From positions 76,490 to 140,489 of IMG/VR virus record IMGVR_UViG_3300036715_001290: 64,000 nucleotides of DNA; one strand, written 5' to 3'. This stretch comes from a virus. The position numbers and the translations under genes are program-made. The notes beneath the pieces were generated by a model that was not told the origin of the DNA, made no database searches, and saw nothing but the letters and a program-made list of their open reading frames with translations. Positions 1 through 64,000 of the stretch are shown here, piece after piece (position 1 is the first letter of the stretch; each line of letters begins with the position of its first letter).

Positions 1-1
1 T

Positions 2-547
2 CCACCAAATACAGTTACTATTGAAACATTAAATGCACATATTGAAAAGGTTACATCAAATCTATTTGTACCAGATGCAATCATAGTTGATTATGGTGAT
101 CTTTTAAGACCTTCACATAAATATACTGATAGACGTTTTGAATTATCAGGTATATTTACCGATCTTAGAGCATTATCATTTACAAAGAAAATTCCTGTTA
201 TAACTGCATCACAAACAAACCGCTCTGGTTATTCAAGTGATATTGTTGGTGGTGACCAGATATCCGAAGATTTTGGTAAGGTTATGATTGGTGATTTTGT
301 ATTTTCAATGGCAAGAAAAATTGAAGATAAAATAAATAACACCGCTCGTATACATATTGTTAAAAATAGATTTGGTCCTGATGGTTTTGTATATCCTGCA
401 AAATTTGACCCATCTATCGGTGAGTTAAAAATATTTGATGCCGCATCTCCAGCAGGTCAAGTACTTAATAAGAGTATGTCATCAGAATCAAATGATAAGC
501 TTACTAAAAAAATATTAAAAGATACATATTTCAAAGGTAATAAATAG
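2..547 (+). CDS. Replicative DNA helicase, DnaB/T4 gp41 family (5'-truncated by the window)
   Basis: The frame from nt 2 reads ...DAIIVDYGDLL...IPVITASQTNRSG...ISEDFGKVMIGD...IVKNRFG. These are SF4 helicase motifs, and they extend upstream of the listed 284 ORF. Confidence 0.9.
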   Translation, partial: PPNTVTIETLNAHIEKVTSNLFVPDAIIVDYGDLLRPSHKYTDRRFELSGIFTDLRALSFTKKIPVITASQTNRSGYSSDIVGGDQISEDFGKVMIGDFVFSMARKIEDKINNTARIHIVKNRFGPDGFVYPAKFDPSIGELKIFDAASPAGQVLNKSMSSESNDKLTKKILKDTYFKGNK

Positions 548-549
548 TT

Positions 550-1314
550 ATGAAAAAGAAAAGGATAGTTTTTTGGAGCGGTGGATTGGATTCAACATAT
601 CTAATTCAAAAATCTTTAGAAGAAGGATATCTTGTAACCGCATGTTATATTAATATTGAAAATAATACTAATAAAGTTGTACGAGAAAAAGAAGCAATTG
701 AAAGATTATTACCTCATTTTAATAAAAGTAAAAACTTTAATTATATTAATGAATTATTAAATGTTAATGTACATCCACAAGGTATAGTTTCATTTTATCA
801 ATTTCCAATATTTATGCTAGGCATGATGTATTGTATGAATGAATATGATGAAATAGCATTGGCATATGTAATGAATGATGATTTTGTTTCATATCAAAAT
901 GAGGCAATAAAATTGTTTAATGCTGCTAGGTTATTTTCAATAAGTGATCATAAATGTAAATTAGTATTTCCATTAATTAAAAAACATAAATTCAATATAA
1001 TAGAATCATTAGATAATGATTTAATAAATTTAGTTACATTTTGTGAAAGTCAATATGCTAAGGATTTTTGTGGTACATGTACACCATGTAAAAAAATGAA
1101 AAGTGTTGATGAAAGATTATATAATACTTTACATGAAAAATATCATGATAACTTAGTTGTTAAAAATTTTACTGATAATGGTCATGGTGATGGTACTGAA
1201 TGGGTTAATGAACCAACGGAATCTGATGTTGAATTACTTAAAACTGTAATACATAAGAAAAATCACAGAAAAATCAAATCAAATAAAATGCCAACATCAA
1301 GTAAAAAAAGATAG
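550..1314 (+). CDS. queC: QueC-like PP-loop ATPase (7-cyano-7-deazaguanine synthase family)
   Basis: N-terminal SGGLDST PP-loop and C-terminal Zn motif TFC...CGTCTPC. Confidence 0.75.
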   Translation: MKKKRIVFWSGGLDSTYLIQKSLEEGYLVTACYINIENNTNKVVREKEAIERLLPHFNKSKNFNYINELLNVNVHPQGIVSFYQFPIFMLGMMYCMNEYDEIALAYVMNDDFVSYQNEAIKLFNAARLFSISDHKCKLVFPLIKKHKFNIIESLDNDLINLVTFCESQYAKDFCGTCTPCKKMKSVDERLYNTLHEKYHDNLVVKNFTDNGHGDGTEWVNEPTESDVELLKTVIHKKNHRKIKSNKMPTSSKKR

Positions 1315-1387
1315 CGATAATGACAATGAATTACTTACAACATATTAACTGTTTATATTTATATTTTTTACATTATAAGGAAATTAT

Positions 1388-3511
1388 ATGACAGTTCAAC
1401 CTATTGACTATTTACAGGAAATTTCAAATTTTATATTTACGAGTAAATATGCTCGTTATGTTGATGAAAAAAAACAAAGAGAAACTTGGGAACAAGCAAT
1501 AGATCGTAGCATGAATATGCATCTAAAAAAATATTCATTTCTACCAAAGGAAGATTTGGATGAAATAGTATGGGCATTTTTACAAATGAAAATGTATAAA
1601 GTATGTTCATCTATGAGATCATTACAATTTGGTGGTGCTGCAATTGAAGCACATAATGCTAGAATATATAATTGTGCAGTACGCCATATAGATTCATTAA
1701 GATCATTTTCAGAAGTATTTTATTTATTACTTTGTGGTTGTGGTGTTGGTTTAGGTTTATCTGATTTATTTCTAAAGAGGTTACCTAATCTTGCAGGATC
1801 TGAAGATAAGACAGGAACGGTATCGGTATATACTATTGATGATAGTATTGAAGGATGGGCAAATTCTGTTGAAGCATTATTAATGAGTTACTTTAAAAAT
1901 ACACCATTCACTGGTAAAAAAATAGTTTTCGATTATTCAAAAATTCGTAAAAAAGGTGCAAAGTTAAAAACTGGTGGTGGTAAAGCACCTGGGTATGCAG
2001 GTCTTAAGAAAGCACATATTAAAATTAAAAAGATTTTAGATTTTATTATTGAAGAACAAGGTCAATATAGAATTAATAGTGTTAACTGTTATGATATATT
2101 AATGCATTGTGCAGATGCTGTTTTAAGTGGTGGTATTCGTAGAGCTGCAACATCAGTTATGTTTGCATTTGATGATTCAGGAATGATGAATGCAAAAATA
2201 AATGTTAAGGTACATAAATATGGTTTATTTGAATTAGATACTAAGACAGGTAAATATGAAGGAAATGTTCATGTTAAAGATGAAACATATTTCAAATCAC
2301 AAAGATATGAAGTACATTTAACCGAATGGGAATTGGGTAATCTTAAGGAAAATAATGAAGTAGGTTGGCATCATATTTATCCACAACGTGCACGTAGTAA
2401 TAACAGTGTATTATTTTTACGAGATAAAGTAACAAAGGAACAATTTACAGCAGCGGTACTTAATACAAAACAATGGGGTGAACCTGGGTTTGTGTTTGGT
2501 GATTTCTTAGATATACTTTATAATCCTTGTTATGAAGTTGGTTTTAGACCTGTATTATCAAGTGGTGTCTGCGGTGTACAGTTTTGCAATTTAACTACTA
2601 AAAATGGTGCATTAATTAAAACAGTTGAAGATTATTACACTGCATCAAAAGCAAGTGCTATCATTGGTACATTACAAGCAGGATATACTAATTTTCCATT
2701 TTTAGGACCTGCATCAAAAGAATTAACTGAAGATGAAGCATTATTAGGTTGTTCAATGACAGGTGTTATGGATAATCCTGATATTTTACTTAATCCTGAA
2801 TATCAAAGAAATGCCGCAAAAATAATAAAAGATACTAATAAATTATGGGCTAAGAAAATTGGTATTAATCAAGCTGCACGTGTTACTGTTGAAAAACCTG
2901 AAGGTACTTCATCAATAGTTGTTAAATCAGCTAGTGGTATGGGTCCACATGAATCTCATAAATATATTCGTAGAGTTCAAATGAATAAAATGGATAATGT
3001 TTATAATCATTTCAAAAAATCAAACCCACATATGACAGAAGAATCCGTTTGGTCGGCTAATAAAACTGATGATGTTATATCGTTTCCTATTGTAGTACCT
3101 AAAACATCAATGGTTAAAGCCGATTTAACAGCATTAAAACATTTAGAATATATTAAATCAACACAAATAAATTACATACTTGAAGGTGCAACAAAAAGAA
3201 ATGTTAAAAAAATATCAAATAATGTTAGTTGTACTGTAATTGTCGCTGATGATGAATGGAATGATGTTATTGATTATTTATATGATAACCGTAAGTATTT
3301 TTCAGCAGTATCATTATTACCTAAAATGGGAAGTAAAATGTATCGTCAAGCACCTATGGAATCAATTGAAACATTAGAAGATGAAAAGATGTGGGATAAA
3401 ATAGTTAAAAATTATAAACATGTTGATTATTCAACAATGATTGAAAATTCAGATGAAACCAATATGATGGCTGAGGCAAGTTGTTATGGTGGTGCATGTA
3501 ATATTGTTTAA
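1388..3511 (+). CDS. nrdJ: Class II (adenosylcobalamin-dependent) ribonucleotide reductase
   Basis: Motifs SKYAR, YNC, GCGVG, SGGIRRAA, RARSNNS, GEPG, NPCYE, FCNL and KPEGT, plus C-terminal CYGGAC. Confidence 0.92.
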   Translation: MTVQPIDYLQEISNFIFTSKYARYVDEKKQRETWEQAIDRSMNMHLKKYSFLPKEDLDEIVWAFLQMKMYKVCSSMRSLQFGGAAIEAHNARIYNCAVRHIDSLRSFSEVFYLLLCGCGVGLGLSDLFLKRLPNLAGSEDKTGTVSVYTIDDSIEGWANSVEALLMSYFKNTPFTGKKIVFDYSKIRKKGAKLKTGGGKAPGYAGLKKAHIKIKKILDFIIEEQGQYRINSVNCYDILMHCADAVLSGGIRRAATSVMFAFDDSGMMNAKINVKVHKYGLFELDTKTGKYEGNVHVKDETYFKSQRYEVHLTEWELGNLKENNEVGWHHIYPQRARSNNSVLFLRDKVTKEQFTAAVLNTKQWGEPGFVFGDFLDILYNPCYEVGFRPVLSSGVCGVQFCNLTTKNGALIKTVEDYYTASKASAIIGTLQAGYTNFPFLGPASKELTEDEALLGCSMTGVMDNPDILLNPEYQRNAAKIIKDTNKLWAKKIGINQAARVTVEKPEGTSSIVVKSASGMGPHESHKYIRRVQMNKMDNVYNHFKKSNPHMTEESVWSANKTDDVISFPIVVPKTSMVKADLTALKHLEYIKSTQINYILEGATKRNVKKISNNVSCTVIVADDEWNDVIDYLYDNRKYFSAVSLLPKMGSKMYRQAPMESIETLEDEKMWDKIVKNYKHVDYSTMIENSDETNMMAEASCYGGACNIV

Positions 3512-3530
3512 TTTTAGGAAAAACTAATAT

Positions 3531-4052
3531 ATGAAATTAATATGTTTATTAAATGAAAAAGAATCATATTGGTATTTAGGTTCAAATCCAACAGCCGATG
3601 CGGCCGTATTTAAGAAAGTTAATAATAATATATTATTATTATTGATTAAACGTAAAGGTGAAATTGAACATGGAAAGTGGGCACTCCCAGGTGGTTTTGT
3701 AGATACGCTTTCTAAAAAAGGTGAACCGTGGAAACAAGACAAAGAAACACCAAAACAAGCAATTATACGAGAATTAATAGAAGAAACAGGATTAAATATC
3801 TCAAATATTGCCAACATGTTGAAAAAAATAGGTACATATAAAGGACATAAAAGAGATCCAAGGGATAATGATAAAGGTTGGTCATTATCTAATGCATATG
3901 CAATATTATTACCTAATGATTTTAATACATCAAATATAAATGCAAAAGATGATGCTAGTGAATTAAAGTGGTTTGATATTAAAAGTTTACCAAATTTGGC
4001 ATTTGATCATAGTATTATTATAAAACATGCAATATCAAGAATATTTAGATGA
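3531..4052 (+). CDS. NUDIX hydrolase (ADP-ribose pyrophosphatase/NrtR-like)
   Basis: Nudix box WALPGGFVD...ET...AIIRELIEETGL, plus RDPR, DDA and LAFDH. Confidence 0.88.
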   Translation: MKLICLLNEKESYWYLGSNPTADAAVFKKVNNNILLLLIKRKGEIEHGKWALPGGFVDTLSKKGEPWKQDKETPKQAIIRELIEETGLNISNIANMLKKIGTYKGHKRDPRDNDKGWSLSNAYAILLPNDFNTSNINAKDDASELKWFDIKSLPNLAFDHSIIIKHAISRIFR

Positions 4053-4111
4053 AAATTATAATTACTTATATTTATTATTAAACACATTATTTCCCAAAAG
4101 AGGATATTATT

Positions 4112-4636
4112 ATGAAATTAAGTTCAGTTATAGCGGCTCCAGCCGTAATTCAAGAAGTCGCTAATGATTTTAAGAACATACCATTAAAAGGTAAAAAAAC
4201 AAAAGTAGAAATGTTTTGGGAATATAAATTATTACCTGCTACATTTGATATTGATTTTGGTTATAAAATTAATTTTGATAAAAAACAAGTAGATTATCAT
4301 TTTGCATCAGCCGATGGTAAAATGGATACTGGTGGTATCTATTATGAAGTTGTTAAACCATATTTCTCAGAAAGAACCATTTTAACAAAAGCTAAAAATA
4401 TTGGTATACCTGAATTTGTAGTTAAATATTGTAACTATGGTGGTGATAGTGATTTACATTCTATTAACATTAAACGTACATACGTATTTAACTTTTCACA
4501 TACAATAACTTTTGAAGCAAAGGATTATAAAAAGACTTTTACAAAGGACCAAATAATGAAATTGGCTCAAGATTGGGTTAATAAAGCAGAGAATGTTTTA
4601 TTTCCAGATACCGATTTCTATAAAATAACAAAATAA
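4112..4636 (+). CDS. Hypothetical protein with MKL...E N-terminal motif
   Basis: 174-aa ORF with GAGGA RBS and an upstream ATATTTAT element. Confidence 0.7.
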   Translation: MKLSSVIAAPAVIQEVANDFKNIPLKGKKTKVEMFWEYKLLPATFDIDFGYKINFDKKQVDYHFASADGKMDTGGIYYEVVKPYFSERTILTKAKNIGIPEFVVKYCNYGGDSDLHSINIKRTYVFNFSHTITFEAKDYKKTFTKDQIMKLAQDWVNKAENVLFPDTDFYKITK

Positions 4637-4645
4637 GGAATCAAT

Positions 4646-5050
4646 ATGAAACTAAATAGCGTAATAAAAGAATATGGTATGAACAAAGATGTTCTTAAAC
4701 CTGGGAAATCTTATAAAATAAAAACCGTAAAAAATGATTATGATTTATTTGTATTAGATGTAACGGTTGCTGGTCCTTGTTTGTACAAAGCAAATGAAGT
4801 TGCAGTTGTTGCTGATTTTTATGAAGTAACCGTAAGTGTATTTGATAAAGGTGGTCAAGAACAATTTTCACAAGAGACTGAGTTTGTAACACGAACAAAG
4901 TTAAAAGAAACAAATGCAGGTGAAGTTGCAAAATTAATTGCAAATATAGCAGGTAATACTTTAAGTAAATTGGAAATGAATATTTCACGTACAGTTGATA
5001 ATTTATTAACTACAGATTTACCTAATAAAGCAAAGGCCGTTAAATTATGA
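4646..5050 (+). CDS. Hypothetical protein with MKLNSVIKE N-terminus
   Basis: 134-aa ORF with AAGGA RBS. Confidence 0.7.
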   Translation: MKLNSVIKEYGMNKDVLKPGKSYKIKTVKNDYDLFVLDVTVAGPCLYKANEVAVVADFYEVTVSVFDKGGQEQFSQETEFVTRTKLKETNAGEVAKLIANIAGNTLSKLEMNISRTVDNLLTTDLPNKAKAVKL

Positions 5051-5448
5051 AGTTAAATACACTCTTAAAAGAAGCACCTGTTGGTAAATTAACACCTTAT
5101 AAAGGTAGTCAAATAACTGGTAATGATACATCTATAATGAAAGTTAAATCAGAATTGTTTTACGTTGGTGTTAAATTAAGTGTACCTTATACTGATGAAG
5201 CCGGTGATATATATTATATATACTATGTTGAAATTCAAGATAAAGCTAAAAGTAAAACTGGTTGGTATATGCAAGAACGTTTGGTTGTAAAAATAACAAA
5301 AAAATATAAAGACCAAAATGCATTAACTAAAAGAATAATAGAAATTGTATATGCTGAAATTAGAAAGCTTGAAAAATCTATTATTCCATTAGGTACACAA
5401 TGTACAGAAACTATAAAAGAACGTGTTAGTTTAATTAGTAATTCATAA
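5047..5448 (+). CDS. Hypothetical protein with MKLNTLLKE N-terminus
   Basis: 133-aa ORF coupled to the previous gene by an ATGA overlap. Confidence 0.7.
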   Translation: MKLNTLLKEAPVGKLTPYKGSQITGNDTSIMKVKSELFYVGVKLSVPYTDEAGDIYYIYYVEIQDKAKSKTGWYMQERLVVKITKKYKDQNALTKRIIEIVYAEIRKLEKSIIPLGTQCTETIKERVSLISNS

Positions 5449-5462
5449 TAACATTATTTTAT

Positions 5463-5506
5463 AAATCGCCTATAATAAAGACATTTGAAAGTATTATAGG
5501 CGATTT
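5463..5506. terminator. Long inverted repeat, terminator-like
   Basis: 15-bp stem AAATCGCCTATAATA...TATTATAGGCGATTT between gene blocks. Confidence 0.6.
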
Positions 5507-5548
5507 GTAGTGTATATTTATAAACATATGATATAATAAAGGTTACAA

Positions 5549-7147
5549 ATGATTGACTGGAGACCATATTTTCCTTACGAATCTCCTCGTGAACAACAAA
5601 TACAAGCATTAGATTTTATATTCAAATCATGGTTTGAAGATAAAAAGAAATTTGCTATACTTGATGCACCTACAGGTGTAGGTAAGTCGGCAATTGCAAT
5701 GACTGTTGCTAATTTTTTTAAAGATGATAGAAATAAAATTAATTCATCATTACGTGGTAGTTATGTAGTTACTACGGAAACAATTCTACAATCACAATAT
5801 ACAAATGAGTACTCAGATAAACTTGCTAGCATTTGGTCTAAGAAAAGATATAAATGTGAAGGTAGAGGTGGTGTGACTTGTGATGTTGGTACTATTGTTA
5901 ATAAGATGACAGGTGGTATATTTTGTAAATGTCAATATCTAAAAGATAAAGAAAGTTTTATTAAAAGTGATATATCACTAACCAATATGACATTTTTATT
6001 AAATCAATTTGAACATGGTAAAGCAAAGTTTGATACTATTAATCGTAATTGTATGATTATAGATGAAGCTCATAATGCAGAACGTATTATGACTGATTTT
6101 GCTACAATAGAATTAAGTAAATATTATTTAGAATCTCATAATATAGCTTGGATAGTAAATAATAAACTTGATTATGATAAATTGATTGAATGGGCTCGTG
6201 ATGTTGTATTTAAGAAATTAGCAATTAAAAAAGTTGCTATGAATGAACGTCTTGAGAGTTATGCAAAATTAAAAACAAATGTTGAAAATAATGCATCATA
6301 TAAAAAACTTATGGATGATTATATTAATATTGATAAGTTTGTATGTCATTTAGGAATGTTTTTCAAATTGTATGAAAAAAACAAATGGGTATTTTATACA
6401 AATGAAGACCAAACAAGTATATTCTTTAAACCATTATTTTCAAATGAGTTCATGAATATGCTTTATGATAAAGGTGAAAAAATATTATTAATGTCGGCAA
6501 CTATTTTAGATGATAAAATATTTACAAAAGCAAATGGTATTACTAATTATACATATATGACATTAACTTCACCATTTCCTAAAGAAAATAGACCTATACA
6601 TCATTTAGATTGTGGTCAATTAAATATGAAGTCAATTTCTAAAACAATGCCTACAATAATTAGTACTATTGAATCATTATTAAGTTTACCTGAACATGCA
6701 AATCAAAAAGGTATTATTCATTGTAATTCATATTTAATATCAAAAGCAATTCAAGCAGGTGTTAAAAATAGACGTTTAATATTTCATAAAACTAGTGATA
6801 GAGCAGAAGCATTAAAGAAACATCTATTAAGTGATGGTCCTACCGTTTTGGTATCACCATCATTAACCGAAGGTTTGGATTTGATTGATGATTTATCAAG
6901 ATTTCAGATTATAGTAAAAGTACCATTTCCATACTTAGGAGATCATTATATAAAAGCAAAAATGAATCTTATTGATGATTGGTACCAATGGCAAACTGTT
7001 AAATGTATAGTTCAATCTTCAGGACGTAGTGTAAGATCTGAAACTGATTATGCAACTACATATATTTTAGATGGTGATTTTAAGTGGTTTTATAAAAAAA
7101 ATATTAGTATGTTCCCACTTTGGTGGAGAGAGGCATTAACAATTTAA
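5549..7147 (+). CDS. DinG/Rad3-like SF2 helicase
   Basis: Q motif PREQQ, Walker A APTGVGKS, DEAH, MSAT, EGLD, KVPFP and QSSGRSVR. Confidence 0.9.
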   Translation: MIDWRPYFPYESPREQQIQALDFIFKSWFEDKKKFAILDAPTGVGKSAIAMTVANFFKDDRNKINSSLRGSYVVTTETILQSQYTNEYSDKLASIWSKKRYKCEGRGGVTCDVGTIVNKMTGGIFCKCQYLKDKESFIKSDISLTNMTFLLNQFEHGKAKFDTINRNCMIIDEAHNAERIMTDFATIELSKYYLESHNIAWIVNNKLDYDKLIEWARDVVFKKLAIKKVAMNERLESYAKLKTNVENNASYKKLMDDYINIDKFVCHLGMFFKLYEKNKWVFYTNEDQTSIFFKPLFSNEFMNMLYDKGEKILLMSATILDDKIFTKANGITNYTYMTLTSPFPKENRPIHHLDCGQLNMKSISKTMPTIISTIESLLSLPEHANQKGIIHCNSYLISKAIQAGVKNRRLIFHKTSDRAEALKKHLLSDGPTVLVSPSLTEGLDLIDDLSRFQIIVKVPFPYLGDHYIKAKMNLIDDWYQWQTVKCIVQSSGRSVRSETDYATTYILDGDFKWFYKKNISMFPLWWREALTI

Positions 7148-8325
7148 TGGAAAAAATATCATTCATTATAAGTAATTATAATACTGTTAATTATACTGCA
7201 TTTTGTTATAATAGCATTAGAGAAAATTTAGGATATGAACATGAAGTTGTATTAATTTCTGATGGTTCAACAGATGCTACTGAATTATATTTACAACAAA
7301 TAAAAGAAGTAGACCCAAATGTTATAATTCATATAAATCAAAAAGAATCAATAGGTATAGCTCATTCATATAATATGGGTGTAAAATTAGCAACAAATGA
7401 AATTGTTTGTATATTACATTCTGATATGTATGTTCCTAAAGGATTTGATGAAACTGTATTAAAATATTTAGGAACAAAATATGATTTCATTACTACGTAT
7501 AGATGCGAACCACCACTTTATGGTGAATCTATGGATAAGCATTTAGCATATTATGGTAATGATATTGAATCATTTATGAAAAATGATTATGATAAATGGA
7601 ATGCAGATTTATCAAAACGTGAAGGACAAACTCAAGCAAGAATGTGTTTTCCATTTATAACAACAAAAACTACATATTGGTCAGTTGGTGGTAATGATAC
7701 ATTATTTCTAAAATATATGGTTGATGATGATGATTTCTATTTAAGATTGGTTATGAATGAAGTAAGATATGCCCAAATAATGGATACTTCAGTTTATCAT
7801 TTTTGTAGTAGGTCAACTAAATTCAAAGATGGTGTAAGTAATGAAGGTAGTTTAGAATGGAATACACAATATCAAAAATCAACACGTAATTTTATTAGAA
7901 AGTGGGGATATTCCCAAGGATCCATTTATAATAATAAAATGGATATAGTTCCAATACCTACATATAATACTCATTTAATTTGTATGTCATTAACTTTAGA
8001 ACAACTTGGTGCCGTTGAACCGTGGTTTAGATTTATTACATGTAATAAAGATATATATGATGAATATGTTAAATTGGAACAAAATAATACATTAATTAAT
8101 TTAGATTCTAAATTTACAACAGATGTATCAAATTCCGATGTATTAGTTGAGATTGAAAATCTAAATCCAGAAATGTTTAAGGTTTTTAATGTATTACAAA
8201 AAGTTATTTTCAATACCAAAATAGGTAAGCATAATATTAATGAGTTTGGTATTTTATTAACTATAAAAAATAAGATAGATCTTTCTGAGTCATTAATAGT
8301 CAATGATAGATTATATCATTGTTGA
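7147..8325 (+). CDS. Glycosyltransferase family 2
   Basis: Motifs ISFIISNYN, SDGSTD and LHSD. The start is probably MEKISF at 7147. Confidence 0.85.
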   Translation: MEKISFIISNYNTVNYTAFCYNSIRENLGYEHEVVLISDGSTDATELYLQQIKEVDPNVIIHINQKESIGIAHSYNMGVKLATNEIVCILHSDMYVPKGFDETVLKYLGTKYDFITTYRCEPPLYGESMDKHLAYYGNDIESFMKNDYDKWNADLSKREGQTQARMCFPFITTKTTYWSVGGNDTLFLKYMVDDDDFYLRLVMNEVRYAQIMDTSVYHFCSRSTKFKDGVSNEGSLEWNTQYQKSTRNFIRKWGYSQGSIYNNKMDIVPIPTYNTHLICMSLTLEQLGAVEPWFRFITCNKDIYDEYVKLEQNNTLINLDSKFTTDVSNSDVLVEIENLNPEMFKVFNVLQKVIFNTKIGKHNINEFGILLTIKNKIDLSESLIVNDRLYHC

Positions 8326-8350
8326 CATTTCAAAAATAAATAGTTATATT
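8322..8350 (+). promoter_or_regulatory. Sigma70-type phage promoter upstream of DNA polymerase
   Basis: TTGACA-N17-TATATT. Confidence 0.75.
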
Positions 8351-8373
8351 ACTATATAAATTAAAGGTTATTC

Positions 8374-10923
8374 ATGTATCAAAATATATATTACGATTAT
8401 AAAACTAATACAATGCATTTGTGGGATGATGAACAAGGCTACAAATCATTTAGATATAATCGTAAAGCATACATCCCAACTGATGATATGGATTCAAAAT
8501 ACATATCTATGTATGGTGATAGGTTAGATGAAATAATATTAAAAAAAGGAACTCAAGGAAATGATGAAATTAAGTTATTTGGTTCTGACTTAAAACCAGA
8601 AAATCAAGTACTTATTGATTTATATTTGGATTTAGATACAAATGTTTTAGCTAAACATAAAGTAGTTTGTTTTGATATTGAAGTAGATACTACTTATACA
8701 TTTCCAAAACCAGAGGATGCAAATAATACAATTATATCAGTAGCAAAATTTGATTATGTTACTAATAAGCATACATGTTATGTATTAGATCCTACAGGAA
8801 CCTTAAGTGATGAAGATGGTTATCAAACATTAAATGATAAACAATATGCAGCATCTATTAGGATTTTTGATAATGAAGTAGATTTAATGGCTGCATTTAT
8901 TAATGAATTAGATGCTACAATATTAACAGGTTGGTTTATTGATGAGTTTGATATTCCATATATAATAAATCGGCTATATAAAATAGCTCCTGAATTAGTT
9001 CCTCTTTTATCGCCTATTAAAAAGGTTGAGTATAAAGAATATCAAAAGAAATATGTAATTGCAGGTATATCGGTACTTGATTATTTAAGTCTTTATAAAA
9101 AGTTTACATTCTCACAAGAACCATCATATAGATTAGATTATATTGCTAAAAAAGAATTAGGTGTTGGTAAAGTTGAATATGAAGGAAGATTATCTGATTT
9201 ATATAGAACCGATATTAAGAAATTCATTAAATATAACATTACAGATAATCAACGTGTAGTTGATATTGATAAAAAAGTAAAGTTTATAGATAATACAATA
9301 GCAATTGCTCAAAAAGGTAAAATTCCATATGAAGATATTCATTCATCATCAAGATATATTGATGGTGCAATCATATCTTATCTTAAAAAGAAAAATATTA
9401 TAGTAACAAATAAACCAGAAAAAGATTTTTCAGCATCAACTGATAAATTTGAAGGTGCTCTTGTAAAGATGCCTATGGTTGGTTTATTTGAATGGATTTA
9501 TGATTTAGATTTAACATCTCTTTATCCTTCAATTATTATGACATTAAATATTTCACCTGAAACTAAATTAATGAAAATTGAAAATTGGGATCATGTTAAA
9601 TATGCAAGTGGTGAATCTCATATATGGAATGTTTATCATTTTGTTAAACAAAAATCGGCTCTTATACCTAATAATACATTAAAGGAATTGTTTTTATCTA
9701 AAGGATATCATATTTCTACAAATGGTATTGTGTATGAAAATAAGAATGTACGAAAAGGTATTATACCTGAAATTTTGGAAGTTTGGTTTACCGAACGTAT
9801 TAAGTATAAAAACCTAATGAAGAAATTTGCAAAAGAAGGCAATGCTGAAATGTATGACTTCTATGATAAATTACAATATGTACAAAAAGTACTACTTAAT
9901 ACCGTGTATGGTGTTTTAGGTATGCGCGGATTTAGATTTTATGATTTGGATAATGCAGTTGCTGTTACTAAAACAGGTCAACATATTATTATGTGGTCCC
10001 AGTTAAAAGGTAATGAATATAAAAATATAAAATTGAAAACAATAGATAAAGATTATTGCATCTATTCTGATACTGATTCTGCATTTTTTACGGCAGCTGA
10101 TTTTGTTAAGGGTTTATCTGAAGAAGAAGCATTACAAAAAGTAATGAAAGTTTCAGATGCAACTCAAAAATATATAAATGATTCTTATAATGAATTTTGT
10201 TTAGAGTATATGAATACATCTACTCATAGAATAGAAATTAAAAAAGAACTTATATGTCGTAGAGGTTTCTGGGAAGGTACTAAAAAACGTTATGGTCTAA
10301 AGGTTATAATCAGGGAAGGTATACCTGAAGAAAAATATATCTTTAAAGGTATAGAAATTGTTAAGTCATCATTTCCACCTGCATTCAAAACTGCATTGGA
10401 ATTAGCGGCAAGATCTATATTAGATGGTGTTGATAAAAAAGATGTTGATAAAATTATATTAGATTTGGAAGATGGTATTGAGGGTTATGAAGCTAAAACA
10501 TTAGCAAAGGTAACATCAATTACAGATATAAAAAAATATTGTAAAAACCCAAATGCACGTAATATTTATTATAAATCAATTTTATCAAATATTAATAAAG
10601 GTACTCCTGCACACGTAAGAGCATCTATCTATTATAATAATTTAATGGATCATTTTGGTATTACTAATATTCCACATATTGGTAATGATGAAAAAGTAAA
10701 GTGGGTTTATCTAAAGGATAATCCATTGAAGTTACAGAATTTAGCATTTCGTGGTTATGATGACCCTCAAGAAATATTAGACTTTATTGAAACATTTTGT
10801 GATAAACAAAGAATGTATGAATCAGAAATGAAAACAAAAGTTGTTTCTATTTATCATGCATTAGGTTGGCGGCTACCAAATAAAAATAGCGAACAATTAG
10901 AATCATTTTTCAAATTCGATTAA
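8374..10923 (+). CDS. DNA polymerase family B (gp43-like)
   Basis: Exo motifs FDIEV and FDIPY; pol motifs DLTSLYPS, KVLLNTVYG, YSDTDS and KKRY. Confidence 0.97.
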   Translation: MYQNIYYDYKTNTMHLWDDEQGYKSFRYNRKAYIPTDDMDSKYISMYGDRLDEIILKKGTQGNDEIKLFGSDLKPENQVLIDLYLDLDTNVLAKHKVVCFDIEVDTTYTFPKPEDANNTIISVAKFDYVTNKHTCYVLDPTGTLSDEDGYQTLNDKQYAASIRIFDNEVDLMAAFINELDATILTGWFIDEFDIPYIINRLYKIAPELVPLLSPIKKVEYKEYQKKYVIAGISVLDYLSLYKKFTFSQEPSYRLDYIAKKELGVGKVEYEGRLSDLYRTDIKKFIKYNITDNQRVVDIDKKVKFIDNTIAIAQKGKIPYEDIHSSSRYIDGAIISYLKKKNIIVTNKPEKDFSASTDKFEGALVKMPMVGLFEWIYDLDLTSLYPSIIMTLNISPETKLMKIENWDHVKYASGESHIWNVYHFVKQKSALIPNNTLKELFLSKGYHISTNGIVYENKNVRKGIIPEILEVWFTERIKYKNLMKKFAKEGNAEMYDFYDKLQYVQKVLLNTVYGVLGMRGFRFYDLDNAVAVTKTGQHIIMWSQLKGNEYKNIKLKTIDKDYCIYSDTDSAFFTAADFVKGLSEEEALQKVMKVSDATQKYINDSYNEFCLEYMNTSTHRIEIKKELICRRGFWEGTKKRYGLKVIIREGIPEEKYIFKGIEIVKSSFPPAFKTALELAARSILDGVDKKDVDKIILDLEDGIEGYEAKTLAKVTSITDIKKYCKNPNARNIYYKSILSNINKGTPAHVRASIYYNNLMDHFGITNIPHIGNDEKVKWVYLKDNPLKLQNLAFRGYDDPQEILDFIETFCDKQRMYESEMKTKVVSIYHALGWRLPNKNSEQLESFFKFD

Positions 10924-10942
10924 CATAATAAAAAGGTTATAT

Positions 10943-11728
10943 ATGAGTGATACTGCAGTAAAAACAGTAATAAGTAAAAAAGTTATTTCTTCATTTATGG
11001 AGAAATATAATTTAATTAAAGAAGAAACCGATGCCGCAATTTGGTTGATTGAGAAGAACTCAATATCAACTAAATTTAGAACGGCCGCAGGAGATTTCTT
11101 TGGTCAAGTAAAATTTGATGATGTTGAGGATTTCGTTGATATTGAAGAATCAATTCAACTTCCAGTTTATGAATCATCGGAATTACAAAAATACATCAAT
11201 GTATTAGGTGATCATATTGATACGCAAATTATAACAAATGAAGATAATGTTGCATTCAAATTGAAAATGTCGGATGACAGTGGAAGTGTTGCATATACAC
11301 TTGCTGACATGGCTGTTTTCACTAAAAAGACAATGAGTAAAGATGGTCAAATCAAATATGATTTTACATTTAACATTACACCTGAATTTAGAGCAAAGTT
11401 TCTAAATGCATTAAATGCTATTGGTGAAACAAATCAACAAGGTTTGGCTAATAAATTTGTCATTAGCTCTAATGGTGATACTCGAGTATTAAAGTTTATC
11501 ACAAATAATAATGTTATATCTATTAACATTTTAGAAAATGATGTTGATGTTGATGGAACCGTTAATGCATATTTTAGAGCCGATTATCTTAAAAAGATTT
11601 TATCTGTTAATAAAAACGCAACCGTTTTATTTTCAATTAAAGCTGGAAAATTTGCTGAAGTTGAATGTACCGATATTTTTGAAAATGTTACTATAACAAA
11701 CAATTACTTTTTAACACAGGTAGTATAA
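10943..11728 (+). CDS. Sliding clamp (gp45/PCNA-like)
   Basis: Size (261 aa), beta-rich acidic pattern, and position between the polymerase and the clamp loader. Confidence 0.65.
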   Translation: MSDTAVKTVISKKVISSFMEKYNLIKEETDAAIWLIEKNSISTKFRTAAGDFFGQVKFDDVEDFVDIEESIQLPVYESSELQKYINVLGDHIDTQIITNEDNVAFKLKMSDDSGSVAYTLADMAVFTKKTMSKDGQIKYDFTFNITPEFRAKFLNALNAIGETNQQGLANKFVISSNGDTRVLKFITNNNVISINILENDVDVDGTVNAYFRADYLKKILSVNKNATVLFSIKAGKFAEVECTDIFENVTITNNYFLTQVV

Positions 11729-11731
11729 TAA

Positions 11732-12664
11732 ATGGATGTACTTAACAAAGTATGGTTCGAGAAATATAGACCTAAGACATTAGATGAATTGATATTAAAT
11801 GATGATATTCGTGAAAGACTTCAAAGTTTAATTGATAAGGATGAAATACAACATCTATTATTATTTGGTACTGCGGGAATAGGTAAAACTACTCTCGCAA
11901 AAATATTAGTTAATACGTTAAATTGTTCATATCTATATATTAATGCATCTGATGAAAATGGTGTAGATACTATTAGATATAAAATAAAATCATTTGTTTC
12001 AACCTATAGTGAAAATAAATTCAAAATAGTTATATTAGATGAAGCTGATTTTCTTACAATACAATTTCAAGCAATTTTACGTCCAGTAATGGAGGAATTT
12101 TCCGATGTTGCTAGATTTATTTTAACCTGTAATTATGAAGAAAGAATTATAGAACCTATTCGTTCAAGATGTACATCGATACAATTGAGTAGTTATTCTA
12201 TTGTTGATGCCGCTAAATATATTATTAAAATACTTGATGCCGAAAATATTAAATATGATTTGAAAGACATTAAACCAATTATTACATCATATTTTCCAGA
12301 TATGAGAAAGATTGTTAATGAAATAGAATCACATTCTATTAATGGTGTATTTAAGTTACCTTCCGAAACGACAATGACATCTACATATGTAGAATCAATA
12401 TTTGGTATACTTAAACGTAAAACAACAAATATAAATAAAGATTATGCAGAGATTAGAACTATTGTTGATGAAAATAAAATCAAAATATTTAATCCATTGT
12501 ATACACAATTATTCAAAAATATCAGTACATTATTTAACTCTGATATTGTACCTGATGCTATATTAGCAATTGCAGAATCACAATTTCAAGATACTTTAGT
12601 TTTTGATAAAGAGATTACTTTTATTGCATGTATAATAAAACTATTAACTATTAAAAAAGGATAA
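11732..12664 (+). CDS. Clamp loader AAA+ subunit (gp44/RFC small)
   Basis: WFEKYRP, GTAGIGKTT, NASDE, LDEAD and SRC motifs. Confidence 0.95.
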   Translation: MDVLNKVWFEKYRPKTLDELILNDDIRERLQSLIDKDEIQHLLLFGTAGIGKTTLAKILVNTLNCSYLYINASDENGVDTIRYKIKSFVSTYSENKFKIVILDEADFLTIQFQAILRPVMEEFSDVARFILTCNYEERIIEPIRSRCTSIQLSSYSIVDAAKYIIKILDAENIKYDLKDIKPIITSYFPDMRKIVNEIESHSINGVFKLPSETTMTSTYVESIFGILKRKTTNINKDYAEIRTIVDENKIKIFNPLYTQLFKNISTLFNSDIVPDAILAIAESQFQDTLVFDKEITFIACIIKLLTIKKG

Positions 12665-12667
12665 GTC

Positions 12668-12943
12668 ATGGGCCAACCAACTAAAATAAACCAACCTAAA
12701 ATAGATCTTAATTCATTAGAAACAATGGAATGTGAAGCATGTGGAGGAAGACTTTGGTCTGAATTATCATATATGAAAATTGTACCTGCCTTATTATCTA
12801 ATACTGGTAAACCTGGGTTAGTTCCAATCCCAGTTGTTGCATGTGCAAATTGTCTTCATGTTAATGAAACATTTAATCCAATTAAAGTAATTACCGTTGA
12901 ACATGAAATGCCTGCACCACAATCAAGCCTATTAGTAAAATAA
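12668..12943 (+). CDS. Small Zn-ribbon protein
   Basis: CEAC...CANC. Confidence 0.7.
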   Translation: MGQPTKINQPKIDLNSLETMECEACGGRLWSELSYMKIVPALLSNTGKPGLVPIPVVACANCLHVNETFNPIKVITVEHEMPAPQSSLLVK

Positions 12944-12944
12944 T

Positions 12945-13376
12945 ATGACAAATAAATCGGTTGATTTGTTTTGGTTCTTATCACAAATTCTTAAGGATAA
13001 GAACCAAAATATTTTTGATGAATTATCGGATGTTGATAAAAATAAATGGTCTACATTTATGATAGATAAATATCTATCAATGGACCCAATGTATACTATA
13101 TTAATTTCGGATTTTTCAAGATACTCATTGTCATTACCACGTGAAATTGTATATAAGTTTTATTCAAATTTAATACCAAAAAGAACAAATACCTTTATTA
13201 GATATATAAAAGGCTCAAAGAAAACACAAACACATTCTCCTGAATTTATTGAGAAATTACAAGCTATGTATGAGTGTTCAAAAAAAGATGCTTTACAATA
13301 TGCAAATCTTTTTAGTAAAGATGAAGAAGCCGCATATATGTTAAAATTTGGTATTATTAAAAAGAAAGAAAAATAA
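12945..13376 (+). CDS. Putative clamp loader subunit (gp62-like)
   Basis: FMIDKYLSM...FIRYIK pattern and position next to the gp44-like gene. Confidence 0.6.
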   Translation: MTNKSVDLFWFLSQILKDKNQNIFDELSDVDKNKWSTFMIDKYLSMDPMYTILISDFSRYSLSLPREIVYKFYSNLIPKRTNTFIRYIKGSKKTQTHSPEFIEKLQAMYECSKKDALQYANLFSKDEEAAYMLKFGIIKKKEK

Positions 13377-13603
13377 TGTTTGGTTCTTTTGCTAAAACCT
13401 TTGATGCATATGTTGAATATTGTAAAGCCAATAATATACCATTACCTAAGGTTAAATTAGTTAAACAAGATGATGTAACACCACAAAAGTTATCACCACC
13501 TGTTTGTTTAGTATATTATTTAGATTTTAAGTATAAAGGTAAATCAATGACAATAAATAATGAACAAAAATTTGATGATGAAAATAGTATAAAACAAATG
13601 TAA
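13376..13603 (+). CDS. Hypothetical protein
   Basis: 75-aa ORF coupled by a TAATG overlap. Confidence 0.55.
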   Translation: MFGSFAKTFDAYVEYCKANNIPLPKVKLVKQDDVTPQKLSPPVCLVYYLDFKYKGKSMTINNEQKFDDENSIKQM

Positions 13604-13639
13604 GCACTATTTATACATAACAACATAAAGGAATTATAA

Positions 13640-14800
13640 ATGAAAACACAATTATGTATCGGCCCTATGAGTGACGAACTAATATTAGTTGCTGATAAAC
13701 TTAGCAAAAAATATGAAATTGATATTCCACTTATAGCAAGTAGAAATCAAGTTGATTATGATAATGGGTATGTATGTACTACATTAGAATTAAATGATAA
13801 ATTAAACAAATTAGATAATTCACATTTAAAGATGTGTAGAGATCATGCAGGTCCATTCTTAAAACAATCTGATAAAGGATTGAATATAATGGATGCAATG
13901 TCAGAAGTAATGAAAACTATATTCAATGATATCATTAATGGTTTTACAACTATTCATATAGATCCTTCAGTAGGAACAAATATGTATGGAGAAGCAACAT
14001 ATGACCAATATAATTTATTTAATGATGATAGTATTAATTATGGTTTAGAACCTAAACAAGCTGTTAATGTTATAATATCCAGAAGTAGATATCTTTTTGA
14101 ATATGCTCAGAGTATTGCAAAATCATATAAAGTCGTATTAAATTATGAATTTGGTACTGAAGAACAAAATGGTAATTTACAAGATATTGAATTAATGAAT
14201 TATTTTTTAAGTAAAATTAAAAATATATTTCGTGAAAATTTATCAGATTGGCCTGTTAATGATATTCATATAGTTTGTCAAACCGGAACATTAGTAAGTG
14301 GTGTTAGTAATATTGGTAAATATCCAACATTTACACAACATGAAAAGAGCGAATTACAGGATGTAATAAATTTAATTCATGCATACGGTTTTAAAGTAAA
14401 GGAACATAACTTAGATTATTTACCTGAGTATCTTTTACATGAACGTCATGAATTATGTATTGATGCAAGTAATGTTGCTCCAGAATTTGGTGTAACACAA
14501 ACAAGAACATTATTAAATTTATTTGGTAAGAATACTCAATTTATGGATTGTGTAACGGAATTAGTAAATAAAACAAACATGTGGAAAAAATGGTTACCTG
14601 CTGATGCAAATGATATACAAAAGATTGAGGCTGCTTTACATTATGATTTTACAAATCCACAATTAAAATCATTATTAACAAAATTAAGTAAATCAACACC
14701 AAATTATTCTGAATATATTCAACATGATTTAGAAGTTGTTATGAACAAATATTTACATGCATTTAATCTAATTGAAAGCGATTTATGGAAAATAAAGTAA
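13640..14800 (+). CDS. GatZ/KbaZ-like (tagatose-bisphosphate aldolase non-catalytic subunit / hexose-6-P 4-epimerase family) TIM-barrel protein
   Basis: IGPMS, LIASRNQVD..GY, RDHAGP, IHIDPS, EFGTEE, KEHNLDY and NVAPEFG. Confidence 0.8.
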   Translation: MKTQLCIGPMSDELILVADKLSKKYEIDIPLIASRNQVDYDNGYVCTTLELNDKLNKLDNSHLKMCRDHAGPFLKQSDKGLNIMDAMSEVMKTIFNDIINGFTTIHIDPSVGTNMYGEATYDQYNLFNDDSINYGLEPKQAVNVIISRSRYLFEYAQSIAKSYKVVLNYEFGTEEQNGNLQDIELMNYFLSKIKNIFRENLSDWPVNDIHIVCQTGTLVSGVSNIGKYPTFTQHEKSELQDVINLIHAYGFKVKEHNLDYLPEYLLHERHELCIDASNVAPEFGVTQTRTLLNLFGKNTQFMDCVTELVNKTNMWKKWLPADANDIQKIEAALHYDFTNPQLKSLLTKLSKSTPNYSEYIQHDLEVVMNKYLHAFNLIESDLWKIK

Positions 14801-15237
14801 TTGATAAACCTTGGGGTAGTGAAGAACTCTTATCATTAAATGATAAGTATTGTATGAAATTATTAAAGATGAATCCTGATGAAAGATGTTCATTACAATA
14901 TCATCAACATAAACATGAAACTGTATATTGTATTAGTGGTATATTAATTGTATCACATGTACCTAACTTTGATGCAAATGATCTTAACAATACCATTACT
15001 ATGTGGAATGATGTTTTAAGTGGTAAGTTAAATAAAATTGTTGAATTATACCCAGGTGATTATATTGTTATTCCAGTTGGTATGATTCATCAAATGATAG
15101 TACCTGCTGACCAACAACAAGCAACACAATATCTTGAAGCATCTACACCTGAGCTTGATGATGTAATTCGTTTGAAAGATGCTTATGGTAGAATTACTGA
15201 TGATTTATTTATTCCTTATTCAAATGAAAGAATTTAA
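14785..15237 (+). CDS. Cupin, mannose-6-phosphate isomerase type II C-terminal-like
   Basis: KPWG, SLQYHQHKHET, H-Q-M and EASTPELDDVIRL.D.YGR. Confidence 0.85.
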   Translation: MENKVIDKPWGSEELLSLNDKYCMKLLKMNPDERCSLQYHQHKHETVYCISGILIVSHVPNFDANDLNNTITMWNDVLSGKLNKIVELYPGDYIVIPVGMIHQMIVPADQQQATQYLEASTPELDDVIRLKDAYGRITDDLFIPYSNERI

Positions 15238-15238
15238 T

Positions 15239-16981
15239 ATGAAATTTGAACACAAAGAACCTGTACGTTTGAATGTATTAATACCTTGTGCAGGTATAGG
15301 TAGTAGATTATTAGATGAATCAAAAGCTATTAATAAAACATTAGTAACCGTTGGTTGTAAACCTGTATTATCACATATCATAGATACGTTAGAGTATACT
15401 CATACAAAAATTACATATATTTTTGTGTTAGGATATAAAGGTGATTTAGTAAAACAATTTGTAGAAACTGTTTATCCAAATATTAATGCAAAGTTTGTAT
15501 GGGTAAATAAATATGAAGGAGAAGGTTCTGGATTAGGTGCATCAATTTTGGCAGCTAAATCAATATTACAAATACCATTAAATAATAGTAAAGGTGATGC
15601 AATATCACAACCATTTTTATTTATTCCTAATGATGGTATATTTGATGAAAATGTTTTATCTTCAATAGTATCAAATGATCATTCATTTAGTTCACATGCG
15701 GTACTTGCATCATATAATGTAATATTTACAGCGGCTGAACCTATCAATAATAAAAATAACCAATATAGAACAATTACCGATAAGCGTGGTTATGTTACAA
15801 ATGTTGGACCAAAATCTGATACATTAGGAAAACCATATACCGGTATTTGTTATATTAAGGATGCATCTGTGTTTTGGTCATATATGGACAAATCAAAACA
15901 ATGTATTGAAACTGGTGAAGTTTATGCTATTAAAAAAATGATTAATGATTCAAACATAAAATTCTGTAAAAAGGAAATTGAATGGTATGACACTGGTAAT
16001 CCTGAATCTTTATTAAATGCAAGAGAGAAATTTGCAATTAAAGATGCAAATATATTACCTAAAGATGGTGAAGCAATTTGGTTTCCAGATCCTACACCGC
16101 TTGGTAAAGAAGAAGTTGTAAAATTTCATTTAGATACTGATTTTATTTCAAATAGAGTTAAGAGATCTAAATTGTTTGAAGATACTAATATGATACCAAA
16201 AATTAAAAGATCTTCTGCTAATTTTTATGTATATGATAAAATAAAAGGTAAAGTATTTTCAGAAAAATTAAACTTATCAAATTTCAAAAAGTTAATATAT
16301 AATTTAGATTCTTTTTGGAAAAATCCTTATGGGTTTACAATAAAATCTAAATGTAATGAAGCATTAAAAGATTTTTATAAAAATAAAACATATGATAGAG
16401 TTGACCAATTTTTCAATAGACATGAAATATTTGATGGTATTGATATTATTAATGGTGAAACTGTAGGTCCTATAAAAGAATTATTGGACAATGTTGATTG
16501 GAAATCATTTTATGATAATAAAGTAATTGGAAATTTCCACGGAGATTTACATTTTGAAAATATTATTATGACTGAAGATAATGGATTTTATCTAATTGAT
16601 ATGAGACAAAAATTCTCAGATATAACTGCTAATATCGATGTTACATCGGCAATGCTAGGTGATATCACATATGACTTAGCTAAGTTAAAACATGGTATGA
16701 TTATAGGTCATCATATGGTTGTTACTAATGGATTTGAAATAACAATTAATAAAAATACAGTCGACTTTTTTTACAAAAGAGACAGTCGATTAGTTGAAAT
16801 TGAAAATGCATTTGATAATTATATATTAAACAACTACGGTAAACAAATGTTAATTAATGTAAATATATTAACTGCATTAATATATCTTAACATTGCAACA
16901 TTACACCACAATCCTTATAGTTTATTCTTATTTTATTTAGGCAAATATATGCTGCATCAGTTGATGAATAATGCTTCTTGA
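15239..16981 (+). CDS. Sugar nucleotidyltransferase fused to an APH/choline-kinase-like phosphotransferase
   Basis: N-terminal LIPCAGIGSRL...NKTLV...WYDTG; C-terminal HGDLHFENI...IDMRQ...GDITYDLAKL. The start may be 15224 or 15239. Confidence 0.85.
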   Translation: MKFEHKEPVRLNVLIPCAGIGSRLLDESKAINKTLVTVGCKPVLSHIIDTLEYTHTKITYIFVLGYKGDLVKQFVETVYPNINAKFVWVNKYEGEGSGLGASILAAKSILQIPLNNSKGDAISQPFLFIPNDGIFDENVLSSIVSNDHSFSSHAVLASYNVIFTAAEPINNKNNQYRTITDKRGYVTNVGPKSDTLGKPYTGICYIKDASVFWSYMDKSKQCIETGEVYAIKKMINDSNIKFCKKEIEWYDTGNPESLLNAREKFAIKDANILPKDGEAIWFPDPTPLGKEEVVKFHLDTDFISNRVKRSKLFEDTNMIPKIKRSSANFYVYDKIKGKVFSEKLNLSNFKKLIYNLDSFWKNPYGFTIKSKCNEALKDFYKNKTYDRVDQFFNRHEIFDGIDIINGETVGPIKELLDNVDWKSFYDNKVIGNFHGDLHFENIIMTEDNGFYLIDMRQKFSDITANIDVTSAMLGDITYDLAKLKHGMIIGHHMVVTNGFEITINKNTVDFFYKRDSRLVEIENAFDNYILNNYGKQMLINVNILTALIYLNIATLHHNPYSLFLFYLGKYMLHQLMNNAS

Positions 16982-17837
16982 TTATTGGAATTTAGGTCAA
17001 GGTTTAACCAAACCAATAAAATTAGAAGATTTTAAGATGACGTCTTCTATAAGAAAAAGATATGCAACTACATTTATAAATAAAGATTATTTTGAATTAA
17101 TAACAAAAGAAAGTATTGAAAAAATGACAGAACAAAAAAACAATGATAATATGAATGCAACTTCGGTTAATGCTAGCAATGTTGTATATGTTGATAATAA
17201 AAATTATGATATGAAAGATAATATAAAAATAGATATAAAGGAAGTTGATTATAGATCGCGAGCTACATTTGATTTTTTCAAATGTCGTAAAGTTAAATCT
17301 CCATCAATAGGTACCCGTGGTTCAGCAGGTATTGATTTTTATGTACCTGAATTTACAGAAGATTTCAAACAATATGTAAAAGAACATAATACCGATAGGA
17401 ATTATATTTTTCATGAAAAAGGTGATGGTGGTAATATTGTATTTTTTGAAGAAGGTGTTAATATGGATTTTAATGCAGAAGATGCAATATGTCTAAAACC
17501 ACATTCTTCAATTGTTATACCAACAGGTATTCATGTATTATTTCCAGAATCATTAGTTTTGGTTGCATTTAATAAAAGTGGTATTTCAACTAAAAAGAAA
17601 TTAGTTACTGGTGCTTGTGTTTGTGATTCTGATTATCGCGGTGAAATTCATTTCAATATGATTAATACATCTAATACTTATCAGTTAATTAGACCTAATG
17701 AAAAATTGTTACAATTTGTTTTATTGCAATATTTTGTTCCGGATTTTGCGGAAGCCAATTCATATGATGAATTATATTGTAATTTGAAACAAACTAGATT
17801 TGGTGGATTTGGTTCAACCAATGAGGAATCAAAATAA
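16971..17837 (+). CDS. dut: Trimeric dUTPase with a long N-terminal extension
   Basis: SAGIDF, NKSG, DSDYRGE, Q motif and RFGGFGST. Confidence 0.88.
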   Translation: MLLDYWNLGQGLTKPIKLEDFKMTSSIRKRYATTFINKDYFELITKESIEKMTEQKNNDNMNATSVNASNVVYVDNKNYDMKDNIKIDIKEVDYRSRATFDFFKCRKVKSPSIGTRGSAGIDFYVPEFTEDFKQYVKEHNTDRNYIFHEKGDGGNIVFFEEGVNMDFNAEDAICLKPHSSIVIPTGIHVLFPESLVLVAFNKSGISTKKKLVTGACVCDSDYRGEIHFNMINTSNTYQLIRPNEKLLQFVLLQYFVPDFAEANSYDELYCNLKQTRFGGFGSTNEESK

Positions 17838-17938
17838 AGCACTGACACTGCTATCAATATCATAAAAGATATGATATTATCAAAAACGGTAATTTTTAGT
17901 AAAAATAAAATTGAAAAAATAGAAAGATATTGTGAATT

Positions 17939-18538
17939 ATGATAATCATTGTAGAAGGTCAAGACAGAGTGGGTAAGACGACCCAAATAGAATTACTACG
18001 AAATAGTTATGTACATTCATCACCTGTTGTAAAATATTCAAAAATAAAACCAAAATATAAACATAATCCTGAACATATATTTGAAAAATCAAAATTATTA
18101 TATGAAGAAATGTTTAATATGATATTTGATTCTGCTGCTGATGAAAGAGATCTTATATTAGATAGAGCTCATCTTGGTGAGTATGTATATTCAAAAAGAT
18201 ATCGTTCATATTCAGGTAAATATGTTTTTGATTTAGAAAAACAATTTGTTAATGATGTTGATTTATGGGTAGATAATATATATCTTATAATATTAATTAA
18301 TTCGGATCTTGAAGAATTGTATAAAAGAGATGATTGTCTTTCTCATAGTAATGCAATTGAGGCTATGGCAACTGATAAGATTAGATTTATGAAAGCATAT
18401 AAAAAATCAACAATTCCAAATAAATGTATTATTGATTGTAACGGATTAACATCTGATGTTGTACATAAAAAAATATTAGAGTTCTTAAAGCTTAAACCTA
18501 TAGTTGAAGAAAAAATGTCAGATTATGAATACGAATAA
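17939..18538 (+). CDS. Thymidylate/dNMP kinase
   Basis: P-loop EGQDRVGKTT and LDR..GE.VY. Confidence 0.85.
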   Translation: MIIIVEGQDRVGKTTQIELLRNSYVHSSPVVKYSKIKPKYKHNPEHIFEKSKLLYEEMFNMIFDSAADERDLILDRAHLGEYVYSKRYRSYSGKYVFDLEKQFVNDVDLWVDNIYLIILINSDLEELYKRDDCLSHSNAIEAMATDKIRFMKAYKKSTIPNKCIIDCNGLTSDVVHKKILEFLKLKPIVEEKMSDYEYE

Positions 18539-19079
18539 TATAAAAACATTAGTATTAGATGTTGATGGTGTATTTACTGATGGTACATTTACATATTCAG
18601 CTGAAGGTAAAATACAAAAAGTATTTGGACCTGATGATACCGATGCAATGAAAATAGCATCTAAGTTTTTTACTATACATATATTTTCTGCGGATCATCG
18701 TGGGTTTGATATTACTAAGAAACGTTTTGATGATGTTGGATTTGGTAATTGTTTATTCAATGTACAAGGTGGAGCTAATAGAGCTAGATATTTAATAAAA
18801 CATTATGGTGATTTATCATCCGTTGCTTATGTAGGTGATTCATTCTCAGATTTACCTGCATTATCAGTTGTTGGATATCCATTTATGATGGACTGTCTAA
18901 AAAATGATATTAAGAGTTCCCTACATGATATAAAAGAAAATATGTCTTGGTTTTATAATGCTCCCTCATTATTTCCAAAAACATTAATTGGTGGACAAAG
19001 AGCAGTCTCAAAGATTATCAATGAAATATTGGTACATCAGTATGATACGTCACTATACGACGAAATAATGAATAATTAG
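18525..19079 (+). CDS. KdsC-like HAD sugar-phosphate phosphatase
   Basis: LDVDGVFTDG, YVGDS.SDL and GG..AV. Confidence 0.85.
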   Translation: MNTNNIKTLVLDVDGVFTDGTFTYSAEGKIQKVFGPDDTDAMKIASKFFTIHIFSADHRGFDITKKRFDDVGFGNCLFNVQGGANRARYLIKHYGDLSSVAYVGDSFSDLPALSVVGYPFMMDCLKNDIKSSLHDIKENMSWFYNAPSLFPKTLIGGQRAVSKIINEILVHQYDTSLYDEIMNN

Positions 19080-19162
19080 AAGCCCGTGGAAGCGTTCTAA
19101 TGACATCGAATTAACGGACCGAACAAATATACGGTCCATTTATTACACAAAATATAACAAAA

Positions 19163-20476
19163 ATGAATATTGCAATAGGAAAAATAGGTAAAAGTATAAT
19201 ATTTGATTCCACCAAGTGGGGTTTAATAGGTGGCGATGAAATGGCACCAATATTATATTCATTCTTAGCTGAGAAATATCCACAACATAAATTTTACATA
19301 TTAGGTCAAACTGATATAGATTATGTTAGACCAAAGGCAGCTTTAGGAAAACATCAAACATCAAGGGCTGGAAAAACATATACTTTTGAATATCCAAAAT
19401 TACCTGATAATTTAATTAGTGTAGAATCTATGATTGATAAAAGTGTATTACCAACTGCTAAAGAACGCGCCGCTGGAGATCCAACAAATGATCCTGCATT
19501 TCAACATAGATTACAATATAGATTAATTGCCGATAAGTTAATGGAAATTCCTATTGATTTTGGTATTTTTGTAATGGGACCAACCGGTGCAGTTAATATT
19601 CCATGTAGGTCAAAAATTATTGGTTCAGAAAGAATTGCTATAACATTACAAATGTTTGCAAATTATGCAGGTCCTATATTTGAGTACTTAAACATGTCAG
19701 GTATACCTTGGTTTCATTTAAGTGAAGACCCAAGATATTTACCACCAACATGTAGAGATCTTTTTAATATTGAGAAATTTTCATTAAGTCAAATTAATGG
19801 TAAATTTCAAACTAAAAGATATCAAGATTATGAACACCAAACAAAATTCATAACCAAAGATGTTGAATATATTTATTCAATGATAGAGACTATATTCTTA
19901 ATTAAAGAAAAGAAAATTGACTTTAGGAATATGAATAAGACTGGTGGTTTTATCATGGGTATTAATGAAGGTGGTAAACGTGGTGAAATAATTGAACAAT
20001 GGTTATTAAGATATAATAAAGATATTCAAATTTTTGGTAAATGGGAAGAGTCTTGGCATAAGAAATATCCTAATAATTTTAAAGAAGTTCGTATTGCACC
20101 TGGGTATACTGATAAATATGGTTTTAAGGAAAATGCATCTGATGAATTTTTGAATGCAAAGTATACATTAATCATAGGTATGAAAAATCCAAAATTTGTA
20201 ACTCAAAAGTTTTGGAAAATGATTCATATGGGTATAATACCTTTCTTTCATCCTGACTATGATATAGATAGAATATTCAAAGTACCTACGTTTTTAAGAG
20301 TACGTACTCCAAAACAAATGTGGGAAAGAATTGCCGAATTAGAAAATAACGAAACACTTTATAGAGAAATTCTAAGTCAATTATATGATATGTTAGATGA
20401 TTCTTTATTTAATGGTGAACAAATAAACAAAGTAATAAATGAATCAGTTGTAAAATTGATTGGAAAGTCTTTATAA
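19163..20476 (+). CDS. Putative DNA glycosyltransferase (GT-B fold, T4 beta-glucosyltransferase-like)
   Basis: DPRY motif, IFGKW and a C-terminal KYTLIIG...TQKFW...IPFFHPDYD region resembling BGT; located next to the dCMP hydroxymethylase. Confidence 0.6.
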   Translation: MNIAIGKIGKSIIFDSTKWGLIGGDEMAPILYSFLAEKYPQHKFYILGQTDIDYVRPKAALGKHQTSRAGKTYTFEYPKLPDNLISVESMIDKSVLPTAKERAAGDPTNDPAFQHRLQYRLIADKLMEIPIDFGIFVMGPTGAVNIPCRSKIIGSERIAITLQMFANYAGPIFEYLNMSGIPWFHLSEDPRYLPPTCRDLFNIEKFSLSQINGKFQTKRYQDYEHQTKFITKDVEYIYSMIETIFLIKEKKIDFRNMNKTGGFIMGINEGGKRGEIIEQWLLRYNKDIQIFGKWEESWHKKYPNNFKEVRIAPGYTDKYGFKENASDEFLNAKYTLIIGMKNPKFVTQKFWKMIHMGIIPFFHPDYDIDRIFKVPTFLRVRTPKQMWERIAELENNETLYREILSQLYDMLDDSLFNGEQINKVINESVVKLIGKSL

Positions 20477-21675
20477 TGAATAAGAAAATAAAATTTGCAA
20501 CTATCGTGCCTTTAATTGGTGGTATGACAATAGGTAATATTAAAGCAGTAGGACATAATCCAGAGTTTTTAATATCATGGGATGCATTCAGTAAAAATGA
20601 TGGTCATCTTAAAAATTATTTACCAGATGTACCATTTTATATTATAGGTGAAAATGATAGTAATATAAAGACTAAGCACCCTAAAATTGATTTTGTATCT
20701 GCTGTATGTCCATGTGCAGGTTTATCCATGTTAAATTCAAGTCGTGGTAAAAATGAAAAAAGTAGAGGTGCAGATGCTATACAAAATGAATGGCTTTATA
20801 AATCGGCTGATTATGTTTTAGATAATATCAAACCTAAAGTATTTTTTGGTGAGAACGCACCTGCATTGTTTGATAGTAAAGCAGGTCTTGGAGTACAATC
20901 AAAATTAATTGAAATTGCAAAAAAATATAATTATAGTTTTTCTGTATATAAAACAAATACAGTATTACATGGAGTTCCACAAAGACGTCCTCGTGCATTT
21001 TATTTCTTCTGGGAAACTGGTATACCTGTATTTGAGTGGTTCAACGAACCAATATCAGATGTTGCAACATTCTTAAAGGATAATATTAATGAGAAATATA
21101 CAAACGTATTTCCATTTGCACATGATGTAAAAGATACATATTTCTATCAATTCTTAAAACATTTACATGGTGATAATTTTAGACAAATTGTAAAGGATGT
21201 AATGAATGATAAAGAATCTATTACATTCTGGGAATATATAATTAAAATAAATAAAGTTGCGGACTTTATTGACTTTGTGAAAAAAAATGATTATTTTAAT
21301 AAATCGGTTGTATTAAAAAAATCCATCCGAGCAAAAGAAAAACTTGATAATGGTTTTGGTATTTGGACTGATAATATTATATTGATTAATAAATCAACCC
21401 CAGCTATGATTAGCAGAAATACAAACATGGTTCATCCTACTGAAGATAGATATTTTACAGTATCTGAATATATGGCTCTTATGGGTATGCCTCATGATTT
21501 TGAATTTTTTGAAGATAAAGTTAATATTCAAATACTTGGACAAAATGTTCCAGTAAAAACTGCATCTGATATGACATCTCAAGTTGTTAAATATATTAAT
21601 GGTGAATTAAAACCAACAAAGTATACTTATATGAGACAAAATAATTGTACACAAAAATTAACATTTGACAAATGA
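20476..21675 (+). CDS. C5-cytosine DNA methyltransferase-like protein
   Basis: Catalytic PC (CPCAGLS), ENA, PQRR.R, HP.EDR and GQNVP. Motif I is divergent (PLIGG). Confidence 0.8.
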   Translation: MNKKIKFATIVPLIGGMTIGNIKAVGHNPEFLISWDAFSKNDGHLKNYLPDVPFYIIGENDSNIKTKHPKIDFVSAVCPCAGLSMLNSSRGKNEKSRGADAIQNEWLYKSADYVLDNIKPKVFFGENAPALFDSKAGLGVQSKLIEIAKKYNYSFSVYKTNTVLHGVPQRRPRAFYFFWETGIPVFEWFNEPISDVATFLKDNINEKYTNVFPFAHDVKDTYFYQFLKHLHGDNFRQIVKDVMNDKESITFWEYIIKINKVADFIDFVKKNDYFNKSVVLKKSIRAKEKLDNGFGIWTDNIILINKSTPAMISRNTNMVHPTEDRYFTVSEYMALMGMPHDFEFFEDKVNIQILGQNVPVKTASDMTSQVVKYINGELKPTKYTYMRQNNCTQKLTFDK

Positions 21676-21887
21676 AATTTGAATTAGTTAAAGCAGATAT
21701 CTTGCATATGGTATTAGGTTGTGATCCTTCATTTATAGAGGATCACACTTATATGCAATATGGACATTACATTAGTGCACATGGTACTTTAATATGGTCA
21801 TGGTATGAAGCATTATTAACATTATTAACGGAAGAAGAATTGTTAGATTTATATAATAGATGTACAAAGGATAAAATTAAAAGATGA
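21672..21887 (+). CDS. Hypothetical protein
   Basis: 71-aa ORF coupled to both neighbours. Confidence 0.55.
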   Translation: MKFELVKADILHMVLGCDPSFIEDHTYMQYGHYISAHGTLIWSWYEALLTLLTEEELLDLYNRCTKDKIKR

Positions 21888-22633
21888 ATGTTTTTAAAGA
21901 AAATTGGTTAAAAGCAAATTCAAATGAACAAAGACTAATAGAAACAATTATAGACTTTAAATTAAAAATTGATACAAATGATATAGTTATTGATAAGTCA
22001 GGAGTAAAGACAGTTGAGATATTAAATTATAATGTTGTTTTAAGTCCAAACCAACCTGAACTAAATTTCTTTGATATAAGAAAAACTCCAACTAAATATG
22101 TTAATGATGAAATAGATTGGTATTTAACAAAGGATATGAAAGTACCTGATGTAATATTAAAGAAAGCTCCAGTTTGGAGAACTGTAATGTCTAAACAAGG
22201 TTTAGTAAATTCAAATTATGGATATCTGGTTTATTCTGATGGTAATTATAAACAATATGAACATGTACTTAATGAATTAAAAAATAATTCATTTTCTCGT
22301 AGAGCAATGTTAGTTTATATAAGACCATCTATTTGGGAAGAATATAATCAAGATGGTAAAAATGATTTTATTTGTACATTAGGTTCACAATATTTTATTA
22401 GAGATAATGAATTTATTAGTATTGTTAATATGAGGTCAAATGATTTTATATTTGGTTTCTTTAATGATTTTGCTTGGCAATGTTTTGTTACTAAATGTTT
22501 ATATGAAGATCTGTTAGTTACATATCCTAATCTTAAATTAGGAAAATTATATTGGAACGCGAATACTATGCACGTTTATGAACGTCATTTTGATATGATT
22601 AATAACATTTATAATACATATTATCATGGATAA
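21884..22633 (+). CDS. dCMP hydroxymethylase (T4 gp42-like, thymidylate synthase fold)
   Basis: NSNYG, SRRA..Y.RPS, DFICT, MRSNDFIFGFFNDFAWQ and HVYERHF. The Asp after GFFN is the dCMP-specifying residue, where thymidylate synthase has Asn. Confidence 0.85.
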   Translation: MNVFKENWLKANSNEQRLIETIIDFKLKIDTNDIVIDKSGVKTVEILNYNVVLSPNQPELNFFDIRKTPTKYVNDEIDWYLTKDMKVPDVILKKAPVWRTVMSKQGLVNSNYGYLVYSDGNYKQYEHVLNELKNNSFSRRAMLVYIRPSIWEEYNQDGKNDFICTLGSQYFIRDNEFISIVNMRSNDFIFGFFNDFAWQCFVTKCLYEDLLVTYPNLKLGKLYWNANTMHVYERHFDMINNIYNTYYHG

Positions 22634-23027
22634 GTTCGATAAATTATATTTGGATATTGCTAAAACATTAGCATGTATGTCACATTCTACACGAGCTAAA
22701 GTAGGTGCACTTATTGTAAAAGATAGGTGCATTATTGCTGAAGGTTGGAACGGCACACCAAGTGGTTGGAATAATACATGTGAAGATGAAAATAATGTTA
22801 CATTACCTGAAGTTATTCATGCTGAGTGTAATGCAATTTTAAAGTGTGCAAGATTAGGTAATTCCGTTGAAGGTGCAACATTATATGTTACATTATCACC
22901 TTGTTTTGAATGTTCAAAAATGATAGTACAATCAGGAATTAAGTCAGTATACTATTTTGAAGAATATAGAGATACAAAACCATTATTATTTTTAAGAAAA
23001 AATAATATTAGCGTTAATACAATATAA
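22626..23027 (+). CDS. dCMP deaminase
   Basis: GWNG, HAE.NA and PCFEC. Confidence 0.92.
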   Translation: MDKFDKLYLDIAKTLACMSHSTRAKVGALIVKDRCIIAEGWNGTPSGWNNTCEDENNVTLPEVIHAECNAILKCARLGNSVEGATLYVTLSPCFECSKMIVQSGIKSVYYFEEYRDTKPLLFLRKNNISVNTI

Positions 23028-23414
23028 TTATAATTCTTCTACTTTACCTGTTAATTCAATATTTTGGATTGGTTTCCAATTGGTTAGCATGTTACTCATT
23101 ACTGGTTTTCCACCATTAGATTTATTTACAGCAATTGTAATATGTTTAATTTGATTTTTGCTTGGAACATCAGTAACAACCTTTACAGCTATTACTTTGT
23201 TATTCGATGCAATTTCGGTAGCGATTAATTTAACTATCTTTGATTTTAATTGTTTATACTTTAGGTTACCTAAATTAATAGTCATATGATGAGCATAAAT
23301 TACCCAATCGTTAGGAATTTCAATACTTCTTAACAATTTATTATGAGATACCCTGTCTAAAACAACGGCACTGTATGATACATTATATTCTTTTAATAGT
23401 GTTATTAATTTCAT
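23028..23414 (-). CDS. 2H phosphoesterase (2',3'-cyclic phosphodiesterase-like) with MKLITLLKE N-terminus
   Basis: Two HxT motifs (HMTI, HITI). It is the only convincing minus-strand gene in the window. Confidence 0.75.
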   Translation of the reverse strand: MKLITLLKEYNVSYSAVVLDRVSHNKLLRSIEIPNDWVIYAHHMTINLGNLKYKQLKSKIVKLIATEIASNNKVIAVKVVTDVPSKNQIKHITIAVNKSNGGKPVMSNMLTNWKPIQNIELTGKVEEL

Positions 23415-23476
23415 GTTAATAAATATTATTAAATTGAATATTCACATTATATTTATAAATAAAACAAACTACAAAA

Positions 23477-24334
23477 ATGAACACAATAAGTTACAGTCAA
23501 TACACAACATACAAAAATTGTAAACATCAATGGAAATTGATATATAAAGATGGTATACGTCCACCAAATGGAAATATACATTCTTTATTTGGTACTGCTA
23601 TGCACCAAACATTACAGGAAATGTTAAATCAATATTATAATGTATCTAAAAGAGCATTTTATGATTTTGATTATGCCGATTTTTTATTTGAATCTATGAA
23701 AGCCGAATATGAAAAATCAAAAAGTGAAGGTCTAGTTTTTACCGATAAAATTGAATTTGCTGAATTTTATAACGATGGTTTAATTGGTATATCATATTTC
23801 GTTAAACATGTTGATGAATACTTTAAACATAGGGGATTCAAATTAGTTGGTGTTGAAACAAAGTTATCATATCCATTACGACCAAATTTAAGTTTTACAG
23901 GTTATATAGATGTTATTATATATGATGTACAAAATGAATCATATAGAATTATAGATCTTAAAAAATCATATAGAGGTTGGGGAGATAATGATAAGTTAAA
24001 TAAAAGAGCTCAGCTTCAATTATATAAACATTTTTATTCATTACAATTTAATGTACCCGCAAAAAATATTGATGTAGAATTTATTATCTTTAAACAAAAA
24101 TTATTTGTTCCTAAAGATCCAATGTATAGGCCAAAAAATATCCAACGATTTGAACCACCAACTGGACCTGTAACATTAAAGAAAGTTGTTGGTGAGTTCA
24201 ATGCATTTATTGAGGAAGCATATGATGTCGAAGGATTTCATAGAGAAGCCGAATATAAAGCATCACCAAGTAAAAAGGCATGTAATTTTTGCCCATTCAA
24301 AACAAAGAAAGATTTATGTAAACATGGACGATAA
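23477..24334 (+). CDS. PD-(D/E)XK RecB/Cas4-like exonuclease
   Basis: SYSQ...C, GTAMH, E.KL, GYID, IDLK, QL.LY and C..CPF....C. Confidence 0.88.
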   Translation: MNTISYSQYTTYKNCKHQWKLIYKDGIRPPNGNIHSLFGTAMHQTLQEMLNQYYNVSKRAFYDFDYADFLFESMKAEYEKSKSEGLVFTDKIEFAEFYNDGLIGISYFVKHVDEYFKHRGFKLVGVETKLSYPLRPNLSFTGYIDVIIYDVQNESYRIIDLKKSYRGWGDNDKLNKRAQLQLYKHFYSLQFNVPAKNIDVEFIIFKQKLFVPKDPMYRPKNIQRFEPPTGPVTLKKVVGEFNAFIEEAYDVEGFHREAEYKASPSKKACNFCPFKTKKDLCKHGR

Positions 24335-24746
24335 AATTAATTTATATTTTGATTCAAAAACACTAACGGAAGAAATGTTTGATGATTTTATCGAACTTTT
24401 AGTTATTTTATCTAAAGATTTGAAATTACGATTTAATGTATATTATGGAACACAAACATATCATATTAAGACAATGTTTAATGGTAAGATAATTCAATTT
24501 AATTCAGATTATGATATGAATAAGAAATATTCAATATACTTTAAAAATTCAACAGATCCTATAGATAATGATATTAAATATAGACATTTGTTAGAATATG
24601 ATAATACCAATATTGATAAATTTATGATTGATGTGTTTGTATTAGTTAGTTTATTAAAAGGAATATCAAATGGGTTACAACAACAACGATACGCTTTTAC
24701 TAGGAATAACGGGAAGTCCAAATTACACGGACAAAATAAAAATTAA
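24324..24746 (+). CDS. Hypothetical protein
   Basis: ATG at 24324 (MDDKINL) overlaps the nuclease stop. Confidence 0.55.
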   Translation: MDDKINLYFDSKTLTEEMFDDFIELLVILSKDLKLRFNVYYGTQTYHIKTMFNGKIIQFNSDYDMNKKYSIYFKNSTDPIDNDIKYRHLLEYDNTNIDKFMIDVFVLVSLLKGISNGLQQQRYAFTRNNGKSKLHGQNKN

Positions 24747-25089
24747 AAAATTTATATATGATTCATTATTAAAAAAGACTAAGAAATATAGAATCATTAC
24801 ATTAGGACAAAAATCAGGTGCTGATAGAATTGTAAAAGATATTTGCTTAGATGATTTTAATGTACCTTATGGAGAAATTCCACCTTTTTACAAAGAATAT
24901 AATCAGTGGTGTATATTACCAGCATATAGATATAATAAAGAATATTCAAAAGCTTTACTTTTTTCATCATTAAATGAATACGTAAAAAGAATGAATATTA
25001 TTATTTTATTCACAAATGATAACAATGAAAATACCGATTATATTTATAATAAATCAAAAAAAACAAACAAAAATTTAATATTATTATAG
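24670..25089 (+). CDS. SLOG/DprA-like Rossmann protein
   Basis: LGITGS.NY...ITLGQ.SGAD pattern. Confidence 0.55.
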   Translation: MGYNNNDTLLLGITGSPNYTDKIKIKKFIYDSLLKKTKKYRIITLGQKSGADRIVKDICLDDFNVPYGEIPPFYKEYNQWCILPAYRYNKEYSKALLFSSLNEYVKRMNIIILFTNDNNENTDYIYNKSKKTNKNLILL

Positions 25090-25098
25090 GTTATATAC

Positions 25099-26550
25099 AT
25101 GTTAAGAGAATTTATAAATCTCGATGACTTTTTAGAGTTTGATAAATATAAAACTCCAATTCCTAAAGCCGAACGCAAAACATTATTAATGATATCTGAT
25201 GATATGTTTACACCAAGCGGTGTTGCAAATGTATCAAAAAATATTATCTTGAAAACTGCACATCATTTTAATTGGGTGCAATTGGCATCAATGCAAAATC
25301 ATCCAAAACAAGGAAATATTTTTAATCTTGATGAAGAGTTAAAAACTCAATTCGGTATAGAGGATGCATCGGTTACATTAATTCCAATAAGTGGTTTTGG
25401 TGATGAAAGAACAATTAATCAAATATTAGAAATGTTTAATATTTCTGGAATATTATTCATAACAGATCCTAAATATTTTGTTTGGTTATTTGAGATAGAA
25501 CATCAATTACGTACAAGAGTCCCTTTATTATATTATCATGTTTGGGATAATATACCTAATCCAAAATACAATAAATCATTTTATGAATCATGTGATTATA
25601 TTGCATCAATTAGTAAATTAACTCACAGTATTATTAAAAATACAATTTCACCTGAATTATTACGTGATTTATATTTAACTTACATTCCACATGGTGTTGA
25701 TGAAAAAGTATTTTTTAAGATAGATGAAACCGATGAAGATTATAAAAAATTCAAATCAGACTTCTTAAAAACTGAAGATGAATTATTTACCGTATTATAT
25801 AATAGTAGAAACCAAAATAGAAAACGCACAACGGTTTTACTTGAAGCATTTGGTAAATTTTTAAAGATGCCGAATGTTGATGTAGATAAATGTAAATTAA
25901 TTTTACATACTGATATGTTTCCTGCTAATCCTGATGGAACAAACTTATATGCATGCATAGAGGATGTATACACTGATATAAAAGGTAAATATATTGAAAC
26001 TAATGGAATAATGGACCAAAAGCTTATTAATTATTTATATAATATAGCTGATGTAACCGTTAGTACTTCTAATGCAGAGGGATTTGGTTTAGGTACATTA
26101 GAATCAATGATGGCAGAAACTCCAATTATAGCAAATATAACAGGAGGTCTACAAGATCAGTTTAATTTTATAGATGAAAATGAAAATCCATTAACTGTTG
26201 ACAAATACACAGAAACATTTCAAACAAACTCTATTAGAAAATATGAAAGACAATCTTCGGTAGTTGGTGTACCAGTATTTCCTAAATTAACATGGTCATT
26301 TGGAAGTATACTTACACCATATATTAACAATGATGAAGTATCTTCAGATGATATTGCTGATGCAATATATTTAATGTATACTATCGGAAAACATGGTCGC
26401 GACCAAATGGGTAAAGATGGTAGAGAATCTGCTTTAGGTTTTATTAAAGGTATGTATGCTGATAATATGGCATATAGATTTATGAAAACAATTGATGAGT
26501 TTCTTACATTATGGAAACCAAAATCAAAATTCAAAATTTTTAAGGGTTAA
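25099..26550 (+). CDS. Glycosyltransferase family 4
   Basis: SGVA, YIPHGVD, RNQ.RK and EGFGL..LESM. Confidence 0.88.
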   Translation: MLREFINLDDFLEFDKYKTPIPKAERKTLLMISDDMFTPSGVANVSKNIILKTAHHFNWVQLASMQNHPKQGNIFNLDEELKTQFGIEDASVTLIPISGFGDERTINQILEMFNISGILFITDPKYFVWLFEIEHQLRTRVPLLYYHVWDNIPNPKYNKSFYESCDYIASISKLTHSIIKNTISPELLRDLYLTYIPHGVDEKVFFKIDETDEDYKKFKSDFLKTEDELFTVLYNSRNQNRKRTTVLLEAFGKFLKMPNVDVDKCKLILHTDMFPANPDGTNLYACIEDVYTDIKGKYIETNGIMDQKLINYLYNIADVTVSTSNAEGFGLGTLESMMAETPIIANITGGLQDQFNFIDENENPLTVDKYTETFQTNSIRKYERQSSVVGVPVFPKLTWSFGSILTPYINNDEVSSDDIADAIYLMYTIGKHGRDQMGKDGRESALGFIKGMYADNMAYRFMKTIDEFLTLWKPKSKFKIFKG

Positions 26551-26551
26551 T

Positions 26552-27832
26552 ATGAAACAAACTTTATTGTTCGCAGGTCCTGTTGCTACACGTTCTGGAT
26601 ATGGTGCACACTCTCGAGATTTATTAAGATCATTAATATCAATGGATTTATTTGATATTTCAGTTTCACCTACAATTTGGGGTAACACCCCAATGGATGC
26701 ATTAGATCCTGTAACTGATAATGATATCATTTCATTATTTATTAAATCACAACCACCTCAACCTGATGTTTTTGTACAAGTAACAATACCAAATGAATTT
26801 CAAAAATTTGGTAAATTTTTGAATATAGGTATTACCGCGGGTATAGAAACTGATTTAATTTCACCATCATGGGTTGAAGGTTGTAATAGAATGGATATGA
26901 TAATAGTTCCATCTCAGTTTGCAAAAGATACTTTCATTCGTTCAAAATGGAAAGTTGCTGGTGATAGAGAATTGGTTATAACTAAACCAATACATGTTTT
27001 ATTTGAAGGAGTTGATACTGAAATTTATAAAGCAGTTAATGTAAGTAAAACAATGAGAGATTTGTTAAACTTTATACCTGAAAGTTTTGTATTTTTATTT
27101 ACAGGACATTGGTTAAATGGAGATATTGGTGCTGATAGAAAGAATGTATCAACAATGTTATTAACATTCTTTCAAACATTCAGTAATGTTAAAAATCCAC
27201 CTGCTTTATTATTAAAGACCGGTAATAGATTTTCTAAAATAGAAGAACAATACATTAAAGCTCGTATTGATGCAGTTAAGAATTATGCAATAAATAATTT
27301 TAAGATAAAAAAACTACCTAATGTATATGTTTTATTTGGTGAATTAACCGATTCACAAATGAATGAATTATATAATCATTCTAAAATAAATGCTATGATA
27401 TCATTTACACATGGTGAAGGATATGGTAGACCTCTTGCGGAATTTGCAACTACAGGTAAGCCTATCATAGCATCAAATTGGAGTGGTTATTTAGATTTTC
27501 TAAATGATTCAAATTCAATATTAGTTAATGGTGAATTAGGTCAACCACACGAATCAGTACTTTGGAAAGATATAATTATACCAGAATCAAAATGGTTTAA
27601 TATTAATGGTACACAAGCAGCTATATCATTAAGTAATATTTTTAATAAATACCAATCACCTGAATATGTAAATATGGGTAGAGAATGTAGAGATAATATC
27701 AATACTAATTTTTCATTAGAATTAATGAAAACACAATTTAAAGAATTAATGTCTAAGTTAATAGATGATTTAGATGCACCACAAGAATTTCCATTTAATA
27801 TAACGGAGGTACAAAATGATAATAAAGGTTAA
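26552..27832 (+). CDS. Glycosyltransferase family 4
   Basis: TRSGYG.HSRD, DRKN and HGEGYGRPLAE. The start is MKQTL at 26552. Confidence 0.88.
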   Translation: MKQTLLFAGPVATRSGYGAHSRDLLRSLISMDLFDISVSPTIWGNTPMDALDPVTDNDIISLFIKSQPPQPDVFVQVTIPNEFQKFGKFLNIGITAGIETDLISPSWVEGCNRMDMIIVPSQFAKDTFIRSKWKVAGDRELVITKPIHVLFEGVDTEIYKAVNVSKTMRDLLNFIPESFVFLFTGHWLNGDIGADRKNVSTMLLTFFQTFSNVKNPPALLLKTGNRFSKIEEQYIKARIDAVKNYAINNFKIKKLPNVYVLFGELTDSQMNELYNHSKINAMISFTHGEGYGRPLAEFATTGKPIIASNWSGYLDFLNDSNSILVNGELGQPHESVLWKDIIIPESKWFNINGTQAAISLSNIFNKYQSPEYVNMGRECRDNINTNFSLELMKTQFKELMSKLIDDLDAPQEFPFNITEVQNDNKG

Positions 27833-28031
27833 AGATAAAAACTCAAATGAGGTTTTTGAAGCAAAACGATATGCAGAAAATACTGTTGTATTATTAGAAA
27901 CACAATCAATTAATGTTACACCTGATAATTGGGTGTTAGTAAATTCAACTGATAAATCAGTTGTTGCTGTATTAACCGAGAGTGAATTTAATGATAGATA
28001 TACAAAGATTAATCAATTGTTAATGGATTAA
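27816..28031 (+). CDS. Hypothetical protein
   Basis: 71-aa ORF with GGAGG RBS. Confidence 0.6.
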   Translation: MIIKVKDKNSNEVFEAKRYAENTVVLLETQSINVTPDNWVLVNSTDKSVVAVLTESEFNDRYTKINQLLMD

Positions 28032-28033
28032 TA

Positions 28034-28666
28034 ATGGAAACTGTAATAAAACAATTACCGATATTTTATGATCCTATAACTTTTACACCAAAGTTTGTAT
28101 TAAGAATAGATACACTATTAGAATATTCTGATATACATATTGAAGAAATAGAACAATATCTAAATCATTTAGGTGATGATACTGTTTTATCAGACAAACA
28201 ACAATTAGCATTAGTAACCAAAAATATTAATGATGGTAATTATAAAGTATATCCATATGATGTAAAAGTGGATGGTTTGGATATTAAAGAAGGTGAAAAT
28301 CCTAAAGAAATACAAGAAAGATTTACTTCCAAATTTAGAACATGGTGTTTAGATCCTTCACATCCAGTTAAATCTAATTTAATATTAGTTACTCCAGAAC
28401 GGTGGACTGAAATGTTAAATAAAGAAGGAACTAGTAAAGCATTTACAACAAAAAAAATAACAGTGTTACCAATAACAATGTCATTAAATAGTATATTTAC
28501 TGAAATTGATAAAGAATTATATTATAGACATGATAATAATAAAATTTATTTAGTTTCTTTAATGTTAACTCCAAATATATTTGCATTACAACCAAATACT
28601 AAATTTGAATATATACCATCTATTGGTATATTAGCAAGGTATGCGGTGTTTAATAATGAGCAATAA
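28034..28666 (+). CDS. Hypothetical protein
   Basis: 210-aa ORF within the operon. Confidence 0.65.
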   Translation: METVIKQLPIFYDPITFTPKFVLRIDTLLEYSDIHIEEIEQYLNHLGDDTVLSDKQQLALVTKNINDGNYKVYPYDVKVDGLDIKEGENPKEIQERFTSKFRTWCLDPSHPVKSNLILVTPERWTEMLNKEGTSKAFTTKKITVLPITMSLNSIFTEIDKELYYRHDNNKIYLVSLMLTPNIFALQPNTKFEYIPSIGILARYAVFNNEQ

Positions 28667-29045
28667 GTTTATAAAATATAATTGGGTATTTGCTAACTCA
28701 ACTGCAACATCGGTTAATAACCTTAAAGCCGGTGATGTAGCAATGTTATCATATTCATTATCATTAGATAATAAAACACCAACTGTAATTATATTAAATC
28801 CAAGAGATGAAAATAATTTATTACATTGTTTAGTTTTAGATTATATGTCTCCAAATGAGTTCGAACAGTTAACAAAACAAATTGCCAATAAGATGTCATT
28901 AAGCGAACATATTAGAAAAAACACAGGTAAAGGCAATTTTAATACATATTATAAATCAATTAAAAAATACATTACATCAACAAAGCAGGCATGTTATAGA
29001 ACATATAAAATATCAACTATAACATCAGCAAAGTTGTTGTCATAA
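28656..29045 (+). CDS. Hypothetical protein
   Basis: ORF probably starting at MSNKF. Confidence 0.6.
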   Translation: MSNKFIKYNWVFANSTATSVNNLKAGDVAMLSYSLSLDNKTPTVIILNPRDENNLLHCLVLDYMSPNEFEQLTKQIANKMSLSEHIRKNTGKGNFNTYYKSIKKYITSTKQACYRTYKISTITSAKLLS

Positions 29046-29052
29046 GGAAACG

Positions 29053-29730
29053 ATGAACATATCATATGCAATAACGGTACATAATGAACATTTTGAATTT
29101 AAGAGATTAACAAACTTACTTTTAAAGTATTTAGGTCCTAATGATGAAATTGTAATTTTACAAGATATTCAAAGTGATATAAATATAGAAGAAATGGATT
29201 TTGAAACTGTTGAAACATTAAAACATATAGCAGTTTTAACAAATGATCCAAATGTCTGTTTACGTATTAAATATAGAAAAATAAAATTTGATGGTGATTT
29301 TAGTAAATTAAAAAATACATTAATATCATTATGTAAAAATGAATATATTTTTCATTTTGATGCAGATGAATATCCAAATGAAAATTTATTAATAAATCTA
29401 AAAGAACAAATTATACAGGCTAATCCATCATGTGAAATGTTTTGGGTACCTAGAATTAATACTGTTAAAGGTATAACAAAAAGACATATAGCAATGTGGG
29501 GTTGGAATGTTAATGATAAAGGTTGGATAAATTATCCTGATTATCAACAACGTCTTTGGAAAAATGTACCTAATATTCAATTTACAGGAAAGGTTCATGA
29601 AAGATTAATTGGTGCTAATACATTTATGATATTACCTGCCTTTGAAATTTATTCAATATATCATCCAAAAGATATTAAAAAACAAGAATCACAAAATAAA
29701 TTATATAGTCAATTACAGGAAACAAAATGA
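29053..29730 (+). CDS. Glycosyltransferase family 2
   Basis: ISYAITVHNE, FDADE, PRIN, PDYQ.R and VHE. Confidence 0.88.
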   Translation: MNISYAITVHNEHFEFKRLTNLLLKYLGPNDEIVILQDIQSDINIEEMDFETVETLKHIAVLTNDPNVCLRIKYRKIKFDGDFSKLKNTLISLCKNEYIFHFDADEYPNENLLINLKEQIIQANPSCEMFWVPRINTVKGITKRHIAMWGWNVNDKGWINYPDYQQRLWKNVPNIQFTGKVHERLIGANTFMILPAFEIYSIYHPKDIKKQESQNKLYSQLQETK

Positions 29731-30581
29731 TAATAGATTTAAAGTATAAAATATATGCAGCAATTGCTGTAGTAATAATAGCTGTGTTTACATACTTTGT
29801 GTATACAAATTATGAATTAAAAAATGAGTTATATAAAACACAAACCGAATATAAAGTTAGTGCTCAGAATTTGGTTGCGACTCAAGACCAATTAAAATTA
29901 AAAACAGATAGTTTACAAAATGTAGCATTATTTGTTGATGACTTAAATCAAAAAAATTCAGATTTAATTTCAACAAATGCACAACTTAAAAATGCATATG
30001 TTTTAGTTAAATCATCATATTCTATATTAAGAGATAGTTTTGTTGTTATCGGTAATGCGTATACTAAAATAATAGGTGATTCCGTTTATGTTACATTTCT
30101 TGGATATAAAAAAGGAATACATTATAATGGATTTACATTATATAATTTGGATAGTAAAAAATCAAATTATGAATTGTCATTGGTGTTAGATACATCAAAG
30201 ATAAATTCAATTATATTTATAGATTCAACAAAAACATTTATTAGAAATTTAGTTTATATTGATAATGAATTAATAACTGAAATAAAAACAACAATAGATA
30301 AAAAGCTATTTATTAATATTATTAATGATGGCGGATTAAAAAGAGATACTACATCATTCTTAGATAATTTATCATTAAAATTAGGAATATTTGGTATTAG
30401 TGATTATAGTAAAGTTATAACTACTGATTATGGAATAGCAATGTCAGCATTTATAGATTATAAATCAACCGAATATAATGTATATGCAGGTTATGTATTA
30501 TCAAATAGAGCAGAGTTCAATAAATTCCAACTTGGATTACAACATACATTAACATTCAAAAAGTTTTTATCTATATTTTAA
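29727..30581 (+). CDS. Membrane-anchored coiled-coil protein (possible spanin-like lysis protein)
   Basis: N-terminal TM helix followed by a heptad-rich segment. The function is inferred only. Confidence 0.5.
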   Translation: MIIDLKYKIYAAIAVVIIAVFTYFVYTNYELKNELYKTQTEYKVSAQNLVATQDQLKLKTDSLQNVALFVDDLNQKNSDLISTNAQLKNAYVLVKSSYSILRDSFVVIGNAYTKIIGDSVYVTFLGYKKGIHYNGFTLYNLDSKKSNYELSLVLDTSKINSIIFIDSTKTFIRNLVYIDNELITEIKTTIDKKLFINIINDGGLKRDTTSFLDNLSLKLGIFGISDYSKVITTDYGIAMSAFIDYKSTEYNVYAGYVLSNRAEFNKFQLGLQHTLTFKKFLSIF

Positions 30582-30667
30582 TATGATAAGGTGTCATAAT
30601 GAATTTAGTTCCATTTTGGTTATCTAATTTATTAACAAAAGATAAAGGTTTACAAAGGAAAAAGATT

Positions 30668-31657
30668 ATGAAGATATTAACTATATCTGATTTATATGGT
30701 AGAAAAGATTGGTTACAATTTGCAAAACGTATTAATGAATATGATAAAATAATATTCTTAGGAAATTATACAGATGGTCCATTTAAAGACCAAAATGATA
30801 TGTTAGCTAATTTAGGTAATAATCCTAAAAGAATAAATGCAGAATTTGGTGTAACATCCGATGAGATTATGTTGCATTTTGAATTAATGTTAAAATTCAA
30901 ACATAAGTATCAAGATAAAATAGAATTATTATTAGGACCTAAAGATGTACAATATTTATATATGACGGATTCTGATTTAAGATCTATTACATTCAGACGT
31001 AATGTAGCATTAAAATTAAATGGGTATTTAACAAAATATCGTAAATATTTTAAAGTTGCATATCAACATCCAAATTTTCCATATCTTTGGACAAATGCAG
31101 GATTATCAAATATTGCTTTACGAGAAATATATAAAGATTATAATCCAACAAGTGGAATGAGACTTGATACTTATTTTAATGCATTATTTGATGCGGATGA
31201 TAAAAGGTTATTTATTTCAAATGATTTATTAATGACAAATGAAAAAATACCAAGATCTATTTTACATACTCATGCATTAGAATTAAAAAATGATATGGTT
31301 GTAGGATTGAATCAAATAGTTGGTGGTGATTTTACTACAGGTGTAATGGATGTTAGAAATGAATATGATCCTGCTGATGAATTAGAACGCAAACTTAATA
31401 AAAGAGTAGATGTTACTGATAATTATGCAAGTGTATTAGAACAGTCGGTAACAGCTGCACGAAATGCAATGTTTGCTGGTGATAAAGATTCTAATATTAT
31501 TAATAACATTAATGATATGGATATGTTACCAAGACCAGATCCTACAACTGGAATATTTTTTACAAATTGTACATTTAAAGTTAAAGAATTTTTAGTACTT
31601 AATATTAAAGATGACGGTTCATATGTAATGTCTGTTGAAAAATATGAAGATAAATAG
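30668..31657 (+). CDS. Calcineurin-like metallophosphoesterase homolog with degenerate metal ligands
   Basis: SDLYG, LGNYTD, LGPKD and TNAG align to DxHG, GDxxD, GNHD and THAG. Confidence 0.7.
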   Translation: MKILTISDLYGRKDWLQFAKRINEYDKIIFLGNYTDGPFKDQNDMLANLGNNPKRINAEFGVTSDEIMLHFELMLKFKHKYQDKIELLLGPKDVQYLYMTDSDLRSITFRRNVALKLNGYLTKYRKYFKVAYQHPNFPYLWTNAGLSNIALREIYKDYNPTSGMRLDTYFNALFDADDKRLFISNDLLMTNEKIPRSILHTHALELKNDMVVGLNQIVGGDFTTGVMDVRNEYDPADELERKLNKRVDVTDNYASVLEQSVTAARNAMFAGDKDSNIINNINDMDMLPRPDPTTGIFFTNCTFKVKEFLVLNIKDDGSYVMSVEKYEDK

Positions 31658-31665
31658 GTAATATA

Positions 31666-31854
31666 ATGACTTACGATTATAAGTGTTGTAAATGTAAAAC
31701 TGTAAAGGAAGTTACATTTAAGAATATTGCTGAAAAAGAAAAGTCCGTTGTTGTTTGTGAATGTGGTTATATAATGAAGCAAACTTTTAACAATGGACAT
31801 GGTGGTTTTGTATTATTAGGCGGTGGGTGGCCTGGGAAATCTATAAAAAAATAG
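31666..31854 (+). CDS. FmdB-family zinc ribbon protein
   Basis: YDYKC..C...CECG...GGGW. Confidence 0.75.
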   Translation: MTYDYKCCKCKTVKEVTFKNIAEKEKSVVVCECGYIMKQTFNNGHGGFVLLGGGWPGKSIKK

Positions 31855-32081
31855 TATAACCTATTTTTATGTTATATTTATATTGAAAATTGATAAATAC
31901 ATTATAAAGACTTATTTTGTATTTGACTGATTGTTTATATAGACTAACCATGTTAACACTTCTGGTGGGCATCTAATGGGTTAATTACCTATTTTATGAT
32001 CACAATATACATTATATTGTGATATTTTAATTAAAATTTGAACTCTATTGACATTTATCATTAAATTGGATATATTTGTAT

Positions 32082-32231
32082 ATGAAAAAATTCAAATACA
32101 ACGATCATAAAACAAATGATTATATAATTGTATATGCAACCGATATTTTGGCTGCTGATATAATTTATGAAAAAATAACTAAAATTAATCCAGTTAAGGC
32201 ATCATATATTGGTTGTGAGACTTTAAAATAA
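32082..32231 (+). CDS. Small hypothetical protein (49 aa), apparently leaderless
   Basis: MKKFKYNDHK...CETLK; the ATG lies 5 nt after the -10 box. Confidence 0.5.
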   Translation: MKKFKYNDHKTNDYIIVYATDILAADIIYEKITKINPVKASYIGCETLK

Positions 32232-32303
32232 AAATTTTAAACTCTATTGACATTGATGATAATCTTAGTTATATTTGATTATACAATTTTTGAAAGATAA
32301 TAA

Positions 32304-32621
32304 ATGAAACGAGAAGATCCTAAACCCGAAGTTGGTATGGGAGCAACCTACCAAGTTGGTTCTGATAGATATGCAGGTACAATTACTGAAGTATCTGAGA
32401 ATCTAAAAGAGGTTTGGTTTCAATATGATGATGCAATTCGTGTTGATGGTAATGGAATGAGCGAATCTCAAAAATATGAGTTCAAACCAAATAAGTTTGC
32501 ATCAAAAGTTTTATTTACACTTAGAAAAAATGGAAAATATCTTAGACAAGGTACTCCATTAAATCGCGGTGTTGGTTTAGGAATTGGCAGAAGATCTCAT
32601 TATTATGATTTTAGTTTTTAA
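32304..32621 (+). CDS. Conserved phage hypothetical protein
   Basis: PEVGMGAT...GSDRY...G.R..YYD.SF; has its own promoter. Confidence 0.7.
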   Translation: MKREDPKPEVGMGATYQVGSDRYAGTITEVSENLKEVWFQYDDAIRVDGNGMSESQKYEFKPNKFASKVLFTLRKNGKYLRQGTPLNRGVGLGIGRRSHYYDFSF

Positions 32622-32973
32622 TATTTAATTTCAAACTCTATTGACAATCATATAAAAATTGATTAAATTTGTATTATAAAAATTGAAATGGAAAAAAATT
32701 GAAAAATATTGAAAACTGTACATCTCATGGTAGATTACCTAGACTCCCAGGACCAGGGAAAATAACTGCGAAAATTTCAAATATAGCTAATCAATTTAAT
32801 GATAAGCTTGATTGGTCAATTGTTGATGATAGTTGTAATTTTCATTATTATGAAATTGGTGCATCAGTACCAAACTCAACAAGCTTAACATTGGTTACTA
32901 TTAATACATTAAGTACTGATAGGTTGATTACTCTTTTAAAGAAATTGTTAATTATTAAATATTAATAATACAT

Positions 32974-33086
32974 CGGGAGTTGGTGTAATTGGGAACATGT
33001 TGGATGACGGTTAACTCGAAAGAGTATGAGTTGCAAATCATAGACTGAACTCTGAAGACGGTAGGTTCGAATCCTATACTCTCCGA
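32974..33086 (+). ncRNA. tRNA-like RNA with an expanded, branched anticodon region
   Basis: Acceptor stem, D-loop and GGTTCGAATCC T-arm are intact, with ~60 nt between the D and T arms. Confidence 0.55.
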
Positions 33087-33092
33087 CTAAAT

Positions 33093-33163
33093 GGTCCAGA
33101 AGTGTTACGGTAGCACACTCGCCTTTGACGCGAGTCGCGTAGGTTCGACTCCTGCTTGGACTA
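33093..33163 (+). tRNA. tRNA-Gln(TTG)
   Basis: Cloverleaf; anticodon arm CTCGC-CTTTGAC-GCGAG. Confidence 0.85.
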
Positions 33164-33187
33164 CAAATAAAATAATAAAGGTTATAA

Positions 33188-33604
33188 ATGGCAAAGTTCA
33201 CAAAATTTGATAAAAGAGAATGCCAAGAAATTCGTGTTCTTATTAATAAAAAGTTAGCAGAATTATCGACATATGGTGTTGATATTAAACTGTTAAATAT
33301 AAAATACAGTGAATTTGAATTTAAAGCTTCTATTGAAGCAAAGATTGTTGGTAAAGAAGAAGATAGCCAAGCACAAAAAACACAAGCTGCTATGTGGGGA
33401 TATTCTGACAATGAAAAAGCAATTCTCAATAGGAATTGGGGTAAAAAGTTTATTGAGCCCGGGACTAGTAAAACAATGATACTTGTTGGATTGGATCCTA
33501 AGAAACCTAAGAATTGTGTAATACTTAAAGGTATTGATGGTACATCTTACAGAGCAAGTAAAAAATATTTGGATTCTTTAATTGCAAAAAAAATTATTAA
33601 ATAA
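33188..33604 (+). CDS. Hypothetical protein
   Basis: 138-aa ORF. Confidence 0.65.
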   Translation: MAKFTKFDKRECQEIRVLINKKLAELSTYGVDIKLLNIKYSEFEFKASIEAKIVGKEEDSQAQKTQAAMWGYSDNEKAILNRNWGKKFIEPGTSKTMILVGLDPKKPKNCVILKGIDGTSYRASKKYLDSLIAKKIIK

Positions 33605-33897
33605 TGAAACATGAATTACAAAAAGTCGAATTTACATTAATACATCGTAATGATATTGAATCATTAGCAAGAAAACATTATGAATTAAAAAGTGGTAATT
33701 TTGATAATTATTGTTTAGGTGGAGATTATTCATATATTCCATATCATTTGAAACATAATAAATTTTATAATGATGAATATGATGAAATTGTAAATCATAA
33801 TGATGAATCATGTATACAATTTCCTGTTATTATAACAGCATTAATTCATGATGGTTTTTTACCTGCTGAAAATTATTTAGTAGATTGTACTTGTTAG
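33604..33897 (+). CDS. Hypothetical protein
   Basis: 97-aa ORF coupled to the previous gene. Confidence 0.6.
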   Translation: MKHELQKVEFTLIHRNDIESLARKHYELKSGNFDNYCLGGDYSYIPYHLKHNKFYNDEYDEIVNHNDESCIQFPVIITALIHDGFLPAENYLVDCTC

Positions 33898-33997
33898 AAA
33901 TTTGGTCGATTGGTGTAACGATAGCACACTCCCGTGTTGTGGGATGTGGTTGAGGTTTAATTCCTCAGTCGACCGCTAAAGTTAATAAGGATTTTAT

Positions 33998-34248
33998 ATG
34001 ACGTTTGAAAACATTATAGGATATATATTTATACTTTTAATACTTTGTATTATACCATTTAGTTGGTATTTGGCCAAAAAAGAAGTTGCTTGGCAAAAAG
34101 AACAGGATAAAAACGTTCAAAATATATAAAAAAATATGGATGTTTAGGTTCAACTAAAACTTTAAAAATTGACCGTTCTAATAAATATAACAGTGATGAT
34201 GACGATGGTCCACTTAGTCCATCTGCATTAATATTAATGTGTACATAG
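33998..34248 (+). pseudogene. Small membrane protein gene apparently frameshifted in an A-run
   Basis: MTFENIIGYIF...QDK continues as KRSKYIKKYGCLG...LMCT if one A is added near 34110. Confidence 0.4.
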
Positions 34249-34405
34249 GAGATATTATGGTTAGTGAAGTAGGTAATTTTAGCAATTATAAAAAAGTTAA
34301 ACATGATGAGTGGGGAGCACCTCACAGAAAAGGTAAAACTTTATTTTCTCGTAAACTTCGTAAAGTTATTAAAACACATGTTATTCATATTATGAAATAT
34401 GATTT

Positions 34406-34477
34406 AGCGGAATAGAGTGGATAAGAACTCGCTTCCCTAATAAGGAAGAGATCGCAGATACAAAACTGCTTCCGCCC
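34406..34477 (+). tRNA. Atypical tRNA with AAT anticodon and initiator-like body
   Basis: Anticodon arm CTTCC-CTAATAA-GGAAG, 1:72 mismatch and non-canonical T-loop. Confidence 0.5.
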
Positions 34478-34582
34478 CGTTTGATTTTCGTAAGAGTGAT
34501 GTAATTGTGAGCTAGGCGTTAAGATCGCTACTTAATGGATTACACGGTGATAAAGAGTCTAGACACTTACGAAAATCCATAT

Positions 34583-34653
34583 CTTCCATTAGCTTAGTGG
34601 TAAAGCAGCCGTCTCTAAAACGGTGATCGTTTGTTCAATTCAAACATGGAGGA
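34583..34653 (+). tRNA. Amber suppressor tRNA (CTA)
   Basis: Acceptor CTTCCAT/ATGGAGG, anticodon arm GCCGT-CTCTAAA-ACGGT and T-arm GTTTG-TTCAATT-CAAAC. Confidence 0.85.
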
Positions 34654-34665
34654 CAACAAAATAGA

Positions 34666-35136
34666 ATGATTATGGAAAAACATATAGATACTACAAAATA
34701 TGAGACATTGGCTCATATGAAAAGAGTTCAGGATTTAATGAACTTATTTGTTTATGAAATTCTTAAAAGAGGTTCTGTACATGATGCAAGTAAATTGCAA
34801 TCACCTGAACTTGAAGGTTTTCATGAAAAAACTGCACAATTAAATGCAATAACTTATGATGGACCTGAATATAGACAATCCTTAAAGGATTTAGAACAAA
34901 CTCTTTTACATCATTATGGACATAATCGACATCATCCTGAACATTTCAGAAATGGTGTATCTGACATGACTTTGATAGATCTTATTGAAATGTTTTGCGA
35001 TTGGAAAGCATCTTCAGAAAGACAAAAGAACGGTAACATCAGGCAAAGTTTAGAAAAGAACACTGATAAATTTAATTTACCGCCATTATTGGTTAAAATA
35101 TTAAATAATACAATTGATATTTTTGATAAAGAATAA
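34666..35136 (+). CDS. HD-like protein (DUF5662-type)
   Basis: HDASKL...HHY..NRHHPEH...EM.CDW. Confidence 0.75.
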   Translation: MIMEKHIDTTKYETLAHMKRVQDLMNLFVYEILKRGSVHDASKLQSPELEGFHEKTAQLNAITYDGPEYRQSLKDLEQTLLHHYGHNRHHPEHFRNGVSDMTLIDLIEMFCDWKASSERQKNGNIRQSLEKNTDKFNLPPLLVKILNNTIDIFDKE

Positions 35137-35270
35137 TTTTAATAATTCTGAATAGGAAAGGATGGACATCATGATTAAGCGTTGGTAGAACCAAGTACAT
35201 GGTCCTTAAGTATAACTTTTAAACATAGTTAACTAAAAAATAATTAATATTAAAAGAAAGAACAAGGATC

Positions 35271-35582
35271 ATGACTGGTAAAATGTTAGAACTAAAAAAC
35301 TTAATTAAATTAAATTCTGAATATAATTCTATTTATAAATTGTATATCAGAAATAAAGCAACAGAAAAACAAGTTGCTAAAATGGATAAGCTAAACGAAA
35401 TAGCTAATTCAACCGAAGGTATGAAAATAATTTTTAACTTAAGATTATATCATATTGCATATGCTTTACTTAAAGGTAGAACATACGAACAAATTGAAAA
35501 TACAGTTAAATTGAATAATCAGTTAACTGCCGACAATTGGAAACGTATTCAAACTATTATAAGTGAGGTAATGAATGGATAA
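35271..35582 (+). CDS. Hypothetical protein
   Basis: 103-aa ORF with an R..HIAY.LLKGRTY.QIE pattern, coupled to the Pth2-like gene. Confidence 0.65.
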   Translation: MTGKMLELKNLIKLNSEYNSIYKLYIRNKATEKQVAKMDKLNEIANSTEGMKIIFNLRLYHIAYALLKGRTYEQIENTVKLNNQLTADNWKRIQTIISEVMNG

Positions 35583-35874
35583 AATGTATATTATTGTACG
35601 TAAAGATTTAGGACCAATCTATAAAATGGTTCAAGGTGCACATGCACTTGCCGCATTTTCATTGGAAAATACGTAGCTTTTTGAAAATTGGAATAATGAA
35701 TATTTGATATTTTTAGATGTTAAAGATAAATATTCATTATTAAAAACAACTGAGATGTTATCTGATAAAGATATTAAGTTCACAATCTTTTATGAGCCTG
35801 ATATTGATGAAGTAACGGCAATTGCTTGTTATACATCAGAAGATACATTCAAAAAATATCAAGTTGCAAAATAA
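35575..35874 (+). CDS. Peptidyl-tRNA hydrolase (Pth2-like) with an internal TAG at codon 34
   Basis: Not in the ORF track. It reads MDKMYIIVRKDLG...VQGAHALAAF...ENT*LFENWNNEYLIFL...FYEPDIDEVTAIAC..., with TAG at 35674-35676. Confidence 0.75.
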
Positions 35875-35879
35875 ATACA

Positions 35880-36007
35880 AACTCTATTGACATTAGTATT
35901 TTAATTGGTTAAATTTATATTAACAAATTTATTTAATACACAATTAAAAACTTTGTAAAAAATTAATTTCAAACTCTATTGACATTAAAACAAATATTGG
36001 TTATATT
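35880..36007 (+). promoter_or_regulatory. Two tandem sigma70-type promoters (-35 at 35887, 35979)
   Basis: AACTCTATTGACA-N17-TA(T/A)ATT. Confidence 0.8.
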
Positions 36008-36237
36008 TATATTATAAAATTGATTGATTAAATCAATTACATCTCGTTGGTGTAAGATGAAGCACGTCTACGATTATGTAGAAGGTAGAGAATTTATTTT
36101 TAAAGTTTATAAAAATTTCTTCGATTCCCTTTGGCGAGGGTGGGAGTATATAATCCGAGTTATATATAGAAGCGGAAGACACGCTGAATGCATGAGCAGA
36201 AGTCAACTAGTTAAATGATCCTCGTTATTTTATTAAT

Positions 36238-36323
36238 GCCAGTACCGCAGAGATGGTGAATTGCGGCGGACTGTAAATCCGTTCATCCAAAAGATGTTGT
36301 AGGTTCGAATCCTTCTGCTGGCA
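36238..36323 (+). tRNA. tRNA-Tyr(GTA)
   Basis: GCGGA-CTGTAAA-TCCGT with a long variable arm. Confidence 0.88.
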
Positions 36324-36337
36324 CAAACATATTTAAT

Positions 36338-36406
36338 GGCACCGACTCAGGGCAAGAGGACTGTCTGTAAAACAGGAACTTGAAGGTTCGAATCCTTCCG
36401 GTGCCA
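36338..36406 (+). tRNA. tRNA(GTA), compact form without a long variable arm
   Basis: CTGT-CTGTAAA-ACAG with a canonical T-arm. Confidence 0.7.
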
Positions 36407-36462
36407 CTCTTAATAAAGATAATGGTATAATGAAATATACATTATATTTATTGATATTACAT

Positions 36463-36536
36463 TGCGGGGTAGAGAAGAGGTCATCTCATTTGGCTCATAA
36501 CCAAAAAATCGCAGGTTCGAATCCTGCTCATCGCAA
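36463..36536 (+). tRNA. tRNA-Met(CAT)
   Basis: TTTGG-CTCATAA-CCAAA. Confidence 0.8.
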
Positions 36537-36541
36537 CAAAT

Positions 36542-36615
36542 GCTGCATTGTTTAGAAGTGGTTTCTATACGGTATCATAAACCGACAAAGATTGGTTCAA
36601 TTCCAATATGCAGTA
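36542..36615 (+). tRNA. tRNA(CAT), Met or Ile2
   Basis: CGGT-ATCATAA-ACCG. Confidence 0.65.
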
Positions 36616-36681
36616 CAATGATTTTTCCACGTCAGAATGGAAACATGTTAATCAAGTCATGTATAAAAATTGATTAATTAT

Positions 36682-36757
36682 GGGCTTAGGAATTGCTAGG
36701 GGTGATTGTCTGATTTGCAATCAGAATATCAGTTGGGTTCGAATCCCAATAGGTCCA
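36682..36757 (+). tRNA. tRNA-Ala(TGC)
   Basis: TCTGA-TTTGCAA-TCAGA with G3:U70. Confidence 0.88.
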
Positions 36758-36763
36758 CAATAT

Positions 36764-36838
36764 GTGCTTAAGGTGTAACGTTTACATACCGTGCGTGGAG
36801 CGCGGAGATGGATGGTTCAATTCCTCCTAAGCACACCA
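36764..36838 (+). tRNA. tRNA(TGG), Pro-like, atypical
   Basis: CCGTG-CGTGGAG-CGCGG; ends in ACCA. Confidence 0.6.
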
Positions 36839-36846
36839 ATTAAAAT

Positions 36847-36922
36847 GGTTCTATGGTATAACGGTTTATTACTCTACCCTGTCACGGTAGAGACCAGGGT
36901 TCGATTCCCCGTAGGACCGCCA
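36847..36922 (+). tRNA. tRNA-Asp(GTC)
   Basis: CTACC-CTGTCAC-GGTAG; ends in GCCA. Confidence 0.9.
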
Positions 36923-36925
36923 TTT

Positions 36926-36999
36926 GGTTTCATAGCTCAATTGGTTAGAGCAATTGACTCATAATCAATAGGTTATAGGTTCAAGTCCTATTGGGACCA
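36926..36999 (+). tRNA. tRNA(CAT), Ile2 or Met
   Basis: ATTGA-CTCATAA-TCAAT. Confidence 0.88.
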
Positions 37000-37012
37000 C
37001 TTAAAAATATAT

Positions 37013-37086
37013 GGGCACATGGTATAGTGGATTAACATTAGGTGGCTGTCAACCACCAGACACGGGTTCGATTCCCGTTGCGCCCG
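37013..37086 (+). tRNA. tRNA-Asp(GTC)
   Basis: GGTGG-CTGTCAA-CCACC. Confidence 0.85.
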
Positions 37087-37100
37087 CTTTTAGAAATTAT

Positions 37101-37347
37101 GGGCCGTTAGTATAACATAAGTATACCCTGCAAGGGCGGGGAGACTCCGGTGTAAAACTCCGGAACGGCCCTCCAATTGATTAAATATCGCGCGGATAGT
37201 TCAACGTAAGAACACTGTTAGGTAATAGCAGTGACTTCGGTCAACTCCGAAACTGCGCGTCAATTAATAATCATGAAATAGGGTAATCCGGTTATCCCGC
37301 TGGGTCTGATTCCCAGAGATTGTGTGGTTCGAATCCCACTTTCATGA
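37101..37347 (+). tRNA. Three atypical tRNA-like genes (37101-37175, 37189-37262, 37272-37347) of unclear identity
   Basis: Acceptor, D and T stems are present, but the anticodon loops are non-canonical. Confidence 0.5.
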
Positions 37348-37358
37348 CAAAATTATAT

Positions 37359-37433
37359 CGCGAGATAGAGCAGTCTGGCAGCTCGCAGGGTTCATAACCC
37401 TGAGGTCGTGTGGTTCAAATCCCACTCTCGCTA
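37359..37433 (+). tRNA. Initiator tRNA-fMet(CAT)
   Basis: C1 mismatch and CAGGG-TTCATAA-CCCTG with three G-C pairs. Confidence 0.88.
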
Positions 37434-37581
37434 CTAACAGGTAAATCATTCCTGTATAATAAATGATTCATTTTTTAATGTTTTTATAAAAACCATTATT
37501 ATATGTATGTAATGTTAACAAACAATATAATGGAAAAAAATGAAACAGTTCAAAAAATAGAAAGATGCTTATAAAGAACAA

Positions 37582-37956
37582 ATGGGAAAACATAACTATA
37601 ACAATGGTATATATTTTTCTGTTGAATCAGGAATATCTAATATAGATGATTTGCCTTTTGCTGTAGGTGAAAACTTATGGATAATTATGGCCGATGGTTT
37701 TTATTTGTATGATTATGAAGAATCAGCTACTGAGTACGGTGTAACATCCGATGGTAGATGGGTTGCTTTATCTGATGGACATTGTTCTTGTTATGGTTGG
37801 GAAGCTTCGGAAGGAGATTGTACTTACTATAAAAATTTGTTAGAATTATTAAAATGTGATAATAATGCGAAAGTAATATTAAAACATAAAGATATTTTAA
37901 TACAAGTTTATCCGTTCTTGAAAAAGTACTTTACTAAAAAAGTATTAGCATGCTAA
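37582..37956 (+). CDS. Hypothetical protein
   Basis: 124-aa ORF containing GHCSCYG. Confidence 0.65.
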   Translation: MGKHNYNNGIYFSVESGISNIDDLPFAVGENLWIIMADGFYLYDYEESATEYGVTSDGRWVALSDGHCSCYGWEASEGDCTYYKNLLELLKCDNNAKVILKHKDILIQVYPFLKKYFTKKVLAC

Positions 37957-37967
37957 TACTTAAATAC

Positions 37968-38038
37968 GCAATCATAGTTTATTGGTAGAATCTCTGGCTC
38001 TCAACCAGAGGAGATGGGATCGTAACCCATTGGTTGCA
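37968..38038 (+). tRNA. tRNA-Glu(CTC)
   Basis: TCTGG-CTCTCAA-CCAGA. Confidence 0.8.
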
Positions 38039-38046
38039 CAAATCAT

Positions 38047-38120
38047 CAGGCTATAGTATATGTGGTGAGTACGCATGACTTTCAATCATGAGTGGTCGGG
38101 TTCGAGTCCCGCTAGCCTGA
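38047..38120 (+). tRNA. tRNA-Glu(TTC)
   Basis: CATGA-CTTTCAA-TCATG. Confidence 0.85.
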
Positions 38121-38258
38121 CAATATGATCATCAACTCGTTTAAGATGACAATCATACCGATAAGTTAACTCTGTCGCTGTATGCACGAGTAAAAGATCT
38201 ATTATATAAACAATTAATACTATCCGTAAACAGTCTGGATGTCTAATATTTTTAATAT

Positions 38259-38332
38259 GCCTGCAAAGTACTGAAGGTAAGTACGCCGCCTCTGTAACGC
38301 GGAACGAGTCAGTTCGATCCTGACTGTGGGCT
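38259..38332 (+). tRNA. tRNA-Thr(TGT)
   Basis: CCGC-C-TCTGTAA-C-GCGG. Confidence 0.7.
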
Positions 38333-38342
38333 CAAAATAAAT

Positions 38343-38417
38343 GCTAATGTAACTCAATTGGATTAGAGTACCGCACTTGTAATGCGGAGGTTAAGAGTTC
38401 GATTCTCTTCATTAGCT
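38343..38417 (+). tRNA. tRNA-Thr(TGT)
   Basis: CCGCA-CTTGTAA-TGCGG. Confidence 0.9.
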
Positions 38418-38436
38418 CAAACATAAAAAGGTTAAA

Positions 38437-38733
38437 ATGAAATCGTTTGATAGAATTGAATTAAGTACTTTAATTGAAAGACATCAATTTCTTTTTAAGG
38501 ATAAAAAACATCATGAATTTTCATTAGGTTTAGCAAAAGATATAATGGATATCTTTAAAGATAATATTTATATTATTGAAAATTGGTTAGAAAATACAAA
38601 TTTAAAGTATCATCCAGAATTGGATATTTTTAAAGATAAATTTGGATATTTAACAACATCTAAAGGTATTGATAATATTCTAAAACATTATTTTTTAGAA
38701 ACTACTGGTTTAACTATTGATGAGATGAAATAA
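38437..38733 (+). CDS. Hypothetical protein
   Basis: 98-aa ORF with AAGG RBS. Confidence 0.6.
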   Translation: MKSFDRIELSTLIERHQFLFKDKKHHEFSLGLAKDIMDIFKDNIYIIENWLENTNLKYHPELDIFKDKFGYLTTSKGIDNILKHYFLETTGLTIDEMK

Positions 38734-38739
38734 AAATAT

Positions 38740-38812
38740 ATCCGTGGAGCTCGACTGGTTGAGCAATTGTCTGATACGCAATAGGTTGTGAGTTCAAATC
38801 TCATCGCGGATA
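38740..38812 (+). tRNA. tRNA-Ile(GAT)
   Basis: ATTGT-CTGATAC-GCAAT. Confidence 0.82.
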
Positions 38813-38818
38813 CTAAAT

Positions 38819-38894
38819 GCCCATATAACCCCCTTCCCTGATATGGAAGATAAAGGTAATGTTGAAAATAAAGGTTCAAGTCCTTTTATGGGTA
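38819..38894 (+). tRNA. Non-canonical tRNA(GAT) lacking a normal D-arm
   Basis: CTTCC-CTGATAT-GGAAG directly after a short linker, with a long region before the T-arm. Confidence 0.6.
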
Positions 38895-38900
38895 CTATAT

Positions 38901-38974
38901 GCTGGGGTAGCATAATCGGTAAATGCATACGGCTTATATCCGTGAGACAGTGTGTTCGAACCACACCTCCAGTA
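38901..38974 (+). tRNA. tRNA-Ile(TAT)
   Basis: TACGG-CTTATAT-CCGTG. Confidence 0.8.
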
Positions 38975-39003
38975 CAAAAAATAGTTATAAAATAAAGATT
39001 CTT

Positions 39004-39782
39004 ATGGAATACACTCAAGAAAAAATTGATGAAATTATCAAAAATATTAACGAAATGAGTCAATATCAAATGGCTTATATATGGAGATTTGCTCCAAGTG
39101 GTAATATATATTTTGATAGTAAGTTACCATTTTTTGAAGTTTTTAATAAACGATTTAATGAACTTGGTGGAATGACACCTGAAATTAGTAAAAGCTTAGG
39201 ATGGAATAAATGAGTGTAACTGTAATTAAACCATGTCCATTTTGTAATAGTACAAACTTACATATGGATTATGAAGGTAATAATTCTAGTGGATTTGATG
39301 AAATTCGATGTAAAGATTGCGGAGCAATTGTAACATTTGGAAAAAAAGGTGACTGTTTCAGAGGTATAGATATTATGCAATGGAATACACGTCCAATTCC
39401 AGTTGCTATTGAATTTGATTTTAATGAAATAATTAAATACTAAGATATTATTATGACAACAAAATATTTAGTAAGAATGTTGGATTATACCAATAAAGAA
39501 AATATTGAAGTATATTTAACACCAACAAAAGAAATACGATTTGATGTAATTGCTGTAACTTTTTATAAAAATGGTGCATATGATGCAAGACCTGCTGATT
39601 ATGATTATCATAATGGTTGGTATGATTATGAACCACCAATTGAGTTAACTGTTGAACAACTTGATTTGGCATTAAAAATTGCAGAATCGGAATTGTTAAA
39701 AGAAATTAAGATAGATGTAAAAAAGAATATTGTTGATGATTTAGTAAAACTAAAAATTGATGATTTAATTTTTTATAAATGA
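39004..39782 (+). CDS. Three small hypothetical ORFs (39004-39213; 39210-39443 Lar-like Zn ribbon; 39453-39782)
   Basis: Coupled ORFs. The second has KPCPFC...C..CG...WNTR, typical of Lar-family Zn ribbons. Confidence 0.6.
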
Positions 39783-39900
39783 TATTAAAAACTGATAGTA
39801 TGGCGGAATAGTAGACGCACTGATAGTATACTATAATAATAAGTAGAACTCGGTTTATTTTTATATAGGTTCATATCCTATTACTATTAAGATTAATGAT

Positions 39901-39980
39901 GCAAGTATGGCGAAATGGTATACGCGGTCCCATATGAGGACTGTCTTACGGCATGTAGGTTCGAGTCCTACTACTTTGCA
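39901..39980 (+). tRNA. Leu-type tRNA body with a non-cognate CATATGA anticodon loop
   Basis: D-arm GGCGAAATGGTATACGC, long variable arm and A73. Confidence 0.55.
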
Positions 39981-40880
39981 CAAATGTTTATATGTTGTAT
40001 CGGTAGCAAACGGGCCGTAACTGGAGCCGGAGATCATGGTTCAATTCCTGATATAAACACTAAGTCCTTATGAACTTCGTAGGCTAAATGTCGATAGTTG
40101 AAATCAGCCTTAAGTTGGAGTTAACAACCAACATGAGCATGTTCAAGTGCATGCTTCCTGAATATAGACAGGACAAATAAATGTCGACTAAGGACTTAAT
40201 TTTAATATGTGGGTATGGTGTAATGGGTAAACATACTGGGCGTTAGCCCGTGAGACGTAGGTTCGAGTCCTGCTATCCTCTGCTTTTTATAAATAACGAG
40301 GCGACAGTACGCGCCTACAATACTAGAAATAGTAAGAGATAAAAAGGTACAAAACATATTTTTTATTTTAATTTAATTATATAGCATAAATGGTAAATGC
40401 ACACAGTCTTAGCATTGTGTAGAGTGGTTCGAGTCCACTATTGTTAGGGATGGCCTGTGTAGGTTCGAGTCCTACTATAATTAAATTATGATATGACTAC
40501 AACAACTGATGGGTAATACTAATATTAATTGGATCATTTTTGCGAATTAATATAATATGTATTTCAATTCAAGAGTAAGCAAATGTGAGGGTTGATGTTG
40601 TAGTTGCTTTTTATGAATGATGATGAGTAACGGAAGAGGGTAGACTCCAATTACATCAATTTAAGTAGATACGCCGATAAACGCTCGTGAGTACGTTACG
40701 CAAGTCGAGCAAAGCCTTAGTCGCACGGATGTAAACCAGCGGTGTTGAAATATACATCTGCATCATTCATAAATAATTAAAATACGCGGGTCGTCTAAAT
40801 TGGCAGTAGGACATTGAACGTTTAGTTCAAAGATCTAAGTTGGATCCTTAGTCTGACGTACATTTTAATTATTAACTAAA

Positions 40881-40909
40881 TTGACATTTGATTTATAAAT
40901 GGTTATATT
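40881..40909 (+). promoter_or_regulatory. Sigma70-type promoter
   Basis: TTGACA-N17-TATATT. Confidence 0.75.
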
Positions 40910-40935
40910 TGTATATAAAAATTAATGGACAATCA

Positions 40936-41358
40936 ATGCAAACATTTCTTCCATATAAATCATTTAACGAATCTGCACAATGTTTAGATTATCGTAGGTT
41001 AGGTAAACAACGTATAGAAGCTAAACAGTTATTACAAATTTTATTAAGTGAAACTGATAAGAAAGGTTGGAGAAATCATCCAGCTTTATTAATGTGGAAA
41101 GGATATGAAAATTCTTTAGCATATTATGGAATGATAATTTGTGAAGAATGGATTCGTAGAGGATATAAAGATAATCAATTAGATTATTTTAAAGAAAGAT
41201 CTAATATTGATAATGTAATATTACCACATTGGTTAGATGACAATTTTACTAAAAGTCATCGCTCAAATTTATTAAGAAAAGATAAAGAATTTTATTCTAA
41301 ATATGGTTGGGATGTTCCTGATGATTTGGAATACATTTGGCCTACAAAAATAAAATAA
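40936..41358 (+). CDS. Pyrimidine-dimer DNA glycosylase-like protein (DenV/MSMEG_6728 type)
   Basis: MQTFLPY, LD.RRLGKQR.E, W.NHPA..MW.G, SHRSNLLRKD and Y.WP. Confidence 0.85.
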   Translation: MQTFLPYKSFNESAQCLDYRRLGKQRIEAKQLLQILLSETDKKGWRNHPALLMWKGYENSLAYYGMIICEEWIRRGYKDNQLDYFKERSNIDNVILPHWLDDNFTKSHRSNLLRKDKEFYSKYGWDVPDDLEYIWPTKIK

Positions 41359-41365
41359 GGTTACT

Positions 41366-41743
41366 ATGAAAAAGTTTCTATATGTAAAGGCAGATACCAA
41401 TGATACCAATGATGCCGATTATGTTACTAGTTTGAATGAAATAGCAGATGAAGATATAAAACTAATGCAGCCTTTATTTGAGGCAATTAAAAGATTTGAA
41501 CTATATGTTGGAAATATAAGAAATTATTCACCCGGGAATCCTTGGACCCATTCTAATAACTTTCCAACAAATGAATGTTGCAGAAAAGATTTAGGTGAAA
41601 AATATGCATCTGAATTATATGCCGATTATAAGGAAGCATTTGAATTGTTTGATGAAGATTATGTTCCCAGTTCTGAATATGGTATACATACTATTGAAGA
41701 AATAAAAGTTTTTGAAGTTGAAAATGTAAGAATATTAGTATAA
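41366..41743 (+). CDS. Hypothetical protein
   Basis: 125-aa ORF, DTNDADY...YGIHTI. Confidence 0.65.
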   Translation: MKKFLYVKADTNDTNDADYVTSLNEIADEDIKLMQPLFEAIKRFELYVGNIRNYSPGNPWTHSNNFPTNECCRKDLGEKYASELYADYKEAFELFDEDYVPSSEYGIHTIEEIKVFEVENVRILV

Positions 41744-41772
41744 CCTAATTCTTCGTTATATTTATATTAAAT

Positions 41773-41857
41773 GCTGATATGGTTGTAATGGTAAACACGG
41801 AGGACTTAAAATCCTCTGGACTTAATGTCCGTAGGGGTTCGAGTCCCCTTATCAGTA
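41773..41857 (+). tRNA. tRNA-Leu(TAA)
   Basis: GAGGA-CTTAAAA-TCCTC with a long variable arm. Confidence 0.88.
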
Positions 41858-41863
41858 CAAAAT

Positions 41864-41947
41864 GGGCGGGTGGCGTAATTGGCAGCCGCATCAGACTTAA
41901 GATCTGATATCCGTAAGGGTGTGAGGGTTCGAGTCCCTCCTCGTCTA
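41864..41947 (+). tRNA. tRNA-Leu(TAA)
   Basis: TCAGA-CTTAAGA-TCTGA. Confidence 0.9.
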
Positions 41948-42056
41948 CTAATATTGTTAGGTGTTACGATAAATAGCATAACTGTTGGCTCATAACATGA
42001 GGTGATGGTAGGAACGGTTCGACTCCGTAGCAATATGAAATTAATAAAGGTTATGT

Positions 42057-42455
42057 ATGAAAACATTAGAACAACTTAAAGAAGAGTATACTAAAAGATT
42101 AATAGTTCCTATTGAAGGGTCTACTAATATTCAATTAGTTACTAAAAGTGGTTTTCCATTTTGTCCTGCTGGTTATAATAGAATTGTAATTGGTGAACGT
42201 GGACCTTATGTTGAGTTTGAAGATGTTTATATGCATAGTGTACATATTCCTGAAGACCAAGAATATAGAACAAATTGTACCTTTAGTAAAGTTTATTATA
42301 TTGAACATCGTACTATTGATGAATCAAATGTAAAAATATATGAGCAATTAAGAACTGTAAATTATGCAGATTATTTAATTGGTAAATTTTACGTATCACC
42401 ATTTGATTTGAAAATTATGGATGGGCCCAATCTTATTGAGTCTATTAAAAAATAA
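42057..42455 (+). CDS. Conserved phage hypothetical protein
   Basis: GYNRIVIGERGPYVEF...IYEQ.RTV.YADY. Confidence 0.7.
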   Translation: MKTLEQLKEEYTKRLIVPIEGSTNIQLVTKSGFPFCPAGYNRIVIGERGPYVEFEDVYMHSVHIPEDQEYRTNCTFSKVYYIEHRTIDESNVKIYEQLRTVNYADYLIGKFYVSPFDLKIMDGPNLIESIKK

Positions 42456-42555
42456 TGTTAGATTATAATAAACTTGATGTTGAATTTTCAAAAGAATTAA
42501 ATAAATGGAGTTATATAAAATTAACTTTATGGATTTTGTTCGATAAATTAAGAAT

Positions 42556-42628
42556 GCTAATGTAGTTGTAATTGGTAAAACGAGTCCTTGGTAAGGATTA
42601 GTAAACGGATCGTAACCGTTCTTTAGCT
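42556..42628 (+). tRNA. tRNA-Thr(GGT)
   Basis: AGTCC-TTGGTAA-GGATT. Confidence 0.78.
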
Positions 42629-42643
42629 CAAAAAAATACATAT

Positions 42644-42717
42644 GCCGAGGTAAGTTAATTGGATAGACGATTAGAATGTGAATCTAATCAGTATGCGTTC
42701 GAACCGCGTCCTCGGTA
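42644..42717 (+). tRNA. tRNA(GTG), His
   Basis: TTAGA-ATGTGAA-TCTAA; lacks an encoded G-1/C73. Confidence 0.7.
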
Positions 42718-42726
42718 CTAAAACAT

Positions 42727-42798
42727 TACTCTATCGTATAATGGTTATTACGCCGTCCTTTGAAGTCGGTTATTATAGTTCGAATCTATATAGAGTAG
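42727..42798 (+). tRNA. tRNA-Gln(TTG)
   Basis: CCGTC-CTTTGAA-GTCGG with U1:A72 and G73. Confidence 0.82.
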
Positions 42799-42804
42799 CA
42801 AAAT

Positions 42805-42888
42805 GCATCTATGGTGTAATAGGTAAACACGATAGTCTAAGAAGCTATTGGGAGCAATCCCGTAAGAGTTCGAGTCTCTTTAGGTGTA
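42805..42888 (+). tRNA. tRNA-Leu(AAG)
   Basis: ATAGT-CTAAGAA-GCTAT with a long variable arm. Confidence 0.85.
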
Positions 42889-42890
42889 CT

Positions 42891-43100
42891 AAATATTTAT
42901 ATGACATGTCGCTGATAATATTTATCAGAGGAACTTTGGGCATATAAAGGATATGTAGGAGATATAGAATCGTTTGTACTACAAGACGTGTATGAAACAT
43001 CAAATGATGAGTTAGCAATCCTTTAACATATCATCAGGTAAGATGGATTAGAAAAATGACATGTTGAAATAACGGAACTCTAAGTATAGTATAAATATTT
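42891..43100 (+). ncRNA. rnpB: Minimal RNase P RNA
   Basis: P1 terminal helix; P2 GACATGTC/GACATGTT; P3 hairpin; CR-I GAGGAACTTTGGG and CR-V AACGGAACTCTAAGTA forming P4; P15 loop with GGT; J18/2-like TAGAAAAATGAC. Confidence 0.75.
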
Positions 43101-43108
43101 AATCTTAG

Positions 43109-43137
43109 TTGACATTTGATATAATAATGGTTATATT
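43109..43137 (+). promoter_or_regulatory. Sigma70-type promoter
   Basis: TTGACA-N17-TATATT. Confidence 0.75.
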
Positions 43138-43156
43138 TGAATATCAATTATTTAAT

Positions 43157-43229
43157 GCGGTAGTAATTCAATTGGTAGAATACCACATTGCCAATGTGGA
43201 GGTTGTCGGTTCGAGACCGGTTTACCGCA
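43157..43229 (+). tRNA. tRNA-Gly(GCC)
   Basis: CCACA-TTGCCAA-TGTGG. Confidence 0.88.
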
Positions 43230-43315
43230 CAACATTAAAGGAAAATATTATGAAGAAACTTTTAGTAAAAGGTATATTTTTTCAGTAAGGTAAAACTAAC
43301 TAAGGAAAAATATAT

Positions 43316-43753
43316 ATGAAGAAAATCAATAAAAAAAATCCAGTAACTGTATGTATTGAATCAAATAATACATACCCAAGATTAATTACTGCAAAATTCA
43401 TTTCATATTCAGATGTTGTATCATTCTTTGTAAAAAGAGGTTATACAAAAGCAAATATTGAAAGATGGATTAAAGATTATAAAAATTCTCATAAATTTTA
43501 TGAGTATAATAAATATGATAAACAAAGTTTTAATGAACAAGCTAAAGTTGTAATTAAAGCTAATTCTCAATGGTATGGTTACAATAGCATATTTATAGAA
43601 GATCCAATTAAAATTGTTGATTCATTTGGTACTAAGATTAATTTTTATTCAACAGTACTAAATGATATAACTAAAAGATCATCTATTGAAAAGGATACTC
43701 AACCTTTTTATGACATGTATCGTGTTAGAGTACGATATTGTAAGAATCGTTAA
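43316..43753 (+). CDS. Hypothetical protein
   Basis: 145-aa ORF. Confidence 0.6.
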   Translation: MKKINKKNPVTVCIESNNTYPRLITAKFISYSDVVSFFVKRGYTKANIERWIKDYKNSHKFYEYNKYDKQSFNEQAKVVIKANSQWYGYNSIFIEDPIKIVDSFGTKINFYSTVLNDITKRSSIEKDTQPFYDMYRVRVRYCKNR

Positions 43754-43773
43754 TATTTATATTATGGATATTT

Positions 43774-43859
43774 GGAAGATCCCATGTGGTGCGGTACTCG
43801 GTCCTGAAAACCGTTAGGACGTTAATAGCGTTGTAAGAGTTCGAATCTCTTATCTTCCT
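43774..43859 (+). tRNA. tRNA-Ser(TGA)
   Basis: CGGT-CCTGAAA-ACCG with a long variable arm. Confidence 0.78.
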
Positions 43860-43866
43860 CTAAAAT

Positions 43867-43951
43867 GCTGGTGTGGTTGTAATGGTAAACACATACGCCT
43901 TAGAAGCGTAGGGGTGATCTGCCCGTGAGAGTTCGAGTCTCTCCATCAGTA
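43867..43951 (+). tRNA. tRNA-Leu(TAG)
   Basis: TACGC-CTTAGAA-GCGTA. Confidence 0.88.
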
Positions 43952-43959
43952 CAAAATAT

Positions 43960-44031
43960 GTGCGTTAAGCTGAAGTGGATAGGTATAGGTCTGCAAAACC
44001 TATGTAGTTGGTTCGAGTCCAACAATGCACT
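43960..44031 (+). tRNA. tRNA-Cys(GCA)
   Basis: TAGGT-CTGCAAA-ACCTA with U73. Confidence 0.88.
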
Positions 44032-44039
44032 CAAAATAT

Positions 44040-44112
44040 GCCCGTGTAGTTCAATGGCTCAGAATGTTAGGTCTACACCCTAATGATAACAGTTCGACTC
44101 TGTTCGCGGGTA
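44040..44112 (+). tRNA. tRNA-Val(TAC)
   Basis: TTAGG-TCTACAC-CCTAA. Confidence 0.82.
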
Positions 44113-44118
44113 CTACAT

Positions 44119-44191
44119 CCCAGTATCGTATAACGGCTTATTATATTGCGCTTCCAACGCAAGGACGTGGTTTCGATTACCACTACTGGGT
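44119..44191 (+). tRNA. tRNA-Gly(TCC)
   Basis: TTGCG-CTTCCAA-CGCAA with U73. Confidence 0.85.
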
Positions 44192-44226
44192 CAAATAAAT
44201 AGTTATTAAATAAAACAAACTAACCT

Positions 44227-44787
44227 ATGAATAAAAGATTAATAATATCAAGATATAATGAAAATTTAGATTGGCTTGATAGAATTAATTTTGATTATCT
44301 TGTTTATAATAAAGGTGAAAATATAAATCTACCATATATTAGATTGGAAAATATAGGTAGAGAAACTGATACATATTTAAGATTTATTATAGAACATTAC
44401 AATAACTTACCAAATTATTTAATATTATGTCAAGGAAATCCATTTACACATCATAGAGATTTTGTAAATGTTGTTAATGAATTTAGTCATAATGATAATT
44501 CCGTTGTTTATTTAAGTGAACATATTGTTAATGATGAACCATATAATCATAATCCTGAAAATGGTGATATAAGATGTGATAAATTATTAGACATACTTAA
44601 CATTCCATATTCTAAAAATAATCTTTTATTTCCAGCAGGAGCTCAATTTATAATACCTAAAGATAAAATAACAAATAAAACTATTGAATTTTGGAAAGAA
44701 TGTTTAAGAGTATGTAATACATATTCTATAATGCCTTGGGTATTTGAAAGAGTATTTCCTATAATATTTGAGTATAATAATGTTTGA
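44227..44787 (+). CDS. DUF3431-type protein (glycosyltransferase-associated)
   Basis: SRYNENLDW, N.GRE..TYL.FI..HY, QGNPF.H, GAQF and PW.FER. Confidence 0.8.
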   Translation: MNKRLIISRYNENLDWLDRINFDYLVYNKGENINLPYIRLENIGRETDTYLRFIIEHYNNLPNYLILCQGNPFTHHRDFVNVVNEFSHNDNSVVYLSEHIVNDEPYNHNPENGDIRCDKLLDILNIPYSKNNLLFPAGAQFIIPKDKITNKTIEFWKECLRVCNTYSIMPWVFERVFPIIFEYNNV

Positions 44788-45889
44788 ATATGATTATCTT
44801 ATTGTAGGTGCAGGACTTTATGGTTCTGTATGTGCAAGAGAATTAACAAATCTAGGATATAAATGTTTAGTTATTGATAAACGTGATCATATTGGTGGCA
44901 ATTGTTATACTTATAAATCAGATGATATTTATGTACATAAATATGGTCCACATATATTTCATACTAATGATATTAGTATTTGGAATTATGTAAATAGATT
45001 CATATCATTTAACAATTTTACTTTAAGAACAAAGGTTAACTATAAGGATAGAATTTATTCATTTCCAATTAATTTAATGTCAATATATCAAATATATGGA
45101 ATTAATAATCCATCAGATGCTATTGAAAAAATTAATGAAGTAAAAATACATAATGATCATCCTGATAATTTAGAAGAATATATTTTATCTCAAGTTGGTA
45201 AAGATCTCTATGAAATTTATATTAAAGGTTATAGTACAAAACAATGGGGAAGATCCCCTAAGGATTTACCTGCAAGTATAGTTAAAAGATTACCAATACG
45301 TTATAATTTTGATGATAGATATTTTGATGACAAATATCAAGGTATACCAATTAATGGTTATACGGAATTGTTTGAATGTTTACTTAATGATATCAGAGTA
45401 ATATTAAATGTAGATTATGATATAGAACATAATCATTTTGATTTATTAGCAAGAAATATAATCTACACTGGACCTATTGATAGATATTATAATTATTGTT
45501 ATGGTGAATTAGAATATAGAACATTAAGATTTGAAAATGAATATCATAATGTTAATGATTATCAAGGTACGGCATTAATTAACTATACTGATGTAAATGT
45601 TCCATATACTAGGATAATAGAACATAAACATTTTATGTTGAATAAATCTATTCATCAAGAAAATCATACTATTATTACTAAAGAATATCCTAAGATTTTT
45701 GAAAAGGAAGATATTCCTTATTATCCAATACCTGATAGTAAAAATAATAAATTATATAATATGTATTTATTAAAATCAAAAGGAAATTCAAATTTATCAT
45801 TTGGTGGTAGAATAGGTGAATATAAATATTATGATATGCATCAGGTTATTGCTTCAGCATTGTCATTCGTAAAGGATATTAGAAAATGA
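44780..45889 (+). CDS. glf: UDP-galactopyranose mutase
   Basis: VGAGL.G, HIGGNCY, HKYGPHIFHT, YQGIP..GY, TRIIEHKHF, PYYP and GR.GEYKYYDM. Confidence 0.95.
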   Translation: MFEYDYLIVGAGLYGSVCARELTNLGYKCLVIDKRDHIGGNCYTYKSDDIYVHKYGPHIFHTNDISIWNYVNRFISFNNFTLRTKVNYKDRIYSFPINLMSIYQIYGINNPSDAIEKINEVKIHNDHPDNLEEYILSQVGKDLYEIYIKGYSTKQWGRSPKDLPASIVKRLPIRYNFDDRYFDDKYQGIPINGYTELFECLLNDIRVILNVDYDIEHNHFDLLARNIIYTGPIDRYYNYCYGELEYRTLRFENEYHNVNDYQGTALINYTDVNVPYTRIIEHKHFMLNKSIHQENHTIITKEYPKIFEKEDIPYYPIPDSKNNKLYNMYLLKSKGNSNLSFGGRIGEYKYYDMHQVIASALSFVKDIRK

Positions 45890-47129
45890 ATATATTAGTT
45901 ATAGGTGTTTTAAGTATACTAATTTATTTTATGATTAGAACAATATTTTGGATATTAATGGCAGTAATGATATCTTATAATTCTAAGGGTAGTAAAACTA
46001 CAATTCAATTTTTATGGTATGATTTTTGGCGCGGTGCTTTCTTTGATAAAAATAACAAAATAATTTACATATGTCCAATTTCAACATGGGTCTTTAAAAT
46101 AGAAATGGAACCAAAATGATAGATGGAATAGGTGATGCATTTGGTAATTTTATAGGTGGATTGGTTACTTTATGTATTATATTTGTACCATTAGGTATAT
46201 GGAAATTTGTTGAAATAATTATATGGCTTTTTACTCATGTTAAAATTAGTTGGTAAAAAATGAAAAATCCAATAAGACCTGAAAAAGTAATACTAACATT
46301 TATAGTTAGGGATATCTCTCCTTTATTATTTTTGAACGATCTTCCAGTAAAAAGAACAATTCAATTAGAATTAACCGAAGAACAATTAAAAAAATTAAAT
46401 CTAAGATGGGTTGGTTTTGATGGTGGTAAAGATGTTTATGAATCACTTGCCGAAGTATTTATGGAAAATATTGAAATGAAATTTACCGAGGTAAATAAAT
46501 GAAAGATGACACTGTTGAATATCCACAAAATATACTTAAAGAAGAAAAAGCAATAGTGAATCAAATCTTTAAAGATGATACTGTTATTTATAATGAGTAT
46601 GATCCAATAGTTTTAAGCGACAGCACGGCAATTCAAATAAAAATATTTACTAATAAATATAGAGTTGGTGATATAGAATTAATTGAAAATGATAGTGCCG
46701 ATGAACTTAGATTTAATCGTTGGGATTTAGCCGCTATTAGATTAATAGACCAACTTGATGGTAATTATAATAGATTATTTTTAACCGCTTTGAAACGAGA
46801 GATTCAAAAAAGATTGGATGATATGAATGGTTGAATTAATTAATAAACATACTAATGAACATATAGTTTTACCAACACCCGATAATAAAATATGTAAGAT
46901 ACTTATTAAAGATAATACGGCTACACCTATTGATTGGAGTAGTGTAGAATTACCTAAAGTAAATTATACTAATAAATTAATATCCGATAATTTGGTATCA
47001 TTACGACCCATGACATATTATAAAGGTAAAGCTTTCCACTTGAATTATAAATATGGATTCTGGGGTAGGTTAAGATGGTTACTTAATAAAATTAAAATTA
47101 TTTTTACAAAAAAGATTAACAAAAAGTAG
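45886..47129 (+). CDS. Run of small hypothetical ORFs (45886-46119, 46260-46502, 46499-46834, 46827-47129)
   Basis: Coupled ORFs; the first is hydrophobic. Confidence 0.55.
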
Positions 47130-47160
47130 TATAAAACAAATACTTGATATATTTATAAAC

Positions 47161-47235
47161 ATGAAAACAAATAAATTCAATCCCAGTAATAAACGCAACT
47201 TTAGCAATCCAAGATGGAATCCTGCTGTGACGTAA
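47161..47235 (+). CDS. Putative leader (attenuator) peptide MKTNKFNPSNKRNFSNPRWNPAVT
   Basis: 24-codon ORF immediately after an ATATTTATA element and 25 nt before a strong terminator. Confidence 0.6.
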   Translation: MKTNKFNPSNKRNFSNPRWNPAVT

Positions 47236-47260
47236 CTATGTACTTTCAATTTATTTGAAG

Positions 47261-47301
47261 AAGCTGCTAAATACGTCATGGAATTATTTAGCAGCTTTTT
47301 T
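47261..47301 (+). terminator. Rho-independent terminator (candidate attenuator)
   Basis: 13-bp stem AAGCTGCTAAATA/TATTTAGCAGCTT followed by a T-tract. Confidence 0.85.
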
Positions 47302-47437
47302 AGTTTTTGTTTTATGTTCTTTATAAATGCATCAATAATTGGTCTATGGTTTATATCAGTCTAATAGGTTAAACACTTGCTAGCATCATCTAAAGCATCA
47401 ATTTTATGCAAATAACACTTATTTTGGGTTATTTATT

Positions 47438-47802
47438 AACTCTATTGACATTTTGATTAAAATTGGTTATATTTATATTATAAAATTTAACAATCAATTG
47501 GATTAAAAATAGATAAAATTATTTATTAACTCTATTGACATTTGAATAAAAAATAGTTAAATTTGTATTATAAATTTTAATTGAGAATATGAAAAATAAA
47601 GAAGAATTAATTGAATTGGCAAACACACCTGTTAAAAAATTAACAGAAGATGAAGCTAAAAAATTGTTAGTTTATTTATATGATAAATTAAATGATTTAG
47701 GAGATGATGATTTTTTTGGTACTGAAGGTTGGAAACATTTTTTTGGATTAGAAAAATAAATTTTATAACTCTATTGACAATTAAATAAAAAATGGTTAAA
47801 TT
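47438..47802 (+). promoter_or_regulatory. Three tandem sigma70-type promoters (-35 at 47445, 47535, 47774)
   Basis: AACTCTATTGACA-N17-TA(T/A)ATTT. Confidence 0.8.
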
Positions 47803-47947
47803 TGTATTATAAATAATTGATAATGAAAACAAAATATTAAAATTTTACAAATATAAAAACGGCAGTCGGTAGGAAAGTCCATATTTAGTATGGTACGTAC
47901 CGTGAGTGATATGAGGATAGAAGGCGAGCCTCAATATTTGTATATAT

Positions 47948-48020
47948 GCATCCACATGAACCAAGGCTGGCGATCTGGTCTCCAAAACCGGATGGAAGAG
48001 TTCGATTCTCTTTGGGTGTG
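47948..48020 (+). tRNA. tRNA-Trp(CCA)
   Basis: CTGGT-CTCCAAA-ACCGG with G73. Confidence 0.8.
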
Positions 48021-48221
48021 CTAATGATTAGATATATGATTCTATAACTTTTTGAAAGATTGGAGGTTGGTCAAATATTTTAATTCATAATAAATCCGAC
48101 AGGTTGATTCCCTGTAGTTGTCTGCTCATAATCAGACTGACCGACTCAAGAAAGGTTATAGGATTAAGAATTAATAGATATATTTGAAAAGAATTTAAGT
48201 AGCTAAAATTATTTTTTATAT

Positions 48222-48296
48222 CGGTATGTGGGCCAATGGCTAGGCCACTCCGTTTGGGGCGGAGGCATCGTGTAGGTTCGAGTCCTATCATACCGA
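48222..48296 (+). tRNA. tRNA-Pro(TGG)
   Basis: CTCCG-TTTGGGG-CGGAG with C1:G72 and A73. Confidence 0.9.
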
Positions 48297-48510
48297 CAAC
48301 ATCACTGGTCAGATACATCTGAATAAAACGTGTAGGGACTATAAGCTATAAGTATGCATTGATGCTTATAAGAACAGCCTTGCTTTAGAGTTAAATGAAA
48401 TATGTTAACCCAGTGGCCGTTTAATATAACTCGGTAGCTTAATGTAAAGCTGCAGGTCGTCAAGAGCTGCGTTGTGAGGTCAAAACTTTCCCGGGTTGCT
48501 AAATTTATAT

Positions 48511-48576
48511 GCCGCGGTAGCTCAATGTAGAGCGCCAGTCGACTGGTGGTTGTGAGGTCAAAACTCACCTGCGGCG
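48511..48576 (+). ncRNA. tRNA-like RNA with a truncated anticodon arm
   Basis: Normal acceptor and D arms; the anticodon arm is reduced to CCAG-TCGA-CTGG. Confidence 0.55.
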
Positions 48577-48690
48577 CAAATTTTAATTGTATTAGTGGTA
48601 GAAGAATGCAAACTCAGCGCTTCTAACGTTGATGTCGACTTAAGAGTAAAGTTTCATGTACATTGATAATACAATTAATTATTTTTACAT

Positions 48691-48765
48691 TCATTGGTAG
48701 CTCAATGGTAGAGCGCCGCGCTGTTAACGCGGATGTTGGGGGTTCGAGTCCCTCCCTCTGAGCCA
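48691..48765 (+). tRNA. tRNA-Asn(GTT)
   Basis: CCGCG-CTGTTAA-CGCGG; ends in GCCA. Confidence 0.88.
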
Positions 48766-48768
48766 TAT

Positions 48769-48844
48769 TCCTGATTAGCAATCGTGGTGAATTGCGACAA
48801 GCTGTTAACTTGTATAGAGACTGGTTCGACTCCAGTATTAGGAG
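48769..48844 (+). tRNA. tRNA-Asn(GTT)
   Basis: ACAAG-CTGTTAA-CTTGT. Confidence 0.85.
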
Positions 48845-49008
48845 CAAAGTAAATATAAAGTGGGATCTTTTGAAGATTCATTATGATACTTAACAGGTTC
48901 GAATCCTGTCTATGAGGTTATGCCTCAGAGAGTGGCAAGCGGTGGAGAAATCGATGCTATTTATTTATATATGTATATAATCCGGTTTTGTATACATATA
49001 GATATTAT

Positions 49009-49081
49009 CTGCGTATGGGCCAATTGGCAGGCTACCTGATTTGGATTCAGGGGTGTGGGGGTTCAAGTCCCTCTATGCAGA
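49009..49081 (+). tRNA. tRNA-Pro(TGG)
   Basis: CCTGA-TTTGGAT-TCAGG. Confidence 0.85.
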
Positions 49082-49305
49082 CTAAGTTTCTATTCGGAGC
49101 AATGACAATAGTTTAACCCTATTGAGATTAAGTAGAAATCGTTCATTGTGAAGATATATTGATGTTAAGTACTCTGTTGCCGTATAATGAAATTTGCAAA
49201 AATCGTTATACAATAAAGAAAGTATACCGTTGAGGAGAACATATTAGTATACGCTTAACAAATTTATGTTAATAAACTACAAATTAACTAGAAATATTTT
49301 TTTAT

Positions 49306-49380
49306 GGGTTCGTAGCAAAAATGGACAAATGCAGCTGGCTTTTAACCAGTAAAGTCCGAGTTCGACTCTCGGCGGGCCCA
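49306..49380 (+). tRNA. tRNA-Lys(TTT)
   Basis: GCTGG-CTTTTAA-CCAGT. Confidence 0.88.
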
Positions 49381-49535
49381 CTGCGGTTTTTTGGTGTAGA
49401 TAAAAGGCATACCAACGCTTATGTTGGAGGCAAAATCGCTTTGTTTTGATAATTAATATGTAGCTCTGAAACTTCGGGAAATCCTGCGCGTAGGACATTG
49501 TCTTGAGTACCGAGTATTAGTTATTGTTTTTATAT

Positions 49536-49608
49536 TGGCATGTACGAATCATGGTGAAACGGAGTGGCTGTTACCCACTTGAGGAAAGTTCGATCCTTTC
49601 CATGCCAG
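49536..49608 (+). tRNA. tRNA-Asn(GTT)
   Basis: AGTGG-CTGTTAC-CCACT with G73. Confidence 0.78.
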
Positions 49609-49931
49609 CTTTGAAATTTGTATGTAGTTTAACGGCAGAATACGGGCGGGAAGCCTGAGACCTGAGTTCGAATCTCAGCATACTAATACTAGACCGAAGA
49701 ATGTATTATACCTTCAGAAAGTATAAATGCATTAAAGATTACTTTTCCTAACAGGCCTGAATAACCTGAGATGGTATGGATTATAAAGTTATGCCGGACA
49801 TTGCAGCGTCGGTAAATAATATAATTCATCCGGAGGTTACCGTACAAAGGTGAGTAATTTAATTAAATAAAGACCCTGAATCTTTATTTCAGTAGTAAGT
49901 TGCAACTTACCTTCGGTTTATGATTTTTAAT

Positions 49932-50017
49932 GGAAGATTGCTAGAGTGGTAATAGGCCAGTTTGCTAAACTGTGACGGCGGTGAAACGCTGCATCCGTTC
50001 AAATCGGATATCTTCCT
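49932..50017 (+). tRNA. tRNA-Ser(GCT)
   Basis: CAGT-TTGCTAA-ACTG with a long variable arm. Confidence 0.85.
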
Positions 50018-50042
50018 CAACTAATAATTTTATAAAAGACTA

Positions 50043-50727
50043 ATGAATACTATAAAATGTCAGATATGTAAATCGGATTATAGATTACTTTTTGATGATA
50101 GCATACAAGGTGACGATTGTGCATGCTTCTTTAATAAAGATATGATATATGGAGCTTTTGGTACATCACTATATGATTTTATGGAATTTAAAGTATTAGA
50201 TTATAAGATATTGAATAATTTAATAATCAATGCTCCTATATGTGATAATTGTATGACTTCATTATTAGAAAATAAACAAATTAAATGTACATATAAATTA
50301 TACTGATAGGATATTATATGTCAATGAGTGATTGCCCTGAATGTTGGGATAATATTTGTACATGTGGTCATAAATATCAACATATGGATGTTGATGAATT
50401 AAAAGATCTAATAAAAGTATTACAAAAAATTGTTAAAAATAAAACAAAAAAGATTCCTTGGAATCCATTATTAACTCAAGATATAAATGAAATTATTTCA
50501 AAAAATAAAAAAATTACTTGGGTATACTTTAAGGATAAAAACAAATGGTAAATCTTTCAGATTATGAATGGAATTATGAATGTCCAATTTGTAATTCAAA
50601 ATTCAGGCCATGTAAATGTGGTATGATGAAACCTGAAAAGGTTGATGAAGAAATACAAAAGTTTGCAGATGAATTAAAGAAACTTATAATAGATTCAAAA
50701 TTTGAATGTTATCATAAATTAAAATGA
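50043..50727 (+). CDS. Three small Cys-rich hypothetical ORFs (50043-50306, 50318-50551, 50545-50727)
   Basis: Each contains CxxC motifs. Confidence 0.6.
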
Positions 50728-50732
50728 AATTT

Positions 50733-50805
50733 GGGAAGTGAACTAGTGTGGTCATAGTGGTCGCCTGAAGAGCGAAGAAAATCAGTTCGATTCTGGTACT
50801 TCCCA
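50733..50805 (+). tRNA. tRNA-Phe(GAA)
   Basis: TCGC-CTGAAGA-GCGA. Confidence 0.82.
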
Positions 50806-50810
50806 CAAAC

Positions 50811-50883
50811 GCATCGGTAGCTCAATGGTTAGAGTGCCGCACTCCTAAGGCGGGAGATATGAGTTCGACTCTCATTCGGTGTT
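50811..50883 (+). tRNA. tRNA-Arg(CCT)
   Basis: CCGC-A-CTCCTAA-G-GCGG. Confidence 0.82.
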
Positions 50884-50890
50884 CAAATAT

Positions 50891-50964
50891 GGGCCCATAG
50901 CAAAATGGTCAAATGCAGCTCCCTCTTAAGGAGTATGGTGATGGTTCGACTCCATCTGGGCTCA
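50891..50964 (+). tRNA. tRNA-Lys(CTT)
   Basis: GCTCC-CTCTTAA-GGAGT. Confidence 0.85.
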
Positions 50965-50981
50965 CAAATAAAAGGTTATTT

Positions 50982-51606
50982 ATGGAAAATGCAGAATTGG
51001 TTTACATTCCACAAAAAGTTTGGAATATAAAAAACAATAAAGTTTATGAAATTATAAATGAATTTGTTATTAATGCTACAAATTGTAGTACTAATCAAAT
51101 TATGGTTTTATATAAAGATTCTGATAATAATCTTTTTGTTCGTGAAGTAAATGAATTTAAAGAAAAATTTGTATGGATGTTAACAAAATAAAAATTAAGT
51201 CATTAAAGAAAAGAATTGAAACAGGTCCTGTACAATTTAACGATGATTGGCCTGGGATTTTTATTAGAGGTGATGAATGTTTTGCATATTACTTAGCATT
51301 ACGTGAAGTACTTAAAGCTGACATTGATATGATTACAAAATCTGAAGTTGTATGTTTAATGAATTTATTAGATAGTTCAAGAGTAAGATAATGGAAAATG
51401 GTTTATATATTGACCAAGATGAAGCAATGCTTCTTTTAGAACTTATAAGTTGTATGTATAGTCCAAGTTATGGTTTTGTTTATGATCCTGAATTTCCAGA
51501 TGATGGTGATGAGGATGTTAATAAACAAGTACTTGATAATTTTATTAAAAAATTACAAACAATAAGACAAAATTATTTAGCATTGAATAATGAAAATCAA
51601 AGTTGA
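50982..51606 (+). CDS. Small hypothetical ORFs (50982-51191 DUF1653-like; 51173-51391; 51391-51606)
   Basis: Coupled ORFs; the first has MVLY....LFVRE..EF.EKF. Confidence 0.6.
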
Positions 51607-51782
51607 AAAATATAGTATGATTGATAAATGGATTACTGTTCAAATAGGTAATGAATTATTAATTAAAATTGATTATGACTGCGTAGATCATAAATCTGTT
51701 AGAAAAGAATTGAAAGAATTAATTTCTATATTAAAGAATGATGAAAAGTCAAAATTGAATAAATGATATATTTATATTAAAT

Positions 51783-51855
51783 GCCCTTATAGTTCAATGG
51801 ATAAGAATACATCCCTGCGAAGGATGTGATTACAGTTCGAATCTGTATTTGGGTA
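51783..51855 (+). tRNA. tRNA-Arg(GCG)
   Basis: CATCC-CTGCGAA-GGATG. Confidence 0.8.
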
Positions 51856-51861
51856 CAAAAT

Positions 51862-51948
51862 GCTGATATGGTTGTAATGGTAAACACGACGTACTCAAAA
51901 TGCGTTGGATGAATGTCCGTGAGAGTTCGAGTCTCTCTATCAGTACCA
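51862..51948 (+). tRNA. tRNA-Leu(CAA)
   Basis: ACGTA-CTCAAAA-TGCGT; ends in ACCA. Confidence 0.88.
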
Positions 51949-51953
51949 AACAT

Positions 51954-52033
51954 GCTCACATAGTCGAGATCGTCTTCGAAACGATTAATCGTAATTGGAA
52001 CTGAAATTGTATGTTCGAGTCATACTGTGAGTA
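51954..52033 (+). tRNA. Non-canonical tRNA(TCG), Arg, with a displaced D-loop
   Basis: ATCGT-CTTCGAA-ACGAT; see findings. Confidence 0.65.
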
Positions 52034-52038
52034 CAAAT

Positions 52039-52118
52039 GCCGTGGTAGTCGAAGCTGTCTTCTAAACAGCTAATCGTAATAGGAACTGAAAATAAGGGTT
52101 CGATTCCCTTCCACGGTT
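52039..52118 (+). tRNA. Non-canonical tRNA(TCT), Arg, with a displaced D-loop
   Basis: GCTGT-CTTCTAA-ACAGC; see findings. Confidence 0.65.
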
Positions 52119-52129
52119 CTAATATTTTT

Positions 52130-52153
52130 TAAGCTGACAATGTCAGCTTTCTT
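52130..52153 (+). terminator. Terminator-like hairpin ending the tRNA block
   Basis: AAGCTGACA-A-TGTCAGCTT followed by TCTT. Confidence 0.55.
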
Positions 52154-52172
52154 AGCAATAAAGGTTATTAAA

Positions 52173-53195
52173 ATGTCAACATTATTATCAAGAGATGAAT
52201 TTAGAAAATCCGTTTTAGAACGTGATAATTATAAGTGCGTCATATGTGGAGAAAGTAATAATCCAGTTGCTCATCATATTTTAGAACGTAGGTTATTTAA
52301 TGACGGTGGATATTATTTAGATAATGGTGCAACTGTTTGTAACAATTGTCATTTCTTAGCAGAGTCAACAACAATTTCAGTTGAAACTCTTAGAGAAAAA
52401 ATAAAAGCAAATGAAAATATTTTACCTGAACATTTTTATTCCGATTTAGTTTATGATAAGTGGGGTAATATTATATTACCAAATGGAACTAGATTAAAGG
52501 GTGAGTTATTTTTTGATGAAAGTGTACAAAAGATAATTAAAATATATCTTAATATGTTTGTTAAGTATGTTAAATATCCTAGAACATATCATACACCTTG
52601 GTCATTAGGAATGCACGATGATGATAGAATGATTGATAGTATGGATAACTTTATAGGTAAGGATGTTGTAGTATCTATTAAAATGGATGGTGAAAATACT
52701 ACAATGTATAATGATAATATTCATGCTAGGTCAATTGATTCAAATAATCATGAATCTAGAAATTGGGTAAAGAATTTTTGGAATACTATATCATATGAAA
52801 TTCCTGATAATTGGAGAATATGTGGTGAAAATCTATTTGCTAAACATTCTACTGTTTATAATGATTTACCATCATATTTTTTAGGATTTTCTATTTGGAA
52901 TGAAAAAAATATATGTTTATCTTGGGATGATACTATTACTTATTTTGATTTATTAAATATAAAATCAGTACCGGTATTATATAAAGGAATTTATGATGAA
53001 GATTTAATTAAATCTTTATGGGATAAATCTAAATATGATACAACTGAAGGATATGTAATTAGATTATCTGATTCTTTTTCTTATGGTGATTTTAGAAAAA
53101 GTGTAGCTAAATTTGTTAGACCTAATCACGTACAAACTGCTAAGCATTGGTTTGAAGGTCAACGTATGGAATGTAATAAATTAAAACTAAGTTGA
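52173..53195 (+). CDS. HNH endonuclease-like domain fused to an ATP-dependent RNA ligase (Rnl2-type family)
   Basis: N-terminal RDNYKCVICG...AHHI...NG..VC..CH; C-terminal KYPRT.H.PWS, KMDGEN, GEN, EGYVIR and KFVR. Confidence 0.85.
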   Translation: MSTLLSRDEFRKSVLERDNYKCVICGESNNPVAHHILERRLFNDGGYYLDNGATVCNNCHFLAESTTISVETLREKIKANENILPEHFYSDLVYDKWGNIILPNGTRLKGELFFDESVQKIIKIYLNMFVKYVKYPRTYHTPWSLGMHDDDRMIDSMDNFIGKDVVVSIKMDGENTTMYNDNIHARSIDSNNHESRNWVKNFWNTISYEIPDNWRICGENLFAKHSTVYNDLPSYFLGFSIWNEKNICLSWDDTITYFDLLNIKSVPVLYKGIYDEDLIKSLWDKSKYDTTEGYVIRLSDSFSYGDFRKSVAKFVRPNHVQTAKHWFEGQRMECNKLKLS

Positions 53196-53225
53196 CATTT
53201 GGTAAAATAATGGTTATATTTATAT

Positions 53226-53869
53226 ATGAAAAATAATAAACAAAATAAATCTAAAATGGATGATTTATATATGACGGTTGGTAAATTAAAGAAAATCTTA
53301 AATGATTATCCAGATGATGCCAAAGTTTTATATGAAAGAATCGAAGATAAATATTTTACAGATAATGGTTGGGTATCTGAAAAGAAACCTGATAATACAT
53401 TTGAAGATAGTCCAGATACTGAGTTTATTAAAGTTTTTGGTAGGTTTATTTATCCTGATGATAAAAATTTATATTTAACAGGACATTATTGATATGGAAG
53501 ATTATAAACCAGAATATTCACAACAACATTTGATTAAAATGCAAGCATATGCGGATTATCTAAAGTCATTAGGTTTACGTGTTAAGAGTATTAAAATTGG
53601 TAATGTTATACATGATGTAACCAAATCTGGAAAAGTATTAAAATGTCCTAATTTTTGGAAAAATAAAAATCATGATTAGAAAACCATTAGCAAGTTTATA
53701 TTTATTTCAGATGTTTATAATGTCATATGCATCAACTGAAATATATTTTTTAGCATATAACAATATAAAGTTAATGCTTCCATTTTATTTTTTACTTACA
53801 ATGGATATTATATTCTTTGTAGTATTTATTTATGCAATATTAAAATCGAAATTATTAGTTTATGAATAG
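53226..53869 (+). CDS. Three small hypothetical ORFs (53226-53492, 53494-53679, 53672-53869 membrane)
   Basis: Operon downstream of the TTGACA-N17-TATATT promoter at 53192. Confidence 0.55.
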
Positions 53870-54251
53870 TAAAGTTTCATTTGATTTTGATGCAACCTTG
53901 TCACGTAAAGGTGTACAAAAGTTTGCAAAGAAATTGAAAAATTTGGGATGTGAATTGTTTATAGTTACATCTCGTTATGAAGACCCAAGCAGGTATGATT
54001 TTCCAACTGATCATAAAGATTTGTTTAGGGTTGCTGCTAAGTTAGGTATAGATAAAGATCATATGGTTTTTACTAACTTTCAACATAAATATAAATTCTT
54101 AATGGAATTAGGTGTGTTTTGTCATGTCGATGATGATATATATGAATTACTTTTATTATCAAATATGACAGTAAAAGGATATGATGTAAATGACCCATAT
54201 TATACAACACAACTTTTAATGGATTTAAGAGAATTGCATGAAAACCAATAA
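53862..54251 (+). CDS. HAD-superfamily phosphatase-like protein
   Basis: SFDFDATL, IVTSR, K and HVDD. Confidence 0.75.
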   Translation: MNSKVSFDFDATLSRKGVQKFAKKLKNLGCELFIVTSRYEDPSRYDFPTDHKDLFRVAAKLGIDKDHMVFTNFQHKYKFLMELGVFCHVDDDIYELLLLSNMTVKGYDVNDPYYTTQLLMDLRELHENQ

Positions 54252-55011
54252 AGTTATAACTATTAAAGATAAAAATAAATACAATAAAAGTATGTCAATG
54301 TCTTTAATGGATAAAATGTTCTTTATTGATAAAATTGATGTTAATACAATTTTAGATTATGGTTGTGCCAATGGTGAATTAATCAAAATGATGTCATCCA
54401 TATTTCCTGATATTAGATATGTTGGATATGATATTGACCCAGAGATGATTAAGTTAGCAAAGGAAAATGTTAAAAATAAAAAATGTATTTTTACATCTGA
54501 ACCTAATCTTGATTTATCAATATTTTCAAAAAGTGCAATAATATTATCATCAGTAATACATGAAGTATATAGTTACAGTTTAGATGATGTAGATAAATTT
54601 TGGAATAAAATATTTAATATTAGTCCAACATATATTATAATTCGTGATATGTGTGTATCGAATAGTTGTAGTAGATTATCAGATCCTACATCAGTAATGA
54701 GAGTTAGACAATTATTTGATTCTGATAAGATATCTAAATGGGAAGCAAAATGGGGAGGACTTGATGAAAATTGGAGTTTTACTCATTTTCTTTTAACATA
54801 TAGATATATTGAAAATTGGGAACGAGAAATGAATGAAAATTATTTACCTATAAGTAAAGAATCTTTAATTAAAAAGTTTCCTGATAAATATTATCCTCAT
54901 TTTATTAATCATTATACTTTACCATTTTTAAGAAGTGAAGTTGAAAAAGATTTTGGGATCGATTTACAAGAAAGAACACATATTCAATTAATTATGAAAT
55001 TAAAAAAATGA
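54238..55011 (+). CDS. Class I SAM-dependent methyltransferase
   Basis: LDYGCANG, GYDID and SSVIHEVYSY. Confidence 0.82.
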   Translation: MKTNKVITIKDKNKYNKSMSMSLMDKMFFIDKIDVNTILDYGCANGELIKMMSSIFPDIRYVGYDIDPEMIKLAKENVKNKKCIFTSEPNLDLSIFSKSAIILSSVIHEVYSYSLDDVDKFWNKIFNISPTYIIIRDMCVSNSCSRLSDPTSVMRVRQLFDSDKISKWEAKWGGLDENWSFTHFLLTYRYIENWEREMNENYLPISKESLIKKFPDKYYPHFINHYTLPFLRSEVEKDFGIDLQERTHIQLIMKLKK

Positions 55012-55123
55012 ACATTAGTAAAAAATATCAAAAAGCAGCCGATATAACATTAGGTATATTAACAGCATTAGTAATAATTTGTGCAATATTTTTTGTTGGT
55101 GTTTTATTTAACAAGTTACATTT

Positions 55124-55195
55124 GGCCTTGTAGTTTAACCGGAAAAATAGCGGATTCGTATCCCGCAGTTCCCAAGTCGGTTTTGGGTGAGGCCT
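55124..55195 (+). tRNA. Degenerate tRNA (CGT, Thr-like)
   Basis: Acceptor GGCCTTG/TGAGGCC, loop TTCGTAT and an atypical T-loop. Confidence 0.45.
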
Positions 55196-55230
55196 CAACT
55201 TTTGAAAATTCGTTATATTTATAACAACAC

Positions 55231-55587
55231 GGGGATGAACTAGATTCGACTGTGATAGATTGTTATATGAGTGCAAGTAGATGTTATAAGTAAGCATTTT
55301 TAAAAAATACCTAAAACAATAAGTGCAGAAAACACTTACCTTTTAGCTGCTTAATCGTAGCTAAACATTTATTCTCCCATTGTCGAGTAATAGAATAAAT
55401 GATGCAAATCGACTAAATTATGTTGACAGTAATAAGATACTAATTATCTCAGAACTGTATGAAGAATTGATATGTAATTTCATAAAGAAACATTCCGTTT
55501 TGTTTAGTTATCGTAAAACTTTACTAAACTTGTGAAAGACTTATATTTAGTAGATTGCAACACTGGGGGCAGTACCCCACATCTCCA
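55231..55587 (+). ncRNA. ssrA: tmRNA, tag (A)AENTYLLAA*
   Basis: 5' GGGGATG...GATTCGAC and 3' GGGGGCAGTACCCCACATCTCCA with G3:U70; resume codon after ATAAGT: GCA GAA AAC ACT TAC CTT TTA GCT GCT TAA. Confidence 0.92.
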
Positions 55588-55686
55588 CTAAAATACTTTA
55601 GATAAATTACATATTTTATTTATTTCTAAATAATTATAATTAGATACAAACTCTAATACATACACTTAAATCTACGGAGTAAGCCT

Positions 55687-55935
55687 ATGGGAATAATTAA
55701 ATTTATAAAATATTGGATTTATATAAGATCCTCAATGTCAATAATCAAAGACAAATCAGAGTCTACAAAAAGACTTATTACCTATGTTACAAATCATGGT
55801 GAAAAATCCGTACAAACTCAATTAAGAATTACATATTGGAAAGGTAGATTGGATGGTCTAAATTTTGCATATGATACATTATCTCAAATTGATAGCTATG
55901 ATATTAGTGCCGAACAAATAAAAAATCTCAATTGA
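55687..55935 (+). CDS. Hypothetical protein
   Basis: 82-aa ORF. Confidence 0.5.
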   Translation: MGIIKFIKYWIYIRSSMSIIKDKSESTKRLITYVTNHGEKSVQTQLRITYWKGRLDGLNFAYDTLSQIDSYDISAEQIKNLN

Positions 55936-55988
55936 CATTCCAACAAAAAATAGTTATATTTATATTATAAAAACAAAATAATTAGGTT

Positions 55989-56921
55989 ATGAAAACAGTT
56001 AAAGTAAAAATACTTAGAGGCATCCCCGCCTCAGGAAAATCTACATATTCTAAAGAATTATGTAAAAATGGGTGGGTACGAATTAATAGAGATTCACTCA
56101 GAAAAATGTACAGTGCCGATTTAATCGTAGATTTTAACAAATCTAAGGAAAATCTCATTAAAGAATTGAGATGGAATTGCTTAGAATTGTTTGTTTCTAA
56201 TGGCAAAAATACAGTAATTGATGATACAAACATTGATACTTCTGTAATTGGTGAGACATTAAAAAAATGTCATCAAATTGCGGTTAAGTATAAAATTAAT
56301 GTTGATGTTTCAATTGAAACACTTGATATTGAACTTGATGAAGCTTTAAGACGTAATTCATTGCGTGAAGGGGAAGCAAATGTTCCAAAGATAGCAATAG
56401 AATATTTCTATAATAAAATGGCTACATCAAAACACATATATCCTGATAGAGAATCTACTTTACTTACTCCATTTGAAAAAGCAATTAACAATTATTCAGG
56501 TTTGCGTAAAGCATTTATTTTTGACATTGATGGTACATTAGCATTAATGAATAATCGCTCCCCATATGATTTTAAGAAAGTTGATACGGATCTTCCTAAT
56601 GGTTCAGTACCTATGATAGCTAGGATGTTAAAAGATAATCATGATTATTTTTATGATATCATAATTCTTAGTGGTCGTGATGATTCTTGTGAAGATCTTA
56701 CAAGAAAATGGTTAACTGATAATAATATTCGTTATGATCATTTATTTATGCGTAAAACCGAAGATAATAGACCTGATGATATTGTTAAACATGAAATTTA
56801 TAAAAATAAAATTGAAGGTAACTATACAATATTGGGTGTCTTTGATGATAGAAATCAAGTTGTAAATATGTGGAGACAAATTGGTTTACAATGTTTCCAA
56901 GTTGCGGATGGAAATTTCTAA
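55989..56921 (+). CDS. pseT: Polynucleotide 5'-kinase/3'-phosphatase (T4 PseT-like)
   Basis: GIPASGKST, NRD and DDTN; HAD motifs DIDGT, SGR and FDDR. Confidence 0.93.
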   Translation: MKTVKVKILRGIPASGKSTYSKELCKNGWVRINRDSLRKMYSADLIVDFNKSKENLIKELRWNCLELFVSNGKNTVIDDTNIDTSVIGETLKKCHQIAVKYKINVDVSIETLDIELDEALRRNSLREGEANVPKIAIEYFYNKMATSKHIYPDRESTLLTPFEKAINNYSGLRKAFIFDIDGTLALMNNRSPYDFKKVDTDLPNGSVPMIARMLKDNHDYFYDIIILSGRDDSCEDLTRKWLTDNNIRYDHLFMRKTEDNRPDDIVKHEIYKNKIEGNYTILGVFDDRNQVVNMWRQIGLQCFQVADGNF

Positions 56922-56922
56922 A

Positions 56923-57560
56923 ATGAATATCAAAGAAAATATTAAAGATTTTGTTTCACAGGAAGATTGGTTATTTACAACTTTTGTGGCATTATGTATT
57001 TTATTTGCTTTAATAGCATCTGGTTTTATTTTGATTGTTTTCATAATGTTATTTTTTGATTGGTTTCAGAAATATATAACTAAAAAGGTTACTACTTGAG
57101 ATCCGTTGAATTAAAAAAACGTGGAGTTGATGGTTGTTATTTTATATATGAAGGATCAACTGAAGTTATGAATACTGATGGTTTACGTAACTTGAGAGCC
57201 TTCATAGATAAATGTATTCGTTATGATGATTTTTGGAATGAACGTATAAAATATTATGAATCAAGTTATTTTGATTTATCATCAGATACTAATTTATATT
57301 ATATTGAAAATTATTCGCAACTTTATAATAACGAAGTTTCTAATGAAGCCGTATATGATTTATTATTAACTGATATCATTAATGCTAAAATAGCAGACCA
57401 AGTCACAATAGAATTAGAACCTGATAAAAAACATATTTTTATTAAATGTCATACATTAAAAGCAGCAATATTATTTTATAATTTTAATTATAAACATTAT
57501 ATAGCACCACAATTAAAAAAAATAAAAGAGAATAATAATGAATTTAGAAGTTTTAGATAG
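56923..57560 (+). CDS. Two hypothetical ORFs (56923-57099 membrane; 57096-57560)
   Basis: Coupled ORFs between PNKP and the RNA ligase. Confidence 0.5.
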
Positions 57561-58596
57561 TTACGTAGAAAAAGGATTAATAAATAAAGTTAGACATTAT
57601 GAATTGCCACTTTATTTATATAACTATTCTCGTGAATGTCAATTCGATAAAAAATGGGATATGTTTACTAAAATGTGTAGAGGATTAGTACTCGACTTTG
57701 ATGGTAATATAGTTTCTCGTCCATTTGATAAGATCTTTAATTTTGAAGAGTTGGATGGTACTTTTTCTAGAATACCTAATGAGGATTATGAAGTTTATGA
57801 TAAATATGATGGTTCATTATTAATAGTATCAATTTATAATGATAACTTATTAGTTCACACTCGTGGCTCTTTTGCAAGTGACCAGAGCATCATTGGTTTG
57901 GATATGATAAACAATAATAAGAACCTTAAAAATTATATCTTAGCAAATCCTAAATTAACATTTTTATTTGAAATTATATATCCTGAGAATAAAATTGTTT
58001 TGGATTATGGTGATTCAAAAATGTTAGTATTGTTGACAACTATAAATAAAATTACAGGTGAAGATAAAATTCCTTATGATTTTATTGGTTGTAATACTGT
58101 TAATCCATTACCTAAAATGTCCTTTAAGGAATTAAAGTCATTGAATTTAACTAACAAAGAAGGTTTTGTTATAAAGTTTACTCCTTCAAATTTTAGAATG
58201 AAAATTAAATTTGAAAATTATATTGAGTTACATAGATTACGTTCAAACTTTTCAATGAAAACCATGTTCGATGTTTTATATACTCAAGGTTGGGATGCTT
58301 TATGGAAATCATGTACAGAGTTACCTGATGAGTTTTATAAACAAGCTCAAACCTATGCAAATTTATTTGGTGCTTTATATGATGAAATTTCAATAACATC
58401 TGAAAATGATTTTAATGAAATTATGAATTTAGTAAATGGAAATGAAGTTTTTAATAGGGCTTCATTTGCAATGCTTGCTAAAAATAAAAGATATCCATCA
58501 GTTTTATTTGCAATGTTAGATAAAAGAGATATAAATCAATATGTCTTAGGTATAATTAAACTAATGATTAAAGATTTGGAATATAAAAAACAATGA
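57538..58596 (+). CDS. rnlA: RNA ligase 1 (T4 RnlA-like)
   Basis: CRGLV, RPFDK.FN, KYDGSL, TRGSF, FEIIYP.N.IV, EGFV and KIK..Y..LH. Confidence 0.9.
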   Translation: MNLEVLDSYVEKGLINKVRHYELPLYLYNYSRECQFDKKWDMFTKMCRGLVLDFDGNIVSRPFDKIFNFEELDGTFSRIPNEDYEVYDKYDGSLLIVSIYNDNLLVHTRGSFASDQSIIGLDMINNNKNLKNYILANPKLTFLFEIIYPENKIVLDYGDSKMLVLLTTINKITGEDKIPYDFIGCNTVNPLPKMSFKELKSLNLTNKEGFVIKFTPSNFRMKIKFENYIELHRLRSNFSMKTMFDVLYTQGWDALWKSCTELPDEFYKQAQTYANLFGALYDEISITSENDFNEIMNLVNGNEVFNRASFAMLAKNKRYPSVLFAMLDKRDINQYVLGIIKLMIKDLEYKKQ

Positions 58597-59363
58597 CATC
58601 CAACTTTAATGATAAAGTTTTAGCATATGGTATATTTCAACATATCTTTGATATAGATGCTGATGATACTAATCTACTTTCAGCATCTTTCATTTTACCA
58701 TGTTTTCTTAATTATGATAAATATGTTTTAACAACCAATACTAAAGACTTGTCACTTCTTATTAAAACTGCACAATTATTTAATATATGTACAAATGATT
58801 TTGGAATTAAAACTGCACAAGTAATGAAGTATGGTAATATAGATTATAAAATATTAGAATCTACATGTTGGTCATATTATAATTGTGAAGATAAATCATT
58901 ACAACCTATAAAAATAAAAAGTGCAATTAATAATGTATTAGGTGCAGCAAATATACCAATGTCACAAACAAAATATAAACATTATAAAGTATTTGTGTCA
59001 TATGCTAAAACTGATAATAAAGATATTATAGATGAAATATTTGATGATTCTGAAAATTATTTGAGCGAATATAATGTAGGATTAGGTACTAAAAAATCTT
59101 CAGGAACTATCATATATGATACATATAAAAATGAATGTCATACAAATTGTGGTGTTAGTTTAATAGATGTACCTGGGTTTGGTAGGATTCCTGAAACTAT
59201 TAATATAGATCCTAATAAAAACTTTAAAGTACCATCTTTAATTAAAGAACAAGTTATGAAAGTATATCAATTGTATAAATCAAATAGTATACTTGATGAT
59301 TTAGAAAAGTTAAATGATAGAGAATTAAAAAATAAATATGAAAGATTTATAGGTAATATATAA
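58593..59363 (+). CDS. Hypothetical protein (C-terminus shared with the next gene)
   Basis: 256-aa ORF. Confidence 0.65.
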   Translation: MTSNFNDKVLAYGIFQHIFDIDADDTNLLSASFILPCFLNYDKYVLTTNTKDLSLLIKTAQLFNICTNDFGIKTAQVMKYGNIDYKILESTCWSYYNCEDKSLQPIKIKSAINNVLGAANIPMSQTKYKHYKVFVSYAKTDNKDIIDEIFDDSENYLSEYNVGLGTKKSSGTIIYDTYKNECHTNCGVSLIDVPGFGRIPETINIDPNKNFKVPSLIKEQVMKVYQLYKSNSILDDLEKLNDRELKNKYERFIGNI

Positions 59364-60097
59364 TGTTTACAGCATATGCAGTAGATTATACAAATAGAAC
59401 AAATTCATCAGACCAAATTAATGTATTTTGTTTTCCATTAAGATTAGAAGAATGTGATATTGATTTACACATCCAAGATAATGGTGATTATGTTGCATCA
59501 TTAAATAATTTTGGTTTAGATAAGCTTTTAGATTTGAAAGACTTATCTAAATATAAAATACGATTATATAAAATAGTTAATAATAACGTACCATTTTCGG
59601 TTCATGCATTTGAATTATTATTTAATGATACTAAAACATCAGTACAATATGTTAACTGGGATACTTATGTAAGATCTAGGGATGTTGCAGTACAGTATAA
59701 AAATATAAATTTAACAAATGAAAATAATGATACTTCTGAAAAAATAGAAGTATTTATTAAAACCGATTTTAATTTTATAAGTGATCCTAACATTCGTAAG
59801 AATGAGGTTAATTGTGTTAACAATGATAATGTAGGTACTATTATTAGATCATTAGTTGATGAATTATGTGTACATGTTTTTAATAAGGAATCTATTGATA
59901 TTCCAATTAATATATTTAATGAAAATTCTGAATTTGAAACCGAAGATGATTATGATGAAAATTTTAATCCATTACATGTAGCAATGCAAAAAATATATGA
60001 AATGTATAAATCACCATCAATATTAAATGATATTAATACAATGTCAGATGAACAATTAGCAACAAAATATAATAGATATCTTGGGAATTTATTATAA
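59363..60097 (+). CDS. Hypothetical protein (C-terminus shared with the previous gene)
   Basis: 244-aa ORF. Confidence 0.65.
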   Translation: MFTAYAVDYTNRTNSSDQINVFCFPLRLEECDIDLHIQDNGDYVASLNNFGLDKLLDLKDLSKYKIRLYKIVNNNVPFSVHAFELLFNDTKTSVQYVNWDTYVRSRDVAVQYKNINLTNENNDTSEKIEVFIKTDFNFISDPNIRKNEVNCVNNDNVGTIIRSLVDELCVHVFNKESIDIPINIFNENSEFETEDDYDENFNPLHVAMQKIYEMYKSPSILNDINTMSDEQLATKYNRYLGNLL

Positions 60098-60345
60098 TGG
60101 ATGAATTGTTTGTAATATTTTCATATGCAATATTAGCATGTATATTTTTAGTAATATTTTTAATATGTTCATCTTACATATATTATAGTATGAAATCTAA
60201 AGATGAAGTAAAAAGAAATAATATAACTAGAGAACGTATATCTCGTACGATATATAAAACTCCAAAACCATTAACACCACTTCCTGTTAATAAACCTTAT
60301 GTTGCTCCAGTTAGACGACCTAGACCTGATATAAGATGGAAATAA
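60097..60345 (+). CDS. Small membrane protein
   Basis: N-terminal TM helix and a Pro-rich tail. Confidence 0.6.
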   Translation: MDELFVIFSYAILACIFLVIFLICSSYIYYSMKSKDEVKRNNITRERISRTIYKTPKPLTPLPVNKPYVAPVRRPRPDIRWK

Positions 60346-60417
60346 AACTCAATTGACATTTGGTAAATAAATAGTTATATTATACTATACAAATTAAATA
60401 AATAAAGGTAAAATAAA

Positions 60418-60930
60418 ATGGAAATTCTTAACGCAAAGGAAGAGTTCATTTTCAAAAAAATAGATGGTACTATAATCGGCGATGTTGCTGTTTATATTAA
60501 AGACTATCTTACTATCAATAAAGATAAAGAATATTCAATTGCAATTGGTACTGATTCTCAAAGATCACGTAAAGGTCGCAAGTTAGCATTTGTTACTGCA
60601 ATTTGTTTAAGAGAAATTGGACATGGTGGTCATATCATATCTTCACTAACTAAACCATATAACTCTAAGATAGATGATAGGTTTAGATTATGGCAAGAGG
60701 TAGAATGTACTATGGCCGTTGCCAATTATCTTAGAGATGAAGGTGTATTTGAATTATTTAGAAATGTAGTAGAGTTTCACGTAGATTGTAATCCTAAAGA
60801 TTCTGAATTTAGTAATGCAATTTATGCACCTGCTCAAGGATATGTTAACTCTATGGGTTTTAGATTTGTATCAAAGCCTGATGCATATGCTGCATCAACA
60901 GTTGCTGATAAAATAGTAAAAAACAAGTAG
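60418..60930 (+). CDS. RNase H-like YkuK (DUF458) family protein
   Basis: IGTDSQ, G.GG, RLWQE, HVD.N and KP.AYAAS.VAD. Confidence 0.85.
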   Translation: MEILNAKEEFIFKKIDGTIIGDVAVYIKDYLTINKDKEYSIAIGTDSQRSRKGRKLAFVTAICLREIGHGGHIISSLTKPYNSKIDDRFRLWQEVECTMAVANYLRDEGVFELFRNVVEFHVDCNPKDSEFSNAIYAPAQGYVNSMGFRFVSKPDAYAASTVADKIVKNK

Positions 60931-61019
60931 AATATTTGAAAATCAAATAATATTTATTATAGGTATGCTTAAGGTGTACCTATAATAAATTAATTTTTAA
61001 GTTACAAAAGGAGTTATAT

Positions 61020-61595
61020 ATGCAAAATATTGGTATAATTGAGGTTGGTGGAAATTCATATGATAAAAATTTAATTTTTTATTATGATACTAATACTAAA
61101 CCTTATAAAGATACTTTTGGTTATGATTGGGAAAAACATATTCCTAATAAACCATCATGGCCTGATTGGTCAAAACCTTACAAATATCCAACACCTAATT
61201 ATAATGAATTTTTAGATGCTATTAAAAAAATAGCAAATAGTGAATTTTATAATAACCTAAAGGTTGATATTGTAAATGATGTTTTAGAAACCGTTGTTTA
61301 TGCAGAATTACCTTATGCAGATAAGGATTCAATTAAGGTTAAAGTATTAAATGATGAATTAACTATTAGCGCAAATAAAAAATTACCAGTCTATGAAGAT
61401 AGCAAGTCCGATAAGATAGTTCGTATATGTGAAAGAAAATCTGCATCATATAATAGAACTTTACCTTTAGTAAAAGATACTTTCAAATATGATAAAATTA
61501 CAGTATCATATGAAGATGGTTTACTTACAATAACAATTCCAAAAACAAACAAAGCGGTAGATCGTCAAACAGAACGCATATTTACTGTTAAATAA
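61020..61595 (+). CDS. Small heat shock protein (Hsp20)
   Basis: AELP, LTISA, ER...Y.R.L.L and YEDGLLTITIPK. Confidence 0.85.
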   Translation: MQNIGIIEVGGNSYDKNLIFYYDTNTKPYKDTFGYDWEKHIPNKPSWPDWSKPYKYPTPNYNEFLDAIKKIANSEFYNNLKVDIVNDVLETVVYAELPYADKDSIKVKVLNDELTISANKKLPVYEDSKSDKIVRICERKSASYNRTLPLVKDTFKYDKITVSYEDGLLTITIPKTNKAVDRQTERIFTVK

Positions 61596-61601
61596 TTTAA
61601 T

Positions 61602-61628
61602 GGGAGTACTTAAGTACTCCCTTCTTTT
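61602..61628 (+). terminator. Rho-independent terminator
   Basis: GGGAGTAC-TTAA-GTACTCCC followed by TTCTTTT. Confidence 0.85.
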
Positions 61629-61865
61629 AATTAAATAGGTTACCAAAATGAATATAACTATAAATCAAAATGGATTAAAATCTGAAGTTATTTTATCTAA
61701 TAAGATAAAGGTGGTTAATATGTTAACTGATGAATATTCCGAATTGGATGTTCTTGGACCTGATGAAATATATGCGGGTTGGGTTACATTAGAACAATAT
61801 AATGAAATTCAAAGTTTTTTATATAATGAAGTTGAATCAGGTATGAGACGGGATGGATTAAATAA

Positions 61866-62113
61866 ATGAAAATTAATTCACTAAAGACATTAAAACTAAA
61901 GAATGATATTGAAATTGGTATAGAGATAGATGGTCAAGGTTGGATAGCTAGCCTAACTGAATATGGTCTTTATTATTTTGGTAAAATATTGACGATGCTA
62001 TTAATGGTTTAAAAGAATCTATAGAAGATACGTATTTTGATTTAGTTGAAGATGAAGAATTAAATAATTCTTGGAAAGTATTTGTTAATTTTATAAAAAA
62101 TAATATTGAATAA
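61866..62113 (+). pseudogene. HicB-like protein gene with an apparent frameshift
   Basis: MKINSL...DGQGWIASLTEYGLYYFGK continues as NIDDAINGLKESIEDTYFDL... if one A is added at GGTAAAATATT (~61985). Confidence 0.5.
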
Positions 62114-62544
62114 TGAAAAATAAAACGTTAGAACAAATTGTATTGGATGTTGAACTATTTAGATCACTAACTGAAGAAACATATTTAGAATATTCTGATT
62201 ATGAAGATGATAATCCTATTAATGTTGAATTACAAAAATGGCAACAATTGTCTAGACAATTACGAGATAAAGATAATGAAAAACATTTTGAACAGTATTA
62301 TGTCGTTTTAAGAAGATTATCCGATAAAAAGAAATTCTTTTGTACTTGTTATGAAGGTCCATATGTTGATGATGATTGGTATACCAATAAAAACGATAGA
62401 TTATTAACAGAACTAGATAGTGATGATGATTATGTAGTAGAACGTCATTTTCTTTCTAAAGATTTAGATAAGATAAAAAATTCAAAATTAGATTATGAAA
62501 AAAGATTCAAAAAATTATGGAAGTTGGTAGATTATAATGTGTAG
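62113..62544 (+). CDS. Hypothetical protein
   Basis: 143-aa ORF. Confidence 0.6.
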   Translation: MKNKTLEQIVLDVELFRSLTEETYLEYSDYEDDNPINVELQKWQQLSRQLRDKDNEKHFEQYYVVLRRLSDKKKFFCTCYEGPYVDDDWYTNKNDRLLTELDSDDDYVVERHFLSKDLDKIKNSKLDYEKRFKKLWKLVDYNV

Positions 62545-62752
62545 TTTTAGAAGTAACCCGACATTAAAGGAACGTTTAGAAGATCATTGGGAAGATCATT
62601 GGAGATTATACTTATGTATACCTTTAATATATCTAATGTTTTATTTTGGATTTGTTATTGAAAAATTAGTTCCACTTTGGTTTTCAATTCCTACTGGAAT
62701 TATAGGATTTATAACACTTATTATATTATTTGGAGAATGGTTACAAAAATAG
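62537..62752 (+). CDS. Small two-TM membrane protein
   Basis: Two hydrophobic segments; ends in a TAG that abuts the next ATG. Confidence 0.6.
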   Translation: MCSFRSNPTLKERLEDHWEDHWRLYLCIPLIYLMFYFGFVIEKLVPLWFSIPTGIIGFITLIILFGEWLQK

Positions 62753-63832
62753 ATGAAAATATATCAAAGTAGAAACCTAAATGATATTGGTTTAATACCA
62801 AGGGAATTATCATATATAAAATCAAGAAGTGATATTGATTTATCACAAAGAATTTGTAATACAAATTTAAGATTACCAATAATTGCTTCACCTATGGATA
62901 CTGTATGTAATAGTACTATGGCAATTGAAATGCAAAAGTTAGGTGGAGTTGGAATTATACATAGATTCCAAACCATAGACAACCAATGTGAAGAATTAAA
63001 AATTGCTCTTGATAAAACTGGCTATATTTCATCTGCATTTTATTTCCATCCACCTGAGAGTGTTAACATTGGTGTTGCTGTTGGTATTAATAATGATTCA
63101 GAAGAAAGATTACATGCATTAATAGAAACATTTAATAATAATAAACATACATTTAGTACAACACTTTGGATATGTTTTGATACCGCTAATGGATTTAATA
63201 TTAACACTGGTGAATTTATTAAACATTTTTTGTGTAGTAAATTATATGATAGTAATAGGCATATTATTATAGCAGGAAATGTTTCATCCGAAGAAGGATT
63301 TAATTATCTTAGAGAAATTGGTGTAAATATAATTAGAGTTGGAATTGGTACGGGTTCCGTTTGTACAACTTCATTAGCAACTGGAGTTTCATTTGGTGCT
63401 GTGGATATGTTAGCCGAAATAGTTCCACATAAGATTGAAAATGAATGTTATATAATGTTAGATGGTGGACTTAAAACAAGTGGTGATATTGCAAAAGCAT
63501 TAGCACTTGGTGCAGATTTAGTTATGTTAGGTGGAATGTTAGCCGGATTTGATGAATCTCCTAATAAATATATCTTAGGAGATATGGTTTATAGAGGAAT
63601 GGCTTCATATGATGCTACACAAGAATTAAAAAATATTCATGGTGAAACTACATATAAAAACCCAGAAGGCAAATCAATTACAATTGAACCTAAAGGTAAA
63701 CTTGCTCCATTTCTTAAAGATATTGATTATGGTATAAGATCATCATTATCTTATATGGGATGTAAAAATATAAAGGAATTTCATGATTATTTTATTGCAT
63801 ATCCCGATGCAATAGTAGGTATAAATCATTAA
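62753..63832 (+). CDS. IMP dehydrogenase/GMP reductase family protein (no CBS domains)
   Basis: PIIASPMDTV, GIIHRF, DTANG, AGNV, VGIGTGSVCTT, DGG, MLG.MLAG, YRGMAS and EG. Confidence 0.9.
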   Translation: MKIYQSRNLNDIGLIPRELSYIKSRSDIDLSQRICNTNLRLPIIASPMDTVCNSTMAIEMQKLGGVGIIHRFQTIDNQCEELKIALDKTGYISSAFYFHPPESVNIGVAVGINNDSEERLHALIETFNNNKHTFSTTLWICFDTANGFNINTGEFIKHFLCSKLYDSNRHIIIAGNVSSEEGFNYLREIGVNIIRVGIGTGSVCTTSLATGVSFGAVDMLAEIVPHKIENECYIMLDGGLKTSGDIAKALALGADLVMLGGMLAGFDESPNKYILGDMVYRGMASYDATQELKNIHGETTYKNPEGKSITIEPKGKLAPFLKDIDYGIRSSLSYMGCKNIKEFHDYFIAYPDAIVGINH

Positions 63833-64000
63833 CTTATATTCATGGTATATTTATATGAATAATAACAATTACTACATTTTACATCATCTAATGAACCTTG
63901 GATGACATATAAAAGAGAATATGACTGAAGTTGAAAAGATCCTAAACTATTTAAGAACCGAATATATTGATAATAAAATTGATGTTATAGATGCAGATTT

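Follow-up and report, generated by a model that had tools for sequence, protein, structure and literature searches.

Introduction

RNase P RNA, by which newly made tRNAs are processed, belongs to the small number of ribozymes that are universal. In bacterial RNase P, as follows from work on the E. coli and T. maritima enzymes, the adenines of J5/15 and the GGU of L15 contact the substrate, and the bacterial-type enzyme prefers a U at position -1 and a C at position 74, by means of the A248/N-1 and G292-G293/CCA contacts. A strong reduction of the RNA has been described for the archaeal type T (Pyrobaculum; RF02357), in which nearly the whole S-domain is gone and which is reported as active in PMC7191817 and PMC4919922, the former citing Lai et al. 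2010 for the catalytic activity of the S-domain-less RNA. Reduction alone is, therefore, no argument against activity. Minimal types are placed only in archaea in a paper on the metagenomic annotation of rnpB, in which phages are unmentioned, and RNase P is unmentioned in two large surveys of huge and jumbo phages. A description of a phage-encoded RNase P RNA was not met in a search of the full-text literature, beyond the reach of which many subscription papers lie.

The present analysis concerns a 210-nt RNA encoded in the tRNA array of a T4-like phage, which we read, with a probability of roughly 0.7, as a miniature, phage-encoded form of RNase P RNA that descends from bacterial type A, its predicted activity being included in this estimate. 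The homology of the candidate to RNase P RNA is practically certain, and it belongs, as a new and divergent member, to a variant of this RNA in phages that is apparently undescribed.

Phage and Genomic Setting

The window, by which the whole 64,000-nt stretch of DNA analysed here is meant, comprises the final 64 kb of a 140,489-bp IMG/VR virus record that is about 70% complete; it has a GC content of about 27% and carries every ORF of at least 200 aa on the plus strand. The phage is T4-like and AT-rich, with a DNA polymerase of the T4-type family B whose best named relative is that of Microcystis phage Mel-JY01 (39% identity), and it also codes for ribonucleotide reductase, RNA ligases and polynucleotide kinase. 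About 40 tRNA genes, a tmRNA and a suppressor tRNA(CUA) were found in the window by Rfam and the tRNA gene search.

The candidate RNA gene (42891-43100, plus strand, as are all features given below unless marked otherwise) exists in a single copy in the 140-kb record and sits within the tRNA array, between tRNA-Leu(AAG) at 42805-42889, which ends 1 nt before it, and tRNA-Gly(GCC) at 43157-43230. The first base of the RNA lies 2 nt past C74 of the tRNA-Leu. Between the RNA and tRNA-Gly, a near-consensus sigma-70-like promoter site, TTGACA-17-TATATT, is located at 43109-43137; being a consensus match only, in a region where the count of promoter-like sites is not above that of shuffles, it suggests that the candidate RNA may end one transcription unit. 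For the adjacent 145-aa ORF, a search for relatives returned none.

The tRNAs of the array (window 33093-51948) carry C at position 74 after the discriminator in all 38 cases, and their trailers read C(A/U)A; the full CCA is encoded by only three of them (36847-36922, 48691-48765 and 51862-51948) in this genome of 27% GC. The base at -1 is T (U) in 35 of the 38 tRNA genes.

Several other features of the region were recorded in passing. The tmRNA of the phage, at window 55231-55590, matches the full Rfam model with 59.6 bits and is not listed by ARAGORN. The suppressor tRNA with anticodon CUA is accompanied by tRNA-like genes whose anticodon loops are unusual or that contain an insertion (window 34583-34654, 39793-39890 and 40373-40483 for this set), one of which matches the Rfam tRNA model over 109 nt. 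A group of genes for the repair and modification of tRNA adjoins the array (window 52140-53195, 54238-55011, 55989-56921 and 57538-58596), its members being an RNA ligase with an HNH module, a tRNA methyltransferase-like protein, a polynucleotide kinase and a second RNA ligase. The gene glf for UDP-galactopyranose mutase lies within the tRNA region (window 44768-45889) and copies with 58-60% identity to it occur in many unrelated viral contigs.

Secondary Structure of the Candidate RNA

The helices were read from the sequence, the gene being delimited by the 5' and 3' ends of P1, and positions inside the RNA are counted from 42891 as 1. P1 is formed by 42891-42902 (1-12) with 43089-43100 (199-210) and has 12 bp. 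P2, of 8 bp, is formed by GACAUGUC at 42903-42910 (13-20) with GACAUGUU at 43058-43065 (168-175), two of its pairs differing from those of the related RNAs considered below (the family) with both sides changed, namely C-G to A-U and A-U to G-C. The P3 hairpin occupies 42912-42928 (22-28 with 32-38), with 7 bp and the loop UAU.

CR-I (GAGGAA) and the 5' strand of P4, ACU(U)UGGG with the bulged U at 42936, are located at 42928-42940, i.e., in GAGGAACUUUGGG at 38-50; GAGGAA and the bulged U are family-invariant columns, and P4 covaries in the family. The partner strand is UCUAAGU at 189-195, by which seven pairs are made around the bulged U46: A43-U195, C44-G194 and U45-A193 before it, and U47-A192, G48-U191, G49-C190 and G50-U189 after it. 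This P4 stands in the register of the family, one pair shorter than the family P4, and equally in that of the Rfam type A consensus (GAGGAAAGUCCGG / ACAGAACCCGGCUUA), anchored on the 5' GGAA and the 3' GAAC, with three pairs before the bulged U. It differs from the bacterial consensus at what we take to be the equivalents of A67 (to C), G68 and C70 (to U) in the E. coli numbering, each partner compensating. The 3' strand of P4 follows CR-V (ACGGAAC) at 43072-43085 (182-195), in which a single base departs from the family (A to G at 43074), so that ACGGAA stands in the candidate where all ten relatives have ACAGAA.

P5 pairs 42941-42945 (51-55) with 42990-42994 (100-104) in the covariance-model (CM) alignment, all five pairs being standard. 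It is followed by AAAGGAU at 42946-42952 (56-62), which pairs over 7 bp with AUCCUUU at 43018-43024 (128-134) in the P16/17 loop, a topology that is that of the type A P6 pseudoknot. A Watson-Crick run of a different sequence occurs at the same site in every family member, and in the family-wide test the summed run length was 58 versus 34.3 +/- 3.2 in shuffled sequences, none of the 2000 shuffles reaching 58.

The full specificity domain (P7-P14 with CR-II and CR-III) is absent, with only 37 nt between P6 and the 3' strand of P5 (42953-42989, 63-99). The stem of this stub, 42954-42958 with 42979-42983 (64-68 with 89-93), covaries in the family and encloses GAG, a mini hairpin and CGUUUGUA; the 12-nt block CGUUUGUACUAC of the stub is identical in L260, L297 and L300. 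The strands of the stub may be the remnants of CR-II and CR-III.

The J5/15 adenines are located at 42995-42997, of which the family-invariant AA is kept at 42996-42997. P15, L15 and P16 (42998-43045) were placed by the CM alignment and are nested: P15 pairs CAUC (42998-43001, 108-111) with GAUG (43042-43045, 152-155), and P16 pairs 43006-43010 (116-120) with 43031-43035 (141-145). Both helices covary in the alignment of the family with the candidate. The internal loop L15 is AAAU / AGGUAA, with GGU at 43037-43039. CR-IV (J18/2), UAGAAAAAUG at 43049-43058, comes directly after P15, within UAGAAAAAUGAC at 159-170; all of its family-invariant positions are matched, and it agrees with the Rfam consensus CuAGAugAAUG. 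Only 3 nt separate the 3' strand of P15 from the UAGA of CR-IV, and P18 is, therefore, absent, as it is in most family members. Thus, P18 and nearly all of the specificity domain are lost from this RNA. CR-I GAGGAA, CR-IV UAGAAAAAUG and CR-V ACGGAAC...UA occur in the RNase P order, with all family-invariant motif positions but one matched.

An initial fold, with a long P7-like stem, two local CAUC/GAUG hairpins and a CGU...ACG hairpin, was dropped, as the family alignment shows P5, P6 and the nested P15/P16; likewise, AAAGGAU (56-62) with AUCCUUU (128-134) was rejected as a stem of the S-domain, since it joins the strand that follows P5 to the P16/17 loop as the P6 pseudoknot. Most of what the first-pass annotation had drawn is preserved in the final structure: P1, P2 and P3 lie where it had put them, with 12, 8 and 7 bp, the P4 that it had called rewritten by compensatory changes with the bulged U retained is in register with both the family and bacteria, its P15 (CATC/GATG) with the AAAT...AGGTAA loop is borne out by the family alignment, GGU being invariant, its J18/2-like motif coincides with CR-IV at 159-170, and the loss of P18 that it had noted agrees with the 3 nt from P15 to CR-IV. 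It was right that the S-domain is strongly reduced but not in the size of about 60 nt, which comes to about 37 nt (63-99) since AAAGGAU/AUCCUUU belongs to P6.

A Family of Small RNase P RNAs

The relatives were gathered in phage and metagenome contigs by pattern scans built from the core motifs; the first such scan had given a single match, which was a chance one in a coding region. Small RNAs in tRNA arrays were obtained from the contigs L182, L260/L261, L263 and L264, from the metagenomic contigs L271, L272, L282, L294, L295 and L291, and from L297/L298 and L299/L300, the position inside a tRNA array being confirmed for L260, L295, L264, L182 and L271. A 385-kb phage-like contig (L086) carries an RNA with 86 bits on RF00010, adjoining tRNAs and a GOLLD RNA, and a 463-kb contig (L139) carries another RNase P RNA. 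Rfam detects only some of the family: L291 reaches 105 bits on RF00010, above the threshold, L182 61.8 bits (E 2e-16), L264 46.8 bits on RF00373 (E 4e-10) and L294 25.7 bits on RF00011, and the other six of the ten members gave no RNase P match in Rfam at E<=0.01. The family thus grades from recognisable RNase P RNAs to forms that are missed by Rfam.

The alignment A2 comprises ten distinct relatives, with the candidate left out, and the covariance model R1 was built from it. RNAalifold applied to A2 alone predicts the bulged P4, P15, P16 and the S-domain stem, with many two-sided changes. In the search of the window on both strands with the filters off, R1 matched 42903-43087 over its full length (model positions 1-188) with 60.3 bits (E 1.3e-14), the next best match in the 64 kb having 10.8 bits. 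The model is not confined to the small RNAs. It scores ordinary bacterial RNase P RNAs at 30-52 bits, among them those of type A (the gammaproteobacterial L118, 44.7 bits; L119, 30.7 bits), gives 40-44 bits to the type B-like RNAs L278, L293, L275 and L287 (about 43-44 for the first two), and also detects the RNAs of the big phages L086 (56.8 bits) and L139. Since full-size bacterial type A and type B-like RNAs are detected, R1 is a model of RNase P and not merely of a clade. With the filters off, the best score of R1 on the T4 array RNAs rnaC and rnaD was 4.3 bits.

The alignment A4, which comprises the family and the candidate, was used for the structure of P2 (treated as a pseudoknot), P4, P5, the S stem, P15 and P16. 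Of its cells, 94.5% pair versus 69.0% in shuffled alignments, two-sided changes occur in 24 of the 30 pairs, and the covariation score is 0.659 versus at most 0.103 with the partners slid by 1-3 columns, counts that lean towards the R1 structure, to which A4 was fitted, although P2, which is outside the model, still pairs. In the family, six of the eight pairs of P4 covary. The candidate, which is 47-54% identical to the family members, agrees with the ten relatives in 44 of the 50 columns that do not vary among them, including GAGGAA, the bulged U, the J5/15 AA, the L15 GGU, CR-IV and, with one base off, CR-V. Four of the six mismatches make up the two compensatory pairs of P2, one is a linker base, and one is the A to G of CR-V at 43074.

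Among the contigs gathered, a mini RNase P RNA in L269 (5216-5757, minus strand) is seemingly split by an insertion of about 235 nt, giving two R1 matches; the sequence before its 3' half is without a matching CR-I/P4 5' strand, and the locus may hold an intron or mobile element. The 2.5-kb viral contig L084 ends inside a reduced RNase P RNA (1-159, minus strand) with 43 bits on RF00010, in which 179 model positions are replaced by 11 nt and P18 is kept, with a GUAA loop. GOLLD RNAs lie within a few kb of phage RNase P RNAs on three unrelated contigs, all in tRNA arrays: L086:5070-5488(-), L264:10629-11095(-) and L182:1003-1462(+). No GOLLD RNA was found in the window analysed here.

Standard Searches and Distribution

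The Rfam scan at the gathering thresholds gave no RNase P match for the candidate, the gathering score of RF00010 (100 bits) not being reached. At E<=10, the 601-nt slice 42700-43300 likewise gave no RNase P match, including none to the archaeal type T (RF02357), and only tRNA and chance-level matches were obtained; an RF00010 search across the whole record was also empty. Consequently, the gene is missed entirely by standard annotation. A sequence-only profile of the family (nhmmer) found nothing when the whole window was searched and reached 14.3 bits when a 290-nt slice was used, and the support for the candidate is, therefore, largely structural. The 3' motif pair TAGANNAATGA...ACRGAAC is found at a single site in the window and was absent from all 100 shuffled sequences, which, together with the E-value of 1.3e-14 from the independent family model, excludes chance.

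The view of the first-pass annotation that a strongly reduced RNase P RNA of bacterial type is encoded here and is missed by the standard models has thus held up, with 60.3 bits (E 1.3e-14) in R1, with type A features, and with no Rfam RNase P match even at E<=10. Covariance-model support, which it had named as the check on its reading, is divided in that the Rfam models fail and R1 from the ten relatives supports the RNA strongly. Its description as one of the smallest such RNAs is fair against the sizes found in this analysis, namely 176-227 nt (from P2 to P4) in the family and 311-339 nt in the full-size RNAs of the same alignment. Its further proposal, that the atypical tRNAs of the phage are the substrates, is speculative.

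A close relative of the candidate was not found in blastn, in the pattern scans, or in the searches by neighbour genes and DNA polymerase relatives. Blastn of the candidate against GenBank phages gave short chance matches only, and that of two family members gave no match. No family member occurs in the 23 contigs that are nearest by DNA polymerase (identity at most 44%; mostly fragments, one complete), in the cultured phages Mel-JY01, VS1 and S-SRM01, or at 80 glf loci. A mini-specific pattern, which is a narrow test, returned only full-size RNase P RNAs (322-339 nt) from 185,579 prokaryote species genomes. The protein gene rnpA was not found (Pfam PF00825) in the 140-kb record, itself about 70% complete.

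Predicted Function and Alternative Explanations

The catalytic-domain scaffold is intact, comprising P1-P5, P6, P15-L15-P16, CR-I, CR-IV and CR-V, the bulged U, the J5/15 AA and the L15 GGU, and the positions that contact the substrate, i.e., the J5/15 adenines and the L15 GGU, are kept in the candidate. A catalytic function is probable. The tRNA genes around the RNA are consistent with the preferences of the bacterial-type enzyme, given the U at -1 in 35 of 38 and the C74 in all 38. The RNA would be co-transcribed with the upstream tRNAs (a tRNA at 42556-42628, then those for His, Gln and Leu), and the excision of tRNA-Leu would free it; it would then fold and bind the RnpA protein of the host, which is proposed as the partner because no rnpA was found in the record. 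The ribozyme so assembled may trim the 5' leaders of the about 40 pre-tRNAs of the phage and of its pre-tmRNA, with the substrates recognised mainly by the acceptor end (U at -1 with J5/15, and C74 with the L15 GGU) rather than by the tRNA elbow. In this manner, the phage would have its own supply of ribozyme while flooding the cell with tRNA precursors.

The same features may be explained by a non-cutting mimic of RNase P, a folded dead copy that soaks up host RnpA or pre-tRNAs and redirects or throttles the host tRNA maturation. Such a role would suit a P4 that has one pair fewer and deviates in several places from the bacterial consensus, an RNA for which any protein partner would be host-derived, given that no rnpA was found in the record, and the fact that conservation is highest in CR-IV and CR-V, the regions that bind the protein. 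However, the positions in contact with the substrate rather than the protein (L15 GGU, J5/15 AA and the bulged U) are likewise kept in both the family and the candidate; all changes of P4 are compensatory, which argues that the geometry of the active-site helix is under selection, and the RNA is located among its presumed substrates. We regard the mimic as unlikely. Less probable still is a decaying relic, i.e., a captured rnpB fragment free of selection: although P18 and most of the S-domain are lost, the GC content is only 33%, the identity to the relatives is 47-54% and the nearest phages by DNA polymerase lack a family member, decay would hardly leave all of the about ten helices intact in a genome of 27% GC, two of them via two-sided changes, nor retain 44 of the 50 invariant positions, and RNAs reduced in the same manner are present on many contigs that are unrelated.

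An unrelated structured RNA of phage tRNA arrays, tRNA-like or Y-RNA-like, that bears the landmarks of RNase P by chance is scarcely credible in view of the full-length match to R1 (E 1.3e-14), a model by which bacterial RNase P RNAs are also detected, of the absence of the core motif pair from 100 shuffles, and of the scores of at most 4.3 bits given by R1 to T4 rnaC and rnaD; in its favour is that the Rfam models of RNase P find no match. A miniature RNase P RNA that is probably active remains the preferred reading. We lean, with less assurance, towards the wider proposal that large phages may carry a working RNase P ribozyme that is devoid of the tRNA-elbow reader, uses host RnpA and matures their own, partly non-standard, tRNAs independently of the host rnpB RNA.

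If the reading of the candidate as an active ribozyme is true, a catalytic RNase P RNA would for the first time be known from a virus, and it would also be a naturally occurring minimal ribozyme of the bacterial type. A natural bacterial-type enzyme of about 200 nt without the S-domain or P18 would set the working minimum of the catalytic domain. The rewritten P4 would amount to a natural mutagenesis experiment on the active-site helix, and this AT-rich copy would show how far an active P4 can be rewritten. The question of how large phages with big tRNA sets escape the RNA processing of the host is also touched by this reading.

Comparison with Known RNAs

The T4 RNAs rnaC and rnaD (species 1 and 2) resemble the candidate in being small stable RNAs beside the tRNA genes of a T4-type phage, but they have no likeness to the RNase P model (at most 4.3 bits). 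The archaeal type T is similar in the kind of reduction, the S-domain being nearly lost; however, both its descent and the proteins with which it works are archaeal, whereas P6 and the L15 GGU, which mark the bacterial type A, are retained in the candidate. With the small RNase P RNAs of tRNA arrays (L260, L295, L271, L272, L263, L264, L282, L294, L182, L291, L297 and L300), the candidate shares the reduced architecture, the setting in an array and the S-domain stub, and among them it is the most divergent (60 bits in R1 versus 101-159) and the most AT-rich (33% GC versus 37-54%), with a P4 that is one pair shorter and a G for A in CR-V at 43074.

From the bacterial type A RNase P RNA (rnpB, the M1 RNA of E. 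coli; RF00010), the candidate differs in its length (210 nt versus 311-339 nt in the bacterial examples aligned), in the lack of P18, in the cutting of P7-P14 to a 37-nt stub, in a P4 made from other base pairs, in being encoded by a phage, and in a score below every Rfam reporting threshold. It has in common with this type the succession P1-P2-P3 (12, 8 and 7 bp), the P4 pseudoknot with the bulged U three pairs from the 5' A, P5, the P6 pseudoknot that is a mark of type A, the AA of J5/15, P15-L15(GGU)-P16, and the regions CR-I, CR-IV and CR-V in the same order and register.

Follow-up and report, generated by a model that had tools for sequence, protein, structure and literature searches.

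A candidate leader-peptide attenuator whose codons match the tRNA genes behind it in a T4-like phage

The window analysed here is a 64,000-nucleotide stretch of phage DNA, and the locus under study lies on its plus strand, where a short ORF sits between a recurrent promoter box and an intrinsic terminator, ahead of a block of tRNA genes (block 2). The features of the locus, with the promoter box, the ORF, the terminator, a 10-bp pairing, a complementary 7-mer and three further promoters all found where the first-pass annotation had placed them, are the following:

47148..47157, +: promoter box TATATTTATA, a recurrent motif whose first six bases are the -10 hexamer
47161..47235, +: leader ORF of 24 codons plus TAA, read from the sequence
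47161-47169, +: MKT start module of the leader ORF, read from the sequence
47170..47223, +: 18 consecutive sensor codons, all decoded by block-2 tRNAs (codon/anticodon match)
47224-47235, +: three structural codons and the stop of the leader ORF, read from the sequence
47168..47257, +: predicted early-leader pairing of 47168-47191 with 47238-47257, from the full-length minimum-energy fold
47225..47281, +: predicted antiterminator hairpin, dG -14.8 (fold prediction)
47258..47303, +: intrinsic terminator with a 13-16 bp stem, an 11-nt loop and a six-T run (fold prediction)
47438..47802, +: three early sigma70-type promoters with a common 13-mer ending in TTGACA (13-mer starts 47438, 47528 and 47767)
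47589..47759, +: 56-residue ORF between promoters and tRNAs, with no Pfam family
47948..48019, +: non-canonical tRNA-like gene whose anticodon loop reads CCA (Trp) (25.7 bits, below gathering score)
48222..51948, +: tRNA block 2, with 12 canonical tRNAs, tRNA-like genes and small ORFs (tRNA calls)
48511-48576 and 49618-49686, +: two tRNA-like genes inside block 2 that have no usable anticodon
51954..52118, +: a pair of non-canonical tRNA-like genes whose anticodon loops read TCG and TCT (Arg)
52140..53195, +: HNH-RNA ligase gene (PF09414), directly after block 2

The promoter box is a 10-mer that includes the motif ATATTTATA (47149-47157) and occurs 26 times on the plus strand and 4 times on the minus strand of the genome, with 18 of the 26 plus-strand copies falling in the intergenic 11% of the genome. 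Copies also stand upstream of the gene for the tail sheath and of other structural genes, as well as upstream of tRNA-Leu (41773), tRNA-Arg (51783) and the tmRNA (55231), and four copies are preceded by TTGACA at a spacing of exactly 17 nt, from which the register of the -10 follows. Judged by this distribution in the sequence, the box is a genuine strand-specific late-type promoter of a T4-like phage, and its strand bias, intergenic location and position before structural genes agree with an earlier guess that it acts late. It ends 3 nt before the leader ATG, which sits 7 nt past the -10 hexamer, a spacing seen likewise in one unit (unit B) of the Caulobacter phage CcrBL9, and because of this spacing the leader transcript is predicted to be leaderless. 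No Shine-Dalgarno sequence precedes the leader ATG, as against a GG at -17 to -4 in 70% of the phage's genes, and translation of the leader would therefore hinge on leaderless initiation from the predicted start; if the transcript began 2-3 nt further downstream, the leader ATG would be lost.

With the tRNA set of the first-pass annotation, 19 of 23 leader codons match the downstream tRNAs, 18 of them in one uninterrupted run (six Asn, two Lys, three Pro, two Phe, two AGY Ser, two Arg and one Trp) and Lys codon 2 as a further match outside it; with ARAGORN tRNAs only, the count is 17/23. Mononucleotide shuffles of the leader gave a mean of 8.5 matches (sd 2.2) and reached at least 19 in 0 of 20,000 cases, while the binomial probability of at least 19 matches in 23 codons, at a usage of 0.309, is 4.5e-7. 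Across the 140-kb genome the leader ranks first in codon match among 609 small ORFs and is the maximum over 77,235 six-frame windows, and all six 23-codon windows with at least 19 matches fall inside the leader locus, so that the codon match originally claimed from inspection holds genome-wide. The four mismatching codons are confined to two places, Thr3 and the last three codons: Thr3 belongs to the MKT start, common to the leaders of three units in other phages (L003, L027 and L055), and the last three codons form the predicted antiterminator strand (P 0.0023). These results establish that the regulatory codons of the leader are enriched above chance and specific to the downstream tRNA genes. 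The ORF's coding-potential score is ambiguous, since 97% of real-gene windows score higher and 87% of small ORFs score lower.

The 12 canonical tRNAs of block 2 are Pro(TGG) x2, Asn(GTT) x3, Lys(TTT), Lys(CTT), Ser(GCT), Phe(GAA), Arg(CCT), Arg(GCG) and Leu(CAA), the last without a matching codon in the leader. The Trp(CCA), Arg(TCG) and Arg(TCT) genes that the first-pass annotation listed with them are non-canonical and tRNA-like; those for Trp(CCA) and Arg(TCT) score below the Rfam gathering threshold, that for Arg(TCG) is a reading of the sequence only and carries no score, and the leader's Trp and AGA matches depend on such genes. Asn(GTT), named as a downstream tRNA, is also encoded upstream, at 33904, and ARAGORN calls no tRNA-Cys, placed upstream in the same account, anywhere in the 64-kb window. 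Only 1/23 leader codons is decoded by the 9 tRNAs that lie within 6 kb on the upstream side, against 0.34 expected per codon. The further proposal, that amino acids served only by upstream tRNAs are absent from the leader, needs correcting for Thr, Ala, Val and Met, which are present, at codons 1, 3 and 22-24.

The terminator is strong: it is built on a 13-bp core stem (47261-47273 with 47285-47297), lengthened by A-U pairs, and has a dG of -15.5 to -21.6, and the fold z-score of the region 47140-47315 is -2.8. The alternative, antiterminator hairpin has a 5' strand running from the last three codons across the stop to 14 nt past it and a 3' strand made of the terminator's 5' arm and loop. Its base is a 10-bp pairing of 47225-47234 with 47272-47281 (two G-U), which exists as first reported but does not rise above chance for this unit, with p 0.115 and 0.16 against shuffled sequence and 0.20 in a duplex test. 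In predicted folds, a ribosome mask over codons 7-17 leaves the antiterminator free and a mask at the stop codon abolishes it, the outcome that the initial proposal of stop-codon masking would give, and in equilibrium folding the terminator always beats the antiterminator. The 7-mer at 47200-47206 is complementary to 47265-47271. Searches of 47100-47320 with Rfam returned no match at E up to 0.1 and none at gathering score; among the candidates considered, a T-box riboswitch found no model match (specifier loop, T-box sequence), and no curated covariance model of a known small RNA family fitted either.

The gap of 650-920 nt that separates the terminator from the tRNAs holds a 56-codon ORF and three strong sigma70-type promoters, at 47445, 47535 and 47774, whose 13-mer has eight copies in the genome, all within the tRNA region. 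The block-2 tRNA genes do not depend on read-through, their own promoters lying after the terminator, and from the content of the gap it follows that a switch at the leader can add to tRNA transcription and cannot gate it; the earlier caveat that these promoters would limit the switch is upheld, with the common 13-mer as an added feature. No strong terminator was found from 47303 to 52140 outside tRNA bodies, and the ligase gene may therefore be co-transcribed with block 2.

No close relatives of the genome were present in the collections searched. We defined units by structure, as a strong terminator at most 1 kb upstream of a tRNA together with the longest ORF ending just before that terminator, and such units occur in unrelated tRNA-rich phage contigs and in the cultured phage CcrBL9, which has two. 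Their leaders match the downstream tRNAs with a Fisher p of 6e-11, or 1.8e-7 without the 64-kb window; codons of the downstream tRNA sets are in excess in the leaders (3e-12), and those of the upstream sets are in deficit (lower tail 7.5e-5). In a 7x7 matrix of leaders by blocks, every leader agrees most closely with the block that it precedes, and the true pairing ranks first or second among 5040 permutations, most of the seven leaders having been chosen for matching their own block. Across these units of unrelated phages, co-variation of leader codons with downstream anticodons, the comparison suggested in the first-pass annotation, is positive in the Fisher and permutation tests alike. In CcrBL9, 33/38 residues of the annotated 39-residue gp552 are among the eight amino acids served by the 12 tRNAs that follow.

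The codon-matched units (L055, two in L035, L027, L021, L003, CcrBL9 gp552 and unit B) have the same architecture and the same leader/tRNA match as ours, and several have MKT starts; they differ in showing no sequence homology and in having a different tRNA set each time. Last leader codons pair with the terminator 5' arm in 7/8 units, and the duplex exceeds shuffles across units (combined Fisher p 1.3e-5), with three units failing individually (the present one at p 0.20, L003 at 0.47 and L004 at 0.71). L003, L021 and L035 likewise carry a sigma70 promoter past the terminator; our unit differs in having the longest gap to the tRNAs and three intervening promoters. L055 and L027 have terminators that directly adjoin the first tRNA and leave no room for another promoter, which points to cis control for units of this kind.

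What computation establishes is the set of parts, their codon statistics, the fold predictions and the recurrence among other phages, and the reading that is most likely is that of a leader-peptide (ribosome-mediated) transcription attenuator ahead of tRNA block 2, metering the block. We infer where the transcript starts, that the leader is translated, that the choice between hairpins is kinetic and what the physiological signal is. The late-type box would start a transcript at, or 1-2 bases from, the ATG at 47161, giving a leaderless mRNA on which a ribosome would translate the 24-codon leader, its 18 central codons being those of the downstream-encoded tRNAs. With fast decoding, a ribosome at the last codons and stop would cover 47225-47247, no antiterminator would form and the terminator would end the transcript after ~140 nt. 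If any matching tRNA were scarce, the ribosome would stall in codons 4-17, hairpin 47225-47281 would sequester the terminator 5' arm, and RNA polymerase would read past the early promoters to transcribe block 2 and, perhaps, the gene for the RNA ligase. The phage thus probably makes more block-2 tRNAs when ribosomes read the leader codons slowly, the three sigma70 promoters presumably giving unconditional early expression and the attenuator an added, demand-controlled late input. An anticodon nuclease as the trigger is one possible, speculative reading, and simple feedback on the supply of tRNAs is just as good a fit. We found no publication in the literature on such control of tRNA genes.

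It is unlikely that the unit instead stands alone and yields an always terminated 140-nt RNA that acts as a small RNA or encodes a small basic peptide with a function of its own, the terminator only insulating a tRNA operon that runs from its three promoters and the match being coincidental. Promoter, ~140 nt and terminator do compose the anatomy of a small RNA gene, the T4 tRNA region carries small stable RNAs of unknown role, and a parallel promoter-terminator unit of equal length (31873-32030) before tRNA block 1 has only an 8-codon ORF, with neither a matched leader nor an antiterminator; the three promoters, which make a switch dispensable, and the chance-level antiterminator point the same way. 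However, coincidence would then have to account for a codon match that is the extreme of the whole genome, for avoidance of the upstream tRNA set and for recurrence of the match at structure-defined units of unrelated phages, and the region has no Rfam family match. Improbable too, on our assessment, is a leader that is translated and senses decoding with an output other than read-through, such as attenuation in trans by an RNA or peptide, or an effect on processing or stability. The codon statistics would serve it equally, the long distance and the intervening promoters weaken any cis effect, and what the accounts of Sinorhizobium rnTrpL and peTrpL describe of a trans-acting attenuator RNA and peptide gives it a precedent (PMC6614838, PMC7298713); against it stand the abutting terminators of L055 and L027, which argue for cis control, and the fact that no trans target is known.

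Two further readings dispense with the ORF, and we give each very little credence. A phage protein might modify RNA polymerase at the late promoter and so carry it past the terminator, as in factor-dependent antitermination of the lambda PR'-tR' (6S RNA, Q protein) type, with the ORF irrelevant; a late promoter followed by a terminator ~140 nt on does occur twice, each time before a tRNA block, but the codon match and its recurrence would be left unexplained. The terminator might otherwise simply end the upstream gene cluster 44227-47129, being the first terminator past it, and the ORF would then have arisen by chance in the 3' untranslated region. That is hardly compatible with its distance of 118-130 nt from the cluster stop (25 nt from the leader stop), when the other intergenic terminators of the genome lie 0-8 nt past a stop codon, nor with the promoter box between cluster and terminator, and the codon statistics oppose a chance ORF.

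Like the trpL, hisL, leuL and pheL leaders of E. coli and Salmonella, the proposed attenuator has a short ORF enriched in regulatory codons and, after it, an intrinsic terminator whose 5' arm can also enter an alternative hairpin, and it would share their logic, in which ribosome position picks the hairpin and a ribosome at the stop codon favours termination; the predicted pairing of 47168-47191 with 47238-47257 resembles the 1:2 pairing of the trp leader. While those leaders control biosynthetic enzymes through a run of one amino acid, the phage unit precedes tRNA genes, and the signal would therefore be tRNA supply itself, read through eight amino acids used one to six times each; it also differs in its predicted leaderless mRNA from a phage late promoter and in the constitutive promoters between terminator and genes. 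Several amino acids are likewise sensed via interspersed codons in the multivalent ilvGMEDA (Ile, Val, Leu) and thr (Thr, Ile) leaders, although these involve two or three related amino acids and pathway enzymes as targets, whereas the eight of the phage leader are unrelated. Lambda PR'-tR' (6S RNA) resembles the unit in having a late promoter and a terminator within 150-200 nt ahead of the genes served, but there read-through comes from a protein factor (Q), with no codon logic. In T-box riboswitches, as proposed here, tRNA status sets terminator read-through via an antiterminator, but they bind tRNA directly and need no translation, in contrast to the leader-based sensing that we propose for the phage.

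The source contig (IMG/VR, viral), of which the window is the final 64 kb, measures 140,489 bp with 28% G+C; the + strand carries 153 of 165 ORFs, and the gene content is that of a phage, with a T4-type portal, major capsid protein and terminase, a tail sheath and a family B polymerase. Among 2.9 million viral contigs the closest match to the major capsid protein is 57% identical, and the phage is a deep branch. Analysis with ARAGORN identified 40 tRNA genes in the window, arranged in two blocks separated by 4 kb of protein genes, and at the far end of this stretch lies a unit composed of a short ORF, the leader, and a terminator. An RNA ligase gene starts directly behind the second block, with repair genes nearby.

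33093-44192: tRNA block 1
47161-47235, + strand: leader, 24-codon ORF
47225-47281: alternative hairpin (antiterminator), sharing the terminator 5' arm
47258-47303: terminator
48222-51948: tRNA block 2
52140: start of the RNA ligase gene

The tRNA-like genes at 48511-48576, 49618-49686 and 51954-52118 have good acceptor and T arms and odd or unusable anticodon or D arms. An amber-suppressor tRNA (anticodon CTA, 34583-34654) is found 1 kb upstream of a PTH2-type peptidyl-tRNA hydrolase gene (35575-35877), which itself contains an in-frame TAG that is crossed by the Pfam match when read through (E 3e-5).

The first-pass annotation had proposed that the unit is a leader-peptide attenuator sensing the loss of downstream tRNAs, and the ORF, terminator and pairings that it described were all found. 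Its list of tRNAs held in part: the anticodon arms of Trp(CCA), Arg(TCG) and Arg(TCT) are good, but all three are non-canonical tRNA-like genes, two of which were scored by Rfam, both under threshold. With these three included, 19 of the 23 codons after the ATG correspond to tRNAs of block 2 (17 with the ARAGORN tRNAs alone), and codons 4-21 form a run of 18 matching codons without a break. Shuffles of the leader's own bases with the frame kept open gave a mean of 8.5 matches (sd 2.2) and reached 19 in 0 of 20,000 cases, while the codons of the block-2 set account for 30.9% of codons in the real genes of this phage, giving a binomial P of 4.5e-7. Among all 609 ATG ORFs of the genome that are 20-40 codons long, the leader ranks first with a matching fraction of 0.83 (runner-up 0.70; mean 0.31, sd 0.11), and when 77,235 open 23-codon windows were scanned in six frames, all those with at least 19 matches fell inside the leader ORF, the maximum elsewhere being 18. 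The correspondence is not due to chance. Only 1 of the 23 codons is read by the nine tRNAs of the 6 kb upstream, against 34% expected. The four mismatches are clustered: they are Thr3 and the final three codons, the latter supplying the 5' strand of the alternative hairpin (P 0.0023). A minus-strand ORF of 66 codons (47079-47279) was judged an artefact, as it is the T-rich complement of an A-rich strand and the ORFs of this genome lie mostly on the + strand, and two small ORFs with fair matches in a generic scan (34916 and 39571) were dropped, both being off-frame within protein genes.

The promoter motif noted ahead of the leader proved to be part of a recurrent, strand-biased and mostly intergenic box, the 10-mer TATATTTATA, with 26 copies on the + strand and 4 on the - strand; 18 of the 26 are within the intergenic 11% of the genome. 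The tail sheath gene and other structural genes have the box 18-36 nt ahead of their start codons, and it often comes directly after the terminator of the preceding gene. In four copies TTGACA is placed exactly 17 nt upstream of the first six bases of the box, and because of this spacing we read TATATT as a -10 hexamer with transcription starting about 7 nt downstream. At the leader the predicted start is 47160, give or take a base, and the ATG begins at 47161; therefore a leaderless transcript is predicted. This is consistent with the missing Shine-Dalgarno sequence, as GG is present at -17 to -4 of 70% of the genes of this phage but not of the leader, and leader translation would depend on this predicted start. 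Late-type boxes at 41757, 51767 and 55214 lie 6-7 nt upstream of the mature 5' ends of tRNA-Leu (41773), tRNA-Arg (51783) and the tmRNA (55231-55590), whose own leaders would then be of a few bases only. A different signal, a 13-mer whose last bases are TTGACA, is shared by eight near-identical sigma70-type promoters (32041, 32240, 32634, 35880, 35972, 47438, 47528 and 47767), all on the + strand, intergenic and within the tRNA region, which look like a dedicated early promoter family of the tRNA operons.

In the terminator a 13-bp stem (47261-47273 with 47285-47297) is lengthened by A-U pairs and runs into six T, for a dG of -15.5 to -21.6. The 10-bp pairing reported previously is real and forms the lowest part of a more extended, imperfect hairpin (47225-47281, dG -14.8), and since this hairpin holds the entire terminator 5' arm, the two structures are mutually exclusive. 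When the nascent RNA was folded up to the terminator loop, the hairpin was the minimum-energy structure, and it was still predicted with a ribosome footprint at codon 7, 13 or 17 (-16 to -19). In the same predictions a footprint on the stop codon blocked it, leaving only a weak 7-bp pairing (-7.4), as the first-pass model requires. Once the 3' arm is present the fold predictions always favour the terminator at equilibrium; therefore any switch must be kinetic, like that of the trp leader. The antiterminator of this unit is not above chance, as dinucleotide shuffling of the upstream 94 nt gave equally good folds in 11.5% of cases and as many paired arm bases in 16%, and a duplex test gave p 0.20; taken alone, the alternative structure of this unit is not evidence.

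Conservation was sought through relatives. A blastn search of 46800-48300 against 50,697 phage records gave no match, a flanking 100-residue protein had none in viral contigs, the exact terminator sequence was not found elsewhere, and in tblastn 15 proteins of the neighbourhood showed no synteny in 132 fetched loci. The region is present on five other contigs at 99.99-100% identity; the sequence is therefore not an assembly artefact, and these copies say nothing on constraint. The collections searched hold no relatives at a distance useful for conservation. The 111-residue protein encoded beside the leader (46499-46834) has no homologue among 5.8 billion proteins other than identical copies, which come from a small number of contigs of related samples.

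We then scored small ORFs in tRNA-rich loci, fetched through RNA ligase and UDP-galactopyranose mutase, against the tRNAs encoded in the next 5.5 kb. Eight of 268 pairs reached p <=0.001 against 0.27 expected, and the matching loci share the architecture of the window unit, in which a small ORF is followed by a strong terminator and a tRNA block.

Candidate leader ORFs in tRNA-rich loci of unrelated phage contigs (locus coordinates)
L055, 5540-5623: 18 of 26 codons read by the nine tRNAs behind (Cys, Asn, Glu, Lys, Tyr, Gln, Asp, Gly, Gly)
L035, 7572-7622: the 12 residues directly after Met are only Asn, Arg, Trp, Phe and Ile; tRNAs behind are Trp, Arg, Arg, Asn, Phe, Arg, Ile, Arg
L027, 2878-2982: 20 residues in a row from the nine amino acids of the 16 tRNAs behind
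L021, 1289-1408: further case
L003, 8111-8197: further case
L035, second unit, 11197-11256: further case

To avoid choosing units by their result, we also defined them by structure only, requiring a terminator of <= -12 kcal/mol at most 1 kb ahead of a tRNA together with the longest ATG ORF ending <=80 nt before the terminator. The seven units so defined gave a Fisher combined p of 6e-11, and 1.8e-7 without this window; leader codons also co-vary with downstream anticodons in arrays of unrelated phages. In a 7x7 matrix of leaders and blocks the true pairing was best or second best among 5040 permutations for blocks of 3, 6 or 9 kb, a comparison that is not selection-free, most of the seven leaders having come from the match-based scan. 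Leaders match the tRNA sets behind them (3e-12) and avoid those in front (lower-tail Fisher 7.5e-5). In the nascent fold the terminator 5' arm pairs with the final leader codons in 7 of 8 units, and duplexes between the stop-proximal window and the 5' arm exceeded 2000 shuffles in L055 (p 0.001), L035b, a unit of L035 (0.0025), L021 (0.012) and L027 (0.035), with a combined p of 1.3e-5. Because the terminator abuts the first tRNA in L055 and L027, their tRNAs are reachable by read-through only. A sigma70 promoter downstream of the terminator recurs in L003, L021 and L035, as in the window unit; we thus take the intervening promoters as a recurrent element of the design and not as an objection to it. 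Four leaders, that of the window included, begin with MKT regardless of their tRNA set; we take MKT for a start module and see in it a hint that the leaders are really translated. In L021 (8972-9174) a strong terminator, preceded by a 42-codon ORF rich in Lys, Thr, Val and Asn, lies just upstream of an amber-suppressor tRNA (9179-9250).

The same design is found in the cultured Caulobacter phage CcrBL9 (NC_048047; locus L229). Its gp552 (L229 3908-4027; record 81307-81426), annotated as a 'hypothetical protein' of 39 residues, lies 120 nt upstream of a 12-tRNA block (Pro, Thr, Lys, Leu x3, His, Ala, Ser x3, Trp); the eight amino acids of that block supply 33 of 38 residues, and 27 of 38 codons match (p 1.6e-4). 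Most likely gp552 is a leader peptide for these tRNAs. A second, unannotated ORF (L229 11399-11497), ahead of a terminator and a Val, Ile, Val, Gln, Asn, Arg, Phe block, matches at 16 of 31 codons (p 2e-3) and begins 7 nt past a -10 hexamer, a spacing identical to that of the window leader. A short CcrBL9 ORF ahead of Glu/Asp tRNAs showed no match to those tRNAs.

Ahead of block 1 in the window, a unit at 31873-32030 has the same promoter box, an RNA of about 140 nt and a terminator (31999-32023), followed by three of the early-promoter 13-mers (32041, 32240 and 32634). Its only ORF, at 31950, has 8 codons, 7 of 7 in the block-1 set (p ~0.05), and it has no antiterminator; as a second attenuator the unit was set aside. 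It shows no homology to the leader unit and may represent a small RNA, an attenuator in decay or some other element.

Our initial reading of the window unit, an operon-end terminator with a chance ORF, was abandoned after the genome-wide codon-match ranking, a comparison of terminator positions and the discovery of codon-matched units in other phages. The most economical account, and one that we consider likely, is a ribosome-mediated attenuator. Codon statistics and recurrence support it strongly; its start site, translation, kinetic choice of hairpin and read-through over 650-920 nt are predicted. We also lean towards regarding the unit as a member of a widespread, undescribed class of 'checklist' leader-peptide attenuators, in which the speed of decoding exactly those codons would let tRNA-rich phages control how much they transcribe the tRNA genes they carry. 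Such a class would work either as a homeostat of tRNA supply or as a sentinel of tRNA loss, the signal being either ordinary feedback from tRNA supply or, as first suggested, the removal of tRNAs by host nucleases. The RNA ligase behind the block and the nearby repair genes fit the tRNA-loss reading, and perhaps the ligase is also under attenuator control in this phage; its position in the other loci proves nothing because these were partly selected via ligase.

Phage tRNA genes are usually viewed either as aids to codon usage or as replacements for tRNAs cleaved by host defences, and little has been described of how their expression is controlled. If true, the attenuator would be the first attenuation system with tRNAs themselves as output, would close a feedback loop on decoding capacity and would account for the block composition of phage tRNA genes. 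It also offers a simple sequence signature for locating such operons, a cultured test system in CcrBL9 and a compact multi-tRNA sensor of possible use in synthetic biology. In the full-text literature, in which most subscription journals are outside coverage, we found no account of phage or bacterial tRNA genes being controlled through a leader peptide. Folding of the full-length RNA joins the early leader (47168-47191) to 47238-47257, a pairing that resembles the 1:2 pairing of trp. Attenuation is a known mechanism; what would be new here is the target class, tRNA genes, and a leader made of many codons, once each.

Follow-up and report, generated by a model that had tools for sequence, protein, structure and literature searches.

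Two adjacent genes near one end of an array of tRNA genes very probably encode working arginine tRNAs whose core, as judged by sequence comparison, is a non-circular permutation of the cloverleaf. They lie in the window (the whole stretch of DNA analysed, 64,000 nt), which is the terminal 64 kb of a 140-kb IMG/VR virus record whose completeness is estimated at about 70%; the G+C content of the window is 28%. The parts of the two genes are as follows, H1 and H2 being the two predicted three-pair helices that involve the nucleotides at the site of the D arm.

51954..52033, + strand: rewired tRNA-Arg gene 1, anticodon TCG (51976-51978), 80 nt, CCA not encoded; read from the sequence, 33.5 bits with RF00005 and 88.8 bits with covariance model R1.
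51962..51967, + strand: gene 1, 5' strand of H1 (51962-51964) and of H2 (51965-51967), family columns 9-14, assigned by pairing and covariation; one base follows, then the anticodon stem.
51989..51991, + strand: gene 1, 3' strand of H2, partner of 51965-51967, columns 36-38.
51992..51999, + strand: gene 1, D-loop-like bulge of 8 nt, columns 39-46, every column invariant (U, A, A, G, G, A) except 42-43.
52000..52002, + strand: gene 1, 3' strand of H1, partner of 51962-51964, columns 47-49.
52003..52008, + strand: gene 1, 6-nt linker to the T stem, of the G-N-A-A-A-U type, conserved, columns 50 and 52-55 being invariant wherever the search pattern did not fix them.
52039..52118, + strand: rewired tRNA-Arg gene 2, anticodon TCT (52061-52063), 80 nt, CCA not encoded; read from the sequence, 35.7 bits with RF00005 and 94.1 bits with R1.
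52047..52052, + strand: gene 2, 5' strand of H1 (52047-52049) and of H2 (52050-52052), columns as in gene 1.
52074..52087, + strand: gene 2, 3' strand of H2 (52074-52076), D-loop-like bulge (52077-52084) and 3' strand of H1 (52085-52087).

In a common numbering from 1 to 80 the acceptor stem occupies 1-7 and 73-79, followed on its 5' side by U8, by 9-11 and 12-14 and by the single base 15; the anticodon stem (16-20/28-32) closes a 7-nt loop with the anticodon at 23-25, and after it come 33-35, 36-38, the 8-nt stretch 39-46, 47-49, the linker 50-55, the T arm 56-72 (a 5-bp stem with a UUCGA loop) and the discriminator at 80. The anticodon loops are C-U-UCG-A-A in gene 1 and C-U-UCU-A-A in gene 2, the bulges read UAAUUGGA and UAAUAGGA, respectively, and 23 nt separate the anticodon and T arms in both genes. 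An earlier sequence-only reading had described normal acceptor, anticodon (5 bp and 7 nt) and T arms, with only A-G-U-C-G-A-(G/A) after U8 where the D arm should be, and the letters bear it out on both points; the two copies have different letters in all three of these stems yet keep them paired, and AGU (9-11) can pair with ACU (47-49) and CGA (12-14) with UCG (36-38) around an 8-nt bulge in each, again as had been proposed. Compared with a cloverleaf, a D stem-loop between position 9 and the anticodon stem is absent, only 7 nt lying there after U8, and the variable region is neither 4-5 nt long nor a self-paired arm, its 23 nt showing no internal coupling, but the acceptor, anticodon and T arms are ordinary, their stems being 94-99% paired across the family with compensatory changes in 16 of the 17 pairs. 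The RF00005 scores, which lie above the gathering threshold of 29 bits, were obtained with permissive filters and by a fit that deletes the D arm and inserts 20 nt in the variable region, 5 nt being aligned to 15 model positions. Both genes are absent from the ARAGORN and default-filter Rfam scans of the whole window.

The predicted pairing of H1 and H2 is established by covariation, and neither by the two window copies nor by energy. Alignment A1 comprises 78 members of exactly 80 nt, is ungapped, and was selected on the three ordinary stems only, so that it was not fitted to the helix under test. In A1 the six pairs of H1 and H2 are 93.4% paired, against 77.7% in shuffles (0 of 500 reached the observed value), and control alignments in which the partner was slid by 1-3 columns gave 22-35%. 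Two-sided changes in H1/H2 were found in 90 cells where 26 ± 4 are expected. Among the 78 members, pair 10:48 is GC in 46, AU in 30 and UA in two and is never unpaired, pair 11:47 is CG in 55, UA in 14, UG in four and AU in two, pair 13:37 is GC in 64, AU in eight, CG in five and GU in one, and pair 14:36 is paired in 50, with five pair types, and unpaired in 28. Compensatory changes are present at these four of the six pairs; the other two, 9:49 (A:U) and 12:38 (C:G), never vary in A1 and are therefore uninformative either way. When APC-corrected mutual information was calculated blind to structure over 128 distinct members, the 20 variable pairs of the model were the top 20 couplings, including 10:48, 11:47, 13:37 and 14:36, and there was no other strong signal. 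Homologues with covariation in the AGUCGA/UCG..ACU helix, on which the sequence-only reading had staked its proposal as a test, thus exist, with four of six pairs covarying. A hairpin like the variable arm of class II tRNAs was also considered and rejected, as there is no coupling inside columns 33-55 and the segments concerned couple with columns 10-14.

The energetics are close to neutral: the nearest-neighbour energy of H1 plus H2 is −0.3 kcal/mol for gene 1 and −0.2 kcal/mol for gene 2 (family median −0.8 kcal/mol), which is not unusual for a helix of 3-4 bp that leans on tertiary contacts but is a caveat all the same. The minimum free energy (MFE) is about 4-5 kcal/mol lower than the energy of the proposed fold, the MFE folds of both genes misfold the T arm, and single-sequence folding of gene 1 is not better than that of shuffles (z −0.88). 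RNAalifold returned only the three ordinary stems and predicted neither H1 nor H2.

An exact search with the shared 21-mer found two viral contigs, and by BLAST further copies turned up in a 634-kb uncultured phage and among T5-like Vibrio phages. A degenerate pattern matched at least 119 stretches of the viral collection, with about 110 true members among the matches listed, and a second, differently anchored pattern yielded 30 further viral loci; the structure-checked count stands at a minimum of 151 rewired genes in at least 138 viral loci. The anticodons among the 151 listed are TCT (99), ACG (24), TCG (21), CCT (3), GAT (2), GCG (1) and CCG (1), while the 128 members in the 80-nt frame all have arginine anticodons (TCT 89, ACG 22, TCG 10, CCT 5, GCG 1 and CCG 1). 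In 596 Gb of prokaryote genomes there were 96 pattern matches, about 26 of them with tRNA stems and most on MAG contigs. On these counts the distribution is phage-centred. Members in isolate genomes were seen on large contigs of Brucella haematophila (L142:6519-6598) and Ochrobactrum sp. (L198:7152-7231). The Brucella copy comes after catalase and histidine kinase genes, which are followed by a cI-like HTH gene and by small uncharacterized ORFs; a tRNA-Gln gene is about 1 kb away, and this 8-kb context, in which chromosomal genes give way to the cI-like HTH gene and tRNA-Gln, suggests that it lies at a prophage edge. The 634-kb phage (LR745206; L003:1507-1665) has two tRNA-Arg(TCT) genes in direct succession, the first rewired and the second canonical, so the two designs can coexist for one anticodon.

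Standard annotation passes over most of these genes. ARAGORN misses 133 of the 151 listed (88%), overlaps 18 and labels five correctly. Cultured carriers with R1 scores of 82-97 bits are Pseudomonas phage vB_PaeM_Ty, Vibrio phages PG07 and D260 and Maribacter phage Panino, and BLAST adds PA11, TC6, PSA11, IME180, HHBS10_2, FBPa8 and PP21 (PA11-group relatives) at 90-99% identity over the full 80 nt. The GenBank records of cultured carriers either lack an annotation for the locus or place a 'hypothetical' or HNH CDS over it; in PA11 (NC_007808; L270:1075-1580) and TC6 (L271), for instance, an unannotated rewired tRNA-Arg(UCU) is found at the 3' end of an HNH gene. ARAGORN misfolds the rewired gene of Vibrio phage PG07 (L229:2494-2576) and calls it Arg CCG, the anticodon in the family frame being ACG. 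We did not find the layout described in the full-text literature, within which the coverage of subscription journals is thin.

The breadth of the family bears on whether these are intact genes and intact RNAs at all. That ARAGORN rejects them, and that RNA ligases are encoded nearby, might suggest decaying pseudogenes, or else ordinary tRNAs that are restored to cloverleaf order by cutting and rejoining of the RNA, but either would be extremely improbable. Decay is refuted by the covariation, and a constant length of 80 nt, an invariant core and compensatory changes are found across at least 151 genes from unrelated contigs. Rejoining would require two cuts and two joins inside the molecule, the carriers include phages down to 50 kb with no annotated ligase, and in the permuted tRNA genes known so far it is the entire 5' and 3' halves that change places, unlike in the genes described here.

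The unpaired core points to a D-loop-like role for the bulge. The first search pattern forced several letters, whereas the second left columns 38, 39, 46, 49, 50, 54 and 55 free, and these free columns are invariant in 46 TCT members, as are U8, A9 and C12; A40, A41, G44, G45, A52 and A53 are invariant in the same 46, these being letters fixed by the pattern itself. The bulge consensus is U-A-A-N-U-G-G-A, and the canonical tRNA-Arg(GCG) of the window has A-A-U-G-G-A in its D-loop and a U preceding its T stem. The invariance of U8, A40, A41, G44, G45 and U55 makes a letter-for-letter match to the canonical U8-A14, A15-U48 and G18/G19-T-loop partners, such that letters that might take the roles of U8, A14, R15, G18, G19 and Y48 are all invariant. 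A20 and C35 are the main determinants for bacterial ArgRS, within a tRNA-Arg identity set of A20, C35, U/G36 and A/G73 (PMC9976931). Of 116 Arg members, 107 have A directly after GG, as expected for the determinant A20, and U stands there in 13 of 15 non-Arg members; C35 is invariant, and T or G occupies position 36. A, U and G are about equally frequent as discriminator across the family; the U of gene 2 lies outside the cited A/G73. There is thus good circumstantial evidence that the bulge would serve as a working D-loop, and the description of it as D-loop-like with a conserved GG, made from the two copies, has held up in that the core letters are conserved and the base after GG tracks amino-acid identity.

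In the secondary structure supported by covariation, the chain leaves the acceptor stem by way of U8, follows the 6-nt strand 9-14 to the anticodon stem, and returns through 36-38 (paired with 12-14 as H2), the 8-nt D-loop equivalent, 47-49 (paired with 9-11 as H1) and the linker to the T arm. As it runs 5' to 3' toward the anticodon, strand 9-14 would stand in for the canonical 3' D-stem strand (22-26), and 36-38 would continue up from the anticodon stem in the manner of the canonical 5' D-stem strand (11-13), with the D-loop coming next. H1 would lie at the canonical 21-to-22 passage and, via U8 and the linker, tie the D-stem/D-loop/anticodon module to the acceptor/T stack. By layer counting only, H1 (three), H2 (three), the 1 × 3 internal loop and the anticodon stem (five) would stack into an arm about 12 layers long, nearly the length of the canonical stack between the 15-48 layer and the anticodon loop. 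U8, A40, A41, U55 and G44-G45 could then re-create the U8-A14, A15-U48 and G18/G19-T-loop contacts and with them the L shape; one possibility is that H1 stacks on H2 and that A40 and A41 dock in a groove, another that the bulge permits a bend. A46 is the single nucleotide between G45 and the helix, and short-D-loop tRNAs have one nucleotide between G19 and A21.

The sequence-only reading had combined this rewired L-shaped topology with a possible need for a phage synthetase. Homologues and covariation support the rewired connectivity, but the synthetase has not been borne out, since no PF00750 ArgRS core domain occurs in the 140-kb record or in five carrier phage genomes, one of them from a 50-kb Pseudomonas phage with the rewired gene as its sole tRNA. 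This finding in six carrier records, together with the absence of a CCA-adding enzyme from the 140-kb record, suggests charging and maturation by host enzymes: host ArgRS would recognize A46 (the A20 equivalent) and C35, and host RNase P and the host CCA-adding enzyme would process the ends. Charging by the host is plausible because E. coli HisRS, EF-Tu and the ribosome accept a tRNA from which the D arm has been removed (PMC11551756). The UCG tRNA of gene 1 should read CGA and probably CGG, and the UCU tRNA of gene 2 should read AGA, which accounts for 211 of the 339 Arg codons (62%) in 28 long ORFs of the window. The two genes are the sole TCG and TCT decoders of the window, as had been claimed: relaxed ARAGORN finds canonical tRNA-Arg only as CCT (50811) and GCG (51783). 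In 123 of the 138 listed viral loci no canonical tRNA-Arg with the same anticodon lies within the fetched stretch, and Pseudomonas phage vB_PaeM_Ty, whose 50-kb genome is complete, gives no tRNA match other than the rewired gene.

The filling of missing TCT and TCG slots, and the occurrence of the gene as the only tRNA of a 50-kb phage, also count against tRNA-like decoys or regulators that deliver no arginine and might titrate a nuclease or synthetase or prime a reaction. In favour of such a role, the fold is unlike that of any tRNA known to function in bacterial cytosolic translation (PMC11551756), but we regard it as very improbable: the anticodons are limited to arginine, C35 is preserved together with the A20-like base, U33 and A37 are retained in the anticodon loop, the acceptor and T arms are fully canonical, and TCT is far commoner than ACG and TCG, which is the prediction of codon supplementation for phages.

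By ARAGORN and Rfam the window contains about 48 tRNA genes at 33-52 kb, plus a tmRNA. The features that surround genes 1 and 2 are the following.

51783..51948, + strand: canonical tRNA-Arg(GCG) (51783-51856) and tRNA-Leu(CAA) (from 51862), found by ARAGORN and Rfam, immediately upstream of gene 1.
52173..53195, + strand: RNA ligase domain (PF09414, 1.1e-28) with, fused to it, an N-terminus that is weakly HNH-like (PF01844 HNH, 9.5e-4, under its cut-off).
55231-55590: tmRNA, between the RNA-repair genes of the window.
55989-56921, + strand: Pnkp-type kinase-phosphatase (HAD_PNKP, 1e-50).
57538-58596, + strand: T4 Rnl1-type RNA ligase (5e-19).

The order is thus tRNA-Arg(GCG), tRNA-Leu(CAA), gene 1 and gene 2, and the two rewired genes end the tight run with spacers of 5 nt, equal to those of their canonical neighbours. 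A hairpin at about 52131-52149, after gene 2, was not called a terminator by the consensus scan.

Just downstream of the array is a T4-like tRNA repair set (Pnkp, the Rnl1-type ligase and the second RNA ligase domain). Such control of tRNA damage near the genes, along with the tmRNA, would fit an adaptation at the RNA level, in which a tRNA that has no normal D hairpin, but preserves its contacts with ArgRS, EF-Tu and the ribosome, would be spared by a nuclease or modifying enzyme directed at tRNAs and belonging either to host defence or to the phage's own shut-off of host tRNAs. Evasion of host tRNA-targeting nucleases had been raised in the sequence-only reading. It would be a reason for the design and does not conflict with the genes being working tRNAs. 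Phage tRNA variants in the anticodon loop that evade tRNA-targeting defences are reportedly documented, and the design is phage-centred (about 110 true members among at least 119 viral stretches against about 26 of 96 prokaryote matches in 596 Gb), both of which speak for escape. We nevertheless consider it unlikely, as we know of no nuclease that reads the D arm of tRNA-Arg, the family has ordinary anticodon loops (C-U-NNN-A-A), and the repair genes belong to this phage in general and are not tied to genes 1 and 2, small phages without them carrying the tRNA too.

Selection could instead have acted on the DNA, the rearranged D-arm region removing the conserved tRNA-gene target at which free-standing homing endonucleases of phage tRNA clusters cut, so that endonuclease and immune tRNA gene spread jointly and displace ordinary tRNA-Arg genes. 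In the PA11 group the rewired gene begins within the last 27 nt of a gene annotated as 'HNH endonuclease, similar to T5 TflI' or 'homing endonuclease', the array with the rewired gene in Vibrio phage D260 includes an HNH endonuclease, and the next ORF in the window has the weak HNH-like N-terminus listed above. That ORF is atypical, because its match is under the Pfam cut-off and it is fused to an RNA ligase, and does not look like a typical homing enzyme; HNH genes are in any case common in phage tRNA clusters generally, and immunity of the DNA would leave the strict conservation of the unpaired core bases unexplained. We therefore think an origin of this kind quite improbable.

A third rewired gene was found further upstream in the array.

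38819..38894, + strand: rewired tRNA, anticodon GAT (Ile), 76 nt, 49.5 bits with R1, by which it was aligned.

It sits between canonical tRNA-Ile(GAT) and tRNA-Ile(TAT) genes, and has an H1 of AAC/GUU, an H2 of CC/GG and a 4-nt bulge, UAAU, that lacks GG, so the D-loop/T-loop contact cannot hold throughout the wider group. It is missing from the ARAGORN (default and relaxed) and Rfam lists and was also unreported by the sequence-only reading. Its assignment to an Ile subtype rests on the R1 alignment and on the Ile-type rows of alignment A2; a search with the short Ile-type pattern gave one match, which R1 aligned at the acceptor and T arms only (31 bits). Lower-scoring relatives found with R1 have the anticodons GAT, TAT, CAT and CTT.

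The closest comparison for genes 1 and 2 is the canonical class I tRNA-Arg (RF00005), with which they share the 7-bp acceptor stem, the U8-A9-G10-Y11 start, the 5-bp/7-nt anticodon arm with U33 and A37, the 5-bp T stem with its GUUCGA loop, the D-loop letters A-A-Y-(U)-G-G-A, the U before the T stem, C35 and arginine anticodons, the canonical copy of the window lying in the same array at equal spacing. They differ from it in having no D hairpin between 9 and 26, in carrying the D-loop letters 3' of the anticodon arm, and in 23 nt between the anticodon and T arms that form no hairpin of their own. The animal mitochondrial D-armless tRNA-Ser(AGY) and the engineered E. coli 'mini HisT' likewise have no D hairpin and show pairing between connectors, and establish that synthetase, EF-Tu and ribosome can accept D-armless tRNAs (PMC9427863; PMC11551756). 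In D-armless tRNAs, however, the D-loop with its GG is lost, the T loops are degenerate and the molecules take a Y or boomerang shape (PMC9427863; PMC11551756), whereas in the rewired family GG and UUCGA are invariant and the connectors pair with covariation; moreover, the natural D-armless cases are confined to mitochondria with co-evolved partners, while the rewired tRNAs would act in an ordinary bacterial host.

Rearrangement of RNA parts has its own precedents. In circularly permuted and split tRNA genes (Cyanidioschyzon, Nanoarchaeum) the order of parts also departs from the cloverleaf, but there entire halves have traded places or been split apart, and a canonical tRNA is recovered by processing; in the rewired genes the ends are in normal order, the acceptor strands being at both gene ends and 98.7% paired in the family, and the rearrangement is internal. 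Non-circular permutations of the hairpin and hammerhead ribozymes provide a parallel in which the order of segments is changed and conserved nucleotides, presumably with their positions in 3D, are kept, although that study deals with self-cleaving ribozymes and, in the passages searched, mentions tRNA only as circularly permuted genes restored by processing (PMC10085705). Allo-tRNAs and other 8/4 or 9/3 tRNAs resemble the rewired genes in being unusual, in coming from phage clusters and metagenomes and in being missed by standard tools, but they keep the cloverleaf order and change stem lengths only, whereas the rewired family is 7/5 with changed connectivity (PMC5389517).

Taken at its widest, and this we offer tentatively as possible but doubtful, the family would be a natural and widespread non-cloverleaf tRNA used by unadapted bacterial ArgRS, EF-Tu and ribosome, the first non-circular permutation of a tRNA, fixed by phages so as to conceal the tRNA or its gene from enzymes that recognize the ordinary D arm; candidates for these enzymes would be tRNA-directed defence nucleases, the phage's shut-off of host tRNAs and homing endonucleases of tRNA genes. 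Ile-type relatives such as 38819-38894 would then show an extension to other amino acids. Were the rewired tRNAs charged and decoding, they would form a large natural exception and a ready-made test of how the tRNA core is read by ArgRS, EF-Tu, RNase P, modification enzymes and the ribosome, their scaffold could serve as an orthogonal tRNA chassis, and phage tRNA counts and analyses of codon supply would be biased, since ARAGORN misses 88% of the genes listed and GenBank records of cultured carriers leave them unannotated or under another CDS. Cultured carriers are at hand in the P. aeruginosa PA11-group phages, which have no other tRNA, and in Vibrio phage PG07.

Four other genes of the array are unusual in ways of their own. 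At 36338-36406 (+ strand), directly after an ordinary 87-nt tRNA-Tyr gene (36238-36324), is a 69-nt tRNA-Tyr(GTA)-like gene without the long variable arm, which scores 41 bits with RF00005 and is called by ARAGORN only at the relaxed threshold. A 109-nt RF00005 match at 40375-40483 (+ strand) has two T-arm-like hairpins within one acceptor stem, and ARAGORN makes two overlapping calls there, to which it assigns no identity. The 98-nt tRNA-like gene at 39793-39890 (+ strand), to which ARAGORN gives a 4-base 'anticodon' (ATAC), could have an insertion or an 8-nt loop. Finally, the tRNA gene at 34583-34654 (+ strand) has the anticodon CTA, which reads the amber stop, and TAG terminates only two of the 28 long ORFs tallied.
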